A stretch of DNA of 64,000 bases from contig OZ260661.1 in NCBI GenBank assembly GCA_965285935.1, forward strand, positions 128,154,001-128,218,000, written 5' to 3'. This document shows positions 1 to 64,000 of this stretch, in pieces (positions within the stretch are counted from its first letter, which is position 1; each line of letters starts with the position of its first letter). The notes beneath the pieces are model-generated. The model worked only from the letters and a program-made list of their open reading frames with translations. It was not told where the DNA came from and did no database searches. The stretch comes from Ophelia neglecta. Lineage: Eukaryota. The position numbers were made by a program, and so were the translations under genes.

Positions 1-26
1 CGGTTATAACTACGGCACCATTCAAG

Positions 27-401
27 TAAAATGTACAAGGCCAGTGTATATTTACTAAACCACGCAAGGCGTGATTCAATTAAAATGTACAAGGCCAGCG
101 TATATTTACTATACCACGCAAGGCGTGATTCAATTAAAATGTACAAGACCAGCGTATATTTACTATACCACGCAAGGCGTGATTCAATTAAAATGTACAA
201 GGCCAGCGTATATTTACTATACCACGCAAGGCGTGATTTAATTAAAATGTACAAGGCCAGTGTAAATTTACAATACCACGTAAGGCGTGATTCAATTAAA
301 ATGTACAAGGCCAGTGTATATTTACAATACCACGCAAGGCGTGATTCAATTAAAATGTACAAGGCCAGTGTATTTTTTTACCATTCAAGGCGTGATTCAA
401 T
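27..401. repeat. 54-bp minisatellite, about 7 copies
   Basis: Unit AAAATGTACAAGGCCAG(C/T)GTATATTTACTATACCACGCAAGGCGTGATTCAATT repeats directly; explains the 18-aa periodic ORF 31..459. Confidence 0.95.
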
Positions 402-825
402 TCCAGCCAGTATATACGATTCATTCCACTCAAGGCGTGAACCAGTGTACAAGGGCTAGGGGAGTGTGTTCCAATGGAGCCACTCGTGTCTACCCTACCC
501 TCGGGACCCTATAGCTCAGCTGAGCTACTTGGAAGTTGTTACCATGCAACACCATGTAAAATCATAACAATGTGACAAAATCATGCAGAGGGTTGAATAT
601 ATTTGTCTTAATATAATTTACAAATTCTGAAAGCATTCTCCCCCAAGATAAGTATTTTCTGAATGTATTGTTTCCATATCTTCACGGACAGGGGAGGAAT
701 GTCTAAGAAGCTATGGCCCATATTATATTCCAAATGCCTCAGAAATCGTTCACTGTTATCGACGAAAGTTTTGTCCATGCACGTGGTGGGCTATACATGG
801 GTACCCAAAAGTTTGACTGCGTCAG

Positions 826-1356
826 AGTGTCAATATTTAAGGAAATGCCAATGTCGTATGTCAATGTTTAAGGAAATGCCAATGTCGTATGTCAATGTTT
901 AAGGAAATGCCAATGTCGTATGTCAATGTTTAAGGAAATGACAATGTCGCCAATGTCGTATGTCAATGTTTAAGGAAATGCTAATGTCGTTTGTCAATAT
1001 TAAGGAAATGCCAATGTCGTATGTCAATGTTTAAGGAAATGCCAATGTCGTATGTCAATGTTTAAGGAAATGCCAATGTCGTATGTCAATGTTTAAGGAA
1101 ATGCCAATGTCGCCAATGTCGTATGTCAATATTTAAGGAAATGCCAATGTCGTTTGTCAATATTAAGGAAATGTCAATGTCGTATGTCAATGTTTAAGGA
1201 AATGCCAATGTCGTATGTCAATGTTTAAGGAAATGCTTATGTCGTATGTCAATGTTTAAGGAAATGCCAATGTCGTATGTCAATGTTTAAGGAAATGCCA
1301 ATGTCGCATGTAAATGTTTAAGGAAATGCCAATGTCGTATGTCAACTTTTAAGAAA
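826..1356. repeat. 31-bp minisatellite, about 17 copies
   Basis: Unit GGAAATGCCAATGTCGTATGTCAATGTTTAA in tandem, with occasional 9-bp CCAATGTCG sub-duplications. Confidence 0.95.
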
Positions 1357-2109
1357 TATTATGTGTTTTCGCCCATATTCAAGAAAACATGTTGACAATG
1401 TGTGTTAATGATTAAGATAATTCTAATGTCGTGTGTTGAATTTGATATCAATTATGTCACGACGAAGTATGTCAGGCAATCACATTAAAGCCGAAAATGT
1501 GACAACCACCATTGCCGATTACACAGGTTTATAAAAGCTACATGGTTTAAATAAACCATATAGGGATGAAATATGTGGAGTTTGTTATCAAAATATCCTG
1601 AGCAGGCCTAAGTTTGTATTTATTGTCTTACTTATACAACATAAATTAATCCCTTGAAGGAGAGAAAAAGAGGAAAATCCATTTGATTCTATAGTACGTT
1701 TTTAAAACTGGATTGCCGAGTTGGAGTTATTGAGCTAGGGCGGTTTGCAGTAGAAAATACTGAACACATGTGAACAGTTGGTATACCCGTATGATCCGGC
1801 GGCCAACCAGTTTATTTTAAATATAGAGTTCGCGGGTTGTTCAGATATAGGGGTTGAGGGACAGATTTTAAGAAACAATTGATGCTTGGTGTCGGAAGTT
1901 AGCATATATATGAGCTGTCGAGTGTCAATATTTAAGAGAATATGTGTGGCGTTTGTCCGAAGATAAGACCCAGAAATCAGAGTGTCGTGGTCGATACAAA
2001 ACCTTGTGTGTCGATCGTGTCGACTTTTCTATGGGCCTGTGTCGACGTGTCGAATTTTACACATTTATACCCAGAAGTGCGGAGTGGGGAGTGGGTTATT
2101 TCGCCATAC

Positions 2110-3620
2110 TATTGGGATTGAAACGGGCTAAGAATGTTTTCCCATGCAAGATTAAGATTACACAGGACTTAAACATTTCGCAGTGATACTCGTGGTTGTT
2201 TCTCTTCCTATCTTCTAATTAACGCTACCTCAAAAAATCAAGCAATAAACCGAATATTAAATGAGTTGAGGAAGCTTCTTCGGGCTGCTTGGCAGTGTAT
2301 AGGGAATTAAAGCTGGAGCTTGGCTTGTGGAAGTCCCAAAGGCAGTCTCGTCTGCCTCGCGGTTCCCGAACCGCAAAGCCTCAGCAAGGTTTTATATTTA
2401 ATGTGCCGTATCGTCGATAAAATACCGAAAGATCTCCTTATCAATCAAAAACTCCATTAAAGTTGGACGCTTAGGGACTTATTGTGTCAGAAGAGGCTCC
2501 AATTTCTCTTGCAAATTTGACATAAGCAGGCATCCAAAGGCAGATACACCAGGATTAAAGGTAATAACACATCAGTGCCACTTTTCCCCAAACTGTGATA
2601 ATGGCAAAAACTGCGTTTAAACATCAAGATCCAAGTTTCATTGATCTTGAGGCACGAACGGGTTACTGTAACCCACGAAGAAGCCGAAGGCAGGAAAACT
2701 TGGCGAATCATATTTCAGCCTGAATTTCTGACACTTATTACATCGCTGAGTTAGGATATCGTGATTTCCTGGAAAAGAATGGTTACGCAGGGAAATCGCT
2801 TCCAGAAAAGTTTCGTACATTTTCTCGAAAGATATTACAGGTTAAATATTCTCTCATTCGCAATTCGGTTTAGTCTTTGAAATATGTTTACGATGTACTA
2901 TCGAAGTTATGTCTGTTGTATAGGAAAATATCGTTTCACGGGCTATATCAAGTTATATAATGTAAACTGTGTGATAATTGTCTTTAATAATTTTAATGCG
3001 TTTCATTCTTTGTATTAATTACTAATAGATTACAGTCGGGGTCACGATAATAGCCCTTTTAACGGCAGTACCTCGGGCTGGTCCCCAATACGCCCGCAAA
3101 AAATGACTTTTGAGAAGAGACTGATGATTTCGAATCTATGATATTGCTTTAATCTGTTAATTGTACGACATTCAGGTACTCATTTCCGATTTATTCTCTT
3201 CTCACGGCTAGGACTGACCAGGACACCATCGTTAACAGATCATACACAGTTGAGTGTACGAAAATAGAGAACTATCTCAAGTATTTTGTTTCCTTGAGGT
3301 GTTTTTTCACGAACTCTGTAGCAGACTGGCTGGAGAATACATTCTGCACATTTGGGAGGCAGTGGATGCATATTACTTTACTTTACTTTACTTTACTGGA
3401 TGTATTGGGAGCTGGGGCAAGTTATAGGTGTTCTGTTTATTTGATTTTTGTAAGATAAAATATGTTTGAATTACCAATAATGTGGCCGTCTGATTCTGTG
3501 GGATGGGAATACAGATAGTTTGTAGGAAATGATGAATGGAACTTGATTTCCTTATTGCCTTTAAGTAGTCAGGGGCATGTTTCAATAAGCATCAGGTCGA
3601 GAAGGAAATGTCATTGGATA
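2110..3620 (+). mobile_element. Highly decayed L1/Tx1-like LINE ORF2 (post-RT half)
   Basis: Manual translation across broken frames gives FPCKIKITQDL, KLELGLWKSQRQS, LSKVLYLMCRIVDKIPKDLL, RIKGNNTSVP and ECTKIENYLKYF..FFTNSVADWL, in the order expected for an L1/Tx1 ORF2 C-terminal half. Many stops and frameshifts. Confidence 0.4.
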
Positions 3621-3670
3621 TGATACAAATGGTCATTACCAGGAGACTGTGTGGCTTAGCCAGCCGGATG

Positions 3671-3858
3671 CTGTGGCGGATTTAGGCCTCCCCCCCCCCC
3701 CCCCCTTGCCAAAAAGTGGGCCCGGACCAGGGCCTATTTCTGGACCCACGCAAGGTGGTTTCAGAGGGTTGGTACCGGGGACAATCCAGACATTGGCCTT
3801 ATCAACCTTGGAAAATTTGCCCCCCCCCCCTTCCTGAAATCCTGGATCCGCCACTCTG
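3671..3858. mobile_element. MITE (CAGTGGCGGAT-type TIR, hAT-like), copy 1
   Basis: Ends C(T)GTGGCGGAT ... ATCCGCCACT(CT)G; CGGATG repeated at 3665-3670 and 3859-3864; interior homologous to 9743-9919. Confidence 0.8.
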
Positions 3859-5499
3859 CGGATGGGAGCAGACGGCTTGTCTTTAGCAGGCATTCCAGGA
3901 TCGCTCACCATTGTGCCTGATTGGGCATTAACTAAAAGCATTGTTCGGTGAAATTCGGCCTCACTTATTTCTTGAGTTGACGGGGAAACCCTGCTCGCTG
4001 CATTAACAACTTTCCCTTGTCTGATCGAGTAGAAAGGGGCGCCTGAGCACGGGAGGCAGTATGAGACTTAGACCTAATTGAGCAGAGAAACAGATGGCCC
4101 GGACGATACATAAAGATACCATCAAGTTACGCTCGAAAACATACCCTCCATTTTACGACCAATGCTTTCTAACCTTACAAGTAGGCCTACAGTTCTCAGC
4201 TGCTCCGTCTTCAATCATCAAAGAATGAAGTTCTAAGATATGTCAAGCGAGGTGTAAGACATGTATAGCGAGTTGGAAGTTAGGCGAGTACATTCTTATA
4301 CATACATTTTAACAAACTATTGTTCCCTTTAGAAGGATAACTAACCCACTTTCACAAATCAGATAAGGAGAGATTAATTAAAGAGCATAAGACACTTATA
4401 TAGTCAGTTTATTGGGTGTATTGTTTATTATTTTTATTTACGTTACAATTAGCACGAAGAAAATAAGAAGAAGGGGGGGGGGATCTTCCAGCAGATTGAA
4501 AAATCTACGATTACTGTGTTACATAGTGTCGATGCAATAAACACCTGTCTATTCGTGAATACCAGTCTATTTGCAGATGACCTTTATCTATTCGCTGGAG
4601 GACAATTGATCAATCTTTTGATCCCAATTGAAAACTTGTCTATTAATAAACTCAAGTAGCTAATAAACATTGTCTGCATACCATGTATGGGGAACGACCA
4701 CTATTTTGTTAGAACTAGAAAAAACGGTTCACAGATGTCACATTCAGTCTCGGTTTTCTGGTAGGATAAAAGGTTTTCGTTTCGTTTTTTCATAACTATG
4801 TAAATCCATAGATTTCACATTAGCAGCGTTCTCAGTCAGTTTAGTAAACATTTCCCTGCTTATAGATCTATTCAGGAATCTTTCGACCTGGATGGATAAT
4901 GGTGTGTAGATACGAAAATGGCCAAAAATGGCGACATAAGTTTACAGTACCATTAAATTAAGGCCAACGAAAACTCACACGAAATAAACAGAGGCTTAAT
5001 GACTGTATGAAGAAGAAGCGCAGAGATGAGTGATGATCATAACAGTCAATGATTCTATCCTCGGTAAACAGATTTCCTCTCGGTGAGCAGTGCATATGGA
5101 AGATATTTTGCGTCAAATCGCATTTTCAAAATTTGAATTTGAATCATGATATTTAAATTTGATTTTCATACTTAAAATTCGAATTTGTAAATTACAATTT
5201 TGATTTCATAAAAAATTATTGTGGAAACTTATTTATGAATTCCACTTTTATAATTTTCTTTTTCCAAATATGAAATAACTGTTTCGATTACATAAAAAGT
5301 ATTTGTGGAAAATTATTTTCAATATATACTTTTATAATTCATTTTATAAATATGAAAATATTCTTTTGATATATGTTAGTATCAATTGTAACATTTAAAC
5401 TTTCTCGTATATTGTGCTGATTTTATTTCTTATAATAAAACGCTCCTCAAACGTTATTAAAGCCGGTATTGGTGGTGAATTCACGGGGCCAGAAGTGTG

Positions 5500-6260
5500 C
5501 CTATACTAAGTCTGGTTTACCACACATTTTTCTTCAAAACAGCAGCGCCAGACGAAAAAAAGTTGGGCCATTGGTAAACCTTCCATGTCCACAAAATGCG
5601 TATGTTAAGCCGACAACATGTTCGCGACCCATTTGCGGAGTACGGGAACAAGTTCCGCTCGCACTGCCTGCTATATTCTGCACATCTCGCCAAAAAGTGT
5701 TTCAAAGTGCACTTCGATATTGACCTCAATAGAAAACAGGTATTATGAGAATACACCAGGGGCGCTACTTTCGTGCAATCACATGATACATTATTCAACA
5801 GGAGGTCTGTGCTATTTGCTCAAAAGGTAACTTGCCCCTTCAAAATGTAGTTTAAGTCAAGTAGACCCGTAAATTCCGTGGCAATTCTCTCTTGTTCATT
5901 TCTAAATACGGCTATTATGCCCTTCTCTATTTTCAGCTTTTATCACCAAACTTAGCACTTTCTGCCATCTTAATTACCCCACCCCCCACTGACATATTTA
6001 ATGGAAAGGCCTTATCGAAGCAGCGTCTCGGACGCCCGTGGTATATCTTGGACCCAGGGGAACATGTTCGGAAATCCTGTATAAGTTATTCATGGCCATG
6101 GGAATACATTGCCGGAGGCATGGTATTATAACTGAGCTGGCCATGTAGGGAATAAGCTGTCGTTGTTGGATGATAAATGTCTCAAATTTGCCAGTGGATC
6201 AGAAAGATGGATATAACACAACCCTCGATTAATGGCGAAGAAAAACTTGGATATGACGCA
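5500..6260 (-). mobile_element. Possible very old LINE 3' relic
   Basis: Weak motif remnants on the minus strand (PWVQDI; HRPPVE*CIM; IEVHFETLF..C..R) resembling a LINE ORF2 C-terminus. Confidence 0.22.
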
Positions 6261-6402
6261 CCGCCAGGCTAGTCCCGTGATCGCAGCTGCTACCAGGGCC
6301 GGAATCCCAGCTGCTACCAGGGCAGGAACTAAGAATTCTGAAAGTAGGTCGAACTCACCAGGAATGCCCCTTGAGCTGTGCCCCATGATTGGGGTGAGAA
6401 CT

Positions 6403-7163
6403 CGCCCCCCCCCACCAGCGGCCCCTCCCCCCACCCGCGCCCCCTCCCCAACCAGCGCGCCCTCCCCCCACCAGCGCCCTCCCCCCACCAGCGCCCTCCC
6501 CCCACCAGCCCCCCCCCACCAGCGCCCCCCTCCCCCACCAGCGCCCCCCTCCCCCACCAGCGCCCCCCTCCCCCACCAGCGCCCTCCCCCCACCAGCGCC
6601 CCCCAACCAGCGCGCCCTCCCCCACCAGCGCCCTCCCCCCACCAGCGCCCTCCCCCCACCAGCGCCCCCCCAACCAGCGCGCCCTCCCCCACCAGCGCCC
6701 CCCAACCAGCGCGCCCTCCCCCACCAGCGCCCCCCAACCAGCGCGCCCTCCCCCACCAGCGCCCTCCCCCCACCAGCGCCCTCCCCCCACCAGCGCCCCC
6801 CAACCAGCGCGCCCTCCCCCACCAGCGCCCTCCCCCCACCAGCGCCCTCCCCCCACCAGCGCCCCCCAACCAGCGCGCCCTCCCCCACCAGCGCCCCCCA
6901 ACCAGCGCGCCCTCCCCCACCAGCGCCCTCCCCCCACCAGCGCCCTCCCCCCACCAGCGCCCCCCAACCAGCGCGCCCTCCCCCACCAGCGCCCTCCCCC
7001 CACCAGCGCCCCCCAACCAGCGCGCCCTCCCCCACCAGCGCCCTCCCCCCACCAGCGCCCTCCCCCCACCAGCGCGCCCTCCCCCACCAGCGCCCTCCCC
7101 CCACTAGCGCCCCCCCCCCACCAGCCCCCCTCCCCCACCAGCCCCTCTCCCCCACCAGCGCCT
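6403..7163. repeat. C-rich (G-rich on minus) minisatellite of CCACCAGCGC(GC)CCTCCCC-type 17-21-bp units
   Basis: About 760 bp of tandem variants; opens five overlapping low-complexity ORFs, a sign of a stop-free repeat rather than a gene. Confidence 0.92.
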
Positions 7164-7265
7164 CTGTAAGTTTCCTCTCCCTCCTTCACCCCTTTTCTGC
7201 TACTATACTACTACCCGCCTCCCTCCTTCACCATGCAAGATTCCCAGACCACCTCTTTCAGCCTG

Positions 7266-7441
7266 CTATGAGCTACCCCCCCCCCCCCCCTCTCCCCGCA
7301 ACCTTCGCCCTGCAGGCTACCCCAGGGGTAATCGACCCCTCCCACCTTATCCTATGAGCTACCCCCCCCCCCCCCCGCAACCTTCACCCTGCAGGCTACC
7401 CCAGGGGTAATCGACCCCTCCCACCTTATCATGTGAGCTAT
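7266..7441. repeat. Local tandem duplication, about 86-bp unit x2
   Basis: CTATGAGCTA(C)n..GCAACCTTC(G/A)CCCTGCAGGCTACCCCAGGGGTAATCGACCCCTCCCACCTTATC starts at 7266 and 7352. Confidence 0.9.
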
Positions 7442-7829
7442 CCCCCCCCTCCCCCATCCTCTTTCATTCTGCTGTAAGCACCTCCCCCCCCCATCCCCCG
7501 GTGTTTCTGAAAAAACAGGAGGTAGGACCTATCCATTGTGTAGTCTCCCCCGTAACACCCCCACCCCCTCTCCTCTGACTTCCTACCGTCCCCCCTACCC
7601 CTAAACCCTCCTATTCCTCTCCTAAATCCGCCCTTCGTACAGTGTTTTATTGTGATATTGCGGCTCTCTATTACCCTGTAGGTACTTATCAATCATTCAT
7701 CGCCTTTGTATTTAGTTGTTTGAACGGCCTTGCCCACGTTGCAGGGCTCACAAAAGATCCTATACGACTTTGGGTATTGTTATTAACGCAATACCTATAT
7801 ATCGAGTGGTTGGTAAAACCGTAATCCAT

Positions 7830-9100
7830 TAGACTGGTAAATGTGATTCAAATCTGAGGCTATAATTCGAATTTATAAAGAATACCCACGACTCTGTACC
7901 CGTCCAGTTTGGCCAACATAGGATTTTCCTTGAGGTTTATGAAAAACCATAAAATCATTAAAGTATACCTTGTTCGGCTGTTACTGGTATAGCACCGAAA
8001 CTTGGCAATAAGTCCTCAAGGAAGCACTCAAGTTCTCTGGCTTACATGCCTCAGGCTAGATAAGTACAGGGGATTATACTGAACAGCACTGCATATAAAA
8101 GGCCTATGTATATTAAGTTATTACACAAAATCATCTAATATCAATCCAAAACAAATTATATTACGTAAAAAGCATGGAAGGGAATCCGAGGCAGGCTGGT
8201 CCATTTTCTCATAAAGATAGTCTCTCTTCGAACCATCACACTCAAGTCATTTCTTAGTCCCTACTTCGAATAAAAATAATAAATTCCGTCCCCATCAATC
8301 CGGCCAGACTACAAACCTGTTTGTAATTCTATCGCCAAGCAGACACTTATCAATCATTCACACCTTATTTTTTGCCTGATGAAAGACGTTGCTGTCTACC
8401 AGAGCTTACAAACAGAGCACATAAGACAATTCCCAATGGCTACATCAATCTGCCATTGTCTAACACTGAGTTAAGATAAGAAAGCGGATTGTTTCTCCGG
8501 AAAACGAATAATTTCCAGTGTGTCTTTTATGTCCTTGCCAATTCGTGTTTGGTGATAATTGGTTTTCCAGCCTTGTGAGATATTATATGATAAGATTGTA
8601 TTGATATAAAAGTTCATGATATTAGATAGACAAAGTATTGTACATAAACGATTTAGTTAATGTTAGATTTACCAAGCTAAAAAACATTTCCATAAAATGT
8701 GGCAGTGGTGTAGAATGTGAATGACCTATTTGACTATAGGGCCAAGCGCGTCTTCAGTGCCATTGTGGAATATAACAGATCTTTGTACTCTTTCACCCGC
8801 AAAATTATACCAATTTAACAACATTTTAGTCCAATGCTGAAGAGAAACAACAGCTGTGTCTTCTTCGAGCCATTTAGGGTATTTTAAATAAGTCATTAGT
8901 GGTGTACTGGGAGACATTTCTATCCTTCTTCTGCTTGTATATCTATGTTATAAGAGGCCCTAGACGATCACGTGACATACTCTCATGTTTGTACTGTGTG
9001 TTGGAATCTCTTCCGACATTGACAAAGAACTCGTTTGTTTTATGATTTGACTCACCCCTCGGAAACATTTTGAACACATAAGTGTTGCATGTGTAATGTC
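7830..9100 (-). mobile_element. Decayed LINE relic (late RT to C-terminus)
   Basis: Minus-strand remnants RVKEYKDL.VIFHNG (compare EYKYLGVIF) near 8760-8800 and PLYLSSL..GLIAKFRCY..TRY near 7960-8070. Confidence 0.33.
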
Positions 9101-9515
9101 TTTCAAGAATTTTTATATTCAATCTTGATTGAGTTATTATGTGCCGTTATCTATCTGGAGACTGACATTTCTGAGGCAGGCAGACGACTTCAGAGGAGAA
9201 CCAATATGATTGATTTGTTCGCGGCCATACCCTGTCGTCTGCACACTCAAAACCAATGTTAAAATGTTTGTATATTTATAATAATAATAATAAGTTTATT
9301 GTTGTATGACAGGTTAATTACCCACAATCAATGTACACAGATAAAAATACAATTTATATATGAGAAGTAACCTGCACACATACAAGATTATTATCAGAGG
9401 AAAGTATCACATTGTCTTACAACAAGGAGGACGGACGCCATAAGGTGTATATGTCCTATCATTAGCGACACAAATATACATGTGTATAATGAAACCAAAA
9501 ATAAATTGACCAGCT

Positions 9516-9637
9516 TAGGTGGTCTTATTATAGAGGTGGCCTGCTTATACAAGTTAGTTTACAATGGTCTTCTCATTATGGTCTGAATGGAGAGGTGCTC
9601 TGAATACAGAGGTGGTCTTTCAGACAGGTTTCACTGA
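9516..9637. mobile_element. Fragment of Tc1/mariner-pogo-like MITE end
   Basis: Repeated GAGGTGGTCT subterminal motifs ending GACAGGTTTCACTG (reverse complement CAGTGAAACCTGTC); partner TIR not found. Confidence 0.4.
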
Positions 9638-9742
9638 GAACAGTATAGTTATTGGAAGCTAGTTGTACGTCCTTATTAGACTATTATGAAACATGATAAT
9701 TCAGCCCAACCAAAGGACTGGAAAAGCTGTTGTGAATATGGA

Positions 9743-9919
9743 CAGTGGAGGATTCAGCGGGGGGGGGGGGGGGGGGGGCTTCCCCTTTTGCCACAAAGTG
9801 GGCCCGGACCAGGGCCTATTTTCTTTCAGAGGGTCGGTAACGGGGACAATCCAGACTTTTGCCTTGTCAGCCTTGGAAAATTCCCCCCCCCCCTTCCTGA
9901 AATCCTGGATAAGCCACTG
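9743..9919. mobile_element. MITE (CAGTGG TIR, hAT-like), copy 2
   Basis: CAGTGGAGGAT ... ATAAGCCACTG flanked by ATGGA on both sides (9738-9742, 9920-9924); shares AAAGTGGGCCCGGACCAGGGCCTATTT and GGGGACAATCCAGAC with copy 1. Confidence 0.85.
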
Positions 9920-10999
9920 ATGGACGTGGTCTGTTTAGATGTGATCTATTGCACTCCAAGCTTCCAGTATGGTTTTCATATTGTTGTTCTAAGTTGACAG
10001 GTGGTCTGAATACAGGGTTGGTCTTTACGACAAATAATACATACAAAGACGTCCTGGGGACCTGCTTCTATCCTAATGAAAGACTAAATAATGAATGATC
10101 CTGCTAAGACTACCCCGGGGCACCGGCGCTAAAAACTTTAATATCAAAGTAGTGTATTAACAAATTTCCCCCCAAAAATGTAAAAAATACAATATGTAAG
10201 ATCAATAGCCATGTATGTGATTCAAATACGGCTGTTTATTGAGATGAATCGTCTGGGATACATTTAATATCTTATGAATAGGTTCCTTGTTGGGTAAATG
10301 GCCTAACAGCTGGTCATTTGCCAACGCGAAATGCCTTAGGCACCTTTGATCACATGTTTGATTCCGCGAAGCGTTCAATACTACTTAATCAGGCGGTGAA
10401 AAAGAAACTTTGGTCTCTTCGATGCTAGGACGAGTTTACAATACGTTATGCTAGAGGCCTAGTGCCAATTGCCAATAACCTGAACGATTGGAGTAATGTA
10501 TCAAATGTATGTAATTCTTTCATTGTTCTCTCATTGATGATGCCAACCATAGATCATTTTGTGATAACTTCATATAAAGTGGCTGAAATAATCCAGTTTC
10601 AAAATGTTACATTTTGTCAGTATGGAAGGATTGTAATAAACAAAGTAACACCTTACGATAATTTTCCAAACTTTCACTCACTCAGGTCTCTCTCAATGGG
10701 ATATATGTTTAATCATTCATTAAAGTCATAGCTGATTCATTTTGTACACGTTAAAAACAATGTGCATGTTTGTACAGTCGCATGTAATTAAAATTGTAAT
10801 TTCTTATATACACATATCAGTCATAAAAGAAAACATACATTCATATACTAGATGCCATTTGTTATTTAAAATTAACGATTTATTCTCCGTTGAAATAACA
10901 CCGACCGAAAAAAAAAACGAACCATTTTATTACCTGTGTGTCACCTGATGAAAGTAACTCAATAAATTATTCTTTTGTTGATAAATTACCCTATCGATA

Positions 11000-13900
11000 T
11001 TAACCTGTCCTAGTTTAAAAAAATTCTAAACGTACGGTGCTGACAGCCTGATAAACAAGAAGCAAATGAAGGCCATCTCCAACGCCCTGGTTACATAATT
11101 TATGAGTCCTATTTTCGGAGGAAGTCGAGGTCGATGATACCGCCCAGTTGCAAAGACCAGTTGGTGACTGGCAATCCTGTCAGTTCCCCTCGTGACGTCA
11201 TCCTCCGGAATTAACCGAAGCAAATCGTGCCGCGAGGTTGACCGAAAGACAATACATTGCATGCATAAAAGCGCAACTTTCCTGTTTTATATCTTCATAA
11301 CCACTTGGTGCAAAAGTTTACTTTTATGTTTTTTGAGATACTAAATTTGCTTTTTTCCGTCGCTATATGCAGTTAAGCCGTGCAACTAAGTCTTTAATGG
11401 CGTAAGTTGATATTGAAGTTAAAGAAATTGAGACAATCAGCCTCTTTGCAAGAGGCTCCATATTCCTTTTTTTACAAATCAGTTTAAATATTTTGACCAT
11501 ATGTGGTATGTCAGAAAGCCCAATATGTGGGTTAACATGAACATAATTATAAGCATTTATGAGCTTGCGGGTCTTCCCTACCGAGGTAGATACACCGATA
11601 TCCTCAAGAGATTGTAAACAATCGAACACCTGTTTTTCAATAATATCACCAGGCAATGACTCTTAATAAAAACCTATACACCTGAGAGTGAACAGCCATA
11701 TACAAGGGATACCTTCCACATTCTCCAAATACGGCAAGTGACCACGATGAAGTTTTGACGCCAAGCTCTCATTTAAAACATTGCAAATAGGCTTTTCAAT
11801 GTACTAAACTTTCGGCAAATTGATACTCCAAATTCCCTACCGTATAAAAAATAAAGGTTTAATGCCGCTTTTAAAAGAAGCTAAAGCCTCATTTAGAGGA
11901 AGGTGTCCGAGATTATTTCTTAGCGCACATGTCGCCTTAAGTGTCACAAATAAGGGTAGTTAAATTTACATGGATCGGCGGACAATAATTTTATCTCGTT
12001 GAGGTATTTTCCAATATAGTGATATTTGAAATCCATAGAAATGGGCTTGTCGTCAAATTAAATTTTTAACCTTTCACGTGCCGTTTCTCCAAATAGCATA
12101 TAATTGGTCTTGGTCTCGTTAACAATTAAGAGAGTAAGAGAATAAAACCGATAAGCCCACTGACTAGGTTCTGCAGGCCATTTGGTGACTCGGACACTAG
12201 GATTAAATCAGCTGGCCATAGTACTTGTAATTAAATGAGTTTGTCATTAAAAACAATACCATACTCTTGGTTAAGAAATGTCTTCATATCGCTAAAGGAA
12301 TAAATACATGCTTATATTTCTGTCTTGAGTCACTCCAATTAAATTACCCACAAGCCCACAGAGTCCCTCTTGACAATGCACTCTAAACCTTGTCATCCTA
12401 CATAAATCGCAGAGTGTGTCTATCACCCTTCCGTGAATACCAGATTTAATCAATTCATAAACCAAGATATGATGATTAATCATATCACTGCCATGGAGAA
12501 ATCAACTAAGCATACATAAAGTTTACCACCAACATCCATTTGGCTAAGCCCTAAGAGAATGAAAATGTTGTCACTAGTTGGCGCTTTTTTGTAAAAACCA
12601 ATTCTGTTGAAAGCTTCAGTGACGAATCGGGAGCTTTTGCTAATGGTTATTTCAAAGTATTTTCAAGGACAGACGATATGGTGATTGTCCGATCATTGTT
12701 CCCACTGGTCTTGTCGCCCGACTTAGGAACAGCAACTCTTATTCCCTCAGCAAACAACTTGGGAATGATATGCGTTCTATTATAATAGTAAATCATTTAC
12801 TATTCATCATTTAATGATGTATTAAGTCAATAGCAAGAATCAGACTTTTTCCCTTGACTAGTTCTGCCGTTCTGCCTGAATGCTATCAGGTCCAGCCGCC
12901 TTCCCTGTCTTTAAATAAACAATAGATTCTAAAAATTCTGTAATGGGAATGTTTTGGTAAATGGTATTTACCAAAACGGGATTGCTATATTGTCTTTTAA
13001 ATGATCATTGTCATACTGGTCTAAGACATATAAAGATATAATATGCCTTTAATTTTTAGCACAATAACATGCCCAGATGGGTAGACTTCCCATAGTTACA
13101 CTAGGTATGGCTACTCTACCCCTTAGTAATTGAGACACCTCCACAAGGTGATATCAATTTCAAGATGAAAACCATCCATATCTCCAATCAGATAACAAGT
13201 TCAAATTAAGTTAACTGGACGATAAATAAATGGTATGTGTCATGTTACTAAGTGAGCCGTGAAATCTAGAATTACTTTTAAGTGAAGATGCATTATAATT
13301 ATCTGGTTTAGTGCCCAATGGGGGCAAGATTTGAACACTTTCTAATCTTATTTTGATTATATGATATTAACATTATAATTATTGTCTGATGGATATATCT
13401 GCATTACGTAGGTCACGGTGATACATTGATCATTTCAGCTAGCCATATCTCACCTGGTATAAATGCAGAACCTTTAGCTTGAGCAAAGATCAGCGTATCC
13501 GATTGGATATAATTCAGGTTATTATCGCCCAACAGTTGTTTGAAAAACTACTAAGGAATTTAGTCTCTTCTTCAAACGTAGTACTGCTAATTATATTTCA
13601 TGGTGCTCGCCAACATTACAATTCCATATTTAAAAAATAAGATTATATTGTATGGTAGGCGATAAAATCATCCTGCTTGCAGGCCTGCCATATCCCCGTA
13701 TTCACTGGGGGACCCTCGCAATTTACTTATTTCCTCTGCTCTGCCGCAACATCATAAAAACCACTGCATTTACAGCAATACCTGCTTTTATTTCGTTTAG
13801 GGGGCATTTTTACCCAGGTGACTGCATGTCTTTTGGTCTAAATAGACGTTGCATAGAGCAGACACCATCTTCTCGGCCATGTGCTCTCAAGGCAAACCTT

Positions 13901-14910
13901 AAATTCTGACCACCCAAAATCTCAAAACTGCACTTCCCCAGCAAATGGCCAGAACCTGGCAAGCTGGGCTTGTAGGTGTGTAGAGTGCAACCCATTGGAT
14001 AGGAAAAGTGAGCATCGTGGCGCACTATTTTCATCAATATGCCTATCAAAGTTGCACATTTTGCTCCATTGCGATCTAAATCTTCAAGCTCGTCAGCAAG
14101 CTAGAAGAATTGATCCATGTTTGACCAAGATATCACTTTTAAATTAAGGTTTACGGCGCGAAAATGTCATTAATTTCGTCATGGAAGCGAGAAGATGTCC
14201 TCTAAGGGTTTGGCAATAATAACCTTGATGGAACTCATTCTATTGTGCCAAAGGCTAACATATCTATTTTCAAAAATTGTGCTAAAGAAATATCAGGTTA
14301 GCCTCTTCTTTATTTGTTTAAACTGATTGCCTGTTGACCCCGGCCCGTGCCCCTCTTCAGCCGCTTGGTGCACATTGGAGATCGGTGCTTCGCGGAGCGT
14401 CCTTGAGATGTTTTTTCTGGCTGTTCATAAGCTATTGTTCGATCTTGGCATATCGCTTATCAAACCTGACACCGGTGTATAAAATAATTATTGCCTCACG
14501 ACGGTTGGGAGAGTACTAAATGAGTTATGAATTTGGGAGAGAGTTAACAATTGATGGTTATCCCAGTAACGAAAAGTATCGATTAATTGGAGTAATATGG
14601 GTTGGTTCTATTAAGTTTCTCGACTGGATGATGGATTATTAAAAGCTATTCTGTTATTACTCGACAATATAATTAGCATATATGCTGAATCGATATTATT
14701 TTCCGCTGTATGACTCTGGCGTACCATTCGACCGGTGACAATTAAGGCGACAAATTGTATAGGTCACAATAACGGTTGTATGAAAACAGAGAGAGCGGTT
14801 ATCACTTAACACTAGGAATTTTGGTTTATCAGACATGTATAGCAACACGATACAAGTTTGTATAAGTGTTGTACATCATGAGCACAGGAAACAAGTTTCC
14901 GCCATTTGTA
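11000..14910 (-). mobile_element. Old, near full-length degenerate LINE (CR1/L2-group-like)
   Basis: RT motifs: VAVPKSGDKT..N.RTITI, GFYKKAPTSDNIFIL, KLYVCLVDFS, INHHILVYELIKSGIHGRVIDTL..GVTQ (12292-12760). C-terminal TGRYHRP..LC motif near 11060-11170. Weak endonuclease-like remnants (NLKVISW, LCNVYL) at 13830-14150. The 5' boundary is tentative. Confidence 0.8.
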
Positions 14911-14959
14911 AGCACATGACGCGTACTAGAAAACTATACAGGGTAGGGTCCGCTCAAAT

Positions 14960-15320
14960 AATGGTGGGGGGAGAGGGGGGGTCATAGTGCATGATGGTTG
15001 AGGCTAAAGGGTGGGGGCGTGTTTGAAAAGGCGAGGGTTTGATGGTATAGGGAAAGGTGGATAGGGGGTGGCGGAGGAGAGAAGGGGGGGGGGGGGAGTC
15101 CAGGGGTGGGGTGGGGGGTTCGGTGTAAACGGGTGGAGGCGAGAGGGGGTTATGGAGGGATGGAGGCAACGGGGGTTCGCTAAGAGGGTTTTAGGCTTGA
15201 GGGGGGAGTACAGGTGAGGGGAAGGCGTGGAGGCACGGGGGTTAGGGGAAGGGAGCAGCGCTCGCCGCGAAGAAGACTTGCAGACACTCCTTTGGGAGGG
15301 GATGCCCCACCCCAAACCCT
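14960..15320 (+). repeat. G-rich low-complexity tract
   Basis: Dense G-runs with no fixed unit; explains Pro-rich ORFs on the minus strand. Confidence 0.7.
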
Positions 15321-16839
15321 AGTGTCGCTGTTATCTTGTTGGTGAAAATGAAAATGTACGTTAGTGGCTTTAGAAGGGTCACTCCCCTCTCACCATAACC
15401 TCACACGCCAGGAAACGCCATTCAAAATAAAAATTAAATGTGTGTGTGAGTGGCAGAGGGCGCCCTCTCCACAATCACCCTACATTCACACATAAGGGAC
15501 GCCAATGAAAGCAAACGTCATGTAATACCCGATTGTTAACAATCACAGACTGCCTTGGATTCAACCAGCTTCGGAGTCTCATTTAATATGCTTTATCGAA
15601 GTAAACAATATTAATCTCAACACCTCAAACGGCGCATTCAATAATTTTAATATCATAAATGAACGACCTTTAAATAAAATACTAAATTATTTAATATCTA
15701 AAAAGCCTAATGTCTCAGTGTTGACATTGGTGCAGAGAAAATGCAGCTATAAAATTGTGTGTCTATTGGGCTTTGTAAAATGTCAATGGCAATTCAAGTA
15801 AGCTTGCATTATTTACATCGTGACGCAAACTAAGCTGAAAGGAAACAACTTGACATACAAACGCCTTATCAATTTTTATATATCTGTATATCTGGCATTT
15901 GCACAGCAATACATAACTTTGTAATCCAATATCATATCAAACACTCCAACGCATTATCGCCCACTCCATTTGTTCATTTATTGAATGTCTTCAGCTGTAA
16001 TAAACATTTCTGTGTGCTGTGTCAATTTGTGCGAGACTGTATGTGTCTAATGTGATGACTATCGGTCATCGGGAACGATTCACCCTACGTCACAGGGCTC
16101 AATTGAGCTCAAACAACAAGTATTGACACCACAAATAACAGCACTATCGTCTAGTGAAGGTTATTTTGTATTTGATTTATCTAACCAGCCCAATTTGAAT
16201 GCAGGTGTATAAGATAATTAGGTAGTGATGTAGGTCAACTATGGTTTTAAGACTGTGAGAGTCACACCTGGGCTGTGTAAAAAATTAATAAATTTAGTCC
16301 GGGGGGGGGGGGGGGGGGGCTTCCAGGCAAAGGACTTCCAAAACTTATACACCGGCTTAATCACCCATTTCACATTTTATGTCTAGTGTATCGATTTCAA
16401 ATGTCGAGCCCTCGCAGTCAGGAAAGCCAAGGTCTCGCCTGTCGTTCGTTATCACAGCACTATGAAGAAGGAGCGAATCATTTCGTTCTGCCGCGTGTAC
16501 GTTCGTATGTATTGTAATATTTTTCCTAGACTTTTTGCGATACAAGCTAGAAACGTTGGATATTGTTTACTACCAGGGGAGTGCAGGGCTTTTCAAATTT
16601 CGTTAGGCAATGTGCCCTAATTTGTATTTTCTTATTACAACAACATATTTGTTATGGAAGTGTATGTTGATAATCGCCGCGTACTATAATTTGTTAGGTC
16701 TTAAAATTTTACTGAAGTAGGATATCTGAATATGCGATCATGCCTAAATATTCTGTTGTGTGAAAGACTGTGGAGCTTCTACGCCGAAGCAAAAGCAGCT
16801 GTACAAATACCGATGGGCGCGAGGTGTTAGCTTGTGGCC

Positions 16840-17010
16840 TTGGCCTAGCGCAATCACCTCGGCTGTTAGTTTCATAAGTCCTGCCTTTTGCAATTCTGAA
16901 TTGTTATAATCCCGTTCATACAAATATTTCCGGCAATCGGTCACTGTCCACTTCGATATATCAGTGTGTTTACTTATTACATTCGCTGTCCGCTTTCCTC
17001 TTGCCGCCAT
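16840..17010 (-). pseudogene. SAP-like motif ORF fragment, probably transposon-derived
   Basis: AAAATGGCG start, then MAARGKR..ISKWTVTDCRKYLYERDYNNSELQKAGLMKL, matching the SAP pattern TVxxLKxxLxxRxxxxSxxKAxL. Confidence 0.4.
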
Positions 17011-17877
17011 TTTAACCCTACCAGTAGTGTCAGGTGGTTCGGCGTGATACATGACAAGCCTCCAAGCAAACATGACGGAACCGATCTCCGGGGATCCTTA
17101 TTCATTTCTCACTGGTGGCCATTATGACATTCGTGTAAATTGTGTACATTTCTAAAGATGCAGCTACCCCGTTAGCTGCTTAGCTGTGAATAATGTATCG
17201 ACCAATGTCCACATAATATCAATATTTACTGTTGGTTATGTTGCATATTTTTCTTCAGTATACCTAGCTTTTTGAAGTAGCTCCCCTTTTACACAGGCAT
17301 GCGTAATCGCCATATGTTTCTCTTGGGGTACTACTCCCAGACATGCCAAAACACTTTCGAAAACTTCCGAGATGTCCATAAACGGTGTATATTCATACAC
17401 CCAAGAATTTCACCTAATCATAATAACCTAAAATCACAACAGCAACCCATTTGGCCTTGAGTTTACAGACGACCTATATTCATGGGACTAAATTAATCTA
17501 CATATCATATCATTAGTGTTGTCACGATGAAGGAGCATAATCGAAAGTCGGTCCTTATCAAGGGCTTGAATGAGAAAAATCAACAATCGATTTAATCGAA
17601 ATCGGACTCTGTTGATATTAAGTCAGTAATATTAGATGGTTTCTCTTCCAAGTTAACATTGAAAATTTGCTGGATTCTTTATATGAAAATATAGCTTTAT
17701 TGATACTTTTTAATAATTTTATACATAAAAAATTGATATCTTTTATTAATCCTATTGATGATCGATCGGTTGTGTACAACTGATGATCGATTATGAAGTT
17801 GGCACCGATTGACAACCCTACATATATAATATAACGACTTTCTTAACAAATATGGATTGGATTGGAAACGGTAGAAT

Positions 17878-18080
17878 GTGGACAAGTCATCCCTGTTGGA
17901 TTGGCTTAAAGCCTGTAAAACAGGGGTATAGACAAGCGTATTAAAAGGTTACGTTACAAGATTGTGAAACAACCTTTTTCACTTCTAGATGACCCAGAAG
18001 TAAAATACTACTTATCATCTCTCCGTAGATTTTTTTTGGTTTCATTTGACAAAGCACCGAAAAATGTTGCATTTTTTCAC
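17878..18080 (+). mobile_element. Penelope-like element RT N-terminal fragment
   Basis: LLDWLKACK..IDKRIKRL..LLDDPEVKYYLSSLRRFFLVSFDKAPKNVAF matches the L.DP.V..YL..L...F..V..DKA..N.AF segment preceding PLE RT motif 1. Confidence 0.6.
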
Positions 18081-19385
18081 AGTTATGGAAAACGTCCCTT
18101 TGCAAATAACCCACGCAATAACACCCAACAATTTATTTCATTTATGTCCCCATACGTTGGTCTCTGACTTTTGTTTTGTGCTATGACTCAACAAAAAAAT
18201 TGTTGACTTATGTTTTCAGAATTTACGCACCCTACGCTGTCTATAGTTATGAGACACGAACATGTGCAAAATACAGTTTAATCCATTGCCCACTGCCATC
18301 TGTCTATACATCTGTGCGTTGTTAACGGAAATTAAAAGTTAAAAAGATGGTAGCAATGGTGTACTCCTTCATATTAACATATTTATTCTGGGTAGCCCTT
18401 TCATGTTTTCTGTTATGCCAAAGGGCCCGTCACGTGAAGAATACTTTAGGTGTACCAATAAACAAAACAATTTCGCATTTTTCACCAAATATGTCTGGCA
18501 CCATCTAAATGTCAATTTAAAAGTCGAATATCAATGTTTAGTTTTCTAAGCATCCCATTAAAGTGTCTTGGGTGTCTGTATTTTCCCTAGTAGTCTAAAT
18601 ACCATCTGAACGGAAGGCTGAACTGTGTATTTTACTAAGGTTAATAGTTACTTGTGATCTAATTGAGAGTACAACCACCACCCTCTCCCATACACACACA
18701 GACAAGGCACGTTACTATCTGACATCCTACCCACAGGAATTATATATGGTACCTAGACATATATATGGCGCCTACTCTCACCAAGCAGACCGTTCATGCA
18801 TGTATGATGAGCTATATGGTCTGATGACCACCGGGCTTCGCCGTAAATAGAGCCAACCGTTTAGGGAATATCCGGGATCCGCGAAATGGTACCACCGTCC
18901 AGCAAGCAACTCAACGCGCACATAACGACGCTCTTATGGCCGACAGTACGGTAAGTCATTTAACCAAGCGCCCTGATCACTTCGTTATTTGTGTTATAAA
19001 TAAGGAGATTTGGCAGCCATTGTCCATAAGACCATCTGTATGCCCTTCGCTACCCACCTGACCGAGCAGTGGCATGCTCGATAACGCTAATCGAGGAATC
19101 GAATATAGAACCCTTAGCCTACCAAAGACGAAATTGGAAGAATTGTAACAACAAAATAAATGGCGGCAGACATGCGCAATAGACGTTTGCAGTCAGGCGG
19201 CCCCGACTTATAATCATACTGACAAAAAATCGGCTTACATTAAAAGTTTCAGGATTATTATATAAAATAGTCCATCGTTCCCTCTCGAACACATAGGCAC
19301 GACCCTTCTCAATCTATAACCCCACACAGCTAGTCCAAGAGGGTCATTTCCACATCTATTAAAACTCCTTTTCGTTTGTACCTAC

Positions 19386-20090
19386 CTTTGCTGGTTTTGA
19401 TGACATGGGCTCTTCCAGAAAAATATTAATCCGCCTCCGCCAAATCTGCCATTGCGTGGCGTGGCCAAGGTCTGGTGCCATATTGGCGTATTCCGATAGA
19501 GTTTTCGATTCGAAAGCTTCGTCTATGCGCTCGAAAATCTTTTTTTCTTCCTCAAACTCCCGGTATCTGTTCCAGCAGCAAGGGCTGATGTCTGCTTCAT
19601 CCACGTTCCAGTACATGAGTTCCTTTTGAATGCTTGGGCCGCAAAAGTGATGTGGAAAATGTAATTCATCACAGCGGTAAAAGTCCAATATATAACCAAA
19701 CATGATAGGATTCCGGTCGAAGAACCACTCGCCGCTCTCCTTGTGGTAGTTAGGGTCACTCTCGCAGAGGTTGGACAGCCTCGTGCCTGGCACGTGATCT
19801 AGTGTTCCTCGCGTGGTGACGAAGACCTGACCGCCAACGTTGATCCGGATGAGTTCCATGCTGGAGTCGGGCACGTCCAGCGGCGGGCTCGGCTGACTGT
19901 TAGGGATCGTCAGCTCCATCCTACTGTTGGGGAAGTTTTGGTTGCTGGTGGCGCTGGTGGTTGTGCTGTTATTGGGGCTAGTGTTGTAGTTTCCTAGCAG
20001 TCGGTCTAAGCTCTCGGCCATTTCCATCCTCCCCGGACTATCTCCCGGGCTAGAGCAGGACTCCTCGGAGCTCACAACATGGTGTTGCAT
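19386..20090 (-). CDS. Shaw/Kv3-like voltage-gated potassium channel alpha subunit, first coding exon (N-terminus + T1/BTB tetramerisation domain), 235 codons
   Basis: INVGG..F.T...TL..VPGTRLS, EWFFDRNP..F.YILDFYR..ELHFP..CGP....EL.YW, PCCW (Shaw-type H/C/CC zinc site) and pre-S1 IFLEEPMSSKPAK, followed by phase-0 donor AAG|GTAGGT at 19386/19385. ATG at 20090 is the first in-frame ATG; the true start is uncertain. Confidence 0.93.
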
Positions 20091-21649
20091 TCGTTCGTCA
20101 ATCAGCTTATACTTCCACACGAAAATAAACGAATCTTACATTGCACGGCTATTTTACAACTACAGGGGATTTGCCTATGGCATCATTATTGTTTTGTTAG
20201 CGGAGTGACACGGGTGTGACGCGGTTGGTTAAATAAGCCGATGGCAAATGTTTGTATTACCGCTCAAGTCAGCAACACTAATTCTCTTAACCCTATCCTT
20301 CGAGTATTGGCTACAGCGAAACGTGCAGCGGTTTCATCCAAAATTATTGATTAGCCTATTGAGTATGTCCGTACTTCTTGGAAAGTGGATAATTAGAAAT
20401 ACCCAATTAATTTCTTCTTATCAGCTGCTAGCTTTACCCAGGCTAACGATTAAAACTGGTCGTGCTTCAATCTCTCGCGCGGTGCGTCTTCGTCGAATTT
20501 ACACTATCTCGATCATTTCAAGTCTTACAATGTGTAATTGACCGGCGACTTGTCCAGTCATTGATCCGCTGTCTCCTTGGGCGTCCGACAAACGCTGAAT
20601 GCGGACTAGCCAATTTGGTAGGCTTTTCTTGTGGGAAATCAACAACTTACGCGACCGCGGGTTGAATAACAAATGGTCTAAGAATACAAGGAAAGGTCTG
20701 CGAGCACTTCTTGTTATTTGAAAAGTCCTTTCTGAATATAATTCCAATTAACTGCTGGTATATTATGCTGGTCATTTCTATCCTTCGTGTACCAACGCAC
20801 TTATCGGATTAACAGAATCCTGACATCATTTAAATTGCTGTTTATTCCAAAGGGTCGACAAGAGGTATTGCTTTCACAGCATTTCACAGTACGCTTGCCG
20901 GATAGTAATTGCTGAACAAACATGGTTAATTTCAACTTTATCGGAACAGTCCGTGTCAAAATGTTCGACCAATTTATATTATTAACAGAGAGGATTAATG
21001 GTTAATAAATGTTAGGCGACTGGTGTCATGATCTACTGTTACCTGAACACATTCAATGGGCCAACCCTCACATTAAGCCGTGCATTTGGTTTTTCCGTTA
21101 ATTACCTACTGTAGATTCTGCATGCCTCGCACCGTTCACGTTGTTCCACAGGTAATCAATATGTTAAAATATACATAGAACAAGGGCCTCAATGTAACAT
21201 ATGGGCTGTTCAATACTCGAGTTTGCTCGACAACTTTAAGTTCACCTTTCATGCGATTCACAATTATTGTCTGTCAGGGCATAGCATATGAAGTGGACAT
21301 TTCCTACGACTGAACAAAAGACTCCATGGCTGAAAATCTATAATCTCGCGAAAGCTTTTCCTCCACACAACATTTTGTATACCAGAGTAAGTATTGAACC
21401 GATATCACCAACGGATTGACTGCCACGATATGTCTCCCTCACGCTCTAATTCAGAGCTATCTACCAGGAAGCTGTCCCAAGGAATCTCCCCTCCTGCTTC
21501 ACCCGCGGTATCGAATCGAGCTGGGGTATATTGTTGTCAAGGAGCCTATATCTTGAGCAAATGACTGATATGTAGGTTCCTTTGAGCACGGAGCTCTAGA
21601 AAATAAAATTGAGCATGTTAAAAGGTTTCTGATTGGTTTAATCCGGCTG

Positions 21650-22400
21650 TTTTCTTGGTATCACTGAAGCTCGAATCCTGCACGACCTTGACTAAAGCAA
21701 TGGACGTACCCTGCTCCCATCAGAGCAATGTTCTTACTGGGTCCTTTTTAACATCAACACAGAGTATGAATTTCCTTGCACGATACACATTGCTTCTGGT
21801 CTTCACTCTGTTGCTGATACAGGTCAGGTCAGTTCCATAGTTGTCCGTACCTGGCTAGTCAAAGTGCCGGAGTCATCCCTTGTTCCGATGTCCTCTCGAT
21901 GCTGCCTTGCCATTTGGCCTTGTTCATTAGGCGGCGGAGGAACCGAGCCTAGCTGCTTCGCACTCCGTCCTGTCTGAGGCGCCGCTGTCAGAAGTGTGTG
22001 CTGCTTAGGTCGAGCATTTCGCGGGCGATCCTGAACATACGATATACTTACCGGGGTGCGGGTCGGATCCAGCAGTTAACTGGGGGTTAAGCTCAAGTTG
22101 AAGGCGCGGAGTCAACACCTCCGCTGTCCCTTCAACAACTCCCCTGTCCCTTCTTCATACACACTCTCCGTGAACTACCCCTTTCTACTCGGACCTATAG
22201 ATGTGGCAACCCGCCCCCGAGAGGGGACTCCGCATCCGCCTAACTATTTCTTGGGCATGATAATGCAATGCCATTGGATGCTGGTAGATACTGATGGTTG
22301 TGTCTCCTACACGCCCCGCGTAGCCTGTACAAAGAACGCCGGGCCTGCTGTATTGATTGTGATCGTATTTGTCGAGATCACAAGGGGCCTCAATTATTTA
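21650..22400 (-). mobile_element. Possible BEL/Pao gag relic
   Basis: GC-richer stretch; minus frame reads KQCVSCKEIHTLC*C (CX2CX3HX4C knuckle) followed by VHCFSQG. Confidence 0.28.
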
Positions 22401-23176
22401 TGACAGATGGGCAACTGCGCCATCGGTTAACATATCCCTGATTTAATGCGTCGTGTATATACCGAACAGAGACTGGACGTTTGCGGTGGCTTATTAATAA
22501 TCTGGATAATAAAATGATTGAATGGATTGATATCAAACGACTGGTTCACAGCTGGTGTACTTGAATTGTCATATTTACTTAAATAATCTCCCATGCTGGA
22601 GTTGGGCTTTCGTTTGTTAAGGGGAAGTATACATAACATTCATGTTGTCTATTGTAAACTATGTAATGCAAGGAATAATGGACGGCTTTTGTAGATAATA
22701 TTGTATCCCTAAGGCAACTGCAAACCGCCCATTGTAGATCTTAGTCCCTCTGACTGCCAACACACAGGGAAGACCGTGCATACATCATTGAAAGGCAAAG
22801 GTATATATTAATACAAGGTGACAACAAGGTATATAGTCAATCTGATGTCAAAATTGACCCAAGGCCAAGGGTCGTAGTATACGACAAATAATAGTCGGCG
22901 TCTAGGTATATAACATTGATATTGAGCGAAATATATTGACTACCAGGTAGCCATAAGTTAAAAAGCTAAACACACTAGTTATATAGGACCTAAACCGACT
23001 ACGTGAGGATTTACTAATTTTGATTAGGTGATAAATCTTGAAAATGCTAGAAGCGCCTTCAGCTTCATAAGATAAGATGGTCGAATTGATTAGATAAATA
23101 GTTAATCCGACCAACCTGTTTGGTAAAATAAAGTGGCCAACTGCACATCCCTTGTAGAAATTGAGTCAAAATTGCT

Positions 23177-24380
23177 GGTTAAATGTAGTCAAATTGGATA
23201 AAGTATTCAACCGGTTAGTCACATAGACAGTAATCCGATAGACACATTTGGTCCATGAGACTAGTGTCAAGGGGGTCTTATTGACCCCCGAAGGTGTAGT
23301 CGTCCTGGCCAAATGTGGTGGCGGGTTTGGAGGTTGCGATGCCCAGTGGGGACCAATGTGGTGGAGGGAGTGGAGCTTGTGGTACCCAGTGGGGGGACCA
23401 AATGGTGCCCAACCGATCCCAAGAGTACAAGGCACACAAAAGATAGTTATTTTTTTGTTGCTTGTAAAATCTATATGAAAAGTTGTATTTATATATGAGA
23501 GATAGCTAACGGCGCCATTAGACTGAAACTGCATCGGAAAATAGTTAATAATTGATGAACTGCAAACATGCAACATGCCCCCCTCCCTGTTCGTGCGATG
23601 AAGCACGCAGTAATTTGTGCATACTTTAAATTATGGTTCTTATTAAATTAATGTTCAGTTTGCAAGCCTCAAAATAATCACCATATTAAGATGTTGGCAT
23701 CCGCATCCTTCACTGGTCGATTTGTTTAAGACCCTTTACAACCATATCTGGGTGTCCTATCTACTGGCCCCAGAGCGATCACAAGTACATGCCAGCCTCC
23801 AGTGGCCCTATTATGGACGCTCTAAGTGAAAGCCTCGGATATAGCCAACTGCATCTCTTGACATTAACCTTTATAGCATAATAAATGAGATGAATGTTGT
23901 GTACATGAAGACGACCGGGTTAAAATAGGTTTTTATTTAATGCCATACCTCGGCTAGTTTGAGTTTTTCAAACCGTTTTCAGCCGGGTGGGGAGAAGGGG
24001 GGGGGGGTACTACATCTTTAAGGCAACACCCACCCTCTTTAAGGATGTATGGATCAAATTGCCGACAGGGAGAGGGCCACAGGCCCCATGACTCCTTTGA
24101 ATTGGGAAATGCTCTGCGGCAGTAAGATTGGTGACATTTAGGCGCCTCTGAAAAAGGGCCCGTTGAGGTCACCTTCAGCAGGGTGGGGAGGAAGGAAAGG
24201 GGGAGTGGGGTGGATTGGGAAATGTAGTGCGGCCGTAAGATTGATGAAATTTAGGCATCTTTCAAAAAAGAGTGTTTTTTTATGCCAAACCTCGGCTACT
24301 TTGAGCTTTTAAATATACCCTATTAAGGCTTAAAATATTAATGTTTAAAACAGTATTTGTAGTATAAGAATGCGGGCGGA
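23177..24380. repeat. Duplicated block A, copy 1
   Basis: Collinear high identity with 29976-30985, starting TGGTTAAATGTAGTCAAATTGG. Confidence 0.92.
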
Positions 24381-27300
24381 TGTGGTGTTATTTGATTTGA
24401 ATTTTCTTTTTACAGTAGGTAAATTAGCCTAATAAGTGCAATTCTTTTCTGATAATGTGACAAGATGTTTATGGTTAAACAATATCAGTCCTATATATAT
24501 GTATATGTACCCTGGTCACAGTGTCAATAACCCCCCAAGTTATGAAATATACCCTGTGTAAACGCGGAACATAATTGTATCACCATGTGATCATGGACCA
24601 CCGGAACGAGCTAAGGGAATTGGACAGGGTTCTCCTTAGAAAAATTATTCCAAATGCCAACTGCTCCTCTCTCCCGACGTCAGAATGCAATTTTTTTGAA
24701 ACAAAGACCCCATGAACAAGCACATTCCTTTGTAGCCATCCAAGCCTCCCAAGTTACTCAGGACCAGTCTGTGTTTAAATGAAAAATAAAAACTATTCAA
24801 TATTAAATGAGTAACATTGAAAATGTATAGAAATATGAGCATGACATGCCACCTATTCTTCTTGTGATCTATTTTGAAAAAGGGTTTTAAAGTTTACATT
24901 AATCTAAATTTCGAGATGAGTTGGCGTTCCAAAAACTAATAGGTCATTTTTGCTTGAACATTTGCATCTAACTTATTGGTTACTAAACTGTTCCTTAGAG
25001 AATTGATAGATGCATTTAATGCTAGCTGAGTTTTTTTTTTTTTTGGTGCACATCTATCTTAAACGCAAACTTGTTTGTCTTTGAACATTTTGACCAAGAC
25101 CAATCTTTCCGTGGCATGAGGATACCTTCAGAACAATTGTGTTGCTAAAATGTTTTCTTCTTGAAAAATTTAAGCATTTTCTATACCAACGTTTTTCTGT
25201 AAAAATATTCTTGGGAACGGAAACACATGATTGTCCAACTAAGGCAAACTGTCTTGTTAAAAATTCTTCATCCTAATTGTGTGTTCGTAAAGCATTTATA
25301 ACACAGATAAGAAAGAATATCCATTTCTAATCTGTATTAATTTCTGAATCATGTCTGTTGGCAGCTACAAAAAGCAATTATAAAACTCTAAAGCTGTCTT
25401 TGATAGCTCGAAAGTCGCATCGAGTATTATGTAACGTTTGGATAAATATTGAAAAGATTCACCATTAGCAAGTAAATTTAGCTGTCATCTCAAATCAATA
25501 CACAAACGAGTAAGAGTGACAAATTCTGTTAGAACATCATTACGAAGAGCAAGCATTATGTTTTTTAACACAGTACGGAGAAAGACGAGCAAGACGTGCG
25601 CCAAGGAACTCATATTTTCATTTAACATATGAAAGAGATTATTGCAATTGCATATAGAAAACACGTTTGTTTAATACAAATGAACTGATTATGACTGATT
25701 GAATCGCAAACATATTATAATTTATTGTTTGTATGATTATGTTCCTTTCCGGTAGGTGGTCTGATACGCGTTATTTAATATCACAATATCATCAGAAATA
25801 ATCATTTCTTGTTTCATGTGTTTCAAACGACGTTGGTTATTTACTAGGTGCGCAGTGACTAATGCTCGGAACATGTTTAAGTTTAAGTATGGTTTTATAC
25901 ATGATGCCAACTCTGCGTGCTCTAACTGACTGGAAACTTAAATTGGCAGCTGTCGTGTGAGACAAAATGGATGTCAGTTTAAATTGCAATGGTCTTTCGC
26001 ATTTTTCAAATGAAAGACTTCTGGTTCCTATGTGGATGCACTAAGTGGACGCTACTTCTTTGAATACTAGGCCCTAATTTGAACGTGTTTATTTCGGGGT
26101 TGTCAAATAAAGGCAGGAAGCTCGGCGGATGCTCGTAATGTGCTATAAGTCATTCTTCTTCCAATCTATTAAGGAGCGCTAGGACGTAGAAATGGTTATT
26201 AACCGTCTGGCCACCAACAAAGAAAGCCATGAGGGAACTTAAACCAAAATGAGGACTCAGTGCAAAGAAAAATGTAGCCTACTTAGTATATAGTTTCAGT
26301 TTATATGAATGTAAAGAAGCATTTCGAATTAATAAAGTGGACAAGTCAAAATATTTACGCAGGGAAACTACGAGTATTGTTTCTACATTTAAATTCATGA
26401 ACCTGAGAAGGTATATCCCCATAATTATATATATAGTAGTAATACTTTTAATAATAAGTTTAGAATATCTCTCGTTTTCCTTACTCGTGTTATGCGACCA
26501 GCCATTACTTTTCTCATTAGTGATAACTAAACCTGTTAAGCAATCATTACTTGATACATCAGACAGACTTAATAGAAGCATAGATATAGAGAATTATACA
26601 TATATGTGATAGAAGGTATTGTATTTAATCAAGGCGAGCATGTTTTGCAGAAGGAGAAATTCCTCCTTTTTACCATAGCTTGCCGTTGACCTGGTGGCTT
26701 TAACCCTGAGGTTTGTCGTTTGATATGTTTGGATTCTTTGTTCTCACAAGTAATCCTTTTCTGTTGCAGCAAACCTTGGATTATTGTGATGCTATAAAGC
26801 CTTGAAGTTATATTCGGTCGGTAACACTGTGGGACCTGTGAGATGTAGAAAGCCGGCTGCTTTAGCACGCGGGATGATCGATCACCTACCTAGCCTCTAA
26901 GGTCGGGCATCTGGTGGTCGGCTTCTGAATAATCATATATGTCGTTGGCAGGTTTAGTTTGCAAAAAAATATGCCATAGACGAACCGCCGTGTCATTATT
27001 GGATGCTGAGGGGTTTGCGGGTTGCCTGTTTTGAAGACTCAAGTTTAGGCTTTATTAAACCATACTATAGTAGTTGCCATGAACTGTTTTGAAGTGTCTT
27101 GGAATGTTAAAAAAATGTTAGGTGTCCTAATATCGCTCGTTGTTTAATTCCAGGCAGTGTTACACGTAGGCTTAATACACCCAGCATGTAGGTTTATTTC
27201 ATTAATGAACAATGTAAAGACGATTAAATGAATACTGGACAATATGCAAAATAGCCAAACATAGCCCTACAATAGTATAAAGTTTATTATGTAAGACAAG

Positions 27301-28210
27301 GTGTTAAGTATATGTATGTTCTTGTGTCTCACTGATATTTATAGCCACGCTGGCCCATGATTGGCCATTTATAAGCTCTTATTGATAAATAGGTGTTATG
27401 TAAAGTGGCCTTATTAACGATGAAACGGATATGTAGACAATACCAAGATACCGAGGAAATGTTGGGAGGTCTATTTAATTATTTGGTACGATGTACAGGA
27501 TATTGAGAGGTCAGGCTGATAGGTTGAAACGTATATAAATCCCACAGCGTTCACCCCTGTACGTTCACTGTGCGTTCACTCTTTCACACAATAGTCCAAT
27601 GAGCTGCCTCTGAATTCATAAGGACACAATCTTAAGCTAAATGATTTTTTTTGGCATGCCCACTTCTTTTTTAATTTCATTTACATAAACAAAAACACTT
27701 AACGTACAAATCAAAACCATAAGAACCAAGTTGAAATAATAATTTGAGATGATATAAAGCATCATATTAACATCTACAATGAGGATGACAAATGAATAAT
27801 AACAGTTAAATTAATTAATAAATATTAACAATGATATGATAATAGTTAGAAAAACACCACGTGCAATGTTTTGTAGCACAATAATACAGTTTGACCTTAA
27901 ATACCAAGGTTTGGGTTGAAATACTGTGAACATACGGGACTAACCACTCTTTGTTGAATGTTAACATAGCGATTTGGGGGCCACTTGGTCATGTTTGTCA
28001 ATATGCATAGGTTTAGACAAAGCATTTTCAAGTGCGCTCATATTTAGTGTAAATATATTAAGTAATAAGATACGACTATGAGGGCTAGATTTTGCGGCAG
28101 GGACATGCTCATTGTAATCCATGAAGGCATCAGACTAAAAGAAAAAATACATACTAGGATAGCTCTTTTGTACATTAGTCTTCCATGAAATATTTATTCA
28201 TTCACATTAA

Positions 28211-29074
28211 TGAATGTTGTGTCAGAGATATATGCAGATGGATGCAAAGCAACATGCTTAAATTAAATGAGGGAAAGACAGAGGTGATGTTTTTCACACC
28301 TCAACGTTCACAGGCTTTGTTTGCGGATGCTGCTCTCAATATTGGTGGTAGTGTGATTAGACCACAGAAATATGTAAAAAATCTTGGATGTTATTTAGAC
28401 TCCCATCTGACGATGGAGATACAGGTCAGCCGAATTGTGAAATCGCGCTATTCTCAATGAGGAACATTGCACACATTCGTCGCTATCTTCCAGAGAGTGC
28501 TTGCCGCACTCATATACAGGCCCTTGTTGTTTCTCGCCTGGATTATGGTAATGCGCTGCTCATTGGCATAACTCAGAAACAAGTGGCACGCTTGCAGAAG
28601 GTGCAGAATGCAGCTGCTCGACTAGACTCAAGGACTAAAGGCGGGAGCACATAACACCTGTATTGCGACAATTACATTGGTTGCCAATATGTAAGCGTAT
28701 AGTGTATAAAGTTTTACTGTAAGTGTTCAAGGCACTAAATGGGCTGGCACCAGCCTACTTGTTTGATCTTGTTGAACTCTGTTGCCGCTGTTCTGTGGAA
28801 TGAGCTCCCTGATGCCCTGAGAAATGCCTCCTCATTAGACACTTTTAAGCGAAATCTTAAAACACACCTGTTTCGGTTGGCATACGATTTTTTATATGTA
28901 TTTCGCAGATATTGGTGCTTATTAGGCCGGTGGGCCTGTAACTTGTGATTGTAGTTTTAGTCGGTCTTTTAAATGGAAACTAGTTTTATCATGTCAGTTT
29001 TTACCGTTACCTATGTATTGATGTAAAGCGCTTTAGAGTATGTAACATATATAAAGCGATCTAGAAATTCTGTA

Positions 29075-29108
<34 letters not shown>
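28211..29108 (+). mobile_element. 5'-truncated L2-clade LINE insertion with (TAA)n tail
   Basis: WMQSNMLKLNEGKTEVM, VKNLGCYLDSHL, SRLDYGNALL, LQKVQNAAARL, HITPVLRQLHWLP, LWNELP..FKRNLKTHLF. Tail at 29076-29108, ATTAA on both sides. Empty sites TTCACATTAACAGGTA near 35681 and 56595. Confidence 0.93.
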
Positions 29109-29110
<2 letters not shown>

Positions 29111-29199
29111 TAACAGGTAGGAAGAAAACGACAGTAAAATACTTTCCTACTGTTAAATTTCCATGTCATCTGAATGTTTTTCCAACCCTCCCTAGGTCT

Positions 29200-29680
29200 T
29201 CCAACCTCTTGCTGATCACTGTTTATTTGATTGAAATCAGGCTTCGTGGTTAGAAATTTGGCTGCTGGTTGACAGTATGCAATATTTCAGATTGGTCCTT
29301 TGTGGTGGAAGAAAACTTGTCGTGCATTATTCATTGCTGCACATCCACTGATGGGTATATAAATGAATTTCATTTTCCACCTCATGATTAAAAAAAACAG
29401 GCAATGCTTTTATCAACTTGTACAGGATTTTTTAGCATGTAGTCAGATCCCAATAGAGTTTCTGTTAAGACGTAATATTGAAATAGCGTGACGGATGCCA
29501 ATTTGGGTAAATACATATCCTTAAAGATAAGCTCCGGAAAGCAAGTGAGAAGTGTCGGGTTTTCTGATCGATTTGTAATGTAATGGTCTTTCAACAGCCA
29601 ATAGTCATTAAATTTACCACGACAAAGGCCTTTATAGCTTTGGAATGCATAATACCTCGTATATCGGTCGAGCTGGCAAC
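29200..29680 (-). mobile_element. Ancient LINE 3' relic inside block B (also about 35780-36250 and 56690-57150)
   Basis: KGLCRGKFNDYWL..NPTLLT, IRHAISILRL and EVENEIH remnants of a LINE ORF2 C-terminus. Confidence 0.4.
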
Positions 29681-29867
29681 TAGAGTAGTAGTTTTAGAGG
29701 TTATATGAAGCTTATGATTCGTGTATCTAGAATCTTTATTTCTTATTTAGACTATCCAATGTGGTGTTCTATAAGCATTAAAGGACACGGGGCAGGGGCA
29801 ACACCCGAATGTATAGGAAAGGGAAATGGCAGGGGTTGATGTGGGAAGGCAATGTAGAATTGTGAGG

Positions 29868-30245
29868 TCCGGTGGGGACCAATGTGGTTGCGGGAGTGGA
29901 GCTTGTGGTACCCAGTGGGGGGACCAAATGGTGGAGAGCGAGGACGTTGTGCGGCCCGGTGGGGACCAATGTGGTGGTTAAATGTAGTCAAATTGGATAA
30001 AGTATTCAACCGGTTAGTCACATAGACAGTAATCCAATAGACACATTTGGTCCATGAGACTAGTTTCAAGGGGGTCTTATGATCCCCGAAGGTGTAGTCG
30101 TCCTGGCCAAATGTGGTGGCGGGAGTGGAGGTTGCGATGCCCAGTGGGGACCAAAAGGTGGTGAGCGAGGACGTTGTGATGCCCGGTGGGGACCAATGAG
30201 GTGGAGGGAGTGGAGCTTGTGGTACCCAGTGGGGACCAAAAGGTG
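29868..30245. repeat. About 43-bp GTGGGGACCAA minisatellite units at the B1/A2 junction and within block A
   Basis: Units such as GTGGGGACCAATGTGGTTGCGGGAGTGGAGCTTGTGGTACCCA; A2 has one more internal unit than A1. Confidence 0.8.
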
Positions 30246-30985
30246 TCCAACCGATCCCAAGAGTACAAGGCACACAAAAGATAGTTATTTTTTTGTTGCT
30301 TGTAAAATCTATATGAAAAGTTGTATTTATTTATGAGAGATAGGCAACGGAGCCATTAGGCTGAAACTGCATGGGAAAATAGTTAATAATTGATGAAAAC
30401 ATGCAACAGCCCCCCCCCTCCTCCCCCTCCCTGTTCGTGCGCTGAAGCACGCAGTAATTTGCGCATACTATTTTGGTCCTTATTAAATTAATGTTCAGTT
30501 TGCAAGCCTCAAAATAATCACCATATTAAGATGTTGGCATCCGCATCCTTAACTGGTCGATTTGTTTACGAACCTTTGCAACCATATCTGGGTGTCCTAT
30601 CTACTGGCCCCAGAGCGATCACAAGTACATGCCAGCCTCCAGTGGCCCTATTATGGACGCTCTAAGTGAAAGCCTCATATTTAGCCAACTGCATCTCTTG
30701 ACATTAACCTTTATAGCATAATAAATGACAAGAATGATGCGTACAGGAAGACGCCGGGGTTAACGTAACAATCTTTGATCGAGAGGAGCTGTTAAGGTAG
30801 TGGACTGGCCGCCTTCATTGGGAAATGTAGTAGATTGATGACATTTAGGCACCTCTCAAAAAAGAGGGCTTTTTATGCCACACCTCGGCTAGTTTGATTT
30901 TTTCTTAAATATCCTATTAAGGCTTATAATAATTATTAAGGCTTTAAACAGTATTTGTTTTGACAAAAAAAAGATGCGGGCGGAA
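29976..30985. repeat. Duplicated block A, copy 2
   Basis: Collinear with 23177-24380. Confidence 0.92.
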
Positions 30986-32699
30986 GTTTCTTACCGATGT
31001 CCTCCTATCAATCACATGCTAGCCAAGTTCTGACCATGACAATGCATGGCATTGCGGAAAATTTGCCGTTTTCCCTGTCTCAGATAATCAAAATGACAGA
31101 GAATCCAATAAATGCCGCGACTGCATCTTTAATAGACCTTGTACCAAACCAGTAATTGTTAACATTGATTAATGTCCAGTTAATCTATACATTTAGTTTG
31201 TTGCATACATAAGATTGAACTGAATAGATTTCGTACTAAATGCCCGTCAGCTGTTTTCATCACTACGAAATAATAATAAAAAAAGCCTAAATTACATTCC
31301 GGTCTAAATGGAGTTATATATACCACAATTCTGGCTAATGGAGACATCATCGTAGATACAGACCTATGGTGCATTATATAAATTGCTTATCTATACCATG
31401 TCACTTAGGCCATATTCATTTTGTTACCTTGTTACATTATACACTTTTTGATGTAACTTTGGCCATTTTCATACATTTTTGGCACCATTTTGGTGTAGTC
31501 TCCTGAACTTAGGTAAAATTTTCATTTCCAATTGTGGCTTAACTAACATAACCCTAGATTAATCCTGGCAAACAAATGTGTATAATTCTTATAGATATGG
31601 TGGTGTCTACTGAATGTTAGGGTGAGTCCAACGTATAAAAAATTAATAAAGGATTGACATTTGATTTACAGCTTTATAGAGAAAATCGGTTTTGTTTAAT
31701 TAGCGAAAGGCATATCAAAAGGTTCTCTTCATGAAAGGTAAAATGAATGTAATAGTTACCTTTACTTATTCATTTATATCCAGGTGAGCTTAGTTGATAT
31801 TAGCGGGATATGTTTCGGTTATTAAGTGACTGATATTGTAGATTAATTTACCAACACTTTCATTTTTCCCACATCTTTCGTCTTCGACTATAATACAAAG
31901 CCAGACATTAACCAGTGTGAAATATTCAAGAGTGCACTCTTTGGAAAGTCGACCCTTTCAAACCCTACACATGGTGTACAAAAGAGTTAGGATCAAAGAA
32001 AGGCTTCGTTAGGTTCACAGTGTTCCCCAAAAGCAGGGGAACAATAGCCATTGACTTTTATGTCGTCAGCGCAGCTGAAAAACACCAAACTTAAATTTAG
32101 CACAGCTTTTAATCTGTAGATCGACATTGCTGGTGCAGGCAAATTATATATATCAAAATAACTCCGTAACTTGCCTGCAGAAGATTCTGTTATATACATG
32201 TATTCCATTTAGAATTTTTCGGAAGTTTCATCTTCCCTACAAAAAAAGTTACTGACACAATGTTCAAATGATTTGGCGACCACCGCCTATTTATCAATAT
32301 CAGTATGCCTACATGTTGTACGAAGGCTATTCGCACGAGGAGTAAATCTACAGACATGGTTGTGTCCGTAAAGGACGCCACACTGTCCTCAGTGACAGAT
32401 GAAAAATATGATGTTTTAAAAACGGAGGATTGTGCTGGGCAAGCATATATCGTCTCCAATGTAAATTATCTCTCAAAATTGCGACGCAAGGACGACTGAA
32501 AACTAGGGTATATATTTCTTCACTACTTTCAGTTTATAAAACTATGATTTAACCTATATTTGAGTGTTGGTTTGTATATAGGAGTTGTGAAGATTGACAA
32601 ACTTTAGTACAATTGAAAGATTCGATACAGAATAGAGGCGTACGTCTTTTCACAGGTTTTTTTTTATTACAATGCTCGCGGCATTGACTTAGTGAAAAT

Positions 32700-35600
32700 A
32701 ATTGAAGTATTTTCTATACCAAACTTGGCCTGTAAAAAATATTCTTCAGAACGGTGGGAAACACATTGTTTGTCCAACTATGGCAAAGAATCTTTTTAAC
32801 AATTCTTCATACTAAATGTGTGATCGTAATCATTTATAACACTGATAAGAAAGAATATCCATTTCTAATCTGTATTAATTTCTGAATCATATCTGTTGGC
32901 AGCTACAAAAAGCAATTGTAAAACTCTAAAGCTGTCTTTGATAGCTCGAAAGTCGCATCGAGTATTATGTAGAGTTTGGATAAATATTGAAAAGATTCAC
33001 TATTAGCAAGTAAATTTAGCTGTCATCTCAAATCAATAAACAAACGAGTAAGAGTGACAAATTCTGTTACAACATCATTACGAAGAGCAAGCATTGTGTT
33101 TTTTAACACAGTACGGAGAAAGACGAGCAAGACGTGCGCCAAGGAACTCATATGTTCATTTATATATGAAAGAGATTATTGCAATTGGCTATATAGAAAA
33201 CACGCTTGTTTAATACAAATGAACTGATTATGACTGATTGAATCGCAAACATATGTATAGTTTATTGTTTGTATAATTATGTTCCTTTACGGTAGGGGGT
33301 CGGCTACGCGTTAATCAATATTACAATATCATCAGAAATAATCATTTCTTGTTTCATGTGTTTTAAACGACGTTAGTTATTTACTAGGTGCGCAGTGACT
33401 AATGCTCGGAACATGTTTAGGTATGGTTTTATAAATGATTCCAACTCTGCGTTCTTTAACTGGAAACTTAAATTGGCAGCTGTCGTGTGAGACAAAATGG
33501 ATGTCAGTTTAAATTGCAATGGTCTTTCGCATTTTTCAAATGAAAGACTTCTGGTTCCTATGTGGATGCACTAAGTGGAAGCTACTTCTTTGAATACTAA
33601 TTTGAACGTGGTTATTTCGGGGTTGTCAAATAAAGGCAGGAAGCTCAGCGGATGGTCGTAATGTACTATAAGTCATTCTTCTTCCAATCTATTAAGGAGC
33701 GCTAGGACGTAGAATTGGGTAATTAACCGTCTGGCCATGCACCAACAAAGAAAGCCATTAGGGAACTTAAACCGAAATGAGAACTCGCTGCAAAGAAAAA
33801 TGTAGCCTACTTAGTATATAGTTTCAGTTTATACGAATGTAAAGCAACATTACGAATTAATAAAGTGGACAAGTCAAAATATTTACGCAGGAGAAACTGC
33901 GAGTATTGTTTCTACATTTAAATTCATGGACCTGAGAAGTTATATCCCCATAATTATATTTAAGGTTGTAAAACTTTAACTAAAACATTTTAGAATATAT
34001 CTCGCTTTTCGTGTTCATGTTAAGCTACCAGCCATTACTTTTCTCATTAGTGATAACTAAACCAGTTAAGCAATCATTACAAGATAAACCAGACAGACTT
34101 AATAGAAGGTATTGTATTTAAGCAAGGCAAGCATGTTTTGCAGAAGGAGAAACTCCTCCTTTTTACCATAGCTTCCGTTGACCTGATGGCTTTAACCTTG
34201 AGGTTTGCTGTTTGATATATTTGTATTTTTGTTTTCACGAGTATTCCTGTTGCAGCAAACCTTGGATTATTTTGATCCTATAAAGCCTTGAAGTAATATT
34301 CGGTCGGTAACACTGTGGGACCTGTGAGATGTAGAAAGCGGGCTGTCTTAGCGCCCGAGATGATCGATCATCTACCTAGCCTCTAAGGTCGGGCATCTGG
34401 TGGTCGGCTTCTGAATAATCATATATGTCATTGGCAGGTTTAGTTTGCAAAAGAATGTGCCATAGACGAGCAGCCGTGTCATTATTAGATGCTGAGGAGT
34501 TTGCTGGTTGCGTGTTTTGAAGACTCAAGTTTAAGCTTTATTAAACCATACAATAGTAGTTGCCATGAACTGTTTTAAACTGGTCTTGGAATAGTAAAAA
34601 AAAAGCTGGTACGGGTCCTAATTAATATCGCCCGTTGTTTAATTCCAGAATTACTTATAGGCGTAATACACATGTAGCATGTAGGTTTATTTCATTCATG
34701 AACAATTTAAAGACGATTAACTGATTACTGGACAATGTGCAAAATAGCCAAACATAGCCCTACAATAGTATAAAGTTTATTATGCAAGACATGGTGTTAA
34801 GTATGTTCTTGTGTCTCACTGATATGTTTAGCCACTCTGGCCCCTGATTGGCCATTTATAAGCTTTTAATAACTAATAGATGTTATGTTAAGTGGCCATT
34901 TTAGCCATGGAGCGGATATATATAGACAATACCAAGATACCGAGGAAATGGTGGGAGGCCTATTTTAATTATTTGGTTCGATGTACAAGATATTGATAGG
35001 TCTGATATGCTGAAACGTACATAAATCCCATGGCGTTCGCCCCTGTACGTTCACTCTCCGTTCACTCTTTCACACAATAATGCAATGAGCGGCCTCCGAA
35101 TTCATAAGGACACAACCATGAGCTGAAAGAAATTTTATTTTAGCACGCCAACTTCGTTTTTAACTTCATTTACATAAACAAAAACACCTAACATACAAAA
35201 TCAAAGGTTGAAATAATAATTTGAGATGATTTAAAGCATCATTTTAACATCTACAATAAGAATATCAATTGAATAATAGCTAAATTAATTAATAAATATT
35301 AACACTGATATAATAATAGGTAAAAGAAAGAAAATACCACGTTGTGTGCAATGTTTTGTTAAAGACACCATATACAGTACAACCTTAAATACCTAGGTTT
35401 GGGTTGAATTACTGTGAACATACGGGACCTACTTGTTGAATATTAAATAGCGATTTGGGAGTTGGACATCTTTGCCTATCTGCATATAGGTTTAGACAAA
35501 GTATTTTTAAGTGCGCTCATATTTAGTGTAAATATATTATGTAATCAATTACGATTGTGAGGGCTAGATTTTGCGGCAGTGACTTGCTCATTGTAATCCA

Positions 35601-36868
35601 TGTAGGCATCAGACTAAAATGAAAAATACATACTCGGATATCTCTTTCATACATTAGTTCTCCATGAAATATTTGTTTCTTTCACATTAACAGGTAGGAA
35701 GGAAACACCAGTAAAAAACATTCCTACTGCTAAATCTCCATGTCATCTGAATGTTTTTCCAAGCTCTTCAAACCTTTTGCTGATCACTGTTTATTAAATG
35801 GAAATCAGGCTTTGTGGTTAGAAATGTGGCTGCTGGCTGACAGTATTCAATATTTCAGATTGGTCCTATGTGGTGGAAGAAACCTTGATGGCATTATTCA
35901 TTGCTGCACATCCACTGATGGGTATATAAATGGATTTCATTTTCCACCTCATGATTAAAAAAAACAGCCAATGCTTTTTATCAGCTGGTACAAGATTTTT
36001 TAGCATGTAGTCAGATCCCACTAGAGGTGCTGTTAAGACGTAATATTGAAATAGCATGACGGATGCCAATTTGGGTTAATACATATCCTTAAAGATAAGC
36101 TTCGCAAAAACGCGTGAGAAGTGTTGGATTTTCTGATCCATTTGTAATGTAATGGCCTATTGACAGCCAAGAGTCATCAAATTTACCACGACAAAAGCCT
36201 TTATAGCTTTGAAATGCACGACAATACCTCGTTTATCGGTCGAGCTTGCAACTAGAGTAGTAGTTATAGAGGTTATATGAAGCTTATGATTCGTGTATCT
36301 AGAATCTTTATTTCTTATTTAGACTATCCAATGTGGTGTTCTATAAGCATTAAAGGACGAGGGGCAGGGGCAACACCCGAATGTATAGGAAAGTGAAATG
36401 GGAGGGGTGGATGTGGGAAGGCACTGTATAACAGAAAGCGTCGGGAATAAAGTCTCGGAACAAGTATCCGGAAAATAAAACATAGCAGGAAATAAGGCAT
36501 CTGGAAATAGTACCAGTATCAAGCCAATGTAATTTTTGTATGAATTATTTTCTCATTCCGCCATGTCAATGATTTGTCAAAAAACCTTTGGTAGACTAAC
36601 ACAATAAAAAATGGTGGCCTTAGTATAGCAATTAATGAAGACTTTTAATGAAGGTGTGGTTGGCATACGAACCTACTCCACTAAAACTGAAGAATGCAGG
36701 GAAATTGTTTTTGTCTAGTGTAAGAAAGTGTATAATCTAAATATTTCTGATGTAGAAATATATATGTATATGTTTGCTGATTTTTATTAACTTATAGCTT
36801 AGCATTATAGCATACATATAATATTTTCTCTGTAACTTTACCTCTTTTTTTTCTGTAGGAATATATAT
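32700..36868. repeat. Duplicated block B, copy 2
   Basis: Collinear with B1 and B3; shared ORF-track peptides (MASVMLFQYYV.. at 35866 and 56761). Confidence 0.93.
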
Positions 36869-37213
36869 ATAGATCTTTATTTCCTCCATTTTCTGAAGAG
36901 TACATTAGAAAATAACAAACTATAAGTGTAAATCAACTAAACAGAACATAGTGAAATTATAATCAAGGAACAATATATTTACAAGGTAACGGCCATATAA
37001 CAGGGAGCGATACTAGAATAATACACACGTATAATAAAAGAAAAGCCGGTTCACTTAGTCCACACAGTACTACTCACTACTCAAAAGCATGACCATTGAA
37101 TGTACCTTGCCAGCGATACGTATCACAAATATATATACAATTAGTAAAATCAAGGCGTACAATTATGTGCTGAATTATGACTGTTACAAATATATATTCA
37201 TAAGGTTATTGAT

Positions 37214-40200
37214 TCAACACCACAAGATAGGTTTGCAATGTTCACAATTCCATACGTGCAGTCCTACCCTGTGCCAGGCTATAATGCATTCCTTGGCAAA
37301 TTCAAACCTATCATACGTTACGTCATTAATAGAAATGGACAGTCCAAGAATATGAAGCACCAAATCATAGTCATCACACATCATTAGGTGTCTCTCAATT
37401 TCTACCGGCCACAGACTGGTTGACAGCCAGAAGATCTCTCTCTCGGTACAGAAATTGGGACAATTACATATAAAATGAGATAAAATATCACGGAACTCAT
37501 GGTCACAAAGATGGCAGTGGCCGGGGATGTTACATGGGACTGCTAACAGCGACGCGAAGGAGTACAGAGCCTGCCAGTGGACAGGGTGATGGCGCTGGAT
37601 GTCCCATACCCACCAGTCTCCCTTAGGTGAAGCAAAGTTCACATCGCCAATTACAGACCCTAACCGCGACAGTCGCACATCACCAGTAATAAGTTTATGT
37701 GTGTCTTCGGTCTCGATCTCTTTAACACGAGCTTTTACAGTACGTTTCCATTCAACAAAACTTGGAAATATAGAAAACCTTAGATACTGTTCTAAAATAT
37801 CCACCAGTCCATACTTCTTAAACAAGGACATCACATCAAATATAAAACCACTACTTCCCGCGGCGCCGTGGAAAGTCCACATACATAGTCGTTTGACAAA
37901 TATATTATGGACTAGGTGATTAGTTCCAAGCAAACAAAGCCTACCAAAGAATAATAGTTTTTGGCTGTCAATATAGCTTTCTGCTGAGTTCCAGCCGAGG
38001 AGAGTGTACACAACAGCAGTTCTAGCTCGCGTATGGAATCTGAGAATTTTCTTAGCGCAATACTTTTGCATTGCCTCCAACTTTTCGGTTTCCTCTTTGG
38101 ATAGATTTGCCCAGAGTTCACAAGCGAAGAGTGCACTCGGTCGAACCACAGCTTGGTAGAGTTTGGCCAATGTCCGTGGGCTTGACCCTAGGCGACACAG
38201 TGAGGCCATGCGGCCTTTACCCTTTGCACAGACGTCAATGGTCCTTCTTAACGAAACAAAGGACTCGTTAAGTTCTACACCAACATGTGTTTCACAAGTG
38301 TCTCTCGTGAGCGCTGTGCCCCCGAGAGTCCATCTATATGATGCCTCGCGCTTTTGTCTCGATCTCCCAAACATTATGGTCCGAGACTTTCCCGGGTTGA
38401 ACAGAAAGCGCCATTTGGCTGCATAGTTCCAACAAATGTCCAACATACTTTGAAGCCCGTCAGGGGACAGCGACAGAAGCACGATGTCATCGGCTTGGGT
38501 AGGGCACCCGCAGAAAGTCCCTGCCACAGTAGCCCCACAGCCAGAATTTTGCAAAGCCCTTAGGAGTTCATCATACAGAATCATAAATTTCTGAGGTCCC
38601 CAGACAGAACCTTGTCTCACGGACTGATTGACATCTACCACGTGTGACAGCGCACCGTTGAACCTTACACGACACTTCATACCCGTATACGAGTGCAGCA
38701 AAAGTCGCCAGAACCCACCGCGGATTCTCATCTCATGGAGTTTTACGAACAGGCCCTTGTGCCAAACTAAGTCAAATGCCGTAGCCGAGTCAAGGAAACA
38801 CGCAAATACCTTTGACCCACGCTCAATGTTGTATCTGACGCACTCTAGCACAACGAATGAGGTCATTGTACTGTTTCGCTTTTCCTGGTATGCACCTTGT
38901 AATGGGTGTGGAAACAGTACTTTATTATTTTCGATCCACGCAAGAAATCTGTTCAAGGTCACCCGCTCAAACACCTTGAACAAAACCGGAAGTAACGTGA
39001 TTCCCCGATGGTTCTTTCTATCATCAGAGTATTTTTTGTTACCTTTGTATATCGTGATGACGTGGGCGACCTTCATGCTAGCCGGTACTTCAGCCATCTT
39101 GTACATGAGATTGAATAAGTATGCGAGCCATTTAATAATTGGCTGTCCGCCGAATTTCAAATGCTCGTTAGTGATTCCATCATGACCTGGAGCCTTGCCT
39201 CTCTTCAGCTTACGAACTACCATATTAACCTCACCCTCCGTGATGGGTGAACACATAATATTGTCACGTTCTTCCAAGGATGATTGTAGGATGGCTTTGA
39301 ACGTGTCCTCAGTTCTGACCTTGTGGTTTTCATCAAAATTTGGATCACATAATGGGGTATACAGTCCAGTAAAATGTTCGTGCCACGCGTTAAGGATGTC
39401 CTCTGAACCGCGGTAAGTTTTACCCTCCACACACAACACCGGGAGGTGAGTACCTATTTTGTTTTGGCACCGTCGAACCAGAGTAAAAAGTTTCTTTTGA
39501 TCACTCTCTGCAGTGCTTTCGATTTCTTCAAATATGTCCCTGTTTAATAAGTGCTCCTGTCTTCTTAGGGCACATCTGTACTTAGTCTTAATAGTTTTAT
39601 ACTGGGCGTAAGAAACATGGTCCCTTCCTTTTGGTTTTCCAGATGCTTTCCACTGTCCCCTAACTTCGCGCAACTGCTCGTGTATTTGGGGCAGGTCAGA
39701 GTTTTTCCAAAAGGCTTAAGGTTTTTATTGTATGGCGTACTGGGAATGGCATTTTGCGCACTTTCTTCTAGAGCGGCCACCATGTTTTCGTAAAGGTCAT
39801 TCACGTTTGATGACAAATGATCCGACTTATTCATCCGATTCATTAACGAACGCAGTCGATCGTTGAGCGTTTCCTTGTATTCCTCTTTAATGGACAAGTT
39901 AGCGGCGAGCTTATTCCAGCATGGCCTGGTACCAAGGTCATGTCCGACCGACGACCCAGTTGCCAGCAACGGTTTGATATTTATCGCAGCTAAAACCGGC
40001 AGGTGGTCACTCACATTGACTGGATCGTGAACGATTACTTCATTACGGATCACCAGATCCACTACAGACGGCTGGACGAGTACATGATCGATCCTGCTTA
40101 ATATGTCTGCAGTCTGCTTGAATGTGTAATCGGGACCAGAACATGTAAGTAGAGAAGTCAAACAGGTAAGCCCGCAGCGTCGGACCAGTTCGGCGACACA

Positions 40201-40731
40201 TTTTGATCTTCGGCTCTCTTTAAAGCCAACATAAGGGGGGCCATCAATCCTGACATTAAAGTCGCCAAGGATGATCACTTCACTATATATGCTTAAGTCA
40301 TTGTATAAAGTCTGCAGCTTATCAACGTGGTCTTCAAATAATGAGTCAGGTTTGTTTGTAGAGGGGAGGTATACATTTAACACTGTTAAGTAGTGCCTCT
40401 CACTCTCGTTTAGTGTAATTTGAAGTCCACATATCCGGTCGTCCTGAAAGTGTTATCTCTTTATATTATTGGACAACGCTTTTTTCCATAGGAATCCAAT
40501 TCCTCCTTTTCCCCTACGGTACGGGTCGAGTGGGTCTAGGCAAGAGTCAGTAATGCCCCACCCTGAATAACAGGGACTTATGGAGTCTAGGACCTGGGTG
40601 CTATTGGGAAACAACCAGTGTTCCGAGAGGGCGAGTATATCAACATCCTGGTGCATGAGGAGTTTATCAATGTATACAGCGCTCCTTATGGCCCCTTGAC
40701 AATTGAAGCTGGCCAAACTCAGTTTTTCCAT
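37214..40731 (-). pseudogene. LINE ORF2 (AP endonuclease + reverse transcriptase + C-terminal CCHC), about 1170 codons, two lesions
   Basis: SFNCQG, LSEHW, GGIG, NVYLP, GDFN, RIDH, SDHLP; KAPGHDG, RGITLL, FLDSATAFD, VRQGS, QADD, CHLC..H..C. In-frame TAA at 40455-40453 and a 1-nt loss in a T-run near 39710 (KPFG versus expected KPFWKN). Confidence 0.93.
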
Positions 40732-40762
40732 TTTACTTTGTATTCTAATAGCCATAATTACA

Positions 40763-41504
40763 TTAGTGGTCGTTTCTGTCATACCACTGACGGGCGTACT
40801 CGTTTTCGGGCCAAAACCCTTTGCTACACACTAGTCCTGAGAACTGAGGTTGGACACGGATGAGAGCGGCCTGATCGCCTGTCTTTCTGCTATGAAAAAG
40901 TCTACATTCCAGGCACTCTACGCCTTTGTATTTCAGGAAATCTAGCAGTGATTTAGTATCGACCGCAGTGTTAATGTTGCCAATGTATAGTTTAACACTT
41001 TCAGGTGGGCTCGTCGTTCTATACCTAGTCGAACGTGTCCATAACCTCGTAGGCCCATGTGCCCTGATATCATTTGGCTCCTTCTCGGGCTTGCGTGTAC
41101 TTGTTATCACGGGTATTGGCTTGGGGCTCGTTTCATAGATATGGGTCCTCGTCGGTTCCTTGCCGGTGACAATCCCGGGTACTTCTGATTGTGGATAACG
41201 GTTATGCTCTACCTTGTTTGTCTCAACCGCTAGCTTATCAATATCTTCAAAAATGCGAAGCATAAGCTGTCCATTTGTGCCCCAAAGATTATTTTCTTCC
41301 TTCTCGAATGTATTAAATTTATCTTTCAGAGTTTTGTGGTTGTATTTTATAACATTCATGGATCTTCCATTGGCTTCCTTTTCACTGTTTATTTTTATTT
41401 TCAGATCATGAATGGAATCTTTTAGTCTCTTGACGTCGGATAGGAGGCCCGGGTCATCTTCCTTACACGGCTTATTTTTTACCTTATTTACTTCTTGGAA
41501 TACT
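40763..41504 (-). CDS. LINE ORF1 C-terminal part (coiled coil + RRM-like), 5'-truncated
   Basis: Frame open from the 5' junction (FQEVNKVKNK..) to the stop at 40763; KLYIGNI..LLDFL....V....C..FWP....RQW is typical of LINE ORF1 ends. Confidence 0.8.
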
Positions 41505-41657
41505 TAGTGTAAGAAAGTGTATAATCTAAATATTTCTGATGTAGAAATATATATGTATATGTTTGCTGATTTTTATTAACTTCTAGCTTAGCATTATAGC
41601 ATACATATAATATTTTCTCTGTAACTTTACCTCTTTTTTTTCTGTAGGAATATATAT
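41505..41657. repeat. Right copy of 153-bp target-site duplication (left copy 36716-36868)
   Basis: 152/153 identical by eye; single mismatch at 36794 (A) versus 41583 (C). Confidence 0.93.
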
Positions 41658-41949
41658 TATATGTAGTATTTATCTAACATGAGGCAAACAGCCTGTGAGT
41701 TAGATGATACAATCTGGAGTTACATAGTGGTGGTGCGAGAAGATGACAACCCATTTTATGAATTCTTCACAAAGTAAGATTACAAAATCGAAATGTTTAA
41801 TAGTCAATGATATTACAAGTAGGCGATAGGCTTACAGCCACAAACACTGTTATCTTCAAACAATCTGAGTGAAATATATATCTTTTAAAATCTCACTGGA
41901 CGAGAAATAATCCACAAAATCATCACTTGACTTGCAATGTAAGTAACTA

Positions 41950-42560
41950 TCTATAATTTTGGTTGCCTTTTTTTAAATATATTTAAATTGCCAAATTAGT
42001 CAAAGCTTTGACATTGATAGATTGAATCAACAAAATATACTTCTGATAACTGGGTCTACTACTATAAAATCTGGGTATATACCTAGCCCTTAACTCAAAA
42101 TAAAAGCACTATTCAACCACAAAATGGTATTCATCCTCTAAATTATTACACATGATGCATGTTCTGTCAGAGTACTGGAGAGGCGGTCTACGCCATGCAC
42201 CAGTCTCATTGTGTAAATTATGATTTCTCGTTCGGAATTTACTTATGATTAAAGCTTTATCAGGCCGAAGTTTTAACATATGAAAAGGCATTTCTAAAGG
42301 CCTATCTATTTCTACATACATATGACCTCAGCTTGAACTTTCAAAATTTAAGCACCACTCTTGTCAATAACAATCAGATAATCTCTGTTTTAAAATGAAC
42401 AAAAATACATTCATACTCCCTGCTCCCTAAATAAACCGTACATCCCCATACCTATATTCACACAACATATCTCTCACCTGGGTATCCCAGGTTATTCCTT
42501 TGGTCGAATTCTTTAGCGCATTATATAGATTGAAAGGCAATTTATGCTGGTTTAGTTGTA
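41950..42560 (-). mobile_element. Old LINE 3' fragment (duplicated at about 58370-58975)
   Basis: WDTQVRD.LCEY, LKQRLSDC, ISKFRTRNHNLHNETGAWRRPP..RTCIMCNNLEDEYHFVVE. Confidence 0.85.
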
Positions 42561-43137
42561 GGGAACTACTTCTTACCAAATCGCCATTCCCCCTCCTAGT
42601 TCGAGCCCAACCTCAACCCTTCCAGACCGTCATACCTTGTGTACCTGCGTACATTCTTTGTTTTTCATATTTTGTAAAATGTGTGTGAATATTTCAGCGA
42701 ACTGTCCCCGGCCACATTGCTCGGTGTTGTTCGTGAATATCTAGAGCCTTGGCCAACTTCTCCTTTCAAATCCGGAAGATCAATGAATGTTAACAATATA
42801 TAGCCCAGCACGGCGGTTTAAAGTGAGAGATTAGCCAAATGAGCTTCCAGACATTTCCCTATTAAAGGTCAAATTGATTAGCAATCTTATTCTGTCTCTT
42901 GGCCATTCACGTCTTTTCATACAATTTAATTGGGTTTTTCCGCCAGGCGTCAGGGTAACCATCATCGTTTCCTAGGCATGTCCTCCTTGTTAAAGATTCC
43001 GTCGATCTATATGTTAATCCAAATCCCTACCTTCCACTAAATGTCAAACACAGTTTGTTTATGAACTCTTTGTGTTTTAATGCGTCTATCTATATCTATG
43101 AGGACATACATAGCCAACAAAACATTGTCAGCAATGG

Positions 43138-43382
43138 GGCATACTGGAAAACCTGATACGAAATACGAAGGAAATACGAGATACACAGATACGAAAAAAA
43201 TAAGATAGAGTTGGGTTATGACAGGGTTAGGGGTAGGGTTAATGTAGCAACCTAACTAAATCATATCTTACTTAACCCTTCACCCTAACCCTAACCTAGT
43301 CCATATGGCTACGTTTTAAACACCTGGTATCTCGTATCTGCGTCTCGTATCTGGTATTTCGTATCAGCTTTTCCAGTATGCC
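43138..43382. mobile_element. 245-bp MITE, 9-bp TSD, internal telomere-like repeats
   Basis: TIR GGCATACTGGAAAA(C/G)CTGATACGAAATAC (28/29 match); TSD CAGCAATGG at 43129-43137 and 43383-43391; single empty site at 59543-59551. Confidence 0.95.
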
Positions 43383-44860
43383 CAGCAATGGCAGCCTTTC
43401 AGATGTCAAAAGTGAGAACTCAGCTTGAAATTCGGTTTCTGTAGTCCCTTGACGTTTCCTTGTGGCGTCTTGGGTTTCTAGCCTTGAGGATGATGGCTGA
43501 AGACGGCATTTAGTCATCCGGTCTGTCGGACAAAGCGTTGTCTATGAGGCTAGATTGACAAGACTACTGTCATAGTACATGAAATGCTGAACCCGCGGGT
43601 AACATGCAGAACCAAACTAACATTTGTTTATACATAGTCATAAGACTAACAACATGTTATCTCGGATTTTTATTAACCATTCACATTCGCGCTACTTTTG
43701 TTATTTGCTAGCCATCTGCTTTATTTGACCGCGAGCGTGTTCCTCGGCAACGTTCAATTACTAGTATTGTTCCTGACGAAATAAGGAGCTGGCATATTAA
43801 TGGTAGTTTTTTGCTGTACACAGAATTCATCTGATAAGTCTTGTACTCTTACTGCCATTGCTACTACGTTCACCAGATTAACATGTGATTCTGTTATTCC
43901 CCGCGTAAAGGAGACGGGTAACTTTGAAGATGGGTGACCTTCATACGACCTTCATACGACAAAATAGATTAACCCCAGCATACAGGGTGTGAACTTCGAG
44001 ACTTGTGGTCTTTGAAAGAGCATGTCCTTTTCTGTCTGAATTAAACAAAATGCTCGTAGCCTAATGTGTCTTATTATAAACATTATTATAAAACAACGTG
44101 TTAAATAATGATTAATTAGAAGAAACAGGTTGGTAACTGATTAAAAATCAGAATAAGAAATATTTATTTCACCCAAACATCAAAGCATACAATTTATACT
44201 AACATTCATATTTAAAATAGGGAAATTATACAAAAAATTGAGCAGGGATGACTTATAATAAGATTTATAATACATTTCCAGCCCTAGCGGCGGGGCCACT
44301 TTACATTTTGATATATTAGTAGGTAAAAGTATTTTGTTTGTGTGCCCAATGTTAGTCGTATTTTTGTTTTATAATGTGACAACAAAAGCTGCAAGTTAGC
44401 TCGAAATTATTAAGAAGGCACTTAAAGAGTATGATATTAATGCCAAAATACAATTTAATTTTAGTATACTACATATTTATTTTACTAAAATCAGCTTAGG
44501 AAAATTGCTGTCCCTATTCCAGATACAAACTCTCCGTACCCTATGGAGAAAATCAATGATTCCTATAAAAGGATCCAGCCAAGATTGTGGAAATCTTGGC
44601 CCTGGAAATATTAACAACGTACGTAATATGTATTAAAGGCTTAGCATAGGGAACTTTTAACCACGTGAACATATCTCTACAGATCATATAAACATTAACA
44701 CTGCTAACCTTCTCCCAAGTATATGCTCTTCGCCAATTCAAAACATTAATACACAGAAAACTAGATCTTGCTTAAGCATGTTTTTTTTTGTAAAACCTAG
44801 ATATTTTTGGCGGAAACTATGAGATATTAGTTTTCATAACTTATGAAGAATTAAGATGAC

Positions 44861-45780
44861 TTTAATTCTCAGTATCCAAGATACCTCAAACTAGTAGTAC
44901 ATGATTTTTCGAACTTCCTGGTTGACCACTCGTTCTGCTGTCACTATGCAGCCCAGGTACCCAGCTTCATTGAATGAACTGCTCTTTGAATTTTAGATTC
45001 GGAGTTCTATACCAAAATACGAAATATGACCTGGTCGACTTACAGAGAAAGCTGTGGAAATATATGAGTAGAGCCGTCAGATCATGACATTTCTGAGGCA
45101 AACATGAAACTTGTTTACAACATATTATAACATCCATTTAACCTCAACTAACCAAACTTCGCAAAACAAATATAAATTCTGCCAAATTTCTAGCCGTGAC
45201 GTGGTAAAATAAAAACTAGCACTTTCAACCTTTCAACGTAGTTTAATACCAAGCCAGCGGTGTCCATCTTTGGTAAGCTTGATTGGTGTTCACAGGGAGT
45301 GGCACAAACCCTCCCGTGTCAATGTGCCTGAAACAAGGGCATCCCTTGATTTCAAAATCTTTTGATATGTTTTCCTTTATCAATCGCGCAGCTGCTTTAA
45401 AGTTTTAACAACTAAAACGAGTGTCCCATAAACCGCACGTCCTTCTCGATTCGACATGTTTGTAGTAGAAAATTTGCATATAATATTGTATCGAAATTGT
45501 GACTGCTTCATTCTGGCAGTTTGTCTGCTATCTTTATGGAAAACATTGTCCCAAAATATGCATTTGGCATGGCTAAATGGCACATTGATTATATTATTAA
45601 CGCTATTGTGTTTGCATATAGGCTAGAGACGTTTATGAACTAAATTTCTAGGCATATGCCTACTACAACCAGCATAACTTCTCTCAGTGTTCGATTCTGG
45701 TACTATCAGCGCCGCCGTCGGACATCCATCAGCGCCTCCAAGCGTCTAAAAATGTGTTAACTTGGATACTGAGAATTAAA
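44861..45780. mobile_element. About 920-bp non-autonomous TIR element, copy 1
   Basis: Perfect 20-bp inverted repeat TTTAATTCTCAGTATCCAAG (44861-44880 / 45761-45780), with TTAA at both ends. Confidence 0.75.
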
Positions 45781-45844
45781 ACATTGTAGGCATATATATA
45801 TAGTTTATATATCAGTGCAAAGACTTACTTCTGTGTGTTTTTTA

Positions 45845-46581
45845 TCATTCTAAACAGTGTCCCGAAAACTAAGTAAATGTTGTCTGTTTTCCATTTCCCG
45901 TCTGGACCGTCCAGCATCAGTGGCATTATTTCCTTTGAATTCTTCATCATTCGAAACTACATAATGAAAATTTGAGCTTTTGAATCCGCCATTTAACAAA
46001 ATCTTTTACAAATATTACCAAAATACTTAGTTGCAAACTCCCAATAATGGCCATTGCTAGTTGATTACGTCAAGTTATTTTCAAATAAGCATAGTGCATC
46101 CCAGATTGATAGGTCGAAACGTACCGTCATATACGGACCCTTGGTCATGAGATGAGCACTGAAGGAATACATGCCACTAATAGGACACACGAAATGACCT
46201 GTACCCGGGTTGTATCCATAGTGACTTGGAAATCCGCCATTCTCATTTAGGACAAGCCTGCTAAACCGAATTGTCGTCCCAACGCCAAATGCCACTGACC
46301 TAGCTTGGCCTACGCCTAGTTTCTCATAAAAGCCTAAGGTGGAGTCATGTAAAAATATCAGATTTATTGGCATTCAGAATAATTATGCATGGCTACAGTA
46401 AAAGGCTAGCAACCTTTGCGATAGTTTCGAATGAACCAGTGAAAATAATTTGACGACGGAATGTATTAACTGCTTTGTTATACGATTTAAACAATCTGTA
46501 GATATACTGACCTATTTTGCTAGTTTCTGCTCCGCTTACAATAACCGTCAGGAAAACGAAAAGAGCCCAGACTTTAGTCAT
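45845..46581 (-). pseudogene. C1q-domain gene copy G1, inactivated
   Basis: Exons 46581-46512, 46333-46125, 45956-45845; nearly identical to G3, but exon 3 lacks 83 bp (G3 62015-62097) and has TGG>TAG. Confidence 0.9.
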
Positions 46582-46975
46582 TTTGACTGCTATTTCACAG
46601 CTGTCAGAATAGTGTGTGTCCCAAAAGATTGAAGATCGCACGCTATATCCCTTAATAATAAAATATGTAGGCATAACAACTAAATACCGTGCTTATAAGT
46701 TCATAATAAGTAAGTGTATTTACCTTATTCCCTCATCAATAACACATACAAATGTCAGTTATGCCAATATTAAAGCTTAAAGGAAGCAAGAATCGGTTGC
46801 ACGCGGTGTCTGAAATCACCAAATCCATATATCGTGTCCTTTGTTAGTAGATTTAACATGATTTTTTGTTAATTCACATGTGTATATATAGTTTGCATAT
46901 CAAGTTATTGTGCTAATACGATTTAACCAGACTATGAAAGCAACATGTATTTTCGTCTCCTTAAAGTGCCTGTTA

Positions 46976-47391
46976 GGGACGGACCATTCAATATCTGGGG
47001 GGGGGGGGGGGCGACAATTTTTTTAAAAAAAATTGTTTGTTTCTGGTTATGCATAAAAAAATTGTTTGTTTCTGACTCTGGAAAAAATAAATTGTTTGTC
47101 TGATATTTTCTTTAAAAAAAATTGTTTGCATAAGCACTGATCCATTCTTCGATGGATTCTAAAAAAAAGGTTGGCCTCACGGCCAAATAATGACTTAACA
47201 CATAGGGTATAAAAGTTTGATCAAGGCTAGGGAAAAAAATATTTGACAGAGATTTGTTAGAAAAAAAAATTGTTTGCTTCCCAGATAGGAAAAAATAAAT
47301 TGTTTGTTTTTCCAAAGCTAGAATTTTTTTTGTTTCACTAGAAAATATTATGTCGCCCCCCCCCCCCCCCCAATATCTAATGGTGCGTCCC
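46976..47391. mobile_element. PIF/Harbinger (Tourist-like) MITE, copy 1
   Basis: TIR GGGACG(G/C)ACCATT..ATAT..(G)n, TSD TTA; empty site CCTGTTAACATGC near 51700; internal AAAAAATTGTTTG repeats. Confidence 0.9.
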
Positions 47392-48155
47392 TTAACATGC
47401 TATGCCTTTCTTCTGCGGTTTTGAAAGGCCTATCATATATTCCATATCAAATACTTCTTCTTAAGTACAATTTTTTAACGACCGTGCACTCAGAATTCTG
47501 AAACTTCCAAGACAACTATTCAACGTGCTGTTTTCTATCAGGAGTGATTAAATAAAGGGGGCTTTTTTGTAGCTTTTGATTAAAAGCTGAGGTGATTGCT
47601 GAGGTACATCTCAAGATAGGACACAACTTTAGAATTACATAACCTTGTTTAACCATAAAATTAACCCAAGTCCTAATTGTGGTGGTGTAGGGCTTTTGGG
47701 GAGAATTTAAAGCTAGGTTTGCACAGGAAGGAGTCACTGCTCAATCGGGATCGGAAGCCTTGGAGAGGGGGGGGGGGGGGGTTAGGCAAGGGAGGATTGG
47801 CTAGAAAATAGTATAACTGGTATCATGGATAGTTTTATAATATATAGTAATATTAGGTATAAAAATATATTTTTCGGCTCTATACCCTTACTGGGAAGTT
47901 TAATGAGTGGCGAGTGGCAAGAGAGAGCAGGAATCGGCTCGGGATCCGATGCGTTGCAGAGTGGCACTCGTGCAGGCCAAACGGAAGTATGCTCTGCAAA
48001 AGAAATGCCACAGAACAATGTAATGTTTGCAGCCAATGTAGACAGCCATTTTCGGTTTTGAGATGTTATACAACACTTTTTGTCCAGATTTGATTTAGCT
48101 TTAGTAGTTATCGTAAATTCATTTATTTATTTATTTATTTATTTATAACTGCTAA

Positions 48156-48630
48156 TAGTTATCTCGTAATAAGGATAAACTAAGTCGTAATAAAGAGATA
48201 GTTATCTCGTAATAACGAGATCCTAAGTCGTAATAACGAGATACTTAATCGTAATAACGAGAACTAAGTCGTAATAACGATATAGTTATCTCGTAATAAC
48301 GATATAGTTATCTCGTAATAACGATATAGTTATCTCGTAATAACGAGATACTAAGTCGTTTTAACGAGATAGTTATCTCGTAATAACGAGATAGTTATCT
48401 CGTAATAACTAGATACTAAGTTGTAATAACGAGATAGTTATCTCGTAATAACGAGATAATAAGTCGTAATAACGAGATAGTTATCTCGTAATAAGGAGAT
48501 ACTAAGTCGTAATAACAACATAGTTATCTCGTAATAACGAGATACTAAGTCGTCATAACGAGATACTAAGTCGTAATAACGAGATAGATATCTCGTTATA
48601 ACGAGATAGTAAGTCGTAATAACGAGATAA
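48156..48630. repeat. Palindromic 21/22-bp two-variant minisatellite
   Basis: Units GTTATCTCGTAATAACGAGATA and CTAAGTCGTAATAACGAGATA, about 22 copies. Confidence 0.95.
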
Positions 48631-49755
48631 TATTTTTTCTATGGTGGCACATATCGGCTTCCGTACTGATCCAGCTTAAATATATATTTTGAAATGCGAA
48701 ATGCTTTCTTTTCCATAACCATGAGGCGTGAAATCGAACCGTCACGGTAGGCCAGACTGCCTGGGAGGGGCTCCCTACTCCTCCAGGAAGTGAGCCTCCA
48801 CACCTCTCCAACTTGGGGAGGGGGGGGGGGCAAAAAGCTAATCCTGTCTGGGTAATATGGTACATTAACAGTAGTGCCCCTCCCCCTCCCCCCCCCCTCC
48901 CCCTCCTTCCTCTTCCCCGACGACAGCATTCTGCTCCCCATGGAATATTGTAGCTGGTATCTTGTTTTATAATAATATTATATATAAATAAAGGAATACA
49001 AATATTGTTTAATGCATTTTTATTGCAAATCATCGACAAAGCGGAAAGAATCAAGCAATAATTAAATGTCTTAAATGTACTCAAAGGGCAAAAATGAAAA
49101 TTAGTCCAGGAACATGAATAGTGAAAGTGCTAAATGTACACGCTTTGGAATTATTTTCCTGACCTTGATCCGCGCGGTCATGTAAACGAACAAATTGAAA
49201 AGTTATTGCATAGCAGTTTTATACGTTTAGCTCAATATCTGTCAAATTTCGTTAAATAATTTATTGCTAAGTCGGCTCGCAATTAGTCAGCAGAAGCTTT
49301 AAAAGATTGATATTATTGTCAAAATATAATTTAATCTAAGCAGGTTATTATAAATTATAGCACTTAGGTCAACTTCAGAAAGTTGCAGACACAAATGTTT
49401 CTCAATATTCGATAAACCCAATCACTGATAACTGTAAAAGGACTTCGTAATCTCGGTGGAATTTTTGGTCCTGAAATGTAAACACAATATTAACAGCAAA
49501 TGAACATACTGCATGCGTACGATATCACCCTTATTAAACCCCTTTCGTTTATCACAGCGGAGGCTTTTACTACTGGTCTTCACTTAATTAAGCTTTTCTC
49601 CCATTGTAGCGATTAAAAATATGTTTCCTAATATCTATATTTTCTGGCACAACCTGATGGAGGCTTATCCACCAAGGCTTTTGAGAATTGACATCACAAA
49701 GATCACATAGTGTATATTTAAAGGTATACCAGTGCAGACTTACATTCGGGGGATG

Positions 49756-51305
49756 TTAATCAGCCCCAACAAGATGTCCAGAGAACCATGACCACATATG
49801 ATGGAGAGTAGCTGAACCACCATGCGTGCCAACGACGAATACATTCTCTCCCCGTTTACAGTGGATGTCTATGGTACCGCCGTCTGTTTTCCATCTTTTG
49901 TCGACCCCTTCCAGCAGCAGATCCATGATATCTTGTGCATCTTTCTTCATTTTAAACTTTAAACAAAAAAATCAGCCATATAACCAATATTGAGCATTTA
50001 TTCCCTTTTATTCGTAAAACATATCCATTCTATACATTTAATTAACCATAAAAACCTGTGAATAATGCAAGAATCAATTATAACCCCCCCACAAACCCAC
50101 CGCCACCGTCACGCCAACCCCACCCCACCACCAGGCATACACGTATTATCTGAAACCTACGCGTTGATAAGTGAGGCAGAGACTACTACCGCCAATTTAC
50201 GGGAATAAAAACAAATAATATAAAATATTTTGTTGCTAGCGCCACCTTCTTTGTGGCGGAAAATATAACAGATAGATAGATTATATATATAACCGATATG
50301 CTATTAACTAAAGACATAAGTTAGAATCGTGAAATGACCAGTTCAAATAAGCCCATGTGGCATGACTACTAAAATCAGGCATACCCGAGCATGACAGGAG
50401 CCATTTGCATGGGGTAAAATGGAGGGCGATCATCCCAGGCGTATAAAAGATGAACCTGTTCGGATGCCGCTAGGCAAGACTTAAACAGTGTAAAGCACAG
50501 CGGGTCCCTTGGTCGAACTTCTTGAACTTAGGACCGGCTGTTTGGGGTCCATTTTATTGTCCAAAAGATACAATATATGGAGATAACGTCTGGGTTATAG
50601 TCCCCAAAGTTTAGTAAAAGTGTTACCCCACCCTCCACTGCAGTGATAAACTCGAAACTTACAGTAGTATTCACATTCAAAATTATACATCGCCAGTTGA
50701 TTATACGGCAGCAAAATACTCTCTGTTTCAATAGGGCTACGAATAGTTTTACAAATTTATATGGCACCAGGTACCTCCATTATCCGATCCCTAGTCATGA
50801 GATGGGCACTAAAGGAGTAAATGCCACTGACAGGACACACGAAATGACCTGTAGCCGTGTTATATCCGTAGTGACGTGGAAATCCGCCATTCTCATTTAG
50901 GTAAACCCTGTCAAACCGGACTGTCGACCCGACGCCTATATTCTTTCGATGAGCTAACTTAGCATGGAAGCCTAAAGTTGATAAGGCCAAAGGTCAGATT
51001 TATTCGTATTCGACCCGACGCCAAATGTCACTGACCTAGCTAGGCCTAGTTTCGCATAAAAGCCTAAAGTTGCGTCATGTAAAATATCAGATTTATTGGC
51101 ATTCAGAATAATTACGCAGGTTAGAACAAATGGCTAACAACTGTTTAATTAGTTTCGAATGAAAATAATTTGACGACGGAATGTATTAACTGATTAGTTA
51201 TAAGATTCAAACAAACTATATATAGATATACTGACCTATTTTGCTAGTTTCTGCTCCGCTTACAATAACCGCCAGGAAAACGAAAAGAGCCCAGACTTTA
51301 GTCAT
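49756..51305 (-). CDS. Secreted globular-head C1q-domain protein G2 (155 aa if the distal acceptor is used)
   Basis: Exons 51305-51236 (signal peptide, G|GTCAGT), 50971-50775 (TTTAG|, GAG|GTAC), 49956-49756 (AAAG|). Phases 1/0 join in frame: MTKVWALFVFLAVIVSGAETSKIGFHAKL..VRFDRVYLN..YNTATGHFVCPVSGIYSFS..GENVFV..WFSGHLVGAD. Confidence 0.8.
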
Positions 51306-52405
51306 TTTGACTGCTATTTCACAGCTGTCAGAATAGTGTGTGTCCCAAAAGTTTGAAGACCGCACGCTATAACCCTTAATAAAATATGTAGGCATAAAAA
51401 ATAAATACCGTGCTTAGTTCATAATATGTAAGTGTATTTACCTTATTCCCGCATCAATAACATTTCGGTCAATACAAATGTCAGTTATGTCAAGAATAAA
51501 GCTTAAAGTAAGCAAGAATCGGTCGCACGCGGTGTCTGAAATCACCAAATCCATATATCGTGTCCTTTGTTAGTAGATTTAACATGATTTTTTGTTAATT
51601 CACATGTGTATATGTAGTTTGCATATCAAAAGTTATTGTGCTAAGACGATTTAACCAGACTATGAAAGCAACATGTATTTTCGTCTCCTGCAAGTGCCTG
51701 TTAACATGCTATGCCTTTCTTCTGCGGTTTTTAAAGGCCTATCATATATTTCATATCAAATACTTCTTCTTAAGAACAATTTTTTAACGACCGTGCACTC
51801 AGAATTCTGAAACTTCCAAGACAACTATTCAACGTGCCGTTTTCTATCAGAGTGATTAAGTAAAGGGGGCTTTTTTGTAGCTTTTGATTAAAAGCTGAGG
51901 TGATTGCTGAGGTACATCTCAAGATAGGACACAGCTTTAGAATTACATAACCTTGTTTAACCATAAAATTAACCCAAGTCCTAATTGTGGTGGTGTAGGG
52001 CTTTTGGGGAAAATTTAAAGCTAGGTTTACACAGGAAGGAGTCACTGCTCAATCGGGATCGGAAGCCTTGCTGCCCCAAATTTGCGATGGGGTAGAGGGG
52101 GGGGGGGTAGGCAAGGGAGGATTTGGTAGAAAATAGTATTACTGGTATCATGGATAGTTTTATAATATATAGTAATATTAGGCATACAAATATCTTTCGG
52201 CTCTATACCCTTACTGGGAAGTTTAATGAGTGGCTAATGGCAAGGGGGAGCAGGAATCGGCTCGGGGTCCGATGTGTTGCAGAGTGACACTCGTGCAGGC
52301 CAAACGGAAGTATGCTCTGCAAAAGAAATGCCAAAGAACAATGTCATGTTTGCAGCCAATGAAGACAACCATTTTGGGTTTTGAGATGTTATACAACACT
52401 TTTTC
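51011..52405. repeat. Partial third copy of block C (C1q upstream region + exon 1 + intron 1), without the Harbinger MITE
   Basis: Collinear with 46280-48085 and 62500-64000. Confidence 0.9.
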
Positions 52406-53199
52406 ATAGATGACTAACTGCTTCCGGCATTCTGGCAAAGTCCCAACATGCAATACCTGGAAGTCATTATATTCATCTATCGAAGAATCTATATGCCCTT
52501 TATACACCCGACTGGGTTTTAAGGATTTTTCCGATAGGCATGTTTAGAGCTAGCTATAGGCTTAGGGTATATTGTAACACTACTTACTACTATTGAGGCA
52601 ACATGGTAATGTCAAATAATAATTAGAGGACATAAGTGGATAACTGCATGTGATGTAAAATTTATGATAAGAATCTGAATCAAAGATATTTATTTTACCA
52701 AAATATCAAACAATACAATTAATACTTACAGTCAGAATAGCAAGACATTTTTACAACATTGGGGCATAACAGGGATAACTCCCTGTAGAATTATGTTTAA
52801 TCGCACGTCTCGGATCCATCTGTTGTTCCAATAAATTTCATAAGTGACCGTCTTATGCTATAGAGCCCACAACATATCTGTCGAAGTTTGTTAAATAATG
52901 AAATCAATTAAGTTGTAAGTAAGCTTAAACTTATCATAATTTTGTCCAAATTTGATTTAGCTTTAGTATTTATCGTAAATTCATTACACTTAAGTCAGTT
53001 GTAGAAACTGTTGTGATACAAAGCTTTTTTATATCCAATAAAATCACTCATTGCTGTAGAGATTTGACAATCCCTGTGAAAATGTTGAAGCTGCAAATGC
53101 AAACAAAATATTGACGTAATATAAAGGGAAGTAATATAATAAATGATAGTATATGAAATGAACTTTATTACCCATTTCAAAATATTACAATTGCTGGCT

Positions 53200-53780
53200 T
53201 TTCCTTAAGTATGCTTTTCTCCCATTGAAACAATTGGAACCAAAACATATACCTTTTTGCAAATATTCGTTGGCACAACCTGATGTACGCTGTTTGCACA
53301 CAACCGTTGTAGACTTTTGATCAAAAGGAGTCACATAATATATATAGTGCACAGACTTCCGTTCTTCCATATACGAGCCCTTGGACATGACATTAGTACT
53401 AAAGGAGTACATCCCACCGAAAAGACAGACAAAATGACCTGTGCTCGGGTTATATCCATATACTCTAGGAAGTCCGCCATTTTTATTTAGGTAAACTGTG
53501 CTAAACGGGACTGTTGCCCCGACGCCTGTCATCTTTGAAGGTGCTAACTTAGCATGAAAGCTAAGTTGATTAATGGAAGTGGTCAGATTTATTAGCATCC
53601 AAATTAATGACCCAGTCTATAGGAAATGCCACGCAAGCACATTTGTAAAATCATAGGGCTAGAATAACTTGACAACGGAATATTTAGGCTTTAAGATTTA
53701 AATGATCGATAACTATACTGACCAATTATGTGAGTCGGTGCTCTGGTTAGGACAAACCCCAATAATACCAATAATACATT
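53200..53780 (-). pseudogene. C1q-domain relic G4
   Basis: Exon-2 homolog at about 53560-53365 (FHAKL..GVGATVPFSTVYLNKNGG..YNPSTGHFVCLFGGMYSFS). Exon-1 remnant with donor G|GTCAGT at 53723 has no in-frame ATG; acceptor is 1 nt out of phase; exon 3 is missing and exon 2 runs into G2-like 3'UTR sequence. Confidence 0.8.
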
Positions 53781-54869
53781 TCTAGAATAATTTTTTCTAT
53801 TTTTGGCTCCGAATAGCCCGAATGGTTAGGGAAGTATTTTAAGGCGAGTCCTTTCCTATTTATTCATAACCTAGCATTCTATCCGGATCCTTCCCGAGTG
53901 CAGCCAAACGTCTCGCTGGTTCAATATCATACCAGATTCTTTTTCGAACACTCTCCGAACGCTTTCCGAGACACTTCCGAATGGTGCAAACGATTCTTGA
54001 GTAGTCAGTTTTCTATCCGTTCGCTTTCTGGCTGCTTCTCGGATCACAAGAATATAAACCGACAACCGAGCGAATAGTTAAAAAAGGGTAAGAATTTTCA
54101 GCATCACAAGAAATTTGAACTGCCACGAAGGAAGGGAAAGAAGGGGGTGCCAAAAGGGCAATAGGAAAGAGGAGGCCGATAGGGGCAGCAGCAGTGTGAG
54201 GTGTATGGTGCAGTGGAGCCGGAGGTGGCCGAAATCCATGCGCCGCCAGACGGACCCGTTCACAGAGATATATGTTATCATATTTTAACATAATATTGAC
54301 AAGGACAATGAATTTTTTGGCTATATTCCAATATGGGCTGCAGACTTATGTCATTCAGGTTCTTCACATTATTTTGTTCACAATAATGTACAAATAATAC
54401 GCTTTCATTGCGTTTTTTAATAATTTCAACCAAATAAAAAGAAATATAAGTGCAAAGTAGTGCCATAGGTGTTCACAGAAAATATGCAAAGATGATAAAA
54501 CAACTATGACTATTTTGCTAATTATTTGTACCTGTTTTCTTAGCTTATGTGGACAGTATTAACGGGAATGTTAGCTCTGTCAAAACACAGGCAACTCCAG
54601 CGTAAAATCGGGAGTGGATACACGGCAGATAAAGGGAAATCATTGATCAAGAATGGTCCATTAATCGGTCTGGAATCTTCAGGAAGCCTAGGGCAGTAGT
54701 ATGCTGGCCGGGAGGAGGAGGGGGAGGCATACCGGTGAATGGGGCATACTGCCGAGGGAGGGGAAGATTTACTACTCCAAATGGGACACAGTAGAAACGT
54801 TCTTCCTCCAGGGGTAGGTTCAATATGGTAGCTACAATCTCAGTTAGGTTTATGATAACATATTTATAC

Positions 54870-57620
54870 AGGAAACCTGAGACTATTGTTTCTACATTTA
54901 AATTCATGGACCCGAGCAGGTATATCTTCATAATTATATTTAAGGTGGTAATACTTTAAATAATAATTTTCGAATATCTCTCGCTTTCCTTATTCATGTT
55001 ATGCGACCAGCCATTACTTTTCTCACTAGTGATAACTAAGCCAGTTTAGCAATCATTACATGATACACCAGACAGTCTTAATAGAAGGTATTGTATTTAA
55101 TCAAGGCGAGCTTGTTTTGCACACGGGGAAACGCCTCCTTTTTAGCATAGCTTCCGTTGACCTGGTGGCTTTGACCTTGAGGTTTGCTGTTTTATATGTT
55201 TGTATTTTTGTTCTCACAAGTATTCCTTTTCTGTTGCAGCAAACCTTGGATTATTTTGATCCTATAAAGCCTTGAAGTTATATTCGGTCGGTAACACTGT
55301 GGGACCTGTGAGATGTAGAAAGCCGGCTTCTGAATAATCATATATGTCATTGGCAGGTTTAGTTTGCAAAAAATATGCCATAGACGAGCCGCCGTGTCAT
55401 TATTGGATGCTGAGGGGTTTGCGGATTGCCTGTTTTGAAGACTCAAGTTTAAGCTTTATTAAACCATACAATAGTAGTTGCCATGAACTGTTTTGAACTG
55501 TCTTGGAATGGTAAAAAAAATGGTAGGGGTCCTAATATCGCTCGTTGTTTAATTCCGGGCAGAATTACACGTAGGCTTAATACACCCAGCATGTAGGTTT
55601 ATTTAATTAATGAACAATGTAAAGACGATTAAATAAATACTGGACAATATGCAAAATAGCCAAACATAGCCCTACAATAGTATTAAGTTTATTATGTAAG
55701 ACAAGGTGTTAAGTATATGTATGTTCTTGTGTCTCACTGATATTTATAACCATGATTGGCCATTTATAAACTTTTATTGATAAATAGGTGTTATGTTAAG
55801 TGGCCTTATTAACGATGAAACGGATATGTAGACAATGCCAAGATACCGAGGAAATGTTTGGGAGGTCTATTTTAATTATTTGGTTCGATGTACAGGATAT
55901 TGAGAGGTCAGGCTGATAGGTTGAAACGTACGTTTACTGTGCGTTCACTCTTTCACACAATAGTCCAATGAGCTGCCTCTAAATACATAAGGACCCAATC
56001 ATAAGATAAAAGACATTTATTGTTTGGCCCGCCAACTTCTTTTTTGACTTCATTTACACAATCAAAAACACTAAAAACACAAAAATGTACATATCAAAAT
56101 CGTTAGAACCAAGTTGAAATAATAATTTGAGATGATATAAAGCACCATATTAACATCTACAATGAGAATGACAAATGAATAATAACAGTAAAATTAATCA
56201 ATGAATATTAACAATGATGTATATAATAAGTAAAGAAAAACACCACGTGGTCTGCAATGTTTTGTTAAAAACACCATAATACAGTACAACTTTAAATACC
56301 TAGGTTTGGGTTGAATTACTGTGAACATACGGGACTAACCACTCTTTGGTGGATGTCAAAATAACGATTTGAGAGCCACTTGGACATCTTTGCCTATATG
56401 CATAGATTCAGACAAAGCATTTCAAGTGCGCTCATATTTAGTGTAAATATATTAAGTAATGAAATGCGATTATGAGGGGTAGATTTTGCGACAGTTTCAT
56501 GCACATTGTAATCCATGTAGGCATCAGACTAAAATGAAAAATATATATTCGGATAGCTCTTTATACATTAGTCATTTATAAAACATGTGTTTCATTCACA
56601 TTAACAGGTACTAAGAAAACACCAGAAAAATACATTCCTACTGCTAAATCTCCATATCATTTTTCCAAGCTCTTCCAACCTCTTGCTGATCACTGTTTAT
56701 TTAATTGAAATAAGGCTTTGTTGTTAGAAATGTGGCTGCTGGTTGGCAGTAGACAATATTTCAGATTGGTCCTATGTGGTGGAAGAAACCTTGTTGTGCA
56801 TTATTCATTGCTGGACATCCTCTGATGGGTATATAAATGGATTTCATTTTCCACCTCATGATTAAAAAAAACAGCCAATGCTTTTTATCAGCTGGTACAA
56901 GATTTTTTAGCATGTAGTCAGATCCCACTAGAGGTGCTGTTAAGACGTAATATTGAAATAGCATGACGGATGCCAATTTGGGTTAATACATATCCTTAAA
57001 GATAAGCTTCGCAAAAACGTGTGAGAAGTGTTGGATTTTCTGATCCATTTGTAATGTAATGGCCTATTGACAGCCAAGAGTCATCAAATTTACCACGACA
57101 AAAGCCTTTATAGCTTTGAAATGCACGACAATACCTCGTTTATCGGTCGAGCTTGGAACTAGAGTAGTAGTTTTAGATGTTATATGAAGCTTATGATTCG
57201 TGTATATAGAATCTTTATTTCTTATTTAGACTATCCAATGTGGTGTTCTATAAGCATTAAAGGACGAGAGGCAGGGGCAACACCCGAATGTATAGGAAAG
57301 TGAAATGGGAGGGGTGGATGTGGGAAGGCACTGTAGAACAGAAAGCATCGGGAATAAAGTCTCGGAACAAGTATCCGGAAAAAAAAACATAGCAGGAAAT
57401 AAGGCATCTAGAAATAGTAGCAGTTTCAAGCCAATGTAATTTTTGTATGATTTTTTTTTCTCATTTCGCCATGTCAATGATTTGTCAAAAAACCTTTGGT
57501 AGACTAACACAATAAAAAATGGTGGCCTTAGTATAGCAATTAATGAAGACTTTTAATGAAGGTGTGGTTGGCATACGAACCTACTCCACTAAAACTGAAG
57601 AATGCAGGGAAATTGTTTTT
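54870..57620. repeat. Duplicated block B, copy 3 (lacks the first 1.2 kb)
   Basis: Collinear with 26361 onward and 33889 onward. Confidence 0.93.
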
Positions 57621-58120
57621 GTCTAGTGTTAGAAAGCGTATAATCATAAATATTTGTCTGGTGCAGAAATTTAAATGTATACAATGGTTGATTTTTATTA
57701 ACTTCTAGCTTGGAATTATAGCATACATGTATTATTTTCTCTGTAACTTTCCCTCTTTTTTCAGTAGGAATATATAGTATTAGCAGCCAATGTAATTTTT
57801 GTATGATTTTTCTCCTTCCGCCATGTCAAAAAACCTTTGGTAAACCAACCCATTAAAAATGGTAGCCTTAGTATAGCACTTACAAAGACTATTAATGAAG
57901 ATATGGTTGGCATAAGAACTTACCCTACTAAAACTGAAGAATGTAGGGAAATTTCTTGTTTTCTAGAGTAAGAAAGCATATAATCCTAAATATTTGTCTG
58001 ATGTAGAAATATATATGTATATGTTTGTTGATTTTTATTAACTTCCAGCTAAGCATTATAGCATAGGCCTACATGTAATATTTTCTCTGTAACTTTCCCC
58101 TATTTTTAGGAATATATAGT
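57429..58120. repeat. Diverged local tandem duplication, about 356-bp unit x2
   Basis: AGCCAATGTAATTTTTGTATG starts at 57429 and 57785; single-copy in B2 (36522 onward). Confidence 0.85.
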
Positions 58121-60991
58121 ATTGGTAGAATTTATTCAACATGAGATAAAACAGCCTGTGAGTTGGATGATACAATCTGGAATTACATCGTGGTGGTGCG
58201 AGGAGATGACAACACATTATATGAATTCTTCACTAAGTAAGATTACAAAATCGAGATGTTTAATAGTCAATGATATTACAAGTAGGCTGAGTGAAATATA
58301 TATCTTTTAAAAGCTCACTGGACGAGAAATAATCCACAAAATCATCACTTGACTTGCGATGTAAGTAACTATCTATTATTTTGGTTGTGCTTTTTTTATA
58401 TATATATAAATTGCCAAATTAGTCAAAGCTTTGACATTGATATATTGCATCAACAAAATATACTTCTGATAACTGGGTCTACTACTATAAAATCTGGGTA
58501 TATACCTAGCCCTTAACTCATAATAAAAGCACTATTCAACCACAAAATGGTATTCATCCTCTAAATTGTTACACACGATGCATGTTCTGTCAGAGTACTG
58601 GAGAGGCGGTCTACCAGTCTCATTGTGTAAATTATGATTTTTCGTTCGGAATTTACTTATGATTAGAGCTTTATCAGGCCGTAGTTTTAAAATATGAAAA
58701 GGCCTTTCTAAAGGCCTATCTATTTCTACATACATATGACCTCAGCTGGAACTTTCAAAATGTATGCACTACTCTTGGCAATGACAATCAGATAATCTCT
58801 GTTTTAAAATGAACAAAAATACATTCATACTCCCTGCTCCCTGACTAAACCGTACATCCCCAAACCTATATTCACACAACAGATCTCTCACCTGGGTATC
58901 CCAGGTTATTCCTTTGGTCGAATTCTTTAGCGCATTATATAGATTGAAAGGCAATTTATGCTGGTTTAGTTGTAGGGAACTACTTCTTACCAAATCGCCA
59001 TTCCCCCTCCTAGTTCGAGCCCAACCTCAACCCTTCCAGACCGTCATACCTTGTGTACCTGCGTACATTCTTTGTTTTTCATATTTTGTAAAATGTGTGT
59101 GAATATTTCAGCGAACTGTCCCCGGCCACATTGCTCAGTGTTGTTCGTGAATATCTAGAGTCTTGGCCAACTTCTCCTTTCAAATCCGGAAGATCAATGA
59201 ATGTTAACAATATATAGCCCAGCACGGCGGTTTAAAGTGAGAGATTAGCCAAAGAAGCTTCCAGACATTTCCCTATTAAAGGTCAAATTGATTAGCAATC
59301 TTATTCTGTCTCTTGGCCATTCACGTCTTTTCATACAATTTAATTGGGTTTTTCCGCCAGGCGTCAGGGTAACCATCATCGTTTCCTGGGCATGTCCTCC
59401 TTGTTAAAGATTCCGTCGATCTATATGTTAATCCAAACCACTACCTTCCACTAAATGTCAAACACAGTTTGTTTATGAACTCCTTGTGTTTTAATGCGTC
59501 TATCTATATCTATGAGGACATACATAGCCAACAAAACATTGTCAGCAATGGCAGCCTTTCAGATGTCAAAAGTGAGAACTCAGCTTGAAATTCGGTTTCT
59601 TTAGTCCCTTGACGTTTCCTTGTGGCGTCTTGGGTTTCTAGCCTTGAGGATGATGGCTGAAGACGGCATTTAGTCATCCGGTCTGTTGGACAAAGCGTTG
59701 TCTATGAGGCTAGATTGACAAGACTACTGTCATAGTACATGAAATGCTGAACCCGCGGGTTACATGCAGAACCAAACTAACATTTGTTTATTCATAGTCA
59801 TAAGACTAACAACATGTTATCTCGGATTTTTATTAACCATTCACATTCGCTAGCCATCTGCTTTATATGACCGCGAGCGTGTTCCTCGGCAACGTTCAAT
59901 TACTAGTATTGTTCCTGACGAAATAAGGAGCTGGCATATTAATGGTAGTTTTTCGCTGTTTTACACAGAATTCATCTGATATGTCTTGTACTCTTACTGC
60001 CATTGCTACTACGTTCACCAGATTAACATGTGATTCTGTTATTCCCCGCGTAAAGGAGACGGGTAACTTTGAAGATGGGTGACCTTCATACGACCTTCAT
60101 ACGACAAAATAGATTAACCCCAGCATACAGGGTGTGAACTTCGAGACTTGTGGTCTTAGTAAGAGCATGTCCTTTTCTGTCTGAATTAAACAAAATGCTC
60201 GTAGCCTAATGTGTCTTATAAAAACAACGTGTTAAATAATGATTAATTAGAAGAAACAGGTTGGTAACTGATTAAAAATCAGAATAAGAAATATTTATTT
60301 CACCCAAACATCAAAGCATACAATTTATACTAACATTCATATTTAAAATAGGGAAATTATACAAAAAATTAAGCAGGGATGACTTATAATAAGATTTATA
60401 ATACATTTCCAGCCCTAGCGGCGGGGCCACTTTACATTTTGATATATTAGTAGGTAAAAGTATTTTGTTTGTGTGCCCAATGTTAGTCGTATTTTTGTTT
60501 TATAATGTGACAACAAAAGCTGCAAGTTAGCTCGAAGTTATTAAGAAGGCACTTAAAGAGTATGATATTAATGCCAAAATACAATTTAATTTTAGTATAC
60601 TACATATTTATTTTACTAAAATCAGCTTAGGAAAATTGCTGTCCCTATTCAAGATACAAACTCTCCGTACCCTATGGAGAAAATCAATGATTCCTATAAA
60701 AGGATCCAGCCAAGATTGTGGAAATCTTGGCCCTGGAAATATTAACAACGTACGTAATATGTATTAAAGGCTTAGCATAGGGAACTTTTAACCACGTGAA
60801 CATATCTCTACAGATCATATAAACATTAACACTGCTAACCTTCTCCCAAGTATATGCTCTTCGCCAATTCAAAACATTAATACACAGAAAACTAGATCTT
60901 GCTTAAGCATGTTTTTTTTTGTAAAACCTAGATATTTTTGGCGGAAACTATGAGATATTAGTTTTCATAACTCATGAAGAATTAAGATGAC

Positions 60992-61911
60992 TTTAATTCT
61001 CAGTATCCAAGATACCTCAAACTAGTAGTACATGATTTTTCGAACTTCCTGGTTGACCACTCGTTCTCCTGTCACTATGCAGCCCAGGTACCCAGCTTCA
61101 TTGAATGAACTGCTCTTTGAATTTTAGATTCGGAGTTCTATACCAAAATACGAAATATGACCTGGTCGACTTACAGAGAAAGCTGTGGAGATATATGAGT
61201 ATAGCCGTCAGATCATGACATTTCTGAGGCAAACATGAAACTTGTTTACAACATATTATAACATCCATTTAACCTCAACTAACCAAACTTCGCAAAACAA
61301 ATATAAATTTTGCCAAATTTCTAGCCGTGAATGTGGTAAAATAAAAACAAGCACTTTCAACCTTTCAACGTAGTTTAATACCAGGCCAGCGGTGTCCTTC
61401 TTTGGTAAGCTTGATTGGTGTTCACAGGGAGTGGCACAAACCCTCCCGTGTCAATGTGCCTGAAACAAGGGCATCCCTTGATTTCAAAATCTTTTGATAT
61501 GTTGTCCTTTATCAATCGCGCAGCTGCTTTAAAGTTTTAACAACTAAAACGAGTGTCCCATAAACCGCACGTCCTTCTCGATTCGACATGTTTGTAGTAG
61601 AAAATTTGCATATAATATTGTATCGAAATTGTGACTGCTTCATTCTGGCAGTTTGTCTGCTATCTTTATGGAAAACATTGTCCCAAAATATGCATTTGGC
61701 ATGGCTAAATGGCACATTGATCATATTATTAACGCTATTGTGTTTGCATATAGGCTAGAGACGTTTATGAACTTAATTTCTAGGCATATGCCTACTACAA
61801 CCAGCATAACTTCTCTTAGTGTTCGATTCTGGTACTATTAGCGCCGCCGTCGGACATCCATCAGCGCCTCCAAGCGTCTGAAAATGTGTTAACTTGGATA
61901 CTGAGAATTAA
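60992..61911. mobile_element. About 920-bp TIR element, copy 2
   Basis: TTAATTCTCAGTATCCAAG at 60993-61011, inverted at 61893-61911. Confidence 0.75.
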
Positions 61912-61976
61912 CACATTGTAGGCATATATATATAGTTTATATATCAGTGCAAAGACTTACTTCTGTGTGTTTTTTA

Positions 61977-62796
61977 TCATTCTAAACAGTGTCCCGAAAA
62001 CCAAGTAAATGTTGGATGAAGGGTAACTGGACCCTTCGTCCGGCCTTCGACATAGACAGTTTCTCCCTTACGACATTGTATGTCTATGGTCCCTCCGTCT
62101 GTTTTCCATTTCCCGTCTGGACCGTCCAGCATCAGTGGCATTATTTCCTTTGAATTCTTCATCATTCGAAACTACATAATGAAAATTTGAGCTTTTGAAT
62201 CCGCCATTTAACAAAATCTTTTACAAATATTACCAAAATACTTTGTTGCAAACTCCCAATAATGGCCATTGCTAGTTGATTACGTCAAGTTATTTTCAAA
62301 TAAGCATAGTGCATCCCAGATTGATAGATCGGAACGTACCGTCATATACGGACCCTTGGTCATGAGATGAGCACTGAAGGAATACATGCCACTAATAGGA
62401 CACACGAAATGACCTGTGCCCGGGTTGTATCCATAGTGACTTGGAAATCCGCCATTCTCATTTAGGACAAGCCTGCTAAACCGAATTGTCGTCCCAACGC
62501 CAAATGTTACTGACCTAGCTTGGCCTACGCCTAGTTTCTCATAAAAGCCTAAGGTGGAGTCATGTAAAAATATCAGATTTATTGGCATTTAGAATAATTA
62601 TGCATGGCTACAGTAAAAGGCTAGCAACCTTTACGATAGTTTCGAATGAACCAGTGAAAATAATTTGACGACGGAATGTATTAACTGCTTTGTTATACGA
62701 TTTAAACAATCTGTAGATATACTGACCTATTTTCCTAGTTTCTGCTCCGCTTACAATAACCGTCAGGAAAACGAAAAGAGCCCAGACTTTAGTCAT
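61977..62796 (-). CDS. Secreted globular-head C1q-domain protein G3, intact, 157 aa
   Basis: Exons 62796-62727, 62548-62340, 62171-61977 with GT-AG sites, 474 nt in frame: signal peptide MTKVWALFVFLTVIVSG, then GFYEKL..IRFSRLVLN..YNPGTGHFVCPISGMYSFS..GETVYV..WFSGHCLE (gC1q aromatic motifs; no collagen tail). Confidence 0.9.
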
Positions 62797-63198
62797 TTTG
62801 ACTGCTATTTCACAGCTGTCAGAATAGTGTGTGTCCCAAAAGATTGAAGACCGCACGCTATATCCCTTAATAATAAAATATGTAGGCATAACAACTAAAT
62901 ACCGTGCTTATAAGTTCATAATAAGTAAGTGTATTTACCTTATTCCCTCATCAATAACATTTCGGTCAATACAAATGTCAGTTATGCCAATATTAAAGCT
63001 TAAAGGAAGCAAGAATCGGTTGCACGCGGTGTCTGAAATCACCAAATCCATATATCGTGTCCTTTGTTAGTAGATTTAACATGATTTTTTGTTAATTCAC
63101 ATGTGTATATGTAGTTTGCATATCAAGTTATTGTGCTAATACGATTTAACCAGACTATGAAAGCAACATGTATTTTCGTCTCCTTAAAGTGCCTGTTA

Positions 63199-63540
63199 GG
63201 GACGGAACATTCAATATCTGGGGGGGGGGGGGGGGGGGCGACAATTTAAAAAAAAAATTGTTTGTTTCTGGTTATGCATAAAGAAAATTGTTTGTTTCTG
63301 ACTCTGGAAAAAATAAATTGTTTGTCTGACGGCCAAATAATGACTTAACACATAGGGTATACAAGTTTGATCAAGGCTAGGGAAAAAATATTTGACAGAG
63401 ATTTCTTAGAAAAAAAAATTGTTTGCTTCCCAGATAGGAAAAAATAAATTGTTTGTTTGTCCAAAGATAGAATTTTTTTGTTTCACTAGAAAATATTTTG
63501 TCGCCCCCCCCCCCCCCCCAAATATCTAATGATGCGTCCC
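63199..63540. mobile_element. PIF/Harbinger MITE, copy 2 (internally deleted)
   Basis: Same TIRs and TTA TSD at the paralogous position; shorter than copy 1. Confidence 0.9.
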
Positions 63541-64000
63541 TTAACATGCTATGCCTTTCTTCTGCGGTTTTTAAAGGCCTATCATATATTCCATATCAAA
63601 TACTTCTTCTTAAGTACAATTTTTTAACGACCGTGCACTCAGAATTCTGAAACTTCCAAGACAACTATTCACATAACCTTGTTTAACCATAAAATTAACC
63701 CAAGTCCTAATTGTGGTGGTGTAGGGCTTTTGGGGAAAATTTAAAGCTAGGTTTACACAGGAAGGAGTCACTGCTCAATCGGGATCGGAAGCCTTGCTGC
63801 CCCAAATTTGCGATGGGGTAGAGGGGGGGGGGGAGTAGGCAAGGGAGGATTTGGTAGAAAATAGTATAACTGGTATCATGGATAGTTTCATAATATATAG
63901 TTATATTAGGTATACAAATATCTTTTGGCTCTATACCCTTACTGGGAAGTTTAATGAGTAGCGAGTGGCAAGGGAGAGCAGGAATCGGCTCGGGGTCCGA

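What the first reader, a model, noticed from the sequence alone, without database searches (positions are those of the whole stretch)
36716..41657. LINE insertion with a 153-bp target-site duplication
Seen: the 4636-bp LINE is bracketed by 153-bp direct repeats (152/153 identical). Both differ clearly from the two diverged homologous units at 57624 and 57964, so they did not come from that older tandem duplication. The 3' end merges into a target (TA)n run. Known: TPRT TSDs are usually about 5-20 bp; TSDs over 100 bp are reported for only a few non-LTR families. Inference: second-strand cleavage about 150 bp away, close to one nucleosome length (speculative), with priming on TA microsatellites; each insertion would copy host DNA.
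Basis: partly seen in the sequence, partly recalled or inferred. Interest (0 to 1): 0.72.

Follow-up and report, generated by a model that had tools for sequence, protein, structure and literature searches.

The report
LINE clade leaving very long duplications
A jumping gene here is bracketed by a 153-base copy of its landing site, and its relatives in the same genome leave either such long copies (78 to 2,491 bases) or no copy at all instead of the usual 10-20 bases, likely because the second DNA cut falls at a distance the element does not control.

Summary
A 4,636-bp 5'-truncated APE-RT LINE lies between 153-bp direct repeats (152/153 identical), and a public-run contig shows the empty site with one unit. 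The (TA)n run is the element's own tail, and the target is a 3-8-nt TAT stretch, not a microsatellite. None of the other 9 copies of this subfamily has an adjacent duplication. Across the wider clade, however, 15 of 111 independent insertions carry 78-2,491-bp duplications (median 246) that start exactly at the tail. Only 2 of 67 scanned junctions have an ordinary 17-bp one, and most have none (3 empty paralogues: about 160, 21-27 and 0-3 bp lost). An unrelated LINE family in the same genome has short duplications in 25 of 34 copies and no long one outside tandem arrays, so the trait belongs to the element. Sizes fit a log-uniform spread, with no firm 150-bp peak, and long duplications occur only on insertions of 800 bp or more. 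The likely cause is a second-strand break not set by the element. Precedents are Dualen-4b, R9 and L1 in NER-deficient cells. This scan noted a 588-bp case in an oyster genome before.

The parts
36716..36868 (.). Target duplication, copy on the element's 3' side (carries the derived A at 36794)
   Evidence: 152/153 to the other copy; both paralogues and the empty-site contig have C at this place
36861..36871 (-). (TA)n tail of the LINE; 8 of its 11 letters (36861-36868) also match the target
   Evidence: A tail of variable length is on all 10 subfamily copies
36872..36887 (-). Conserved 3' motif of the clade (GGAGG-N-AATAAAG before the tail)
   Evidence: 184 pattern matches in the genome, some counted twice, 0 for the reversed control; also in 5 of 9 metagenome relatives at about 35% protein identity
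36869..41504 (-). 5'-truncated LINE copy, 4,636 of about 5,800 bp; 99.0% identical to its nearest copy
37214..40731 (-). ORF2 (APE endonuclease, RT, C-terminal CX2CX8HX4C), broken in this copy by a stop near 40454 and a 1-bp frameshift near 39708
   Evidence: ORF pieces, Pfam PF03372/PF14529/PF00078; uninterrupted 1,205-codon frame in two other copies; differences
40763..41503 (-). 3' half of ORF1, cut by the 5' truncation; no Pfam family
41505..41657 (.). Target duplication, copy on the element's 5' side; near-blunt junction with the truncated element (0-1 shared letter)
57624..57776 (.). Paralogous unit 1 of an older 340-356-bp tandem pair, no LINE, 85% identical
57964..58118 (.). Paralogous unit 2, no LINE, 84% identical

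Best explanation
The 153-bp repeats are a copy of the landing site of a 5'-truncated two-ORF LINE whose clade leaves either 78-2,491-bp duplications or none, likely because the element nicks only the first strand and the second break falls at a distance it does not set. Shown: the duplication, the single-unit empty haplotype, the clade-wide size spread, the near absence of 10-20-bp duplications, and the contrast with another LINE family in the same host. Inferred steps: (1) the APE domain nicks at a TAT-containing site and the (UA)n RNA tail pairs with 3-8 target letters to prime reverse transcription; (2) no coupled nick follows 10-20 bp away, so the cDNA flap persists; (3) it is joined, with 0-3 letters of microhomology, to a top-strand break made by the host or late by the element; (4) a break downstream gives a long duplication, here 145-153 bp, and one opposite or upstream gives a blunt join or a deletion. 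Long cDNAs keep the intermediate open longer, which would explain why all long duplications sit on insertions of 800 bp or more.
For: Empty haplotype: one 765-nt contig joins the 5' flank, one unit and 590 nt of 3' flank, and differs from the window at 9 letters and 2 gaps. Clade: 15 two-copy repeats begin at the tail (78, 112, 125, 127, 148, 153, 176, 246, 300, 353, 606, 631, 795, 1801, 2491 bp). 11 of them end at a 5' junction pinned by a longer near-identical copy, 5'-end collinearity or ORF2 homology. The two copies are 95.5-100% identical, roughly tracking element age. They occur in subfamilies with 36-99% ORF2 identity. Short duplications of 12 bp or more: 2 of 67 junctions. Empty paralogues of copies without a duplication: about 160, 21-27 and 0-3 bp lost. 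Control I-group family: short duplication in 25 of 34, none long outside arrays. Sizes do not depart from log-uniform over 70-2,500 bp (KS P 0.44). Length link: 15 of 44 insertions of 800 bp or more against 0 of 31 shorter (P 2e-4). The same broad pattern is reported for L1 in NER-deficient cells, with a distal unrelated nick proposed (PMC5223499, passages).
Against: The mechanism is inferred from footprints only. 0 of the 9 other copies of the window's own subfamily show a duplication, so within that subfamily the event is 1 in 10. Only 3 empty paralogues were found for the duplication-free majority, and one lies in a tandem array where a 160-bp loss cannot be told from a long duplication. 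4 of the 15 have an unpinned 5' junction, one with a gap of about 380 bp. 6 of 15 sizes do fall in 100-200 bp. The empty-site contig has only 24 letters on its short side, below the tool's 31-letter bar for bridging. No listed contig bridged the filled junctions (13 pieces not shown). The length link could instead reflect faster loss of short inserts by recombination between their repeats. One control family was tested.
Confidence: 0.6

Rival explanations
1. The cDNA-extended end is joined to a broken end of the sister chromatid at a replication fork, or switches template to it, so the stretch replicated past the nick appears twice. No staggered second nick is needed.
For: It fits the wide size range, the mix of duplications and deletions and the link to long cDNAs. 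It also fits duplications that span one end of an element: 216 bp over a 5' junction, 285 bp and 3.1 kb over 3' ends. L1 insertion is tied to forks and Okazaki fragments (PMC12809410, passages).
Against: It makes the same footprints as the best explanation and no call separates the two. No orientation to fork direction could be measured. The control family in the same cells inserts with ordinary duplications.
Confidence: 0.2
2. The second cut is set about one nucleosome (150 bp) from the first.
For: 6 of 15 sizes lie in 100-200 bp (112-176; P 0.014 against log-uniform 20-2,500), one deletion is about 160 bp, and 300, 606 and 1801 are near multiples of 150.
Against: Without the discovery case, and with a 70-2,500 null, P is 0.12. 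The later-fetched set gave 353, 631 and 795 bp. The period scan gave P 0.31. 9 of 15 sizes lie outside 100-200.
Confidence: 0.1
3. The LINE landed bluntly between two pre-existing tandem units that were later homogenised by gene conversion.
For: The paralogous region does hold a tandem pair of 340-356-bp units, and several clade copies lie in arrays.
Against: The window's copies are 99.3% alike but 84-85% to either paralogue. The repeat is flush with both element ends. The empty haplotype has one unit. Each of the 15 counted units occurs only twice in its locus, and array cases were left out.
Confidence: 0.05
4. The repeats are assembly artefacts from merging filled and empty haplotypes.
For: 4 of 15 pairs have no substitution, and the filled junctions were not seen in the public contigs.
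Against: 11 of 15 pairs differ by substitutions, and two carry later insertions in one copy (2.2 kb and 210 bp). All start at the tail. The control family, equally young, shows none.
Confidence: 0.05

Closest known systems
Dualen-4b_cRei LINE of Chlamydomonas reinhardtii (PMC9977147, passages read)
   Same: A LINE family whose insertions often carry long flanking duplications of variable size (more than half over 50 bp, median 900 bp).
   Different: Dualen has both RLE and APE nucleases, and the authors suggest their dual action as the cause. This clade shows only APE and RT, sits in an animal-type genome, and the evidence is from resident copies (about 1 in 7; 1 in 3 of the long ones), not new mutations.
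R9 of bdelloid rotifers (126-bp duplication, as cited in PMC9977147; the original paper was not held)
   Same: Duplication over 100 bp made by a non-LTR element in an animal.
   Different: R9 is rDNA site-specific with one fixed length and (recalled) an RLE nuclease. Here the sites are dispersed, the lengths span 30-fold and the nuclease is APE.
Human L1 in NER-deficient cells (PMC5223499, passages read)
   Same: APE-RT element, duplications over 100 bp and up to kilobases, explained by a distal unrelated second nick.
   Different: There the cause is a host repair defect. Here a second LINE family in the same host makes ordinary duplications, so the cause lies with the element.
Rare long duplications and truncations of zebrafish ZfL2-2 in DT40 cells (PMC2666801, passages read) and of 5'-truncated L1 in HeLa (PMC2912911, passages; PMC5223499)
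   Same: Same three outcomes (duplication, blunt join, truncation) from a shifting second cut.
   Different: There short duplications dominate (1 of 25 long for ZfL2-2; at most 10% over 100 bp in HeLa). Here long ones outnumber short ones 15 to 2.
Proto2 / RTEX clades of the RTE group (assignment recalled, not tested)
   Same: Two ORFs, APE-RT, microsatellite tail, about 5.8 kb; bivalve Proto2 consensus mean is 5,675 bp (PMC10294476, passages).
   Different: No reference sequences were available for a tree, and my paper searches found no statement on Proto2 or RTEX duplication lengths.

Membership tests
APE-type non-LTR retrotransposon (LINE) | ORF2 with N-terminal APE endonuclease and RT | tested here: met
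   PF03372, PF14529, PF00078; best solved relative is L1 ORF2p, E 2e-41
APE-type non-LTR retrotransposon (LINE) | Dispersed copies with a common 3' end, a simple-repeat tail and variable 5' truncation; no terminal repeats of its own | tested here: met
   10 copies, 445-5,800 bp, same 3' end and (TA)n tail; flanks differ between copies
Target-site duplication made at insertion | Empty allele holds the unit once | tested here: met
   One contig, 24 letters on the short side, other haplotype; weak but direct
Target-site duplication made at insertion | Both junctions on single long reads | not testable with these tools
   Only contigs of one sample were offered
Dualen/RandI | RLE nuclease in addition to APE | tested here: not met
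   The 1,205-codon ORF2 ends 50-60 residues after the CX2CX8HX4C motif, and Pfam finds no further domain
R9 / R2-group site-specific elements | One target sequence and one fixed duplication length | tested here: not met
   Targets share only TAT; lengths 17-2,491 bp
Microsatellite-targeting LINEs (recalled: Dong, Waldo, Mino) | Insertion inside long simple-repeat runs | tested here: not met
   The pre-insertion copy has at most 8 alternating letters, mostly 3-4
I group | RNase H domain in ORF2 | tested here: not met
   No RNase H match at E 0.1; the control family has an RNase H-like stretch by eye
Proto2 / RTEX | RT phylogeny with Repbase references | not testable with these tools
   No named reference among 57 homologues; the supplement searched gave hit tables only
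Proto2 / RTEX | Two ORFs, full length about 5-6 kb | tested here: met
   About 5,800 bp, ORF1 of about 530 codons; not diagnostic on its own

The most novel reading that the evidence does not exclude
A widespread marine-invertebrate LINE clade with a single APE nuclease has lost the coupled second-strand cut. Its normal footprint is either a deletion or a 0.1-2.5-kb duplication of host DNA, so each successful long insertion can create a small segmental duplication with LTR-like flanks. This would be the first animal, non-site-specific LINE lineage with this habit in the papers I could search, and it would show that two nucleases are not needed for it.
Probability: 0.55. Interest if true: 0.75.

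Novelty: new variant of a known kind. Interest (0 to 1): 0.62.

Why it matters
How the second DNA strand is cut and primed is the open half of LINE integration (PMC2881922 and PMC12809410, passages). A clade whose footprints are long duplications or deletions, beside a family with ordinary ones in the same genome, is a natural contrast for finding which part of ORF2 couples the two cuts. Intact copies exist, so the question can be tested in a standard retrotransposition assay. The clade also makes small segmental duplications (the 15 units sum to about 8 kb), and its repeats could drive precise loss or tandem growth of inserts. Annotation tools that look only for 5-30-bp duplications would miss these boundaries.

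Tried and rejected
(1) Fixed 150-bp rule: rejected as a rule by the size spread and the period scan. (2) The sequence right of 41657 as an exon whose splice site the duplication restores: dropped, because 41663-42100 is a dispersed repeat with many copies at about 80%. (3) Flanking repeats in tandem arrays, of low identity or spanning an element end were not counted: C15 copy, L112, L150, L159's long match, L168, L173, L259, L261, L268, and control L224, L236, L238, L239. (4) Eleven 3' ends that are post-insertion copies of another were merged (122 to 111). L108, L117 and L118 were left out as lacking the tail. (5) Cross-species test: the 9 metagenome loci were too short to hold both flanks, and the 7 prokaryote hits were endonuclease-only. 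No information. (6) Filled junctions were not seen in contigs X1-X3; a missing contig proves nothing. (7) Clade naming: no named homologue, ORF1 look-alikes unnamed, 3' motif not found in papers. (8) The R9 paper and a vertebrate LINE target-site paper were not held; PMC12458276 and PMC5753468 gave nothing on the point. (9) A search of earlier findings by sequence gave nothing.
Full report
OBSERVATION. The repeats at 36716-36868 and 41505-41657 are 152/153 identical and stop sharply on both sides. Between them lies a minus-strand LINE. It holds the 3' half of ORF1 and an ORF2 with APE endonuclease and RT domains, broken here by one stop and one frameshift. The genome (762 Mb, unnamed; animal-type by its C1q-domain and Kv-channel-like genes, inference) holds 10 copies of this subfamily with the 3' end. 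The full element is about 5,800 bp, and two copies have uninterrupted frames of 532 and 1,205 codons. The window copy is 99.0% identical to its nearest relative. All 10 end in the same motif plus a (TA)n run of variable length, so the run is the element's tail. Eight letters of it also match the target, which makes the duplication 145-153 bp.

IS IT A TARGET DUPLICATION? The paralogous region at 57.4-58.1 kb has two older units, 84-85% identical to this one, so it is not the source. Three public runs of one sample hold the region as contigs. One 765-nt contig reads 24 letters of the left flank, one unit and 590 letters of the right flank, with 9 other letters and 2 gaps against the window. In the other two runs shorter contigs also lead from the left flank into the unit. 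This is an empty haplotype with one unit. The caveats are the short 24-letter side and that no listed contig bridged the filled junctions.

None of the 9 other subfamily copies has a long or short duplication at its ends within about 7.5 kb of flank. Two have empty paralogues nearby, which show about 160 bp lost (inside a tandem array, so ambiguous) and 21-27 bp lost. On this subfamily alone the window case is 1 in 10.

THE TEST, CLADE-WIDE. Sister subfamilies share the 3' motif. A pattern for motif plus tail gave 184 matches, some double, and 0 for the reversed control (100 rows listed, more obtained). I examined 122 3' ends with 7.5-8.5 kb upstream: 10 + 16 + 78 + 18. Merging 11 post-insertion duplicates leaves 111; some of these have no relative or ORF2 match and may be tiny fragments or other families. 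Fifteen carry a direct repeat that starts at the tail and occurs only twice in its locus: 78, 112, 125, 127, 148, 153, 176, 246, 300, 353, 606, 631, 795, 1801 and 2491 bp, median 246. For 11 the upstream copy ends at a pinned 5' junction: within about 10 bp for eight by a longer near-identical copy, for the 148 and 1801 cases by collinearity with a full-length 5' end, and for the 78 case by the start of ORF2 homology 13 bp on. Four (176, 246, 606, 795) are probable. The pairs are 95.5-100% identical by substitutions, and two have a later insertion in one copy. They occur in subfamilies from 36% to 99% ORF2 identity to the window's. A scan for short duplications at 67 junctions found two of 17 bp and two of 8-9 bp (shuffled pairs reach 8 or more in 3 of 600). 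A third empty paralogue showed a near-blunt join. The target shares only 3-8 letters with the tail, mostly TAT plus one. Duplications longer than about 2 kb around full-length copies would have been missed.

CONTROLS. Random TAT points in host DNA gave 3 of 296 hits, all in one array. A young I-group LINE family from the same genome (34 copies chosen for long frames) has short duplications in 25: 24 called at 7-18 bp and one read by eye. Four lie in tandem arrays, and none has a long two-copy repeat. Matched for length, 15 of 44 against 0 of 34 gives P 7e-5. So the host can finish LINE insertions normally, and the trait goes with the element. Only one control family was tested.

SIZE PATTERN. 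Six of 15 sizes lie in 100-200 bp. Against a log-uniform null this is P 0.014-0.053, and 0.04-0.12 without the discovery case. The last-fetched set added none in that range. The spread does not depart from log-uniform over 70-2,500 bp, and no period of 140-200 bp stands out. A mild mode near 110-180 bp is possible; a nucleosome rule is not shown. All 15 long duplications flank insertions of 800 bp or more, against 0 of 31 shorter ones (P 2e-4; 0.002 for the 11 pinned cases).

MECHANISM. In the standard model the place of the second-strand break decides between duplication, blunt join and deletion (PMC2666801 and PMC2881922, passages). Ordinary 12-18-bp duplications are thought to reflect a structurally coupled second cut (PMC12809410, passages). 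The footprints here are what one expects if that coupling is absent: priming at a TAT nick by the (UA)n tail, a persisting cDNA flap, and joining to a break at a variable distance on either side. The steps are inferred. A fork-based join to the sister chromatid would leave the same marks and is the main rival.

COMPARISON. It works like Dualen-4b_cRei (more than half of insertions with duplications over 50 bp, median 900; PMC9977147, passages) and like L1 in NER-deficient cells (PMC5223499, passages). It is not a Dualen (no second nuclease), not R9-like (no fixed site or length), and not due to a general host defect. Its clade is probably Proto2 or RTEX, a recalled resemblance that I could not test. 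Ten paper searches showed no report of routine long duplications for an APE-only animal LINE clade; most subscription papers and Repbase Reports are outside the library.

VERDICT. The feature is real. The single locus is a known kind of event, but the clade-level pattern, with long duplications outnumbering short ones 15 to 2 beside a normal family in the same host, is a new variant. Interest 0.62.

Noticed in passing
L066: about 7240-7675 (full-length copy on C2): A 216-bp tandem duplication spans the 5' junction: 32 bp of flank plus the first 184 bp of the element, twice.
   Followed up: partly
L150 (C1:131.297 Mb) and L258/L259 (C9:5.12 Mb): Duplications of 285 bp and 3.1 kb span the 3' end of an element. 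They are either later tandem duplications or second insertions at the first one's tail with 85-bp and 1.8-kb duplications.
   Followed up: partly
L260/L261 (C9:7.93-7.95 Mb): An array in which a 1,037-bp unit flush with both element ends occurs at least four times among repeated LINE pieces; possibly unequal crossing-over between long target duplications.
   Followed up: partly
L113 (C1:118.41 Mb): A 7.4-kb insertion made of two head-to-tail pieces of one LINE, the first without a 3' end, inside one 127-bp duplication.
   Followed up: partly
window 46119-46382, 50775-51032, 53188-53616, 62325-62597 (-): Four C1q-domain coding stretches, about 50% identical, in the duplicated blocks.
   Followed up: no
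window 19362-20135 (-): Open frame with a BTB_2 (potassium-channel T1-like) domain ending at a likely splice donor.
   Followed up: no
window 25-37 kb, 33-47 kb and 55-64 kb: Nested segmental duplications at 87-97% identity with offsets of about 7, 16, 21 and 28 kb.
   Followed up: partly
window 41663-42100 and 36522-36868: The insertion site lies at the border of two older dispersed repeats, with copies elsewhere at about 80% and 74-80%.
   Followed up: partly
window 43137-43383, 46975-47392, 63198-63541: Short elements bounded by 30-42-bp inverted repeats (MITE-like); the first is absent from the paralogue near 59550.
   Followed up: no
window 6403-7162: C-rich 17-bp minisatellite, 45 copies, open in many frames.
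   Followed up: no
L206-L239 and one search list: A young, abundant I-group LINE family with a (CCAAAT)n tail, many uninterrupted 1,234-1,237-codon frames and dense clusters on C7 (96-97 Mb) and C15.
   Followed up: partly
L240, L242-L245: The 3' motif before an AT-rich tail is kept in relatives from other samples at about 35% protein identity, a handy tag for the clade.
   Followed up: partly

What the first reader, a model, noticed from the sequence alone, without database searches (positions are those of the whole stretch)
45845..62796. Four-copy secreted C1q gene cluster caught in birth-and-death evolution
Seen: four minus-strand paralogs with the same architecture (signal-peptide exon, phase 1; two gC1q exons, phase 0), which the ORF track shows only as fragments. 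G3 is intact, G1 is a near-identical dead twin, G2 is divergent (73/118 aligned residues identical to G3 from the GVG motif onward), and G4 is a truncated relic. Known: collagen-less secreted gC1q proteins are lectin-like pattern-recognition proteins expanded in lophotrochozoans. Inference: a rapidly turning-over immune or secretory family driven by segmental duplication.
Basis: partly seen in the sequence, partly recalled or inferred. Interest (0 to 1): 0.7.

Follow-up and report, generated by a model that had tools for sequence, protein, structure and literature searches.

The report
Six-copy secreted C1q cluster with chimera
This is a real but mostly ordinary tandem cluster of six small C1q-domain genes (two intact, three broken, one hybrid) that likely encode secreted recognition proteins; the hybrid copy is stitched from two neighbours and would make a protein only if splicing skips the first of two acceptor sites.

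Summary
In detail: four minus-strand, three-exon genes (signal exon, phase 1; two C1q exons, phase 0). G3 is intact, G1 has an 83-nt frameshifting deletion, G4 is a relic, and 73/118 is exact. Three corrections. (1) The cluster runs past the window: a second relic (G5) and an intact gene (G6) make six. (2) G2 is not just divergent but a chimera: 5' flank, signal exon and intron 1 come from the G1/G3 type (96-99% in flank and exon 1), the domain exons from G6 (91%). It has two acceptors; the first gives a stop at codon 54, the second an intact 155-aa protein. Its amino-acid changes avoid conserved columns (3/54 versus 20/77), so the second is probably used. (3) G1/G3 divergence rises from 1-2% at the gene to 7-14% further out, suggesting conversion as well as birth-and-death. 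The cluster is one of many: 51 hits for this subfamily and 491 C1q candidates genome-wide. Oyster C1q clusters with the same dynamics are published. The host may be an annelid (three weak hints). Expression and ligand are untested. Verdict: new member of a known kind, modest interest.

The parts
61977..62796 (-). G3, intact type-A gene: exon 1 62796-62727 (signal), exon 2 62548-62340, exon 3 62171-61977; 157 aa
   Evidence: PF00386 on exon 2 at 30.2 bits
45844..46581 (-). G1, type-A pseudogene: exon 1 46581-46512, exon 2 46333-46125, exon 3 from 45956 with an 83-nt deletion at 45883/45882 and a frameshift
49756..51305 (-). G2, chimeric gene: type-A exon 1 51305-51236; type-B (G6-like) exon 2 50971-50775 and exon 3 49956-49756; 155 aa through the distal acceptor
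51011..51063 (-). Dead type-A exon-2 stub in G2 behind the proximal acceptor; the A/B junction lies at 51011/51010 with one base of microhomology; use of this acceptor ends in a stop after 53 codons
   Evidence: one contig of run X1 covers 50846-51039 with no difference
53330..53792 (-). G4, type-C relic: exon-1 remnant without ATG, exon 2 with one base lost at the acceptor, exon 3 deleted so that exon 2 runs into 3'-flank-like sequence
   Evidence: PF00386 28.5 bits
63198..63541 (.). Non-autonomous inverted-repeat element (38-nt arms, apparent TAA target duplication) about 400 nt upstream of G3
   Evidence: the site is empty upstream of G2
46975..47392 (.). The same element at the same site upstream of G1 (42-nt arms)
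54857..54861 (.). Junction of the larger tandem duplication: the G3 downstream block ends and a copy of the G5 upstream block begins
48081..48665 (.). Junction between the G6-derived block behind G2 and the G1 upstream block, filled by a short-unit tandem repeat (48155-48632)
33876..45882 (-). Downstream block of G1, paralogous to 54857-62014 behind G3, interrupted by a LINE at 36868-41505

Best explanation
This is a six-copy tandem cluster of signal-peptide-plus-single-C1q-domain genes that likely encode small secreted recognition proteins and likely grew by unequal recombination, with G2 a hybrid gene that probably works by splicing to its second acceptor. Shown: three old types lie in the order G6 (B, intact), G5 (C, relic), G3 (A, intact), G4 (C, relic), G2 (A 5' end on B domain exons), G1 (A, frameshifted). 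Inferred history: an ancestral B-C-A block; type C broke before it was copied, since G4 and G5 share the acceptor lesion and the loss of exon 3; a staggered exchange between A exon 2 and B intron 1 put B's domain under A's 5' flank and signal exon; a later conversion or crossover made about 4.5 kb around G1 and G3 nearly identical; G1 then lost 83 nt. Inferred function: after signal cleavage each intact product folds as a gC1q jelly-roll, probably trimerises, and binds glycans or other surfaces through variable loops, so new copies supply new specificities.
For: Gene models and splice sites. PF00386 above cut-off for 4 of 4 exon-2 sequences in the window. The natural read-through frame of paralog L018 folds at mean pLDDT 82, low only over the intron-coded part, and matches gC1q structures (best E 1.1e-7, TM 0.73-0.80 by target). 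G2 identity by segment: upstream 96% and exon 1 97-99% to G1/G3 against 61% and 71% to G6; exons 2 and 3 91% to G6 against 76% and 65% to G3. G2 against G6: 23 of 131 residues differ, 3 of 54 conserved and 20 of 77 variable columns (Fisher P 0.002; neutral simulation P 0.001), with no stop or frameshift although the flanks carry 17 indels in 1437 aligned bases. On the G2 branch alone, 2 of 14 changed codons fall in conserved columns (P 0.03). dN/dS 0.38 for G3 against G6. G1/G3 divergence is 0.6-2.5% from 63671 to about 58750, 4-7% to 57964, mostly 5-14% further downstream (one 500-nt window at 1.8%) and 4-7% further upstream. The same architecture and dynamics are described in oyster (PMC6835236).
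Against: No transcript, protein or ligand was observed, so secretion, acceptor choice and function are inferred. Overall dN/dS of G2 against G6 is 0.91, which also fits relaxed selection; a neutral sequence would escape stop codons 25% of the time. Four adjacent changed codons at the end of exon 2 may be one compensated frameshift: without them the contrast is 3/54 against 16/73 (P 0.012), the excess of replacement over flank divergence drops to P 0.054, and the G2-branch test to P 0.09. A matrix built from 26 family acceptors scores both G2 acceptors poorly (-4.0 and -1.6; G3's only acceptor also -4.0), so it cannot pick one. The one contig over the A/B junction reaches 29 letters past it, short of the tool's 31-letter bar.
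Confidence: 0.72

Rival explanations
1. G2 is a young pseudogene: the proximal acceptor is used, the message carries an early stop and is degraded, and the open distal frame survives by chance. Only G3 and G6 would be alive.
For: The proximal acceptor keeps its AG and a branch-point-like CTGAT and scores like G3's only acceptor. dN/dS 0.91 against G6. The G2 branch is about twice the G6 branch on the tree, 0.074 against 0.039.
Against: Changes avoid conserved columns. No indel in 393 coding bases against 17 in 1437 flanking bases. The dead A stub and intron 1 have drifted 12% from G1/G3 while the flank and exon 1 have drifted 3.5-3.9%.
Confidence: 0.25
2. The proteins are not immune receptors but structural or secretory components such as mucus, tube, cuticle or mineral matrix, and the turnover is neutral copy-number churn in a recombination-prone region.
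For: The whole neighbourhood is tandemly duplicated, including blocks with no C1q gene (23-36 kb in the window and the 74-119 kb equivalents beyond it). C1q-domain proteins are also reported in shell formation and connective tissue (PMC10672478 passages). No characterised close homologue was found.
Against: Loop-centred replacement with a conserved core fits ligand diversification. Bivalve sghC1q proteins with tested activity bind microbes or glycans (PMC10672478 passages).
Confidence: 0.3
3. The G3/G1 doubling is an assembly artefact: two alleles laid in tandem.
For: G1 and G3 differ by only 1-2% over about 4.5 kb, within the allelic range of many marine invertebrates (recalled).
Against: Flanks diverge by 7-14% with separate insertions (a LINE in one block only); G4/G5 and G2/G6 differ by 4-9%. 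Contigs of the DNA runs hold both the G2 and the G6 form of the exon-3 end, and break at the G1 deletion point (45882) and its G3 equivalent (62097).
Confidence: 0.05

Closest known systems
Bivalve sghC1q genes, e.g. the 111 of Crassostrea virginica (PMC6835236; passages and the Discussion section read)
   Same: Signal peptide followed directly by one C1q domain; monotypic tandem clusters; near-identical recent copies; most sites conserved and a few diversifying; unequal crossing-over as the inferred driver.
   Different: A lineage-specific subfamily with about six extra residues (NGGxP motif) relative to solved vertebrate C1q domains. No close protein relative in a 1.84-billion library: best single-domain hits near E 1e-9, the named ones being bivalve C1q proteins. 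The passages read describe no two-parent chimera with competing acceptors. The host may not be a bivalve.
Characterised invertebrate C1qDC lectins: OXYL (feather star), MkC1qDC (mussel), molluscan sialic-acid-binding lectins (PMC10672478, passages)
   Same: Small secreted globular-head C1q proteins without collagen.
   Different: No sequence-level orthology shown; ligand of the present proteins unknown.
Vertebrate gC1q domains (C1QTNF5, C1QL1-3, collagen X/VIII NC1, C1q, cerebellin)
   Same: Same fold for paralog L018 (Foldseek E about 1e-7); exon 2 of G2 matches by sequence.
   Different: 12-22% identity; the present genes have no collagen stalk or N-terminal extension.
Birth-and-death multigene families (recalled model)
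   Same: Intact genes, pseudogenes and young duplicates side by side; 6 of 30 fetched loci broken or incomplete.
   Different: Local homogenisation (G1/G3) and inter-paralog chimera formation add a concerted, shuffling component.

Membership tests
sghC1q (secreted globular-head C1q) | C1q domain (PF00386 / gC1q jelly-roll) | tested here: met
   Exon 2 above cut-off in 4 of 4 window copies; exon 3 weak but in register; the fold of a paralog's read-through frame matches gC1q structures. G3 and G2 themselves were not folded whole.
sghC1q (secreted globular-head C1q) | N-terminal signal peptide | tested here: met
   By inspection and hydropathy only: basic start, hydrophobic core, small-residue cleavage region in exon 1 of G1, G2, G3, G5, G6. 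No signal-peptide predictor was available.
sghC1q (secreted globular-head C1q) | No collagen, coiled coil or other domain between signal and C1q; single domain | tested here: met
   The domain starts at residue 25 of 155-157 aa.
sghC1q (secreted globular-head C1q) | Expressed and secreted | not testable with these tools
   Needs RNA or protein data for this organism.
C1qDC lectin / pattern-recognition protein | Binds glycans or microbial surfaces | not testable with these tools
   Analogy only (PMC10672478 passages).
C1qDC lectin / pattern-recognition protein | Homotrimer of gC1q heads | not tested
   No complex prediction was run.
C1q-like type I/II | Collagen or coiled-coil stalk before the domain | tested here: not met
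   No room for a stalk in the spliced models.
Birth-and-death family | Intact copies and pseudogenes coexist, duplicates of mixed age | tested here: met
   Three broken of six in the cluster; dS from 0.04 to above 1 among paralog pairs.
Birth-and-death family | Copies diverge independently, without homogenisation | tested here: inconclusive
   Old types stay distinct, but the G1/G3 divergence gradient suggests a conversion tract.
Birth-and-death family | Paralogs cluster across species rather than within | not testable with these tools
   No related genomes are held.

The most novel reading that the evidence does not exclude
G2 is a live chimeric gene: a staggered exchange put paralog B's binding domain under paralog A's promoter and signal exon, and the choice between two acceptors sets its output while its loops diversify. 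Further rearranged alleles segregate at the locus: contigs show a B-type exon-1 donor joined to A's 5' flank that is not found in the assembly. All this sits within a bivalve-scale C1q expansion (hundreds of loci) in what is probably an annelid, a group reported to have few secreted C1q proteins.
Probability: 0.3. Interest if true: 0.5.

Novelty: new member of a known kind. Interest (0 to 1): 0.3.

Why it matters
Secreted C1q clusters with fast turnover are already documented in bivalves, so the cluster as such adds little. Its value is as a clean worked case. Breakpoints are readable to the base, and G2 gives a one-experiment test (RT-PCR across two acceptors 92 nt apart) of whether recombination between paralogs makes working promoter-swap genes in such families. 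If the host is an annelid, the genome-wide expansion would extend a pattern that one review treats as molluscan (PMC8878817 passage: annelids and brachiopods have very few secretory C1qDC proteins).

Tried and rejected
Expression: no RNA holder listed; the three runs listed behave as DNA, with introns covered and no splice joint among the joints shown (35 joints were not shown). Contig depths were not used as copy number. Word-index protein search with G3 exon 2 against longer proteins: 0 of 10 candidates scored. A codon-model run in IQ-TREE timed out; NG86 counts and FastTree were used instead. Alignment A1 misplaced the exon-2 ends and was not used. The acceptor matrix did not separate G2's two sites. 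Host group: the Shaw-channel search against longer proteins gave 0 of 548; the hemocyanin search found nothing and its control did not ring, so it shows nothing; 18S loci were fetched but there was no reference to compare them with; locus L051 was fetched and not analysed. Literature: (loop naming) returned nothing relevant, so the A-A', C-D, G-H names and their apical position are recalled; others (chimera, conversion terms; 3 papers listed; annelid C1q expansion; 4 and 13 listed) showed no title on these points, but only listings were seen for most, and subscription papers and supplements were not searched. Earlier scan notes: none found. Considered and dropped: that the start of type-A exon 2 was templated from the exon-1/intron-1 junction (two shared 10-mers); a local duplication of the KIGVG stretch explains it as well. 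Calcium-binding residues were not assessed. No complex prediction was run.

Full report
Observation. The window is G000:C1:128154001-128218000 of a 762-Mb animal assembly. Reading the minus strand gives four copies of a three-exon gene. G3 (62796-61977) has exons of 70, 209 and 195 nt and GT-AG introns of 178 and 168 nt, and encodes 157 aa. G1 (from 46581) is 98.6% identical in exons 1 and 2, but exon 3 lacks 83 nt and leaves frame, losing the last third of the domain. G2 (51305-49756) gives 155 aa, 73 of 118 residues identical to G3 from the GVG motif. G4 has no in-frame ATG, lacks one base at the exon-2 acceptor and has no exon 3. Exon 2 of all four passes the PF00386 cut-off; exon 3 of G2 and G3 matches the second half of the profile weakly, E 0.16-0.19.

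Fold and architecture. The spliced proteins could not be folded whole. Paralog L018 has an open frame through its 108-nt intron 2, and that natural frame was folded with a 51-row alignment: mean pLDDT 82, low only over the intron-coded part. It matches gC1q structures (C1QTNF5, C1QL1, collagen X; best E 1.1e-7). The domain begins at residue 25, right after a hydrophobic exon-1 peptide, so there is no collagen or coiled coil. This is the sghC1q class as defined in PMC6835236 (passage) and PMC10672478 (passage). The signal peptide is judged by inspection only.

The cluster is larger than the window. In the 150 kb of adjoining DNA fetched, tblastn found two more copies, both within 8 kb of the window end. 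G5 (window-equivalent 65530-65100) is a twin of G4 that keeps its ATG but shares the acceptor lesion and the loss of exon 3. G6 (71707-70043) is intact, 155 aa. The six copies fall into three old types: A (G1, G3), B (G6) and C (G4, G5), 70-78% identical in exon 2.

G2 is a chimera. Its upstream 300 nt and exon 1 are 96% and 97-99% identical to G1/G3 but 61% and 71% to G6; its exons 2 and 3 and the 600 nt downstream are 91%, 91% and 94% identical to G6. The junction is at 51011/51010, where 53 nt of type-A exon 2 meets the last 39 nt of type-B intron 1 with one shared base. G2 therefore has two acceptors 92 nt apart. The proximal one ends in a stop after 53 codons; the distal one gives the full protein. 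One contig of run X1 covers 50846-51039 without a difference, 29 letters past the junction and so just under the tool's 31-letter bar.

Is G2 alive? Against: dN/dS to G6 is 0.91 (dS 0.105, dN 0.096), compared with 0.38 for G3 against G6, and an acceptor matrix cannot tell the two sites apart. For: with conservation scored on 13 other paralogs, 3 of 54 conserved and 20 of 77 variable columns differ (P 0.002; neutral simulation P 0.001), and there is no coding indel while the flanks have 17 in 1437 aligned bases. Replacement at variable columns is 12.6% per site against 6.3% in flanks (P 0.005). Twelve of the 23 changes sit in three short stretches that lie at or beside the loops after strands 2-4, 49-59 and 136-141 of the model; their names A-A', C-D and G-H and their place at the binding apex are recalled. 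Leaving out four codons that may be one compensated frameshift weakens these results to P 0.012 and P 0.054, and the G2-branch test from P 0.03 to P 0.09. I put a working G2 at about 65-70%.

History (inferred). An ancestral B-C-A block; type C broke first; an 11.7-kb copy joined at 54857 and a staggered A/B exchange produced the second half. G1 and G3 differ by 0.6-2.5% from 63671 to about 58750, by 4-7% down to 57964, mostly by 5-14% further downstream (one window at 1.8%) and by 4-7% further upstream. That fits conversion or a later crossover over an older duplication. An inverted-repeat element sits at the same site upstream of G1 and G3 and is absent upstream of G2. A loose end at 51381 in all three runs (one sample, one study) reads as a B-type exon-1 donor joined to A's 5' flank; that string has no match in the assembly with two mismatches allowed, and a DNA search finds only the three type-A 5' ends in the window. 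This hints at another arrangement on another haplotype; it was not resolved.

Family context. G3 exon 2 has 51 matches among 62 candidates in the genome, 31 of them on C1. Of the 30 loci fetched, 24 gave an open exon 2 plus exon 3. Six were left out of the tree: L002, L013, L017 (G1, G4, G5), L024 (stop at the start of exon 3), L029 (no in-frame exon 2) and L012 (no exon 3 within the locus). A clear signal exon was found within 1.5 kb for 13 of the 24. Eighteen columns are invariant, including two cysteines. PF00386 gave 491 candidates, of which 150 were scored, all over the cut-off, mostly intronless frames near 420 aa on C5 and C12; two examined carry two scored C1q domains each. A profile of 18 exon-2 sequences found 660 proteins at E up to 0.001 but no close relative; the named ones among 8 C1q hits looked up were bivalve proteins.

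Host. Three weak hints point to an annelid: two erythrocruorin-linker matches, although linkers also occur in other phyla (PMC6400237, abstract only); the only two named hits among 26 for a Shaw-channel exon in the window are annelid; and the nearest Atlas cluster of a multi-C1q frame is most often annelid, with recognition below the tool's bar. I put this at about 65%.

Comparison with what is known. PMC6835236 (passages and Discussion) reports 476 C1q genes in oyster, 111 of them sghC1q, in tandem clusters attributed to unequal crossing-over with positive selection at a few sites. PMC4759782 (passages) reports 296 and 335 in two bivalves against 12 in a limpet. PMC8878817 (passages) says annelids have very few secretory C1qDC proteins. 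PMC8476170 (passages) gave no count. No supplements were read. The cluster is thus a new member of a known kind. The chimera with competing acceptors and the possibly non-bivalve host are the only points beyond the ordinary; expression and ligand remain untested. Interest 0.3.

Noticed in passing
window 36868-41505 (-): A LINE (endonuclease and reverse-transcriptase domains, frame broken into pieces) flanked by a 153-bp direct repeat (36716-36868 and 41505-41657, 99% identical) that resembles host sequence in the paralogous block; unusually long for a target-site duplication.
   Followed up: partly
G000 C5 (about 7-19 and 80-116 Mb) and C12 (about 44-70 Mb): Well over a hundred intronless frames of about 420 aa with tandem C1q domains; PF00386 gave 491 candidates genome-wide. 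Two were read: two scored domains each and a possible third, degenerate one at the start.
   Followed up: partly
window 51381 (loose end in runs X1-X3): Contigs join a G6-like exon-1 donor to the type-A 5' flank about 75 nt before the ATG; the string is not found in the assembly. Possible second chimeric haplotype.
   Followed up: partly
window 19362-20135 (-): Exon of a Shaw-type potassium channel (BTB_2/T1 domain), 44-66% identical to its hits.
   Followed up: partly
L018-L021 (G000:C1:126.17-126.22 Mb): Four nearly identical paralogs at about 16-kb spacing, a very young tandem array; their 108-nt intron 2 is in frame and has no stop.
   Followed up: partly
window 23173-36867 and window-equivalent 73940-119628: Further tandemly duplicated blocks without any C1q exon; the whole neighbourhood is duplication-prone.
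   Followed up: no
window 20-402, 828-1436, 6403-7162, 48155-48632: Short-unit tandem repeats; the one at 6.4-7.2 kb is GC-rich and opens long frames in all six phases.
   Followed up: no
window 62514 and 51035 (-): Type-A exon 2 contains an AG|GTCAGT motif identical to the exon-1 donor, a possible cryptic donor; its use would shift the frame.
   Followed up: no

What the first reader, a model, noticed from the sequence alone, without database searches (positions are those of the whole stretch)
50924..51305. Chimeric C1q gene with two tandem acceptors: the distal acceptor's TAG is the stop codon of the proximal isoform
Seen: the G2 upstream region, exon 1 and intron 1 are G1/G3-type (signal exon 22/24 aa identical to G3) and continue into a 53-bp stub of G1/G3-like exon 2. 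The sequence then switches to the intron end and exon 2 of a divergent GFHAKL-type paralog. A 13-bp direct repeat TCGACCCGACGCC (50924-50936, 51010-51022) marks the junction. Splicing to the first AG (51065-51064) reads GFYAKLGLARSVTFGVGSNTNKSDLWPYQL and stops at TAG 50974-50972, which is the second acceptor. Splicing 92 nt further gives a full 155-aa protein. Inference: a promoter/signal-peptide swap that created a possible splice/NMD on-off switch, or else killed the gene.
Basis: partly seen in the sequence, partly recalled or inferred. Interest (0 to 1): 0.75.

Follow-up and report, generated by a model that had tools for sequence, protein, structure and literature searches.

The report
Fused C1q gene with two acceptors
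One gene in a cluster of secreted C1q immune-lectin genes is a real fusion of two neighbouring family members that kept two competing splice sites, but whether it still makes protein is not known.

Summary
G2 (minus strand, 51305-49756) is a DNA-level chimera. From the upstream region through exon 1, intron 1 and 54 nt of exon 2 it is 89-98% identical to G1/G3, and that similarity stops at 51010. From 51009 on (38-nt intron tail, exon 2, intron 2, exon 3, 1.1 kb of 3' flank) it is about 91% identical to G5, a paralog 7 kb beyond the window's end. The 13-mer is the conserved exon-2 motif, present once per gene and twice in G2. The joint is out of register by 92 nt with about 1 nt of microhomology. 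I read it as a non-homologous deletion between neighbouring genes of the array, not an in-register crossover.

Each acceptor has its own CTGAY branch-like motif 23-24 nt upstream, a pyrimidine tract and an identical CAACTTTAG|GCTT core. The first gives a stop at TAG 50974-50972; the second gives 155 aa with a full C1q domain.

No RNA run is on record, so splice choice, NMD and any "switch" are untested. dN/dS is about 1. Reads also hold an unfused X-type exon 2 with a G2-like start, so the fusion may be polymorphic. This is an ordinary kind of event, a gene fusion in a birth-and-death family.

The parts
51306..52404 (-). X-type (G1/G3-like) upstream region and promoter of G2
   Evidence: 52404-51701 is 93% identical to the region upstream of G1. 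51831-51701 is 98.5% and 51703-51010 is 90% identical to G3.
51236..51305 (-). Exon 1: ATG plus a hydrophobic signal-peptide-like 23 aa (MTKVWALFVFLAVIVSGAETSKI) plus the first base of a Gly codon
   Evidence: It is 68/70 nt identical to G3, 69/70 to G1 and 50/70 to G5. Signal-peptide function is inferred; no predictor was run.
51064..51235 (-). Intron 1 up to the proximal acceptor A1 (172 nt). Donor TAG|GTCAGT, AG at 51065-51064.
   Evidence: X-type, about 90% identical to G1/G3.
51087..51097 (-). AATAAATCTGA motif 1, candidate branch site for A1 (branch A 24 nt from the exon)
   Evidence: 5 matches in the window against 0.16 expected, all at the same place upstream of a C1q exon-2 acceptor.
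51010..51063 (-). Stub of X-type exon 2 (54 nt), ending in copy 1 of the 13-mer (51022-51010)
   Evidence: Alignment A1. The BLAST match to G1/G3 ends at 51010.
50972..51009 (-). Last 38 nt of the Y-type (G5-like) intron 1. Contains motif 2 (51004-50994) and TAG 50974-50972, which is both the stop of the proximal frame and the AG of the distal acceptor A2.
   Evidence: 31 of 31 aligned nt are identical to G5, plus a 7-nt indel. See also alignment A2.
50775..50971 (-). Exon 2 as used from A2 (197 nt), Y-type. Copy 2 of the 13-mer lies at 50936-50924.
   Evidence: Pfam C1q 37.9 bits, profile positions 2-55 of 127. After the 13-mer it is 139/148 identical to G5 against 121/149 to G3.
49957..50774 (-). 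Intron 2, Y-type, with 135 nt (50259-50393) that G5 lacks
   Evidence: The skipping form seen in contigs carries the 9 letters that G5 has there (tables 5 and 5c).
49756..49956 (-). Exon 3 (66 codons plus TAA), Y-type, the C-terminal half of the C1q domain
   Evidence: 180/198 identical to G5 against 130/191 to G3. Pfam C1q 12.4 bits, profile positions 66-127, below the cut-off on its own.
48665..49755 (-). Y-type 3' flank. Homology to the G5 flank ends about 48663, just before a 22/43-bp satellite (48155-48629).
   Evidence: There are 71 mismatches in 1060 aligned nt.

Best explanation
G2 is a fusion of two neighbouring paralogs in a head-to-tail array of small secreted C1q-domain genes (signal peptide followed directly by the C1q head).

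Origin (inferred). A rearrangement, most simply an interstitial deletion with non-homologous ends, removed three things. These were the rest of an X-type gene (G1/G3-like) from nucleotide 55 of its exon 2, the spacer, and the promoter, exon 1 and all but the last 38 nt of intron 1 of the next Y-type gene (G5-like). The joint is out of register by 92 nt, so the fused gene carries two starts of exon 2. Each start has its own complete 3' splice module.

Consequence (shown by sequence). Use of the first module reads 30 codons and stops at the TAG that forms the second acceptor. Use of the second module gives an in-frame 155-aa signal peptide plus full C1q domain.

Interpretation (inferred). The double acceptor is a by-product of the rearrangement, not an evolved switch. 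Output of protein depends on how often the spliceosome skips the first module. My estimate is about even odds between a partly productive gene and an effectively dead one.
For: Different nearest relatives on the two sides:
- Exon 1 is 68/70 identical to G3 and 69/70 to G1, against 50/70 to G5.
- Exon 2 after the 13-mer is 139/148 identical to G5 against 121/149 to G3.
- Exon 3 is 180/198 identical to G5 against 130/191 to G3.
- Intron 2 and the 3' flank align only to G5.
- Intron 1 and the promoter align only to G1/G3.

The changeover is sharp. The G1/G3 match ends at 51010 and the G5 match starts at AATACGAATAAATC at 51009.

It is not an in-situ duplication. The two copies share only 64 of 81 aligned nt, which is like the X-versus-Y distance.

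The array layout fits a deletion. All six copies lie on the minus strand, and blocks alpha (G1 ~ G3) and beta (G4 ~ G4b) repeat.

Reads support the joint. X1 contig record 6 (194 nt, 50846-51039) has no mismatches across it.

Splice modules. CTGAY lies 24 and 23 nt upstream of the two exon starts. Pyrimidines are 12/20 and 15/20. The core CAACTTTAG|GCTT is the same at both, and no AG lies between motif and acceptor. The motif occurs only at these homologous intron ends.

Domain. Pfam C1q scores for the G2 exons (37.9 and 12.4 bits) are no lower than those of intact G5 and G3.
Against: - No RNA data exist here, so expression and acceptor use are unknown.
In X2 and X3 the listed contigs stop at 50984 and 50986.
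- The runs come from one sample and may be the assembly's own.
- The unfused parents are not in the assembly, so 'deletion' is inferred from layout. A copy-and-paste event (template switch, or ectopic repair using a G5-like donor) would leave the same joint.
- The unit model needs a second loss near the satellite (48155-48629).
- dN/dS is 0.91 for G2 against G5. By lineage, G2 has 14 non-synonymous to 4 synonymous changes and G5 has 8 to 2, with 8 ambiguous. That gives no sign of purifying selection, though the same holds for intact G5.
Confidence: 0.7

Rival explanations
1. Regulated unproductive splicing. Both acceptors are used, and the cell tunes the ratio, for example on immune challenge. 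This would turn a secreted C1q lectin on (distal) or off (proximal, stop codon, NMD).
For: Both 3' splice modules look complete and have an identical core. The proximal stop lies 197 nt upstream of the exon 2/3 junction at 50775, the geometry that triggers EJC-dependent NMD in vertebrates (recalled knowledge). The distal frame is intact and scores as C1q.
Against: No RNA is available. The arrangement exists in only one gene: stub-like DNA is found only at G1, G2 and G3 in the genome, and G1/G3 have a single acceptor. It is fully explained as a scar of the fusion. There is no sign of constraint on the coding body. How NMD recognises targets in this animal group is not known to me.
Confidence: 0.07
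2. Dead on arrival. The fusion made a pseudogene, either because the proximal acceptor wins nearly always or because the gene is silent. The intact distal frame reflects only the youth of the event.
For: Three of the six copies in the array are visibly broken. G1 lacks 82 nt of exon 3. G4 and G4b lack exon 3 and have a 1-nt loss at the start of exon 2. dN/dS is about 1. The proximal acceptor is met first and matches the working acceptor of G1/G3 in position and motif. The fusion may be young or polymorphic (loose end at 51010).
Against: The distal tract is richer in pyrimidines (15/20 against 12/20). There is no stop or frameshift in 155 codons. Pfam scores equal those of intact paralogs. [quoted passage not shown]
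Confidence: 0.4
3. The same chimera made by copy-and-paste. A 2.3-kb piece of a G5-like gene (from intron position -38 to the 3' flank) was copied into exon 2 of a complete X-type gene by a replication template switch or ectopic double-strand-break repair. It replaced or displaced the X-type 3' half. This differs from the best explanation only in mechanism.
For: There is no Y-type exon between G3 and G4 where the repeat-unit model would predict one. G5-like homology has a second sharp end at about 48663, next to a satellite. Only about 1 nt of microhomology lies at the joint.
Against: It needs two non-homologous ends plus loss of the X-type 3' half. A single deletion between same-strand neighbours needs one event for the joint. 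The assembly holds no trace of the displaced X-type 3' half downstream of G2.
Confidence: 0.25
4. Assembly artefact: two paralogs were wrongly joined at the shared 13-mer.
For: The cluster is repetitive. The listed contigs of X2 and X3 stop short of the joint, and the X1 contig has only 30 letters above it.
Against: The window has no N. A 13-nt overlap is far too short to mislead a chromosome-scale assembly (inference). The X1 contig 50846-51039 matches without mismatch and contains stub-specific letters, the 13-mer and the G5-type tail in one piece.
Confidence: 0.03

Closest known systems
sghC1qDC genes of bivalves (signal peptide immediately followed by a globular C1q head), expanded by tandem duplication (Gerdol et al. 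2019, PMC6835236; passages read)
   Same: The gene is small. One exon encodes a hydrophobic leader and two exons cover Pfam C1q profile positions 2-127. The copies lie in a dense same-strand tandem cluster with very similar paralogs and dN/dS near 1.
   Different: That paper describes in-register duplicates attributed to unequal crossing over. 'Chimer' has 0 occurrences in its text. Here one member is an out-of-register fusion of two subtypes. The organism of this window was not identified, so 'bivalve' is an inference.
Hybrid genes from recombination between tandem paralogs (haemoglobin Lepore delta-beta, red/green opsin hybrids, CYP11B1/B2; recalled, not checked here)
   Same: The promoter and 5' exons of one paralog are joined to the 3' body of the neighbour, and the DNA between them is lost.
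   Different: Those arise by homologous, in-register crossover and keep a single set of splice sites. Here the joint is 92 nt out of register with about 1 nt of microhomology, so an acceptor and the exon start are present twice.
Alternative 3' splice sites coupled to nonsense-mediated decay (AS-NMD / regulated unproductive splicing, as in SR-protein genes; recalled)
   Same: There are two competing acceptors, and one of them introduces a premature stop well upstream of the last exon junction.
   Different: Known cases are conserved and shown to be regulated. This one is unique to a single recent paralog and is untested at the RNA level.
Hemizygous / presence-absence structural variation of immune genes in molluscs (Calcino et al. 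preprint 10.1101/2020.09.15.298695, passages read; Gerdol et al. 2020 PMC7653742, listing and start of abstract only)
   Same: C1qDC genes are reported in hemizygous regions. Here reads of the sample contain an unfused X-type exon 2 that the assembly lacks.
   Different: Those papers report whole-gene presence or absence, not a fusion allele. My hint rests on one short contig per run from a single sample.

Membership tests
C1q domain protein (Pfam PF00386), sghC1qDC class | Match to the C1q profile above the curated cut-off | tested here: met
The exon 2 peptide scores 37.9 bits (cut-off 23.7) on profile positions 2-55 of 127. The exon 3 peptide scores 12.4 bits on positions 66-127, below the cut-off on its own.
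C1q domain protein (Pfam PF00386), sghC1qDC class | N-terminal signal peptide directly followed by the C1q domain, with no collagen or coiled-coil stalk | tested here: inconclusive
   Exon 1 encodes MTKVWALFVFLAVIVSGAETSKI, and the C1q match starts at residue 1 of exon 2. No signal-peptide predictor was available, so the leader is judged by eye.
C1q domain protein (Pfam PF00386), sghC1qDC class | Expressed and secreted; binds a ligand | not testable with these tools
   No RNA run is on record.
Chimeric (fusion) gene from two paralogs | The 5' and 3' parts have different closest relatives, with a defined breakpoint | tested here: met
   Searches place the switch at 51010|51009.
Chimeric (fusion) gene from two paralogs | The joint is present in raw sequence data, not only in the assembly | tested here: inconclusive
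   One of 3 runs has a listed contig across it (X1, 50846-51039, 0 mismatches).
Lepore-type hybrid by homologous unequal crossover | In-register crossover within homologous sequence, leaving one copy of each exon | tested here: not met
   X exon-2 nucleotide 54 is joined to Y intron position -38. The acceptor and exon start are present twice, and the two copies are only 64/81 alike.
AS-NMD regulated switch | Both splice sites used in vivo and the ratio regulated | not testable with these tools
AS-NMD regulated switch | A premature stop more than about 50 nt upstream of the last exon-exon junction in one isoform | tested here: met
   TAG 50974-50972 lies 197 nt upstream of the exon 2/3 junction at 50775. 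The 50-nt rule is recalled vertebrate knowledge.
AS-NMD regulated switch | Conservation of the alternative site across paralogs or species | tested here: not met
   Only G2 has the double module. G1, G3, G4, G4b and G5 have one acceptor each. Other species could not be examined.

The most novel reading that the evidence does not exclude
The fusion is a young structural allele that still segregates. Reads of the same sample also hold the unfused X-type exon 2. In one mutational step the deletion put a secreted C1q lectin under a new promoter and leader, and it made the lectin's output depend on competition between two equally good 3' splice sites. That would be a ready-made splice 'dimmer' on which selection could act in an immune gene family.
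Probability: 0.1. Interest if true: 0.55.

Novelty: new member of a known kind. Interest (0 to 1): 0.3.

Why it matters
It is a clean, base-resolved example of how birth-and-death evolution in an expanded immune-lectin family makes new gene combinations. A non-homologous fusion swaps promoter and signal peptide between subtypes, and as a side effect it duplicates a complete 3' splice module. If the gene is expressed, it offers a natural experiment on competition between tandem acceptors and on NMD in an animal group where both are little studied. If the fusion is polymorphic, carriers and non-carriers could be compared directly. If it is silent, it is one more pseudogene in a cluster where half the copies are already broken.

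Tried and rejected
In-situ 86-nt tandem duplication: rejected. The two copies are only 64/81 alike, and everything downstream of copy 2, introns and flank included, follows G5.

G4 (in the window) as the donor: rejected. It is 78% identical, against 91-94% for G5.

A mechanistic role for the 13-mer, or for the GGC.TCG similarity in G5 intron 1: rejected. A crossover there would give a different joint from the one seen (by reading). The 13-mer's two differences from G1/G3 are most simply ancestral states, since they are shared with G5 and partly with G4.

'G2 ancestral, G1/G3 derived by deletion between the 13-mers': considered unlikely. G1/G3 and G5 each form a coherent type along their whole length, and G4/G4b show the Y-type 5' end with a single acceptor. 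No outgroup species was available to settle it.

Selection test: uninformative. dN/dS is about 1 in both lineages with small counts, and it measures time since duplication, not since fusion.

RNA evidence: none could be had.

Literature:
- One search was too broad (21,589 papers) and gave nothing useful.
- 12 papers hold both 'C1qDC' and 'chimeric'. Of the 10 listed, none is by title about chimeric C1qDC genes, and I did not open them.
- So I found no description of such a fusion, but this is not proof that none is in print.
Supplementary File 3 of the Calcino et al. preprint, its list of C1qDC genes in hemizygous regions, might bear on the polymorphism idea.

Pfam and the local tblastn were run exon by exon. 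For that reason search for homologous proteins, the look-up of encoding contigs, the listing of cluster members and structure prediction were not used. The big protein search was not used because the family was already clear.
Full report
**What is there.**
The window is G000:C1:128154001-128218000 of a 762-Mb eukaryotic assembly. It has no N. Local tblastn with the three G2 exon peptides, run separately against the window plus 40 kb of flanks, finds six related copies. All six are on the minus strand.

| Copy | Position (window-equivalent) | State |
|---|---|---|
| G5 | exon 1 at 71707, exon 2 71493-71297, exon 3 70243-70046; outside the window, in L015/L002 | complete |
| G4b | 65297-65103 | exon 2 only |
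| G3 | 62796-61980 | complete |
| G4 | 53559-53365 | exon 2 only |
| G2 | 51305-49756 | the finding |
| G1 | 46581-45879 | broken |

Exon 2 and exon 3 of G2 match Pfam C1q profile positions 2-55 and 66-127. The scores are 37.9 bits and 12.4 bits against a cut-off of 23.7. Exon 1 encodes a hydrophobic 23-aa leader. The genes therefore have the 'signal peptide plus C1q head' design that Gerdol et al. call sghC1qDC in oysters (PMC6835236, passages read). The organism was not identified, so 'mollusc/bivalve' is my inference from this gene family.

**The observation.**
- Exon 1 is 51305-51236, with donor GT at 51235.
- Acceptor A1 has its AG at 51065-51064.
- The frame from 51063 reads 30 codons and stops at TAG 50974-50972.
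- The AG of that TAG is acceptor A2.
- Exon 2 from A2 runs 50971-50775, and exon 3 runs 49956-49756 including TAA.
- The distal model counts 155 codons.
- The 13-mer stands at 51022-51010 and 50936-50924.
- With up to 2 mismatches the 13-mer occurs 5 times in the window (0.22 expected; 0 of 100 shuffles reach 5). Each time it sits at the homologous place of a C1q exon 2.

The 13-mer is therefore the conserved exon-2 motif. It is present twice in G2 because G2 has two exon-2 starts. It is not a signature of the joining mechanism.

**The chimera.**
BLAST of the G2 region against the window shows 89-98% identity to G1 and G3 from 52404 down to 51010, and the match stops there.

A search of the whole genome with 50790-51009 finds a 92% match just outside the window, which is G5. 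G2 and G5 then align from 51009/50986 through exon 2, intron 2, exon 3 and the 3' flank to about 48663. Identity is 89-91%, with one 126-nt piece at 99%.

| Part | G2 vs G3 | G2 vs G1 | G2 vs G5 |
|---|---|---|---|
| Exon 1 | 68/70 | 69/70 | 50/70 |
| Exon 2 after the 13-mer | 121/149 | 122/149 | 139/148 |
| Exon 3 | 130/191 | not compared | 180/198 |

(All.)

G5 has its own exon 1 and a 144-nt intron 1. Its homology to G2 begins at AATACGAATAAATC, 31 nt before its acceptor, which corresponds to 38 nt in G2 because of a 7-nt indel. The two halves of G2 thus have different nearest relatives and the changeover is sharp.

The two exon-2 starts of G2 share only 64 of 81 aligned positions. That is the distance between the two subtypes, so a local tandem duplication is excluded.

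**How it arose (inferred).**
The joint links nucleotide 54 of an X-type exon 2 to position -38 of a Y-type intron 1. It is 92 nt out of register with about 1 nt of shared sequence (by reading). This is not a homologous, Lepore-like crossover.

A self-comparison shows repeated blocks.
- Alpha: 41865-47522 matches 58287-63671 at 96-98% and holds G1 and G3.
- Beta: 51942-54858 matches 63667-66553 at 86-96% and holds G4 and G4b.

In the direction of transcription the order is G5, G4b, G3, G4, G2(X part)|(Y part), satellite, G1. The X part of G2 lies directly upstream of a Y body on the same strand. The simplest origin is an interstitial deletion that removed the X gene's 3' part, the spacer and the Y gene's 5' part.

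A copy-in event (template switch or ectopic repair) would leave the same joint and cannot be excluded. The G5-like tract has a second sharp end at about 48663, next to a 22/43-bp satellite at 48155-48629. No Y-type exons lie between G3 and G4.

**Support from reads.**
No RNA run is on record. The three listed holders (X1-X3) belong to one sample and one study, are kept as contigs and look like DNA. Laid on 49700-51700:
- X1 has a 194-letter contig covering 50846-51039 with no mismatch. It contains stub-specific letters, the 13-mer and the G5-type tail.
- In X2 and X3 the listed contigs stop at 50984 and 50986. That is where G2 and G5 diverge by the 7-nt indel.
- X3 has no depth at 51040-51240.

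The joint is therefore seen in raw-data contigs of 1 of 3 runs, all from one sample that may be the assembly's own.

**An unexpected hint.**
In all three runs one contig lies on the stub down to 51010 and then continues for 27 letters. Those letters are the G1/G3-type continuation of exon 2, not the G5-type tail (table 7). All laid pieces were at least 95% alike. G1 and G3 of the assembly differ from the stub at 3 of its last 30 letters, and stub-like DNA exists only at G1, G2 and G3 in the assembly.

The reads therefore contain an X-type exon 2 with a G2-like start that the assembly lacks. It could be an unfused haplotype of G2, in which case the fusion is still segregating. It could instead be a converted allele of G1 or G3. 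Hemizygous C1qDC genes have been reported in bivalves (preprint 10.1101/2020.09.15.298695, passages read). I could not resolve this.

**The two acceptors.**
The 11-mer AATAAATCTGA occurs 5 times in the window (0.16 expected). Every time it sits upstream of a C1q exon-2 acceptor, and it is also present at G5 and G4b. More distant paralogs (L007-L014) lack it. I read its CTGAY as the branch site; this is an inference.

| Feature | A1 (proximal) | A2 (distal) |
|---|---|---|
| Branch A to exon start | 24 nt | 23 nt |
| Pyrimidines at -22 to -3 | 12/20 | 15/20 |
| Core | CAACTTTAG\|GCTT | CAACTTTAG\|GCTT |
| Other AG between motif and acceptor | none | none |
| Intron length | 172 nt | 264 nt |

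Both are complete modules. The sequence does not say which wins.
- The proximal form ends 197 nt upstream of the exon 2/3 junction. That geometry triggers NMD in vertebrates; whether it does so in this animal is not known to me.
- The in-frame TAG is a roughly 1-in-3 coincidence. A 92-nt shift leads to an early stop in any case.
- A cryptic donor, TAG|GTCAGT at 51037-51030, has the same 9-mer as the intron-1 donor. Used with A2 it would give a 28-nt mini-exon and a 64-nt intron. That form is out of frame and stops after four more codons (by reading).

**Is the gene alive?**
In favour:
- The distal frame is open for 155 codons.
- Its Pfam scores equal or exceed those of G5 (35.5 bits; no match for exon 3) and G3 (30.2 and 12.7 bits).
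- Exon 1 is much better kept than its flanks.

Against, or neutral:
- G2 and G5 differ at 36 of 393 coding positions, with dN/dS 0.91.
- Polarised with G1/G3/G4/G4b for exon 2 and G3 alone for exon 3, the G2 lineage has 14 non-synonymous and 4 synonymous changes. G5 has 8 and 2, and 8 changes are ambiguous.
- The 3' flank differs at 71 of 1060 positions.
- So there is no sign of purifying selection. [quoted passage not shown]
- These figures date the duplication, not the fusion, which may be much younger.
- Three of the six copies in the array are clearly broken.

I put about even odds on 'partly productive' against 'effectively dead', and about 7% on an evolved, regulated switch.

**Comparison with what is known.**
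This is a member of the secreted C1q-head family and an example of a fusion gene born in a tandem array. It differs from classical hybrid genes in being out of register and therefore keeping two acceptor modules. It resembles AS-NMD loci in geometry only.

In the papers I searched I found no description of a chimeric C1qDC gene with duplicated acceptors. The searches were shallow, and I read only passages of two papers. I class it as a new member of a known kind.

**Rule-bound omissions.**
The spliced protein was never joined for a search, fold or look-up. Family scans and tblastn were done exon by exon.

**Verdict.**
The 'switch' is untested and unlikely to be an evolved device. Interest is modest (0.3) unless RNA or population data show regulated use or a segregating fusion.

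Noticed in passing
window 45879-45956 (G1 exon 3), breakpoint at 45882: G1 lacks 82 nt that G3 has (62015-62096). This shifts the frame of exon 3 and removes the C-terminal part of the C1q domain, so G1 looks like a pseudogene although it is 97-98% identical to G3 elsewhere.
   Followed up: partly
window 53365-53593 (G4) and L015 about 1103-1331 (G4b): These are two copies of a Y-type 5' fragment (exon-1-like end, short intron, exon 2). They share a 1-nt loss at the start of exon 2, and tblastn finds no exon 3. They sit in a duplicated block (51942-54858 matches 63667-66553) just upstream of G2 and G3.
   Followed up: partly
window 51010 (loose end, table 7): Contigs of all three runs continue from the G2-like stub into G1/G3-type exon 2. 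This is an X-type copy that the assembly lacks. It may be an unfused haplotype or a converted allele.
   Followed up: partly
window 48155-48629: A satellite of about 22 copies of a 22-bp unit (43-bp higher-order period) with internal dyad symmetry. It lies directly where the G5-like homology of G2 ends and before the upstream region of G1. It is not found elsewhere in the 104 kb examined.
   Followed up: partly
window 50259-50393: G2 intron 2 has 135 nt that G5 lacks. Contigs that skip it carry the 9 letters G5 has there, so they probably come from G5. The nature of the insert (mobile element?) was not examined.
   Followed up: no
window 51452-51700: In all three runs the only listed contig over the G2 promoter differs from the assembly at 6-7 letters plus a 2-nt gap. 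It may be another allele or another individual. The assembly's own version was not among the listed pieces.
   Followed up: no
window 51030-51037: A cryptic donor TAG|GTCAGT lies inside the exon-2 stub, identical to the intron-1 donor 9-mer. The same sequence occurs in exon 2 of G1 and G3.
   Followed up: partly
window 26609-29859, 33876-36870, 54857-57780: There are three copies (86-93% identical) of a 2.5-3 kb repeat outside the C1q genes. It may be a mobile element or part of older segmental duplications.
   Followed up: no
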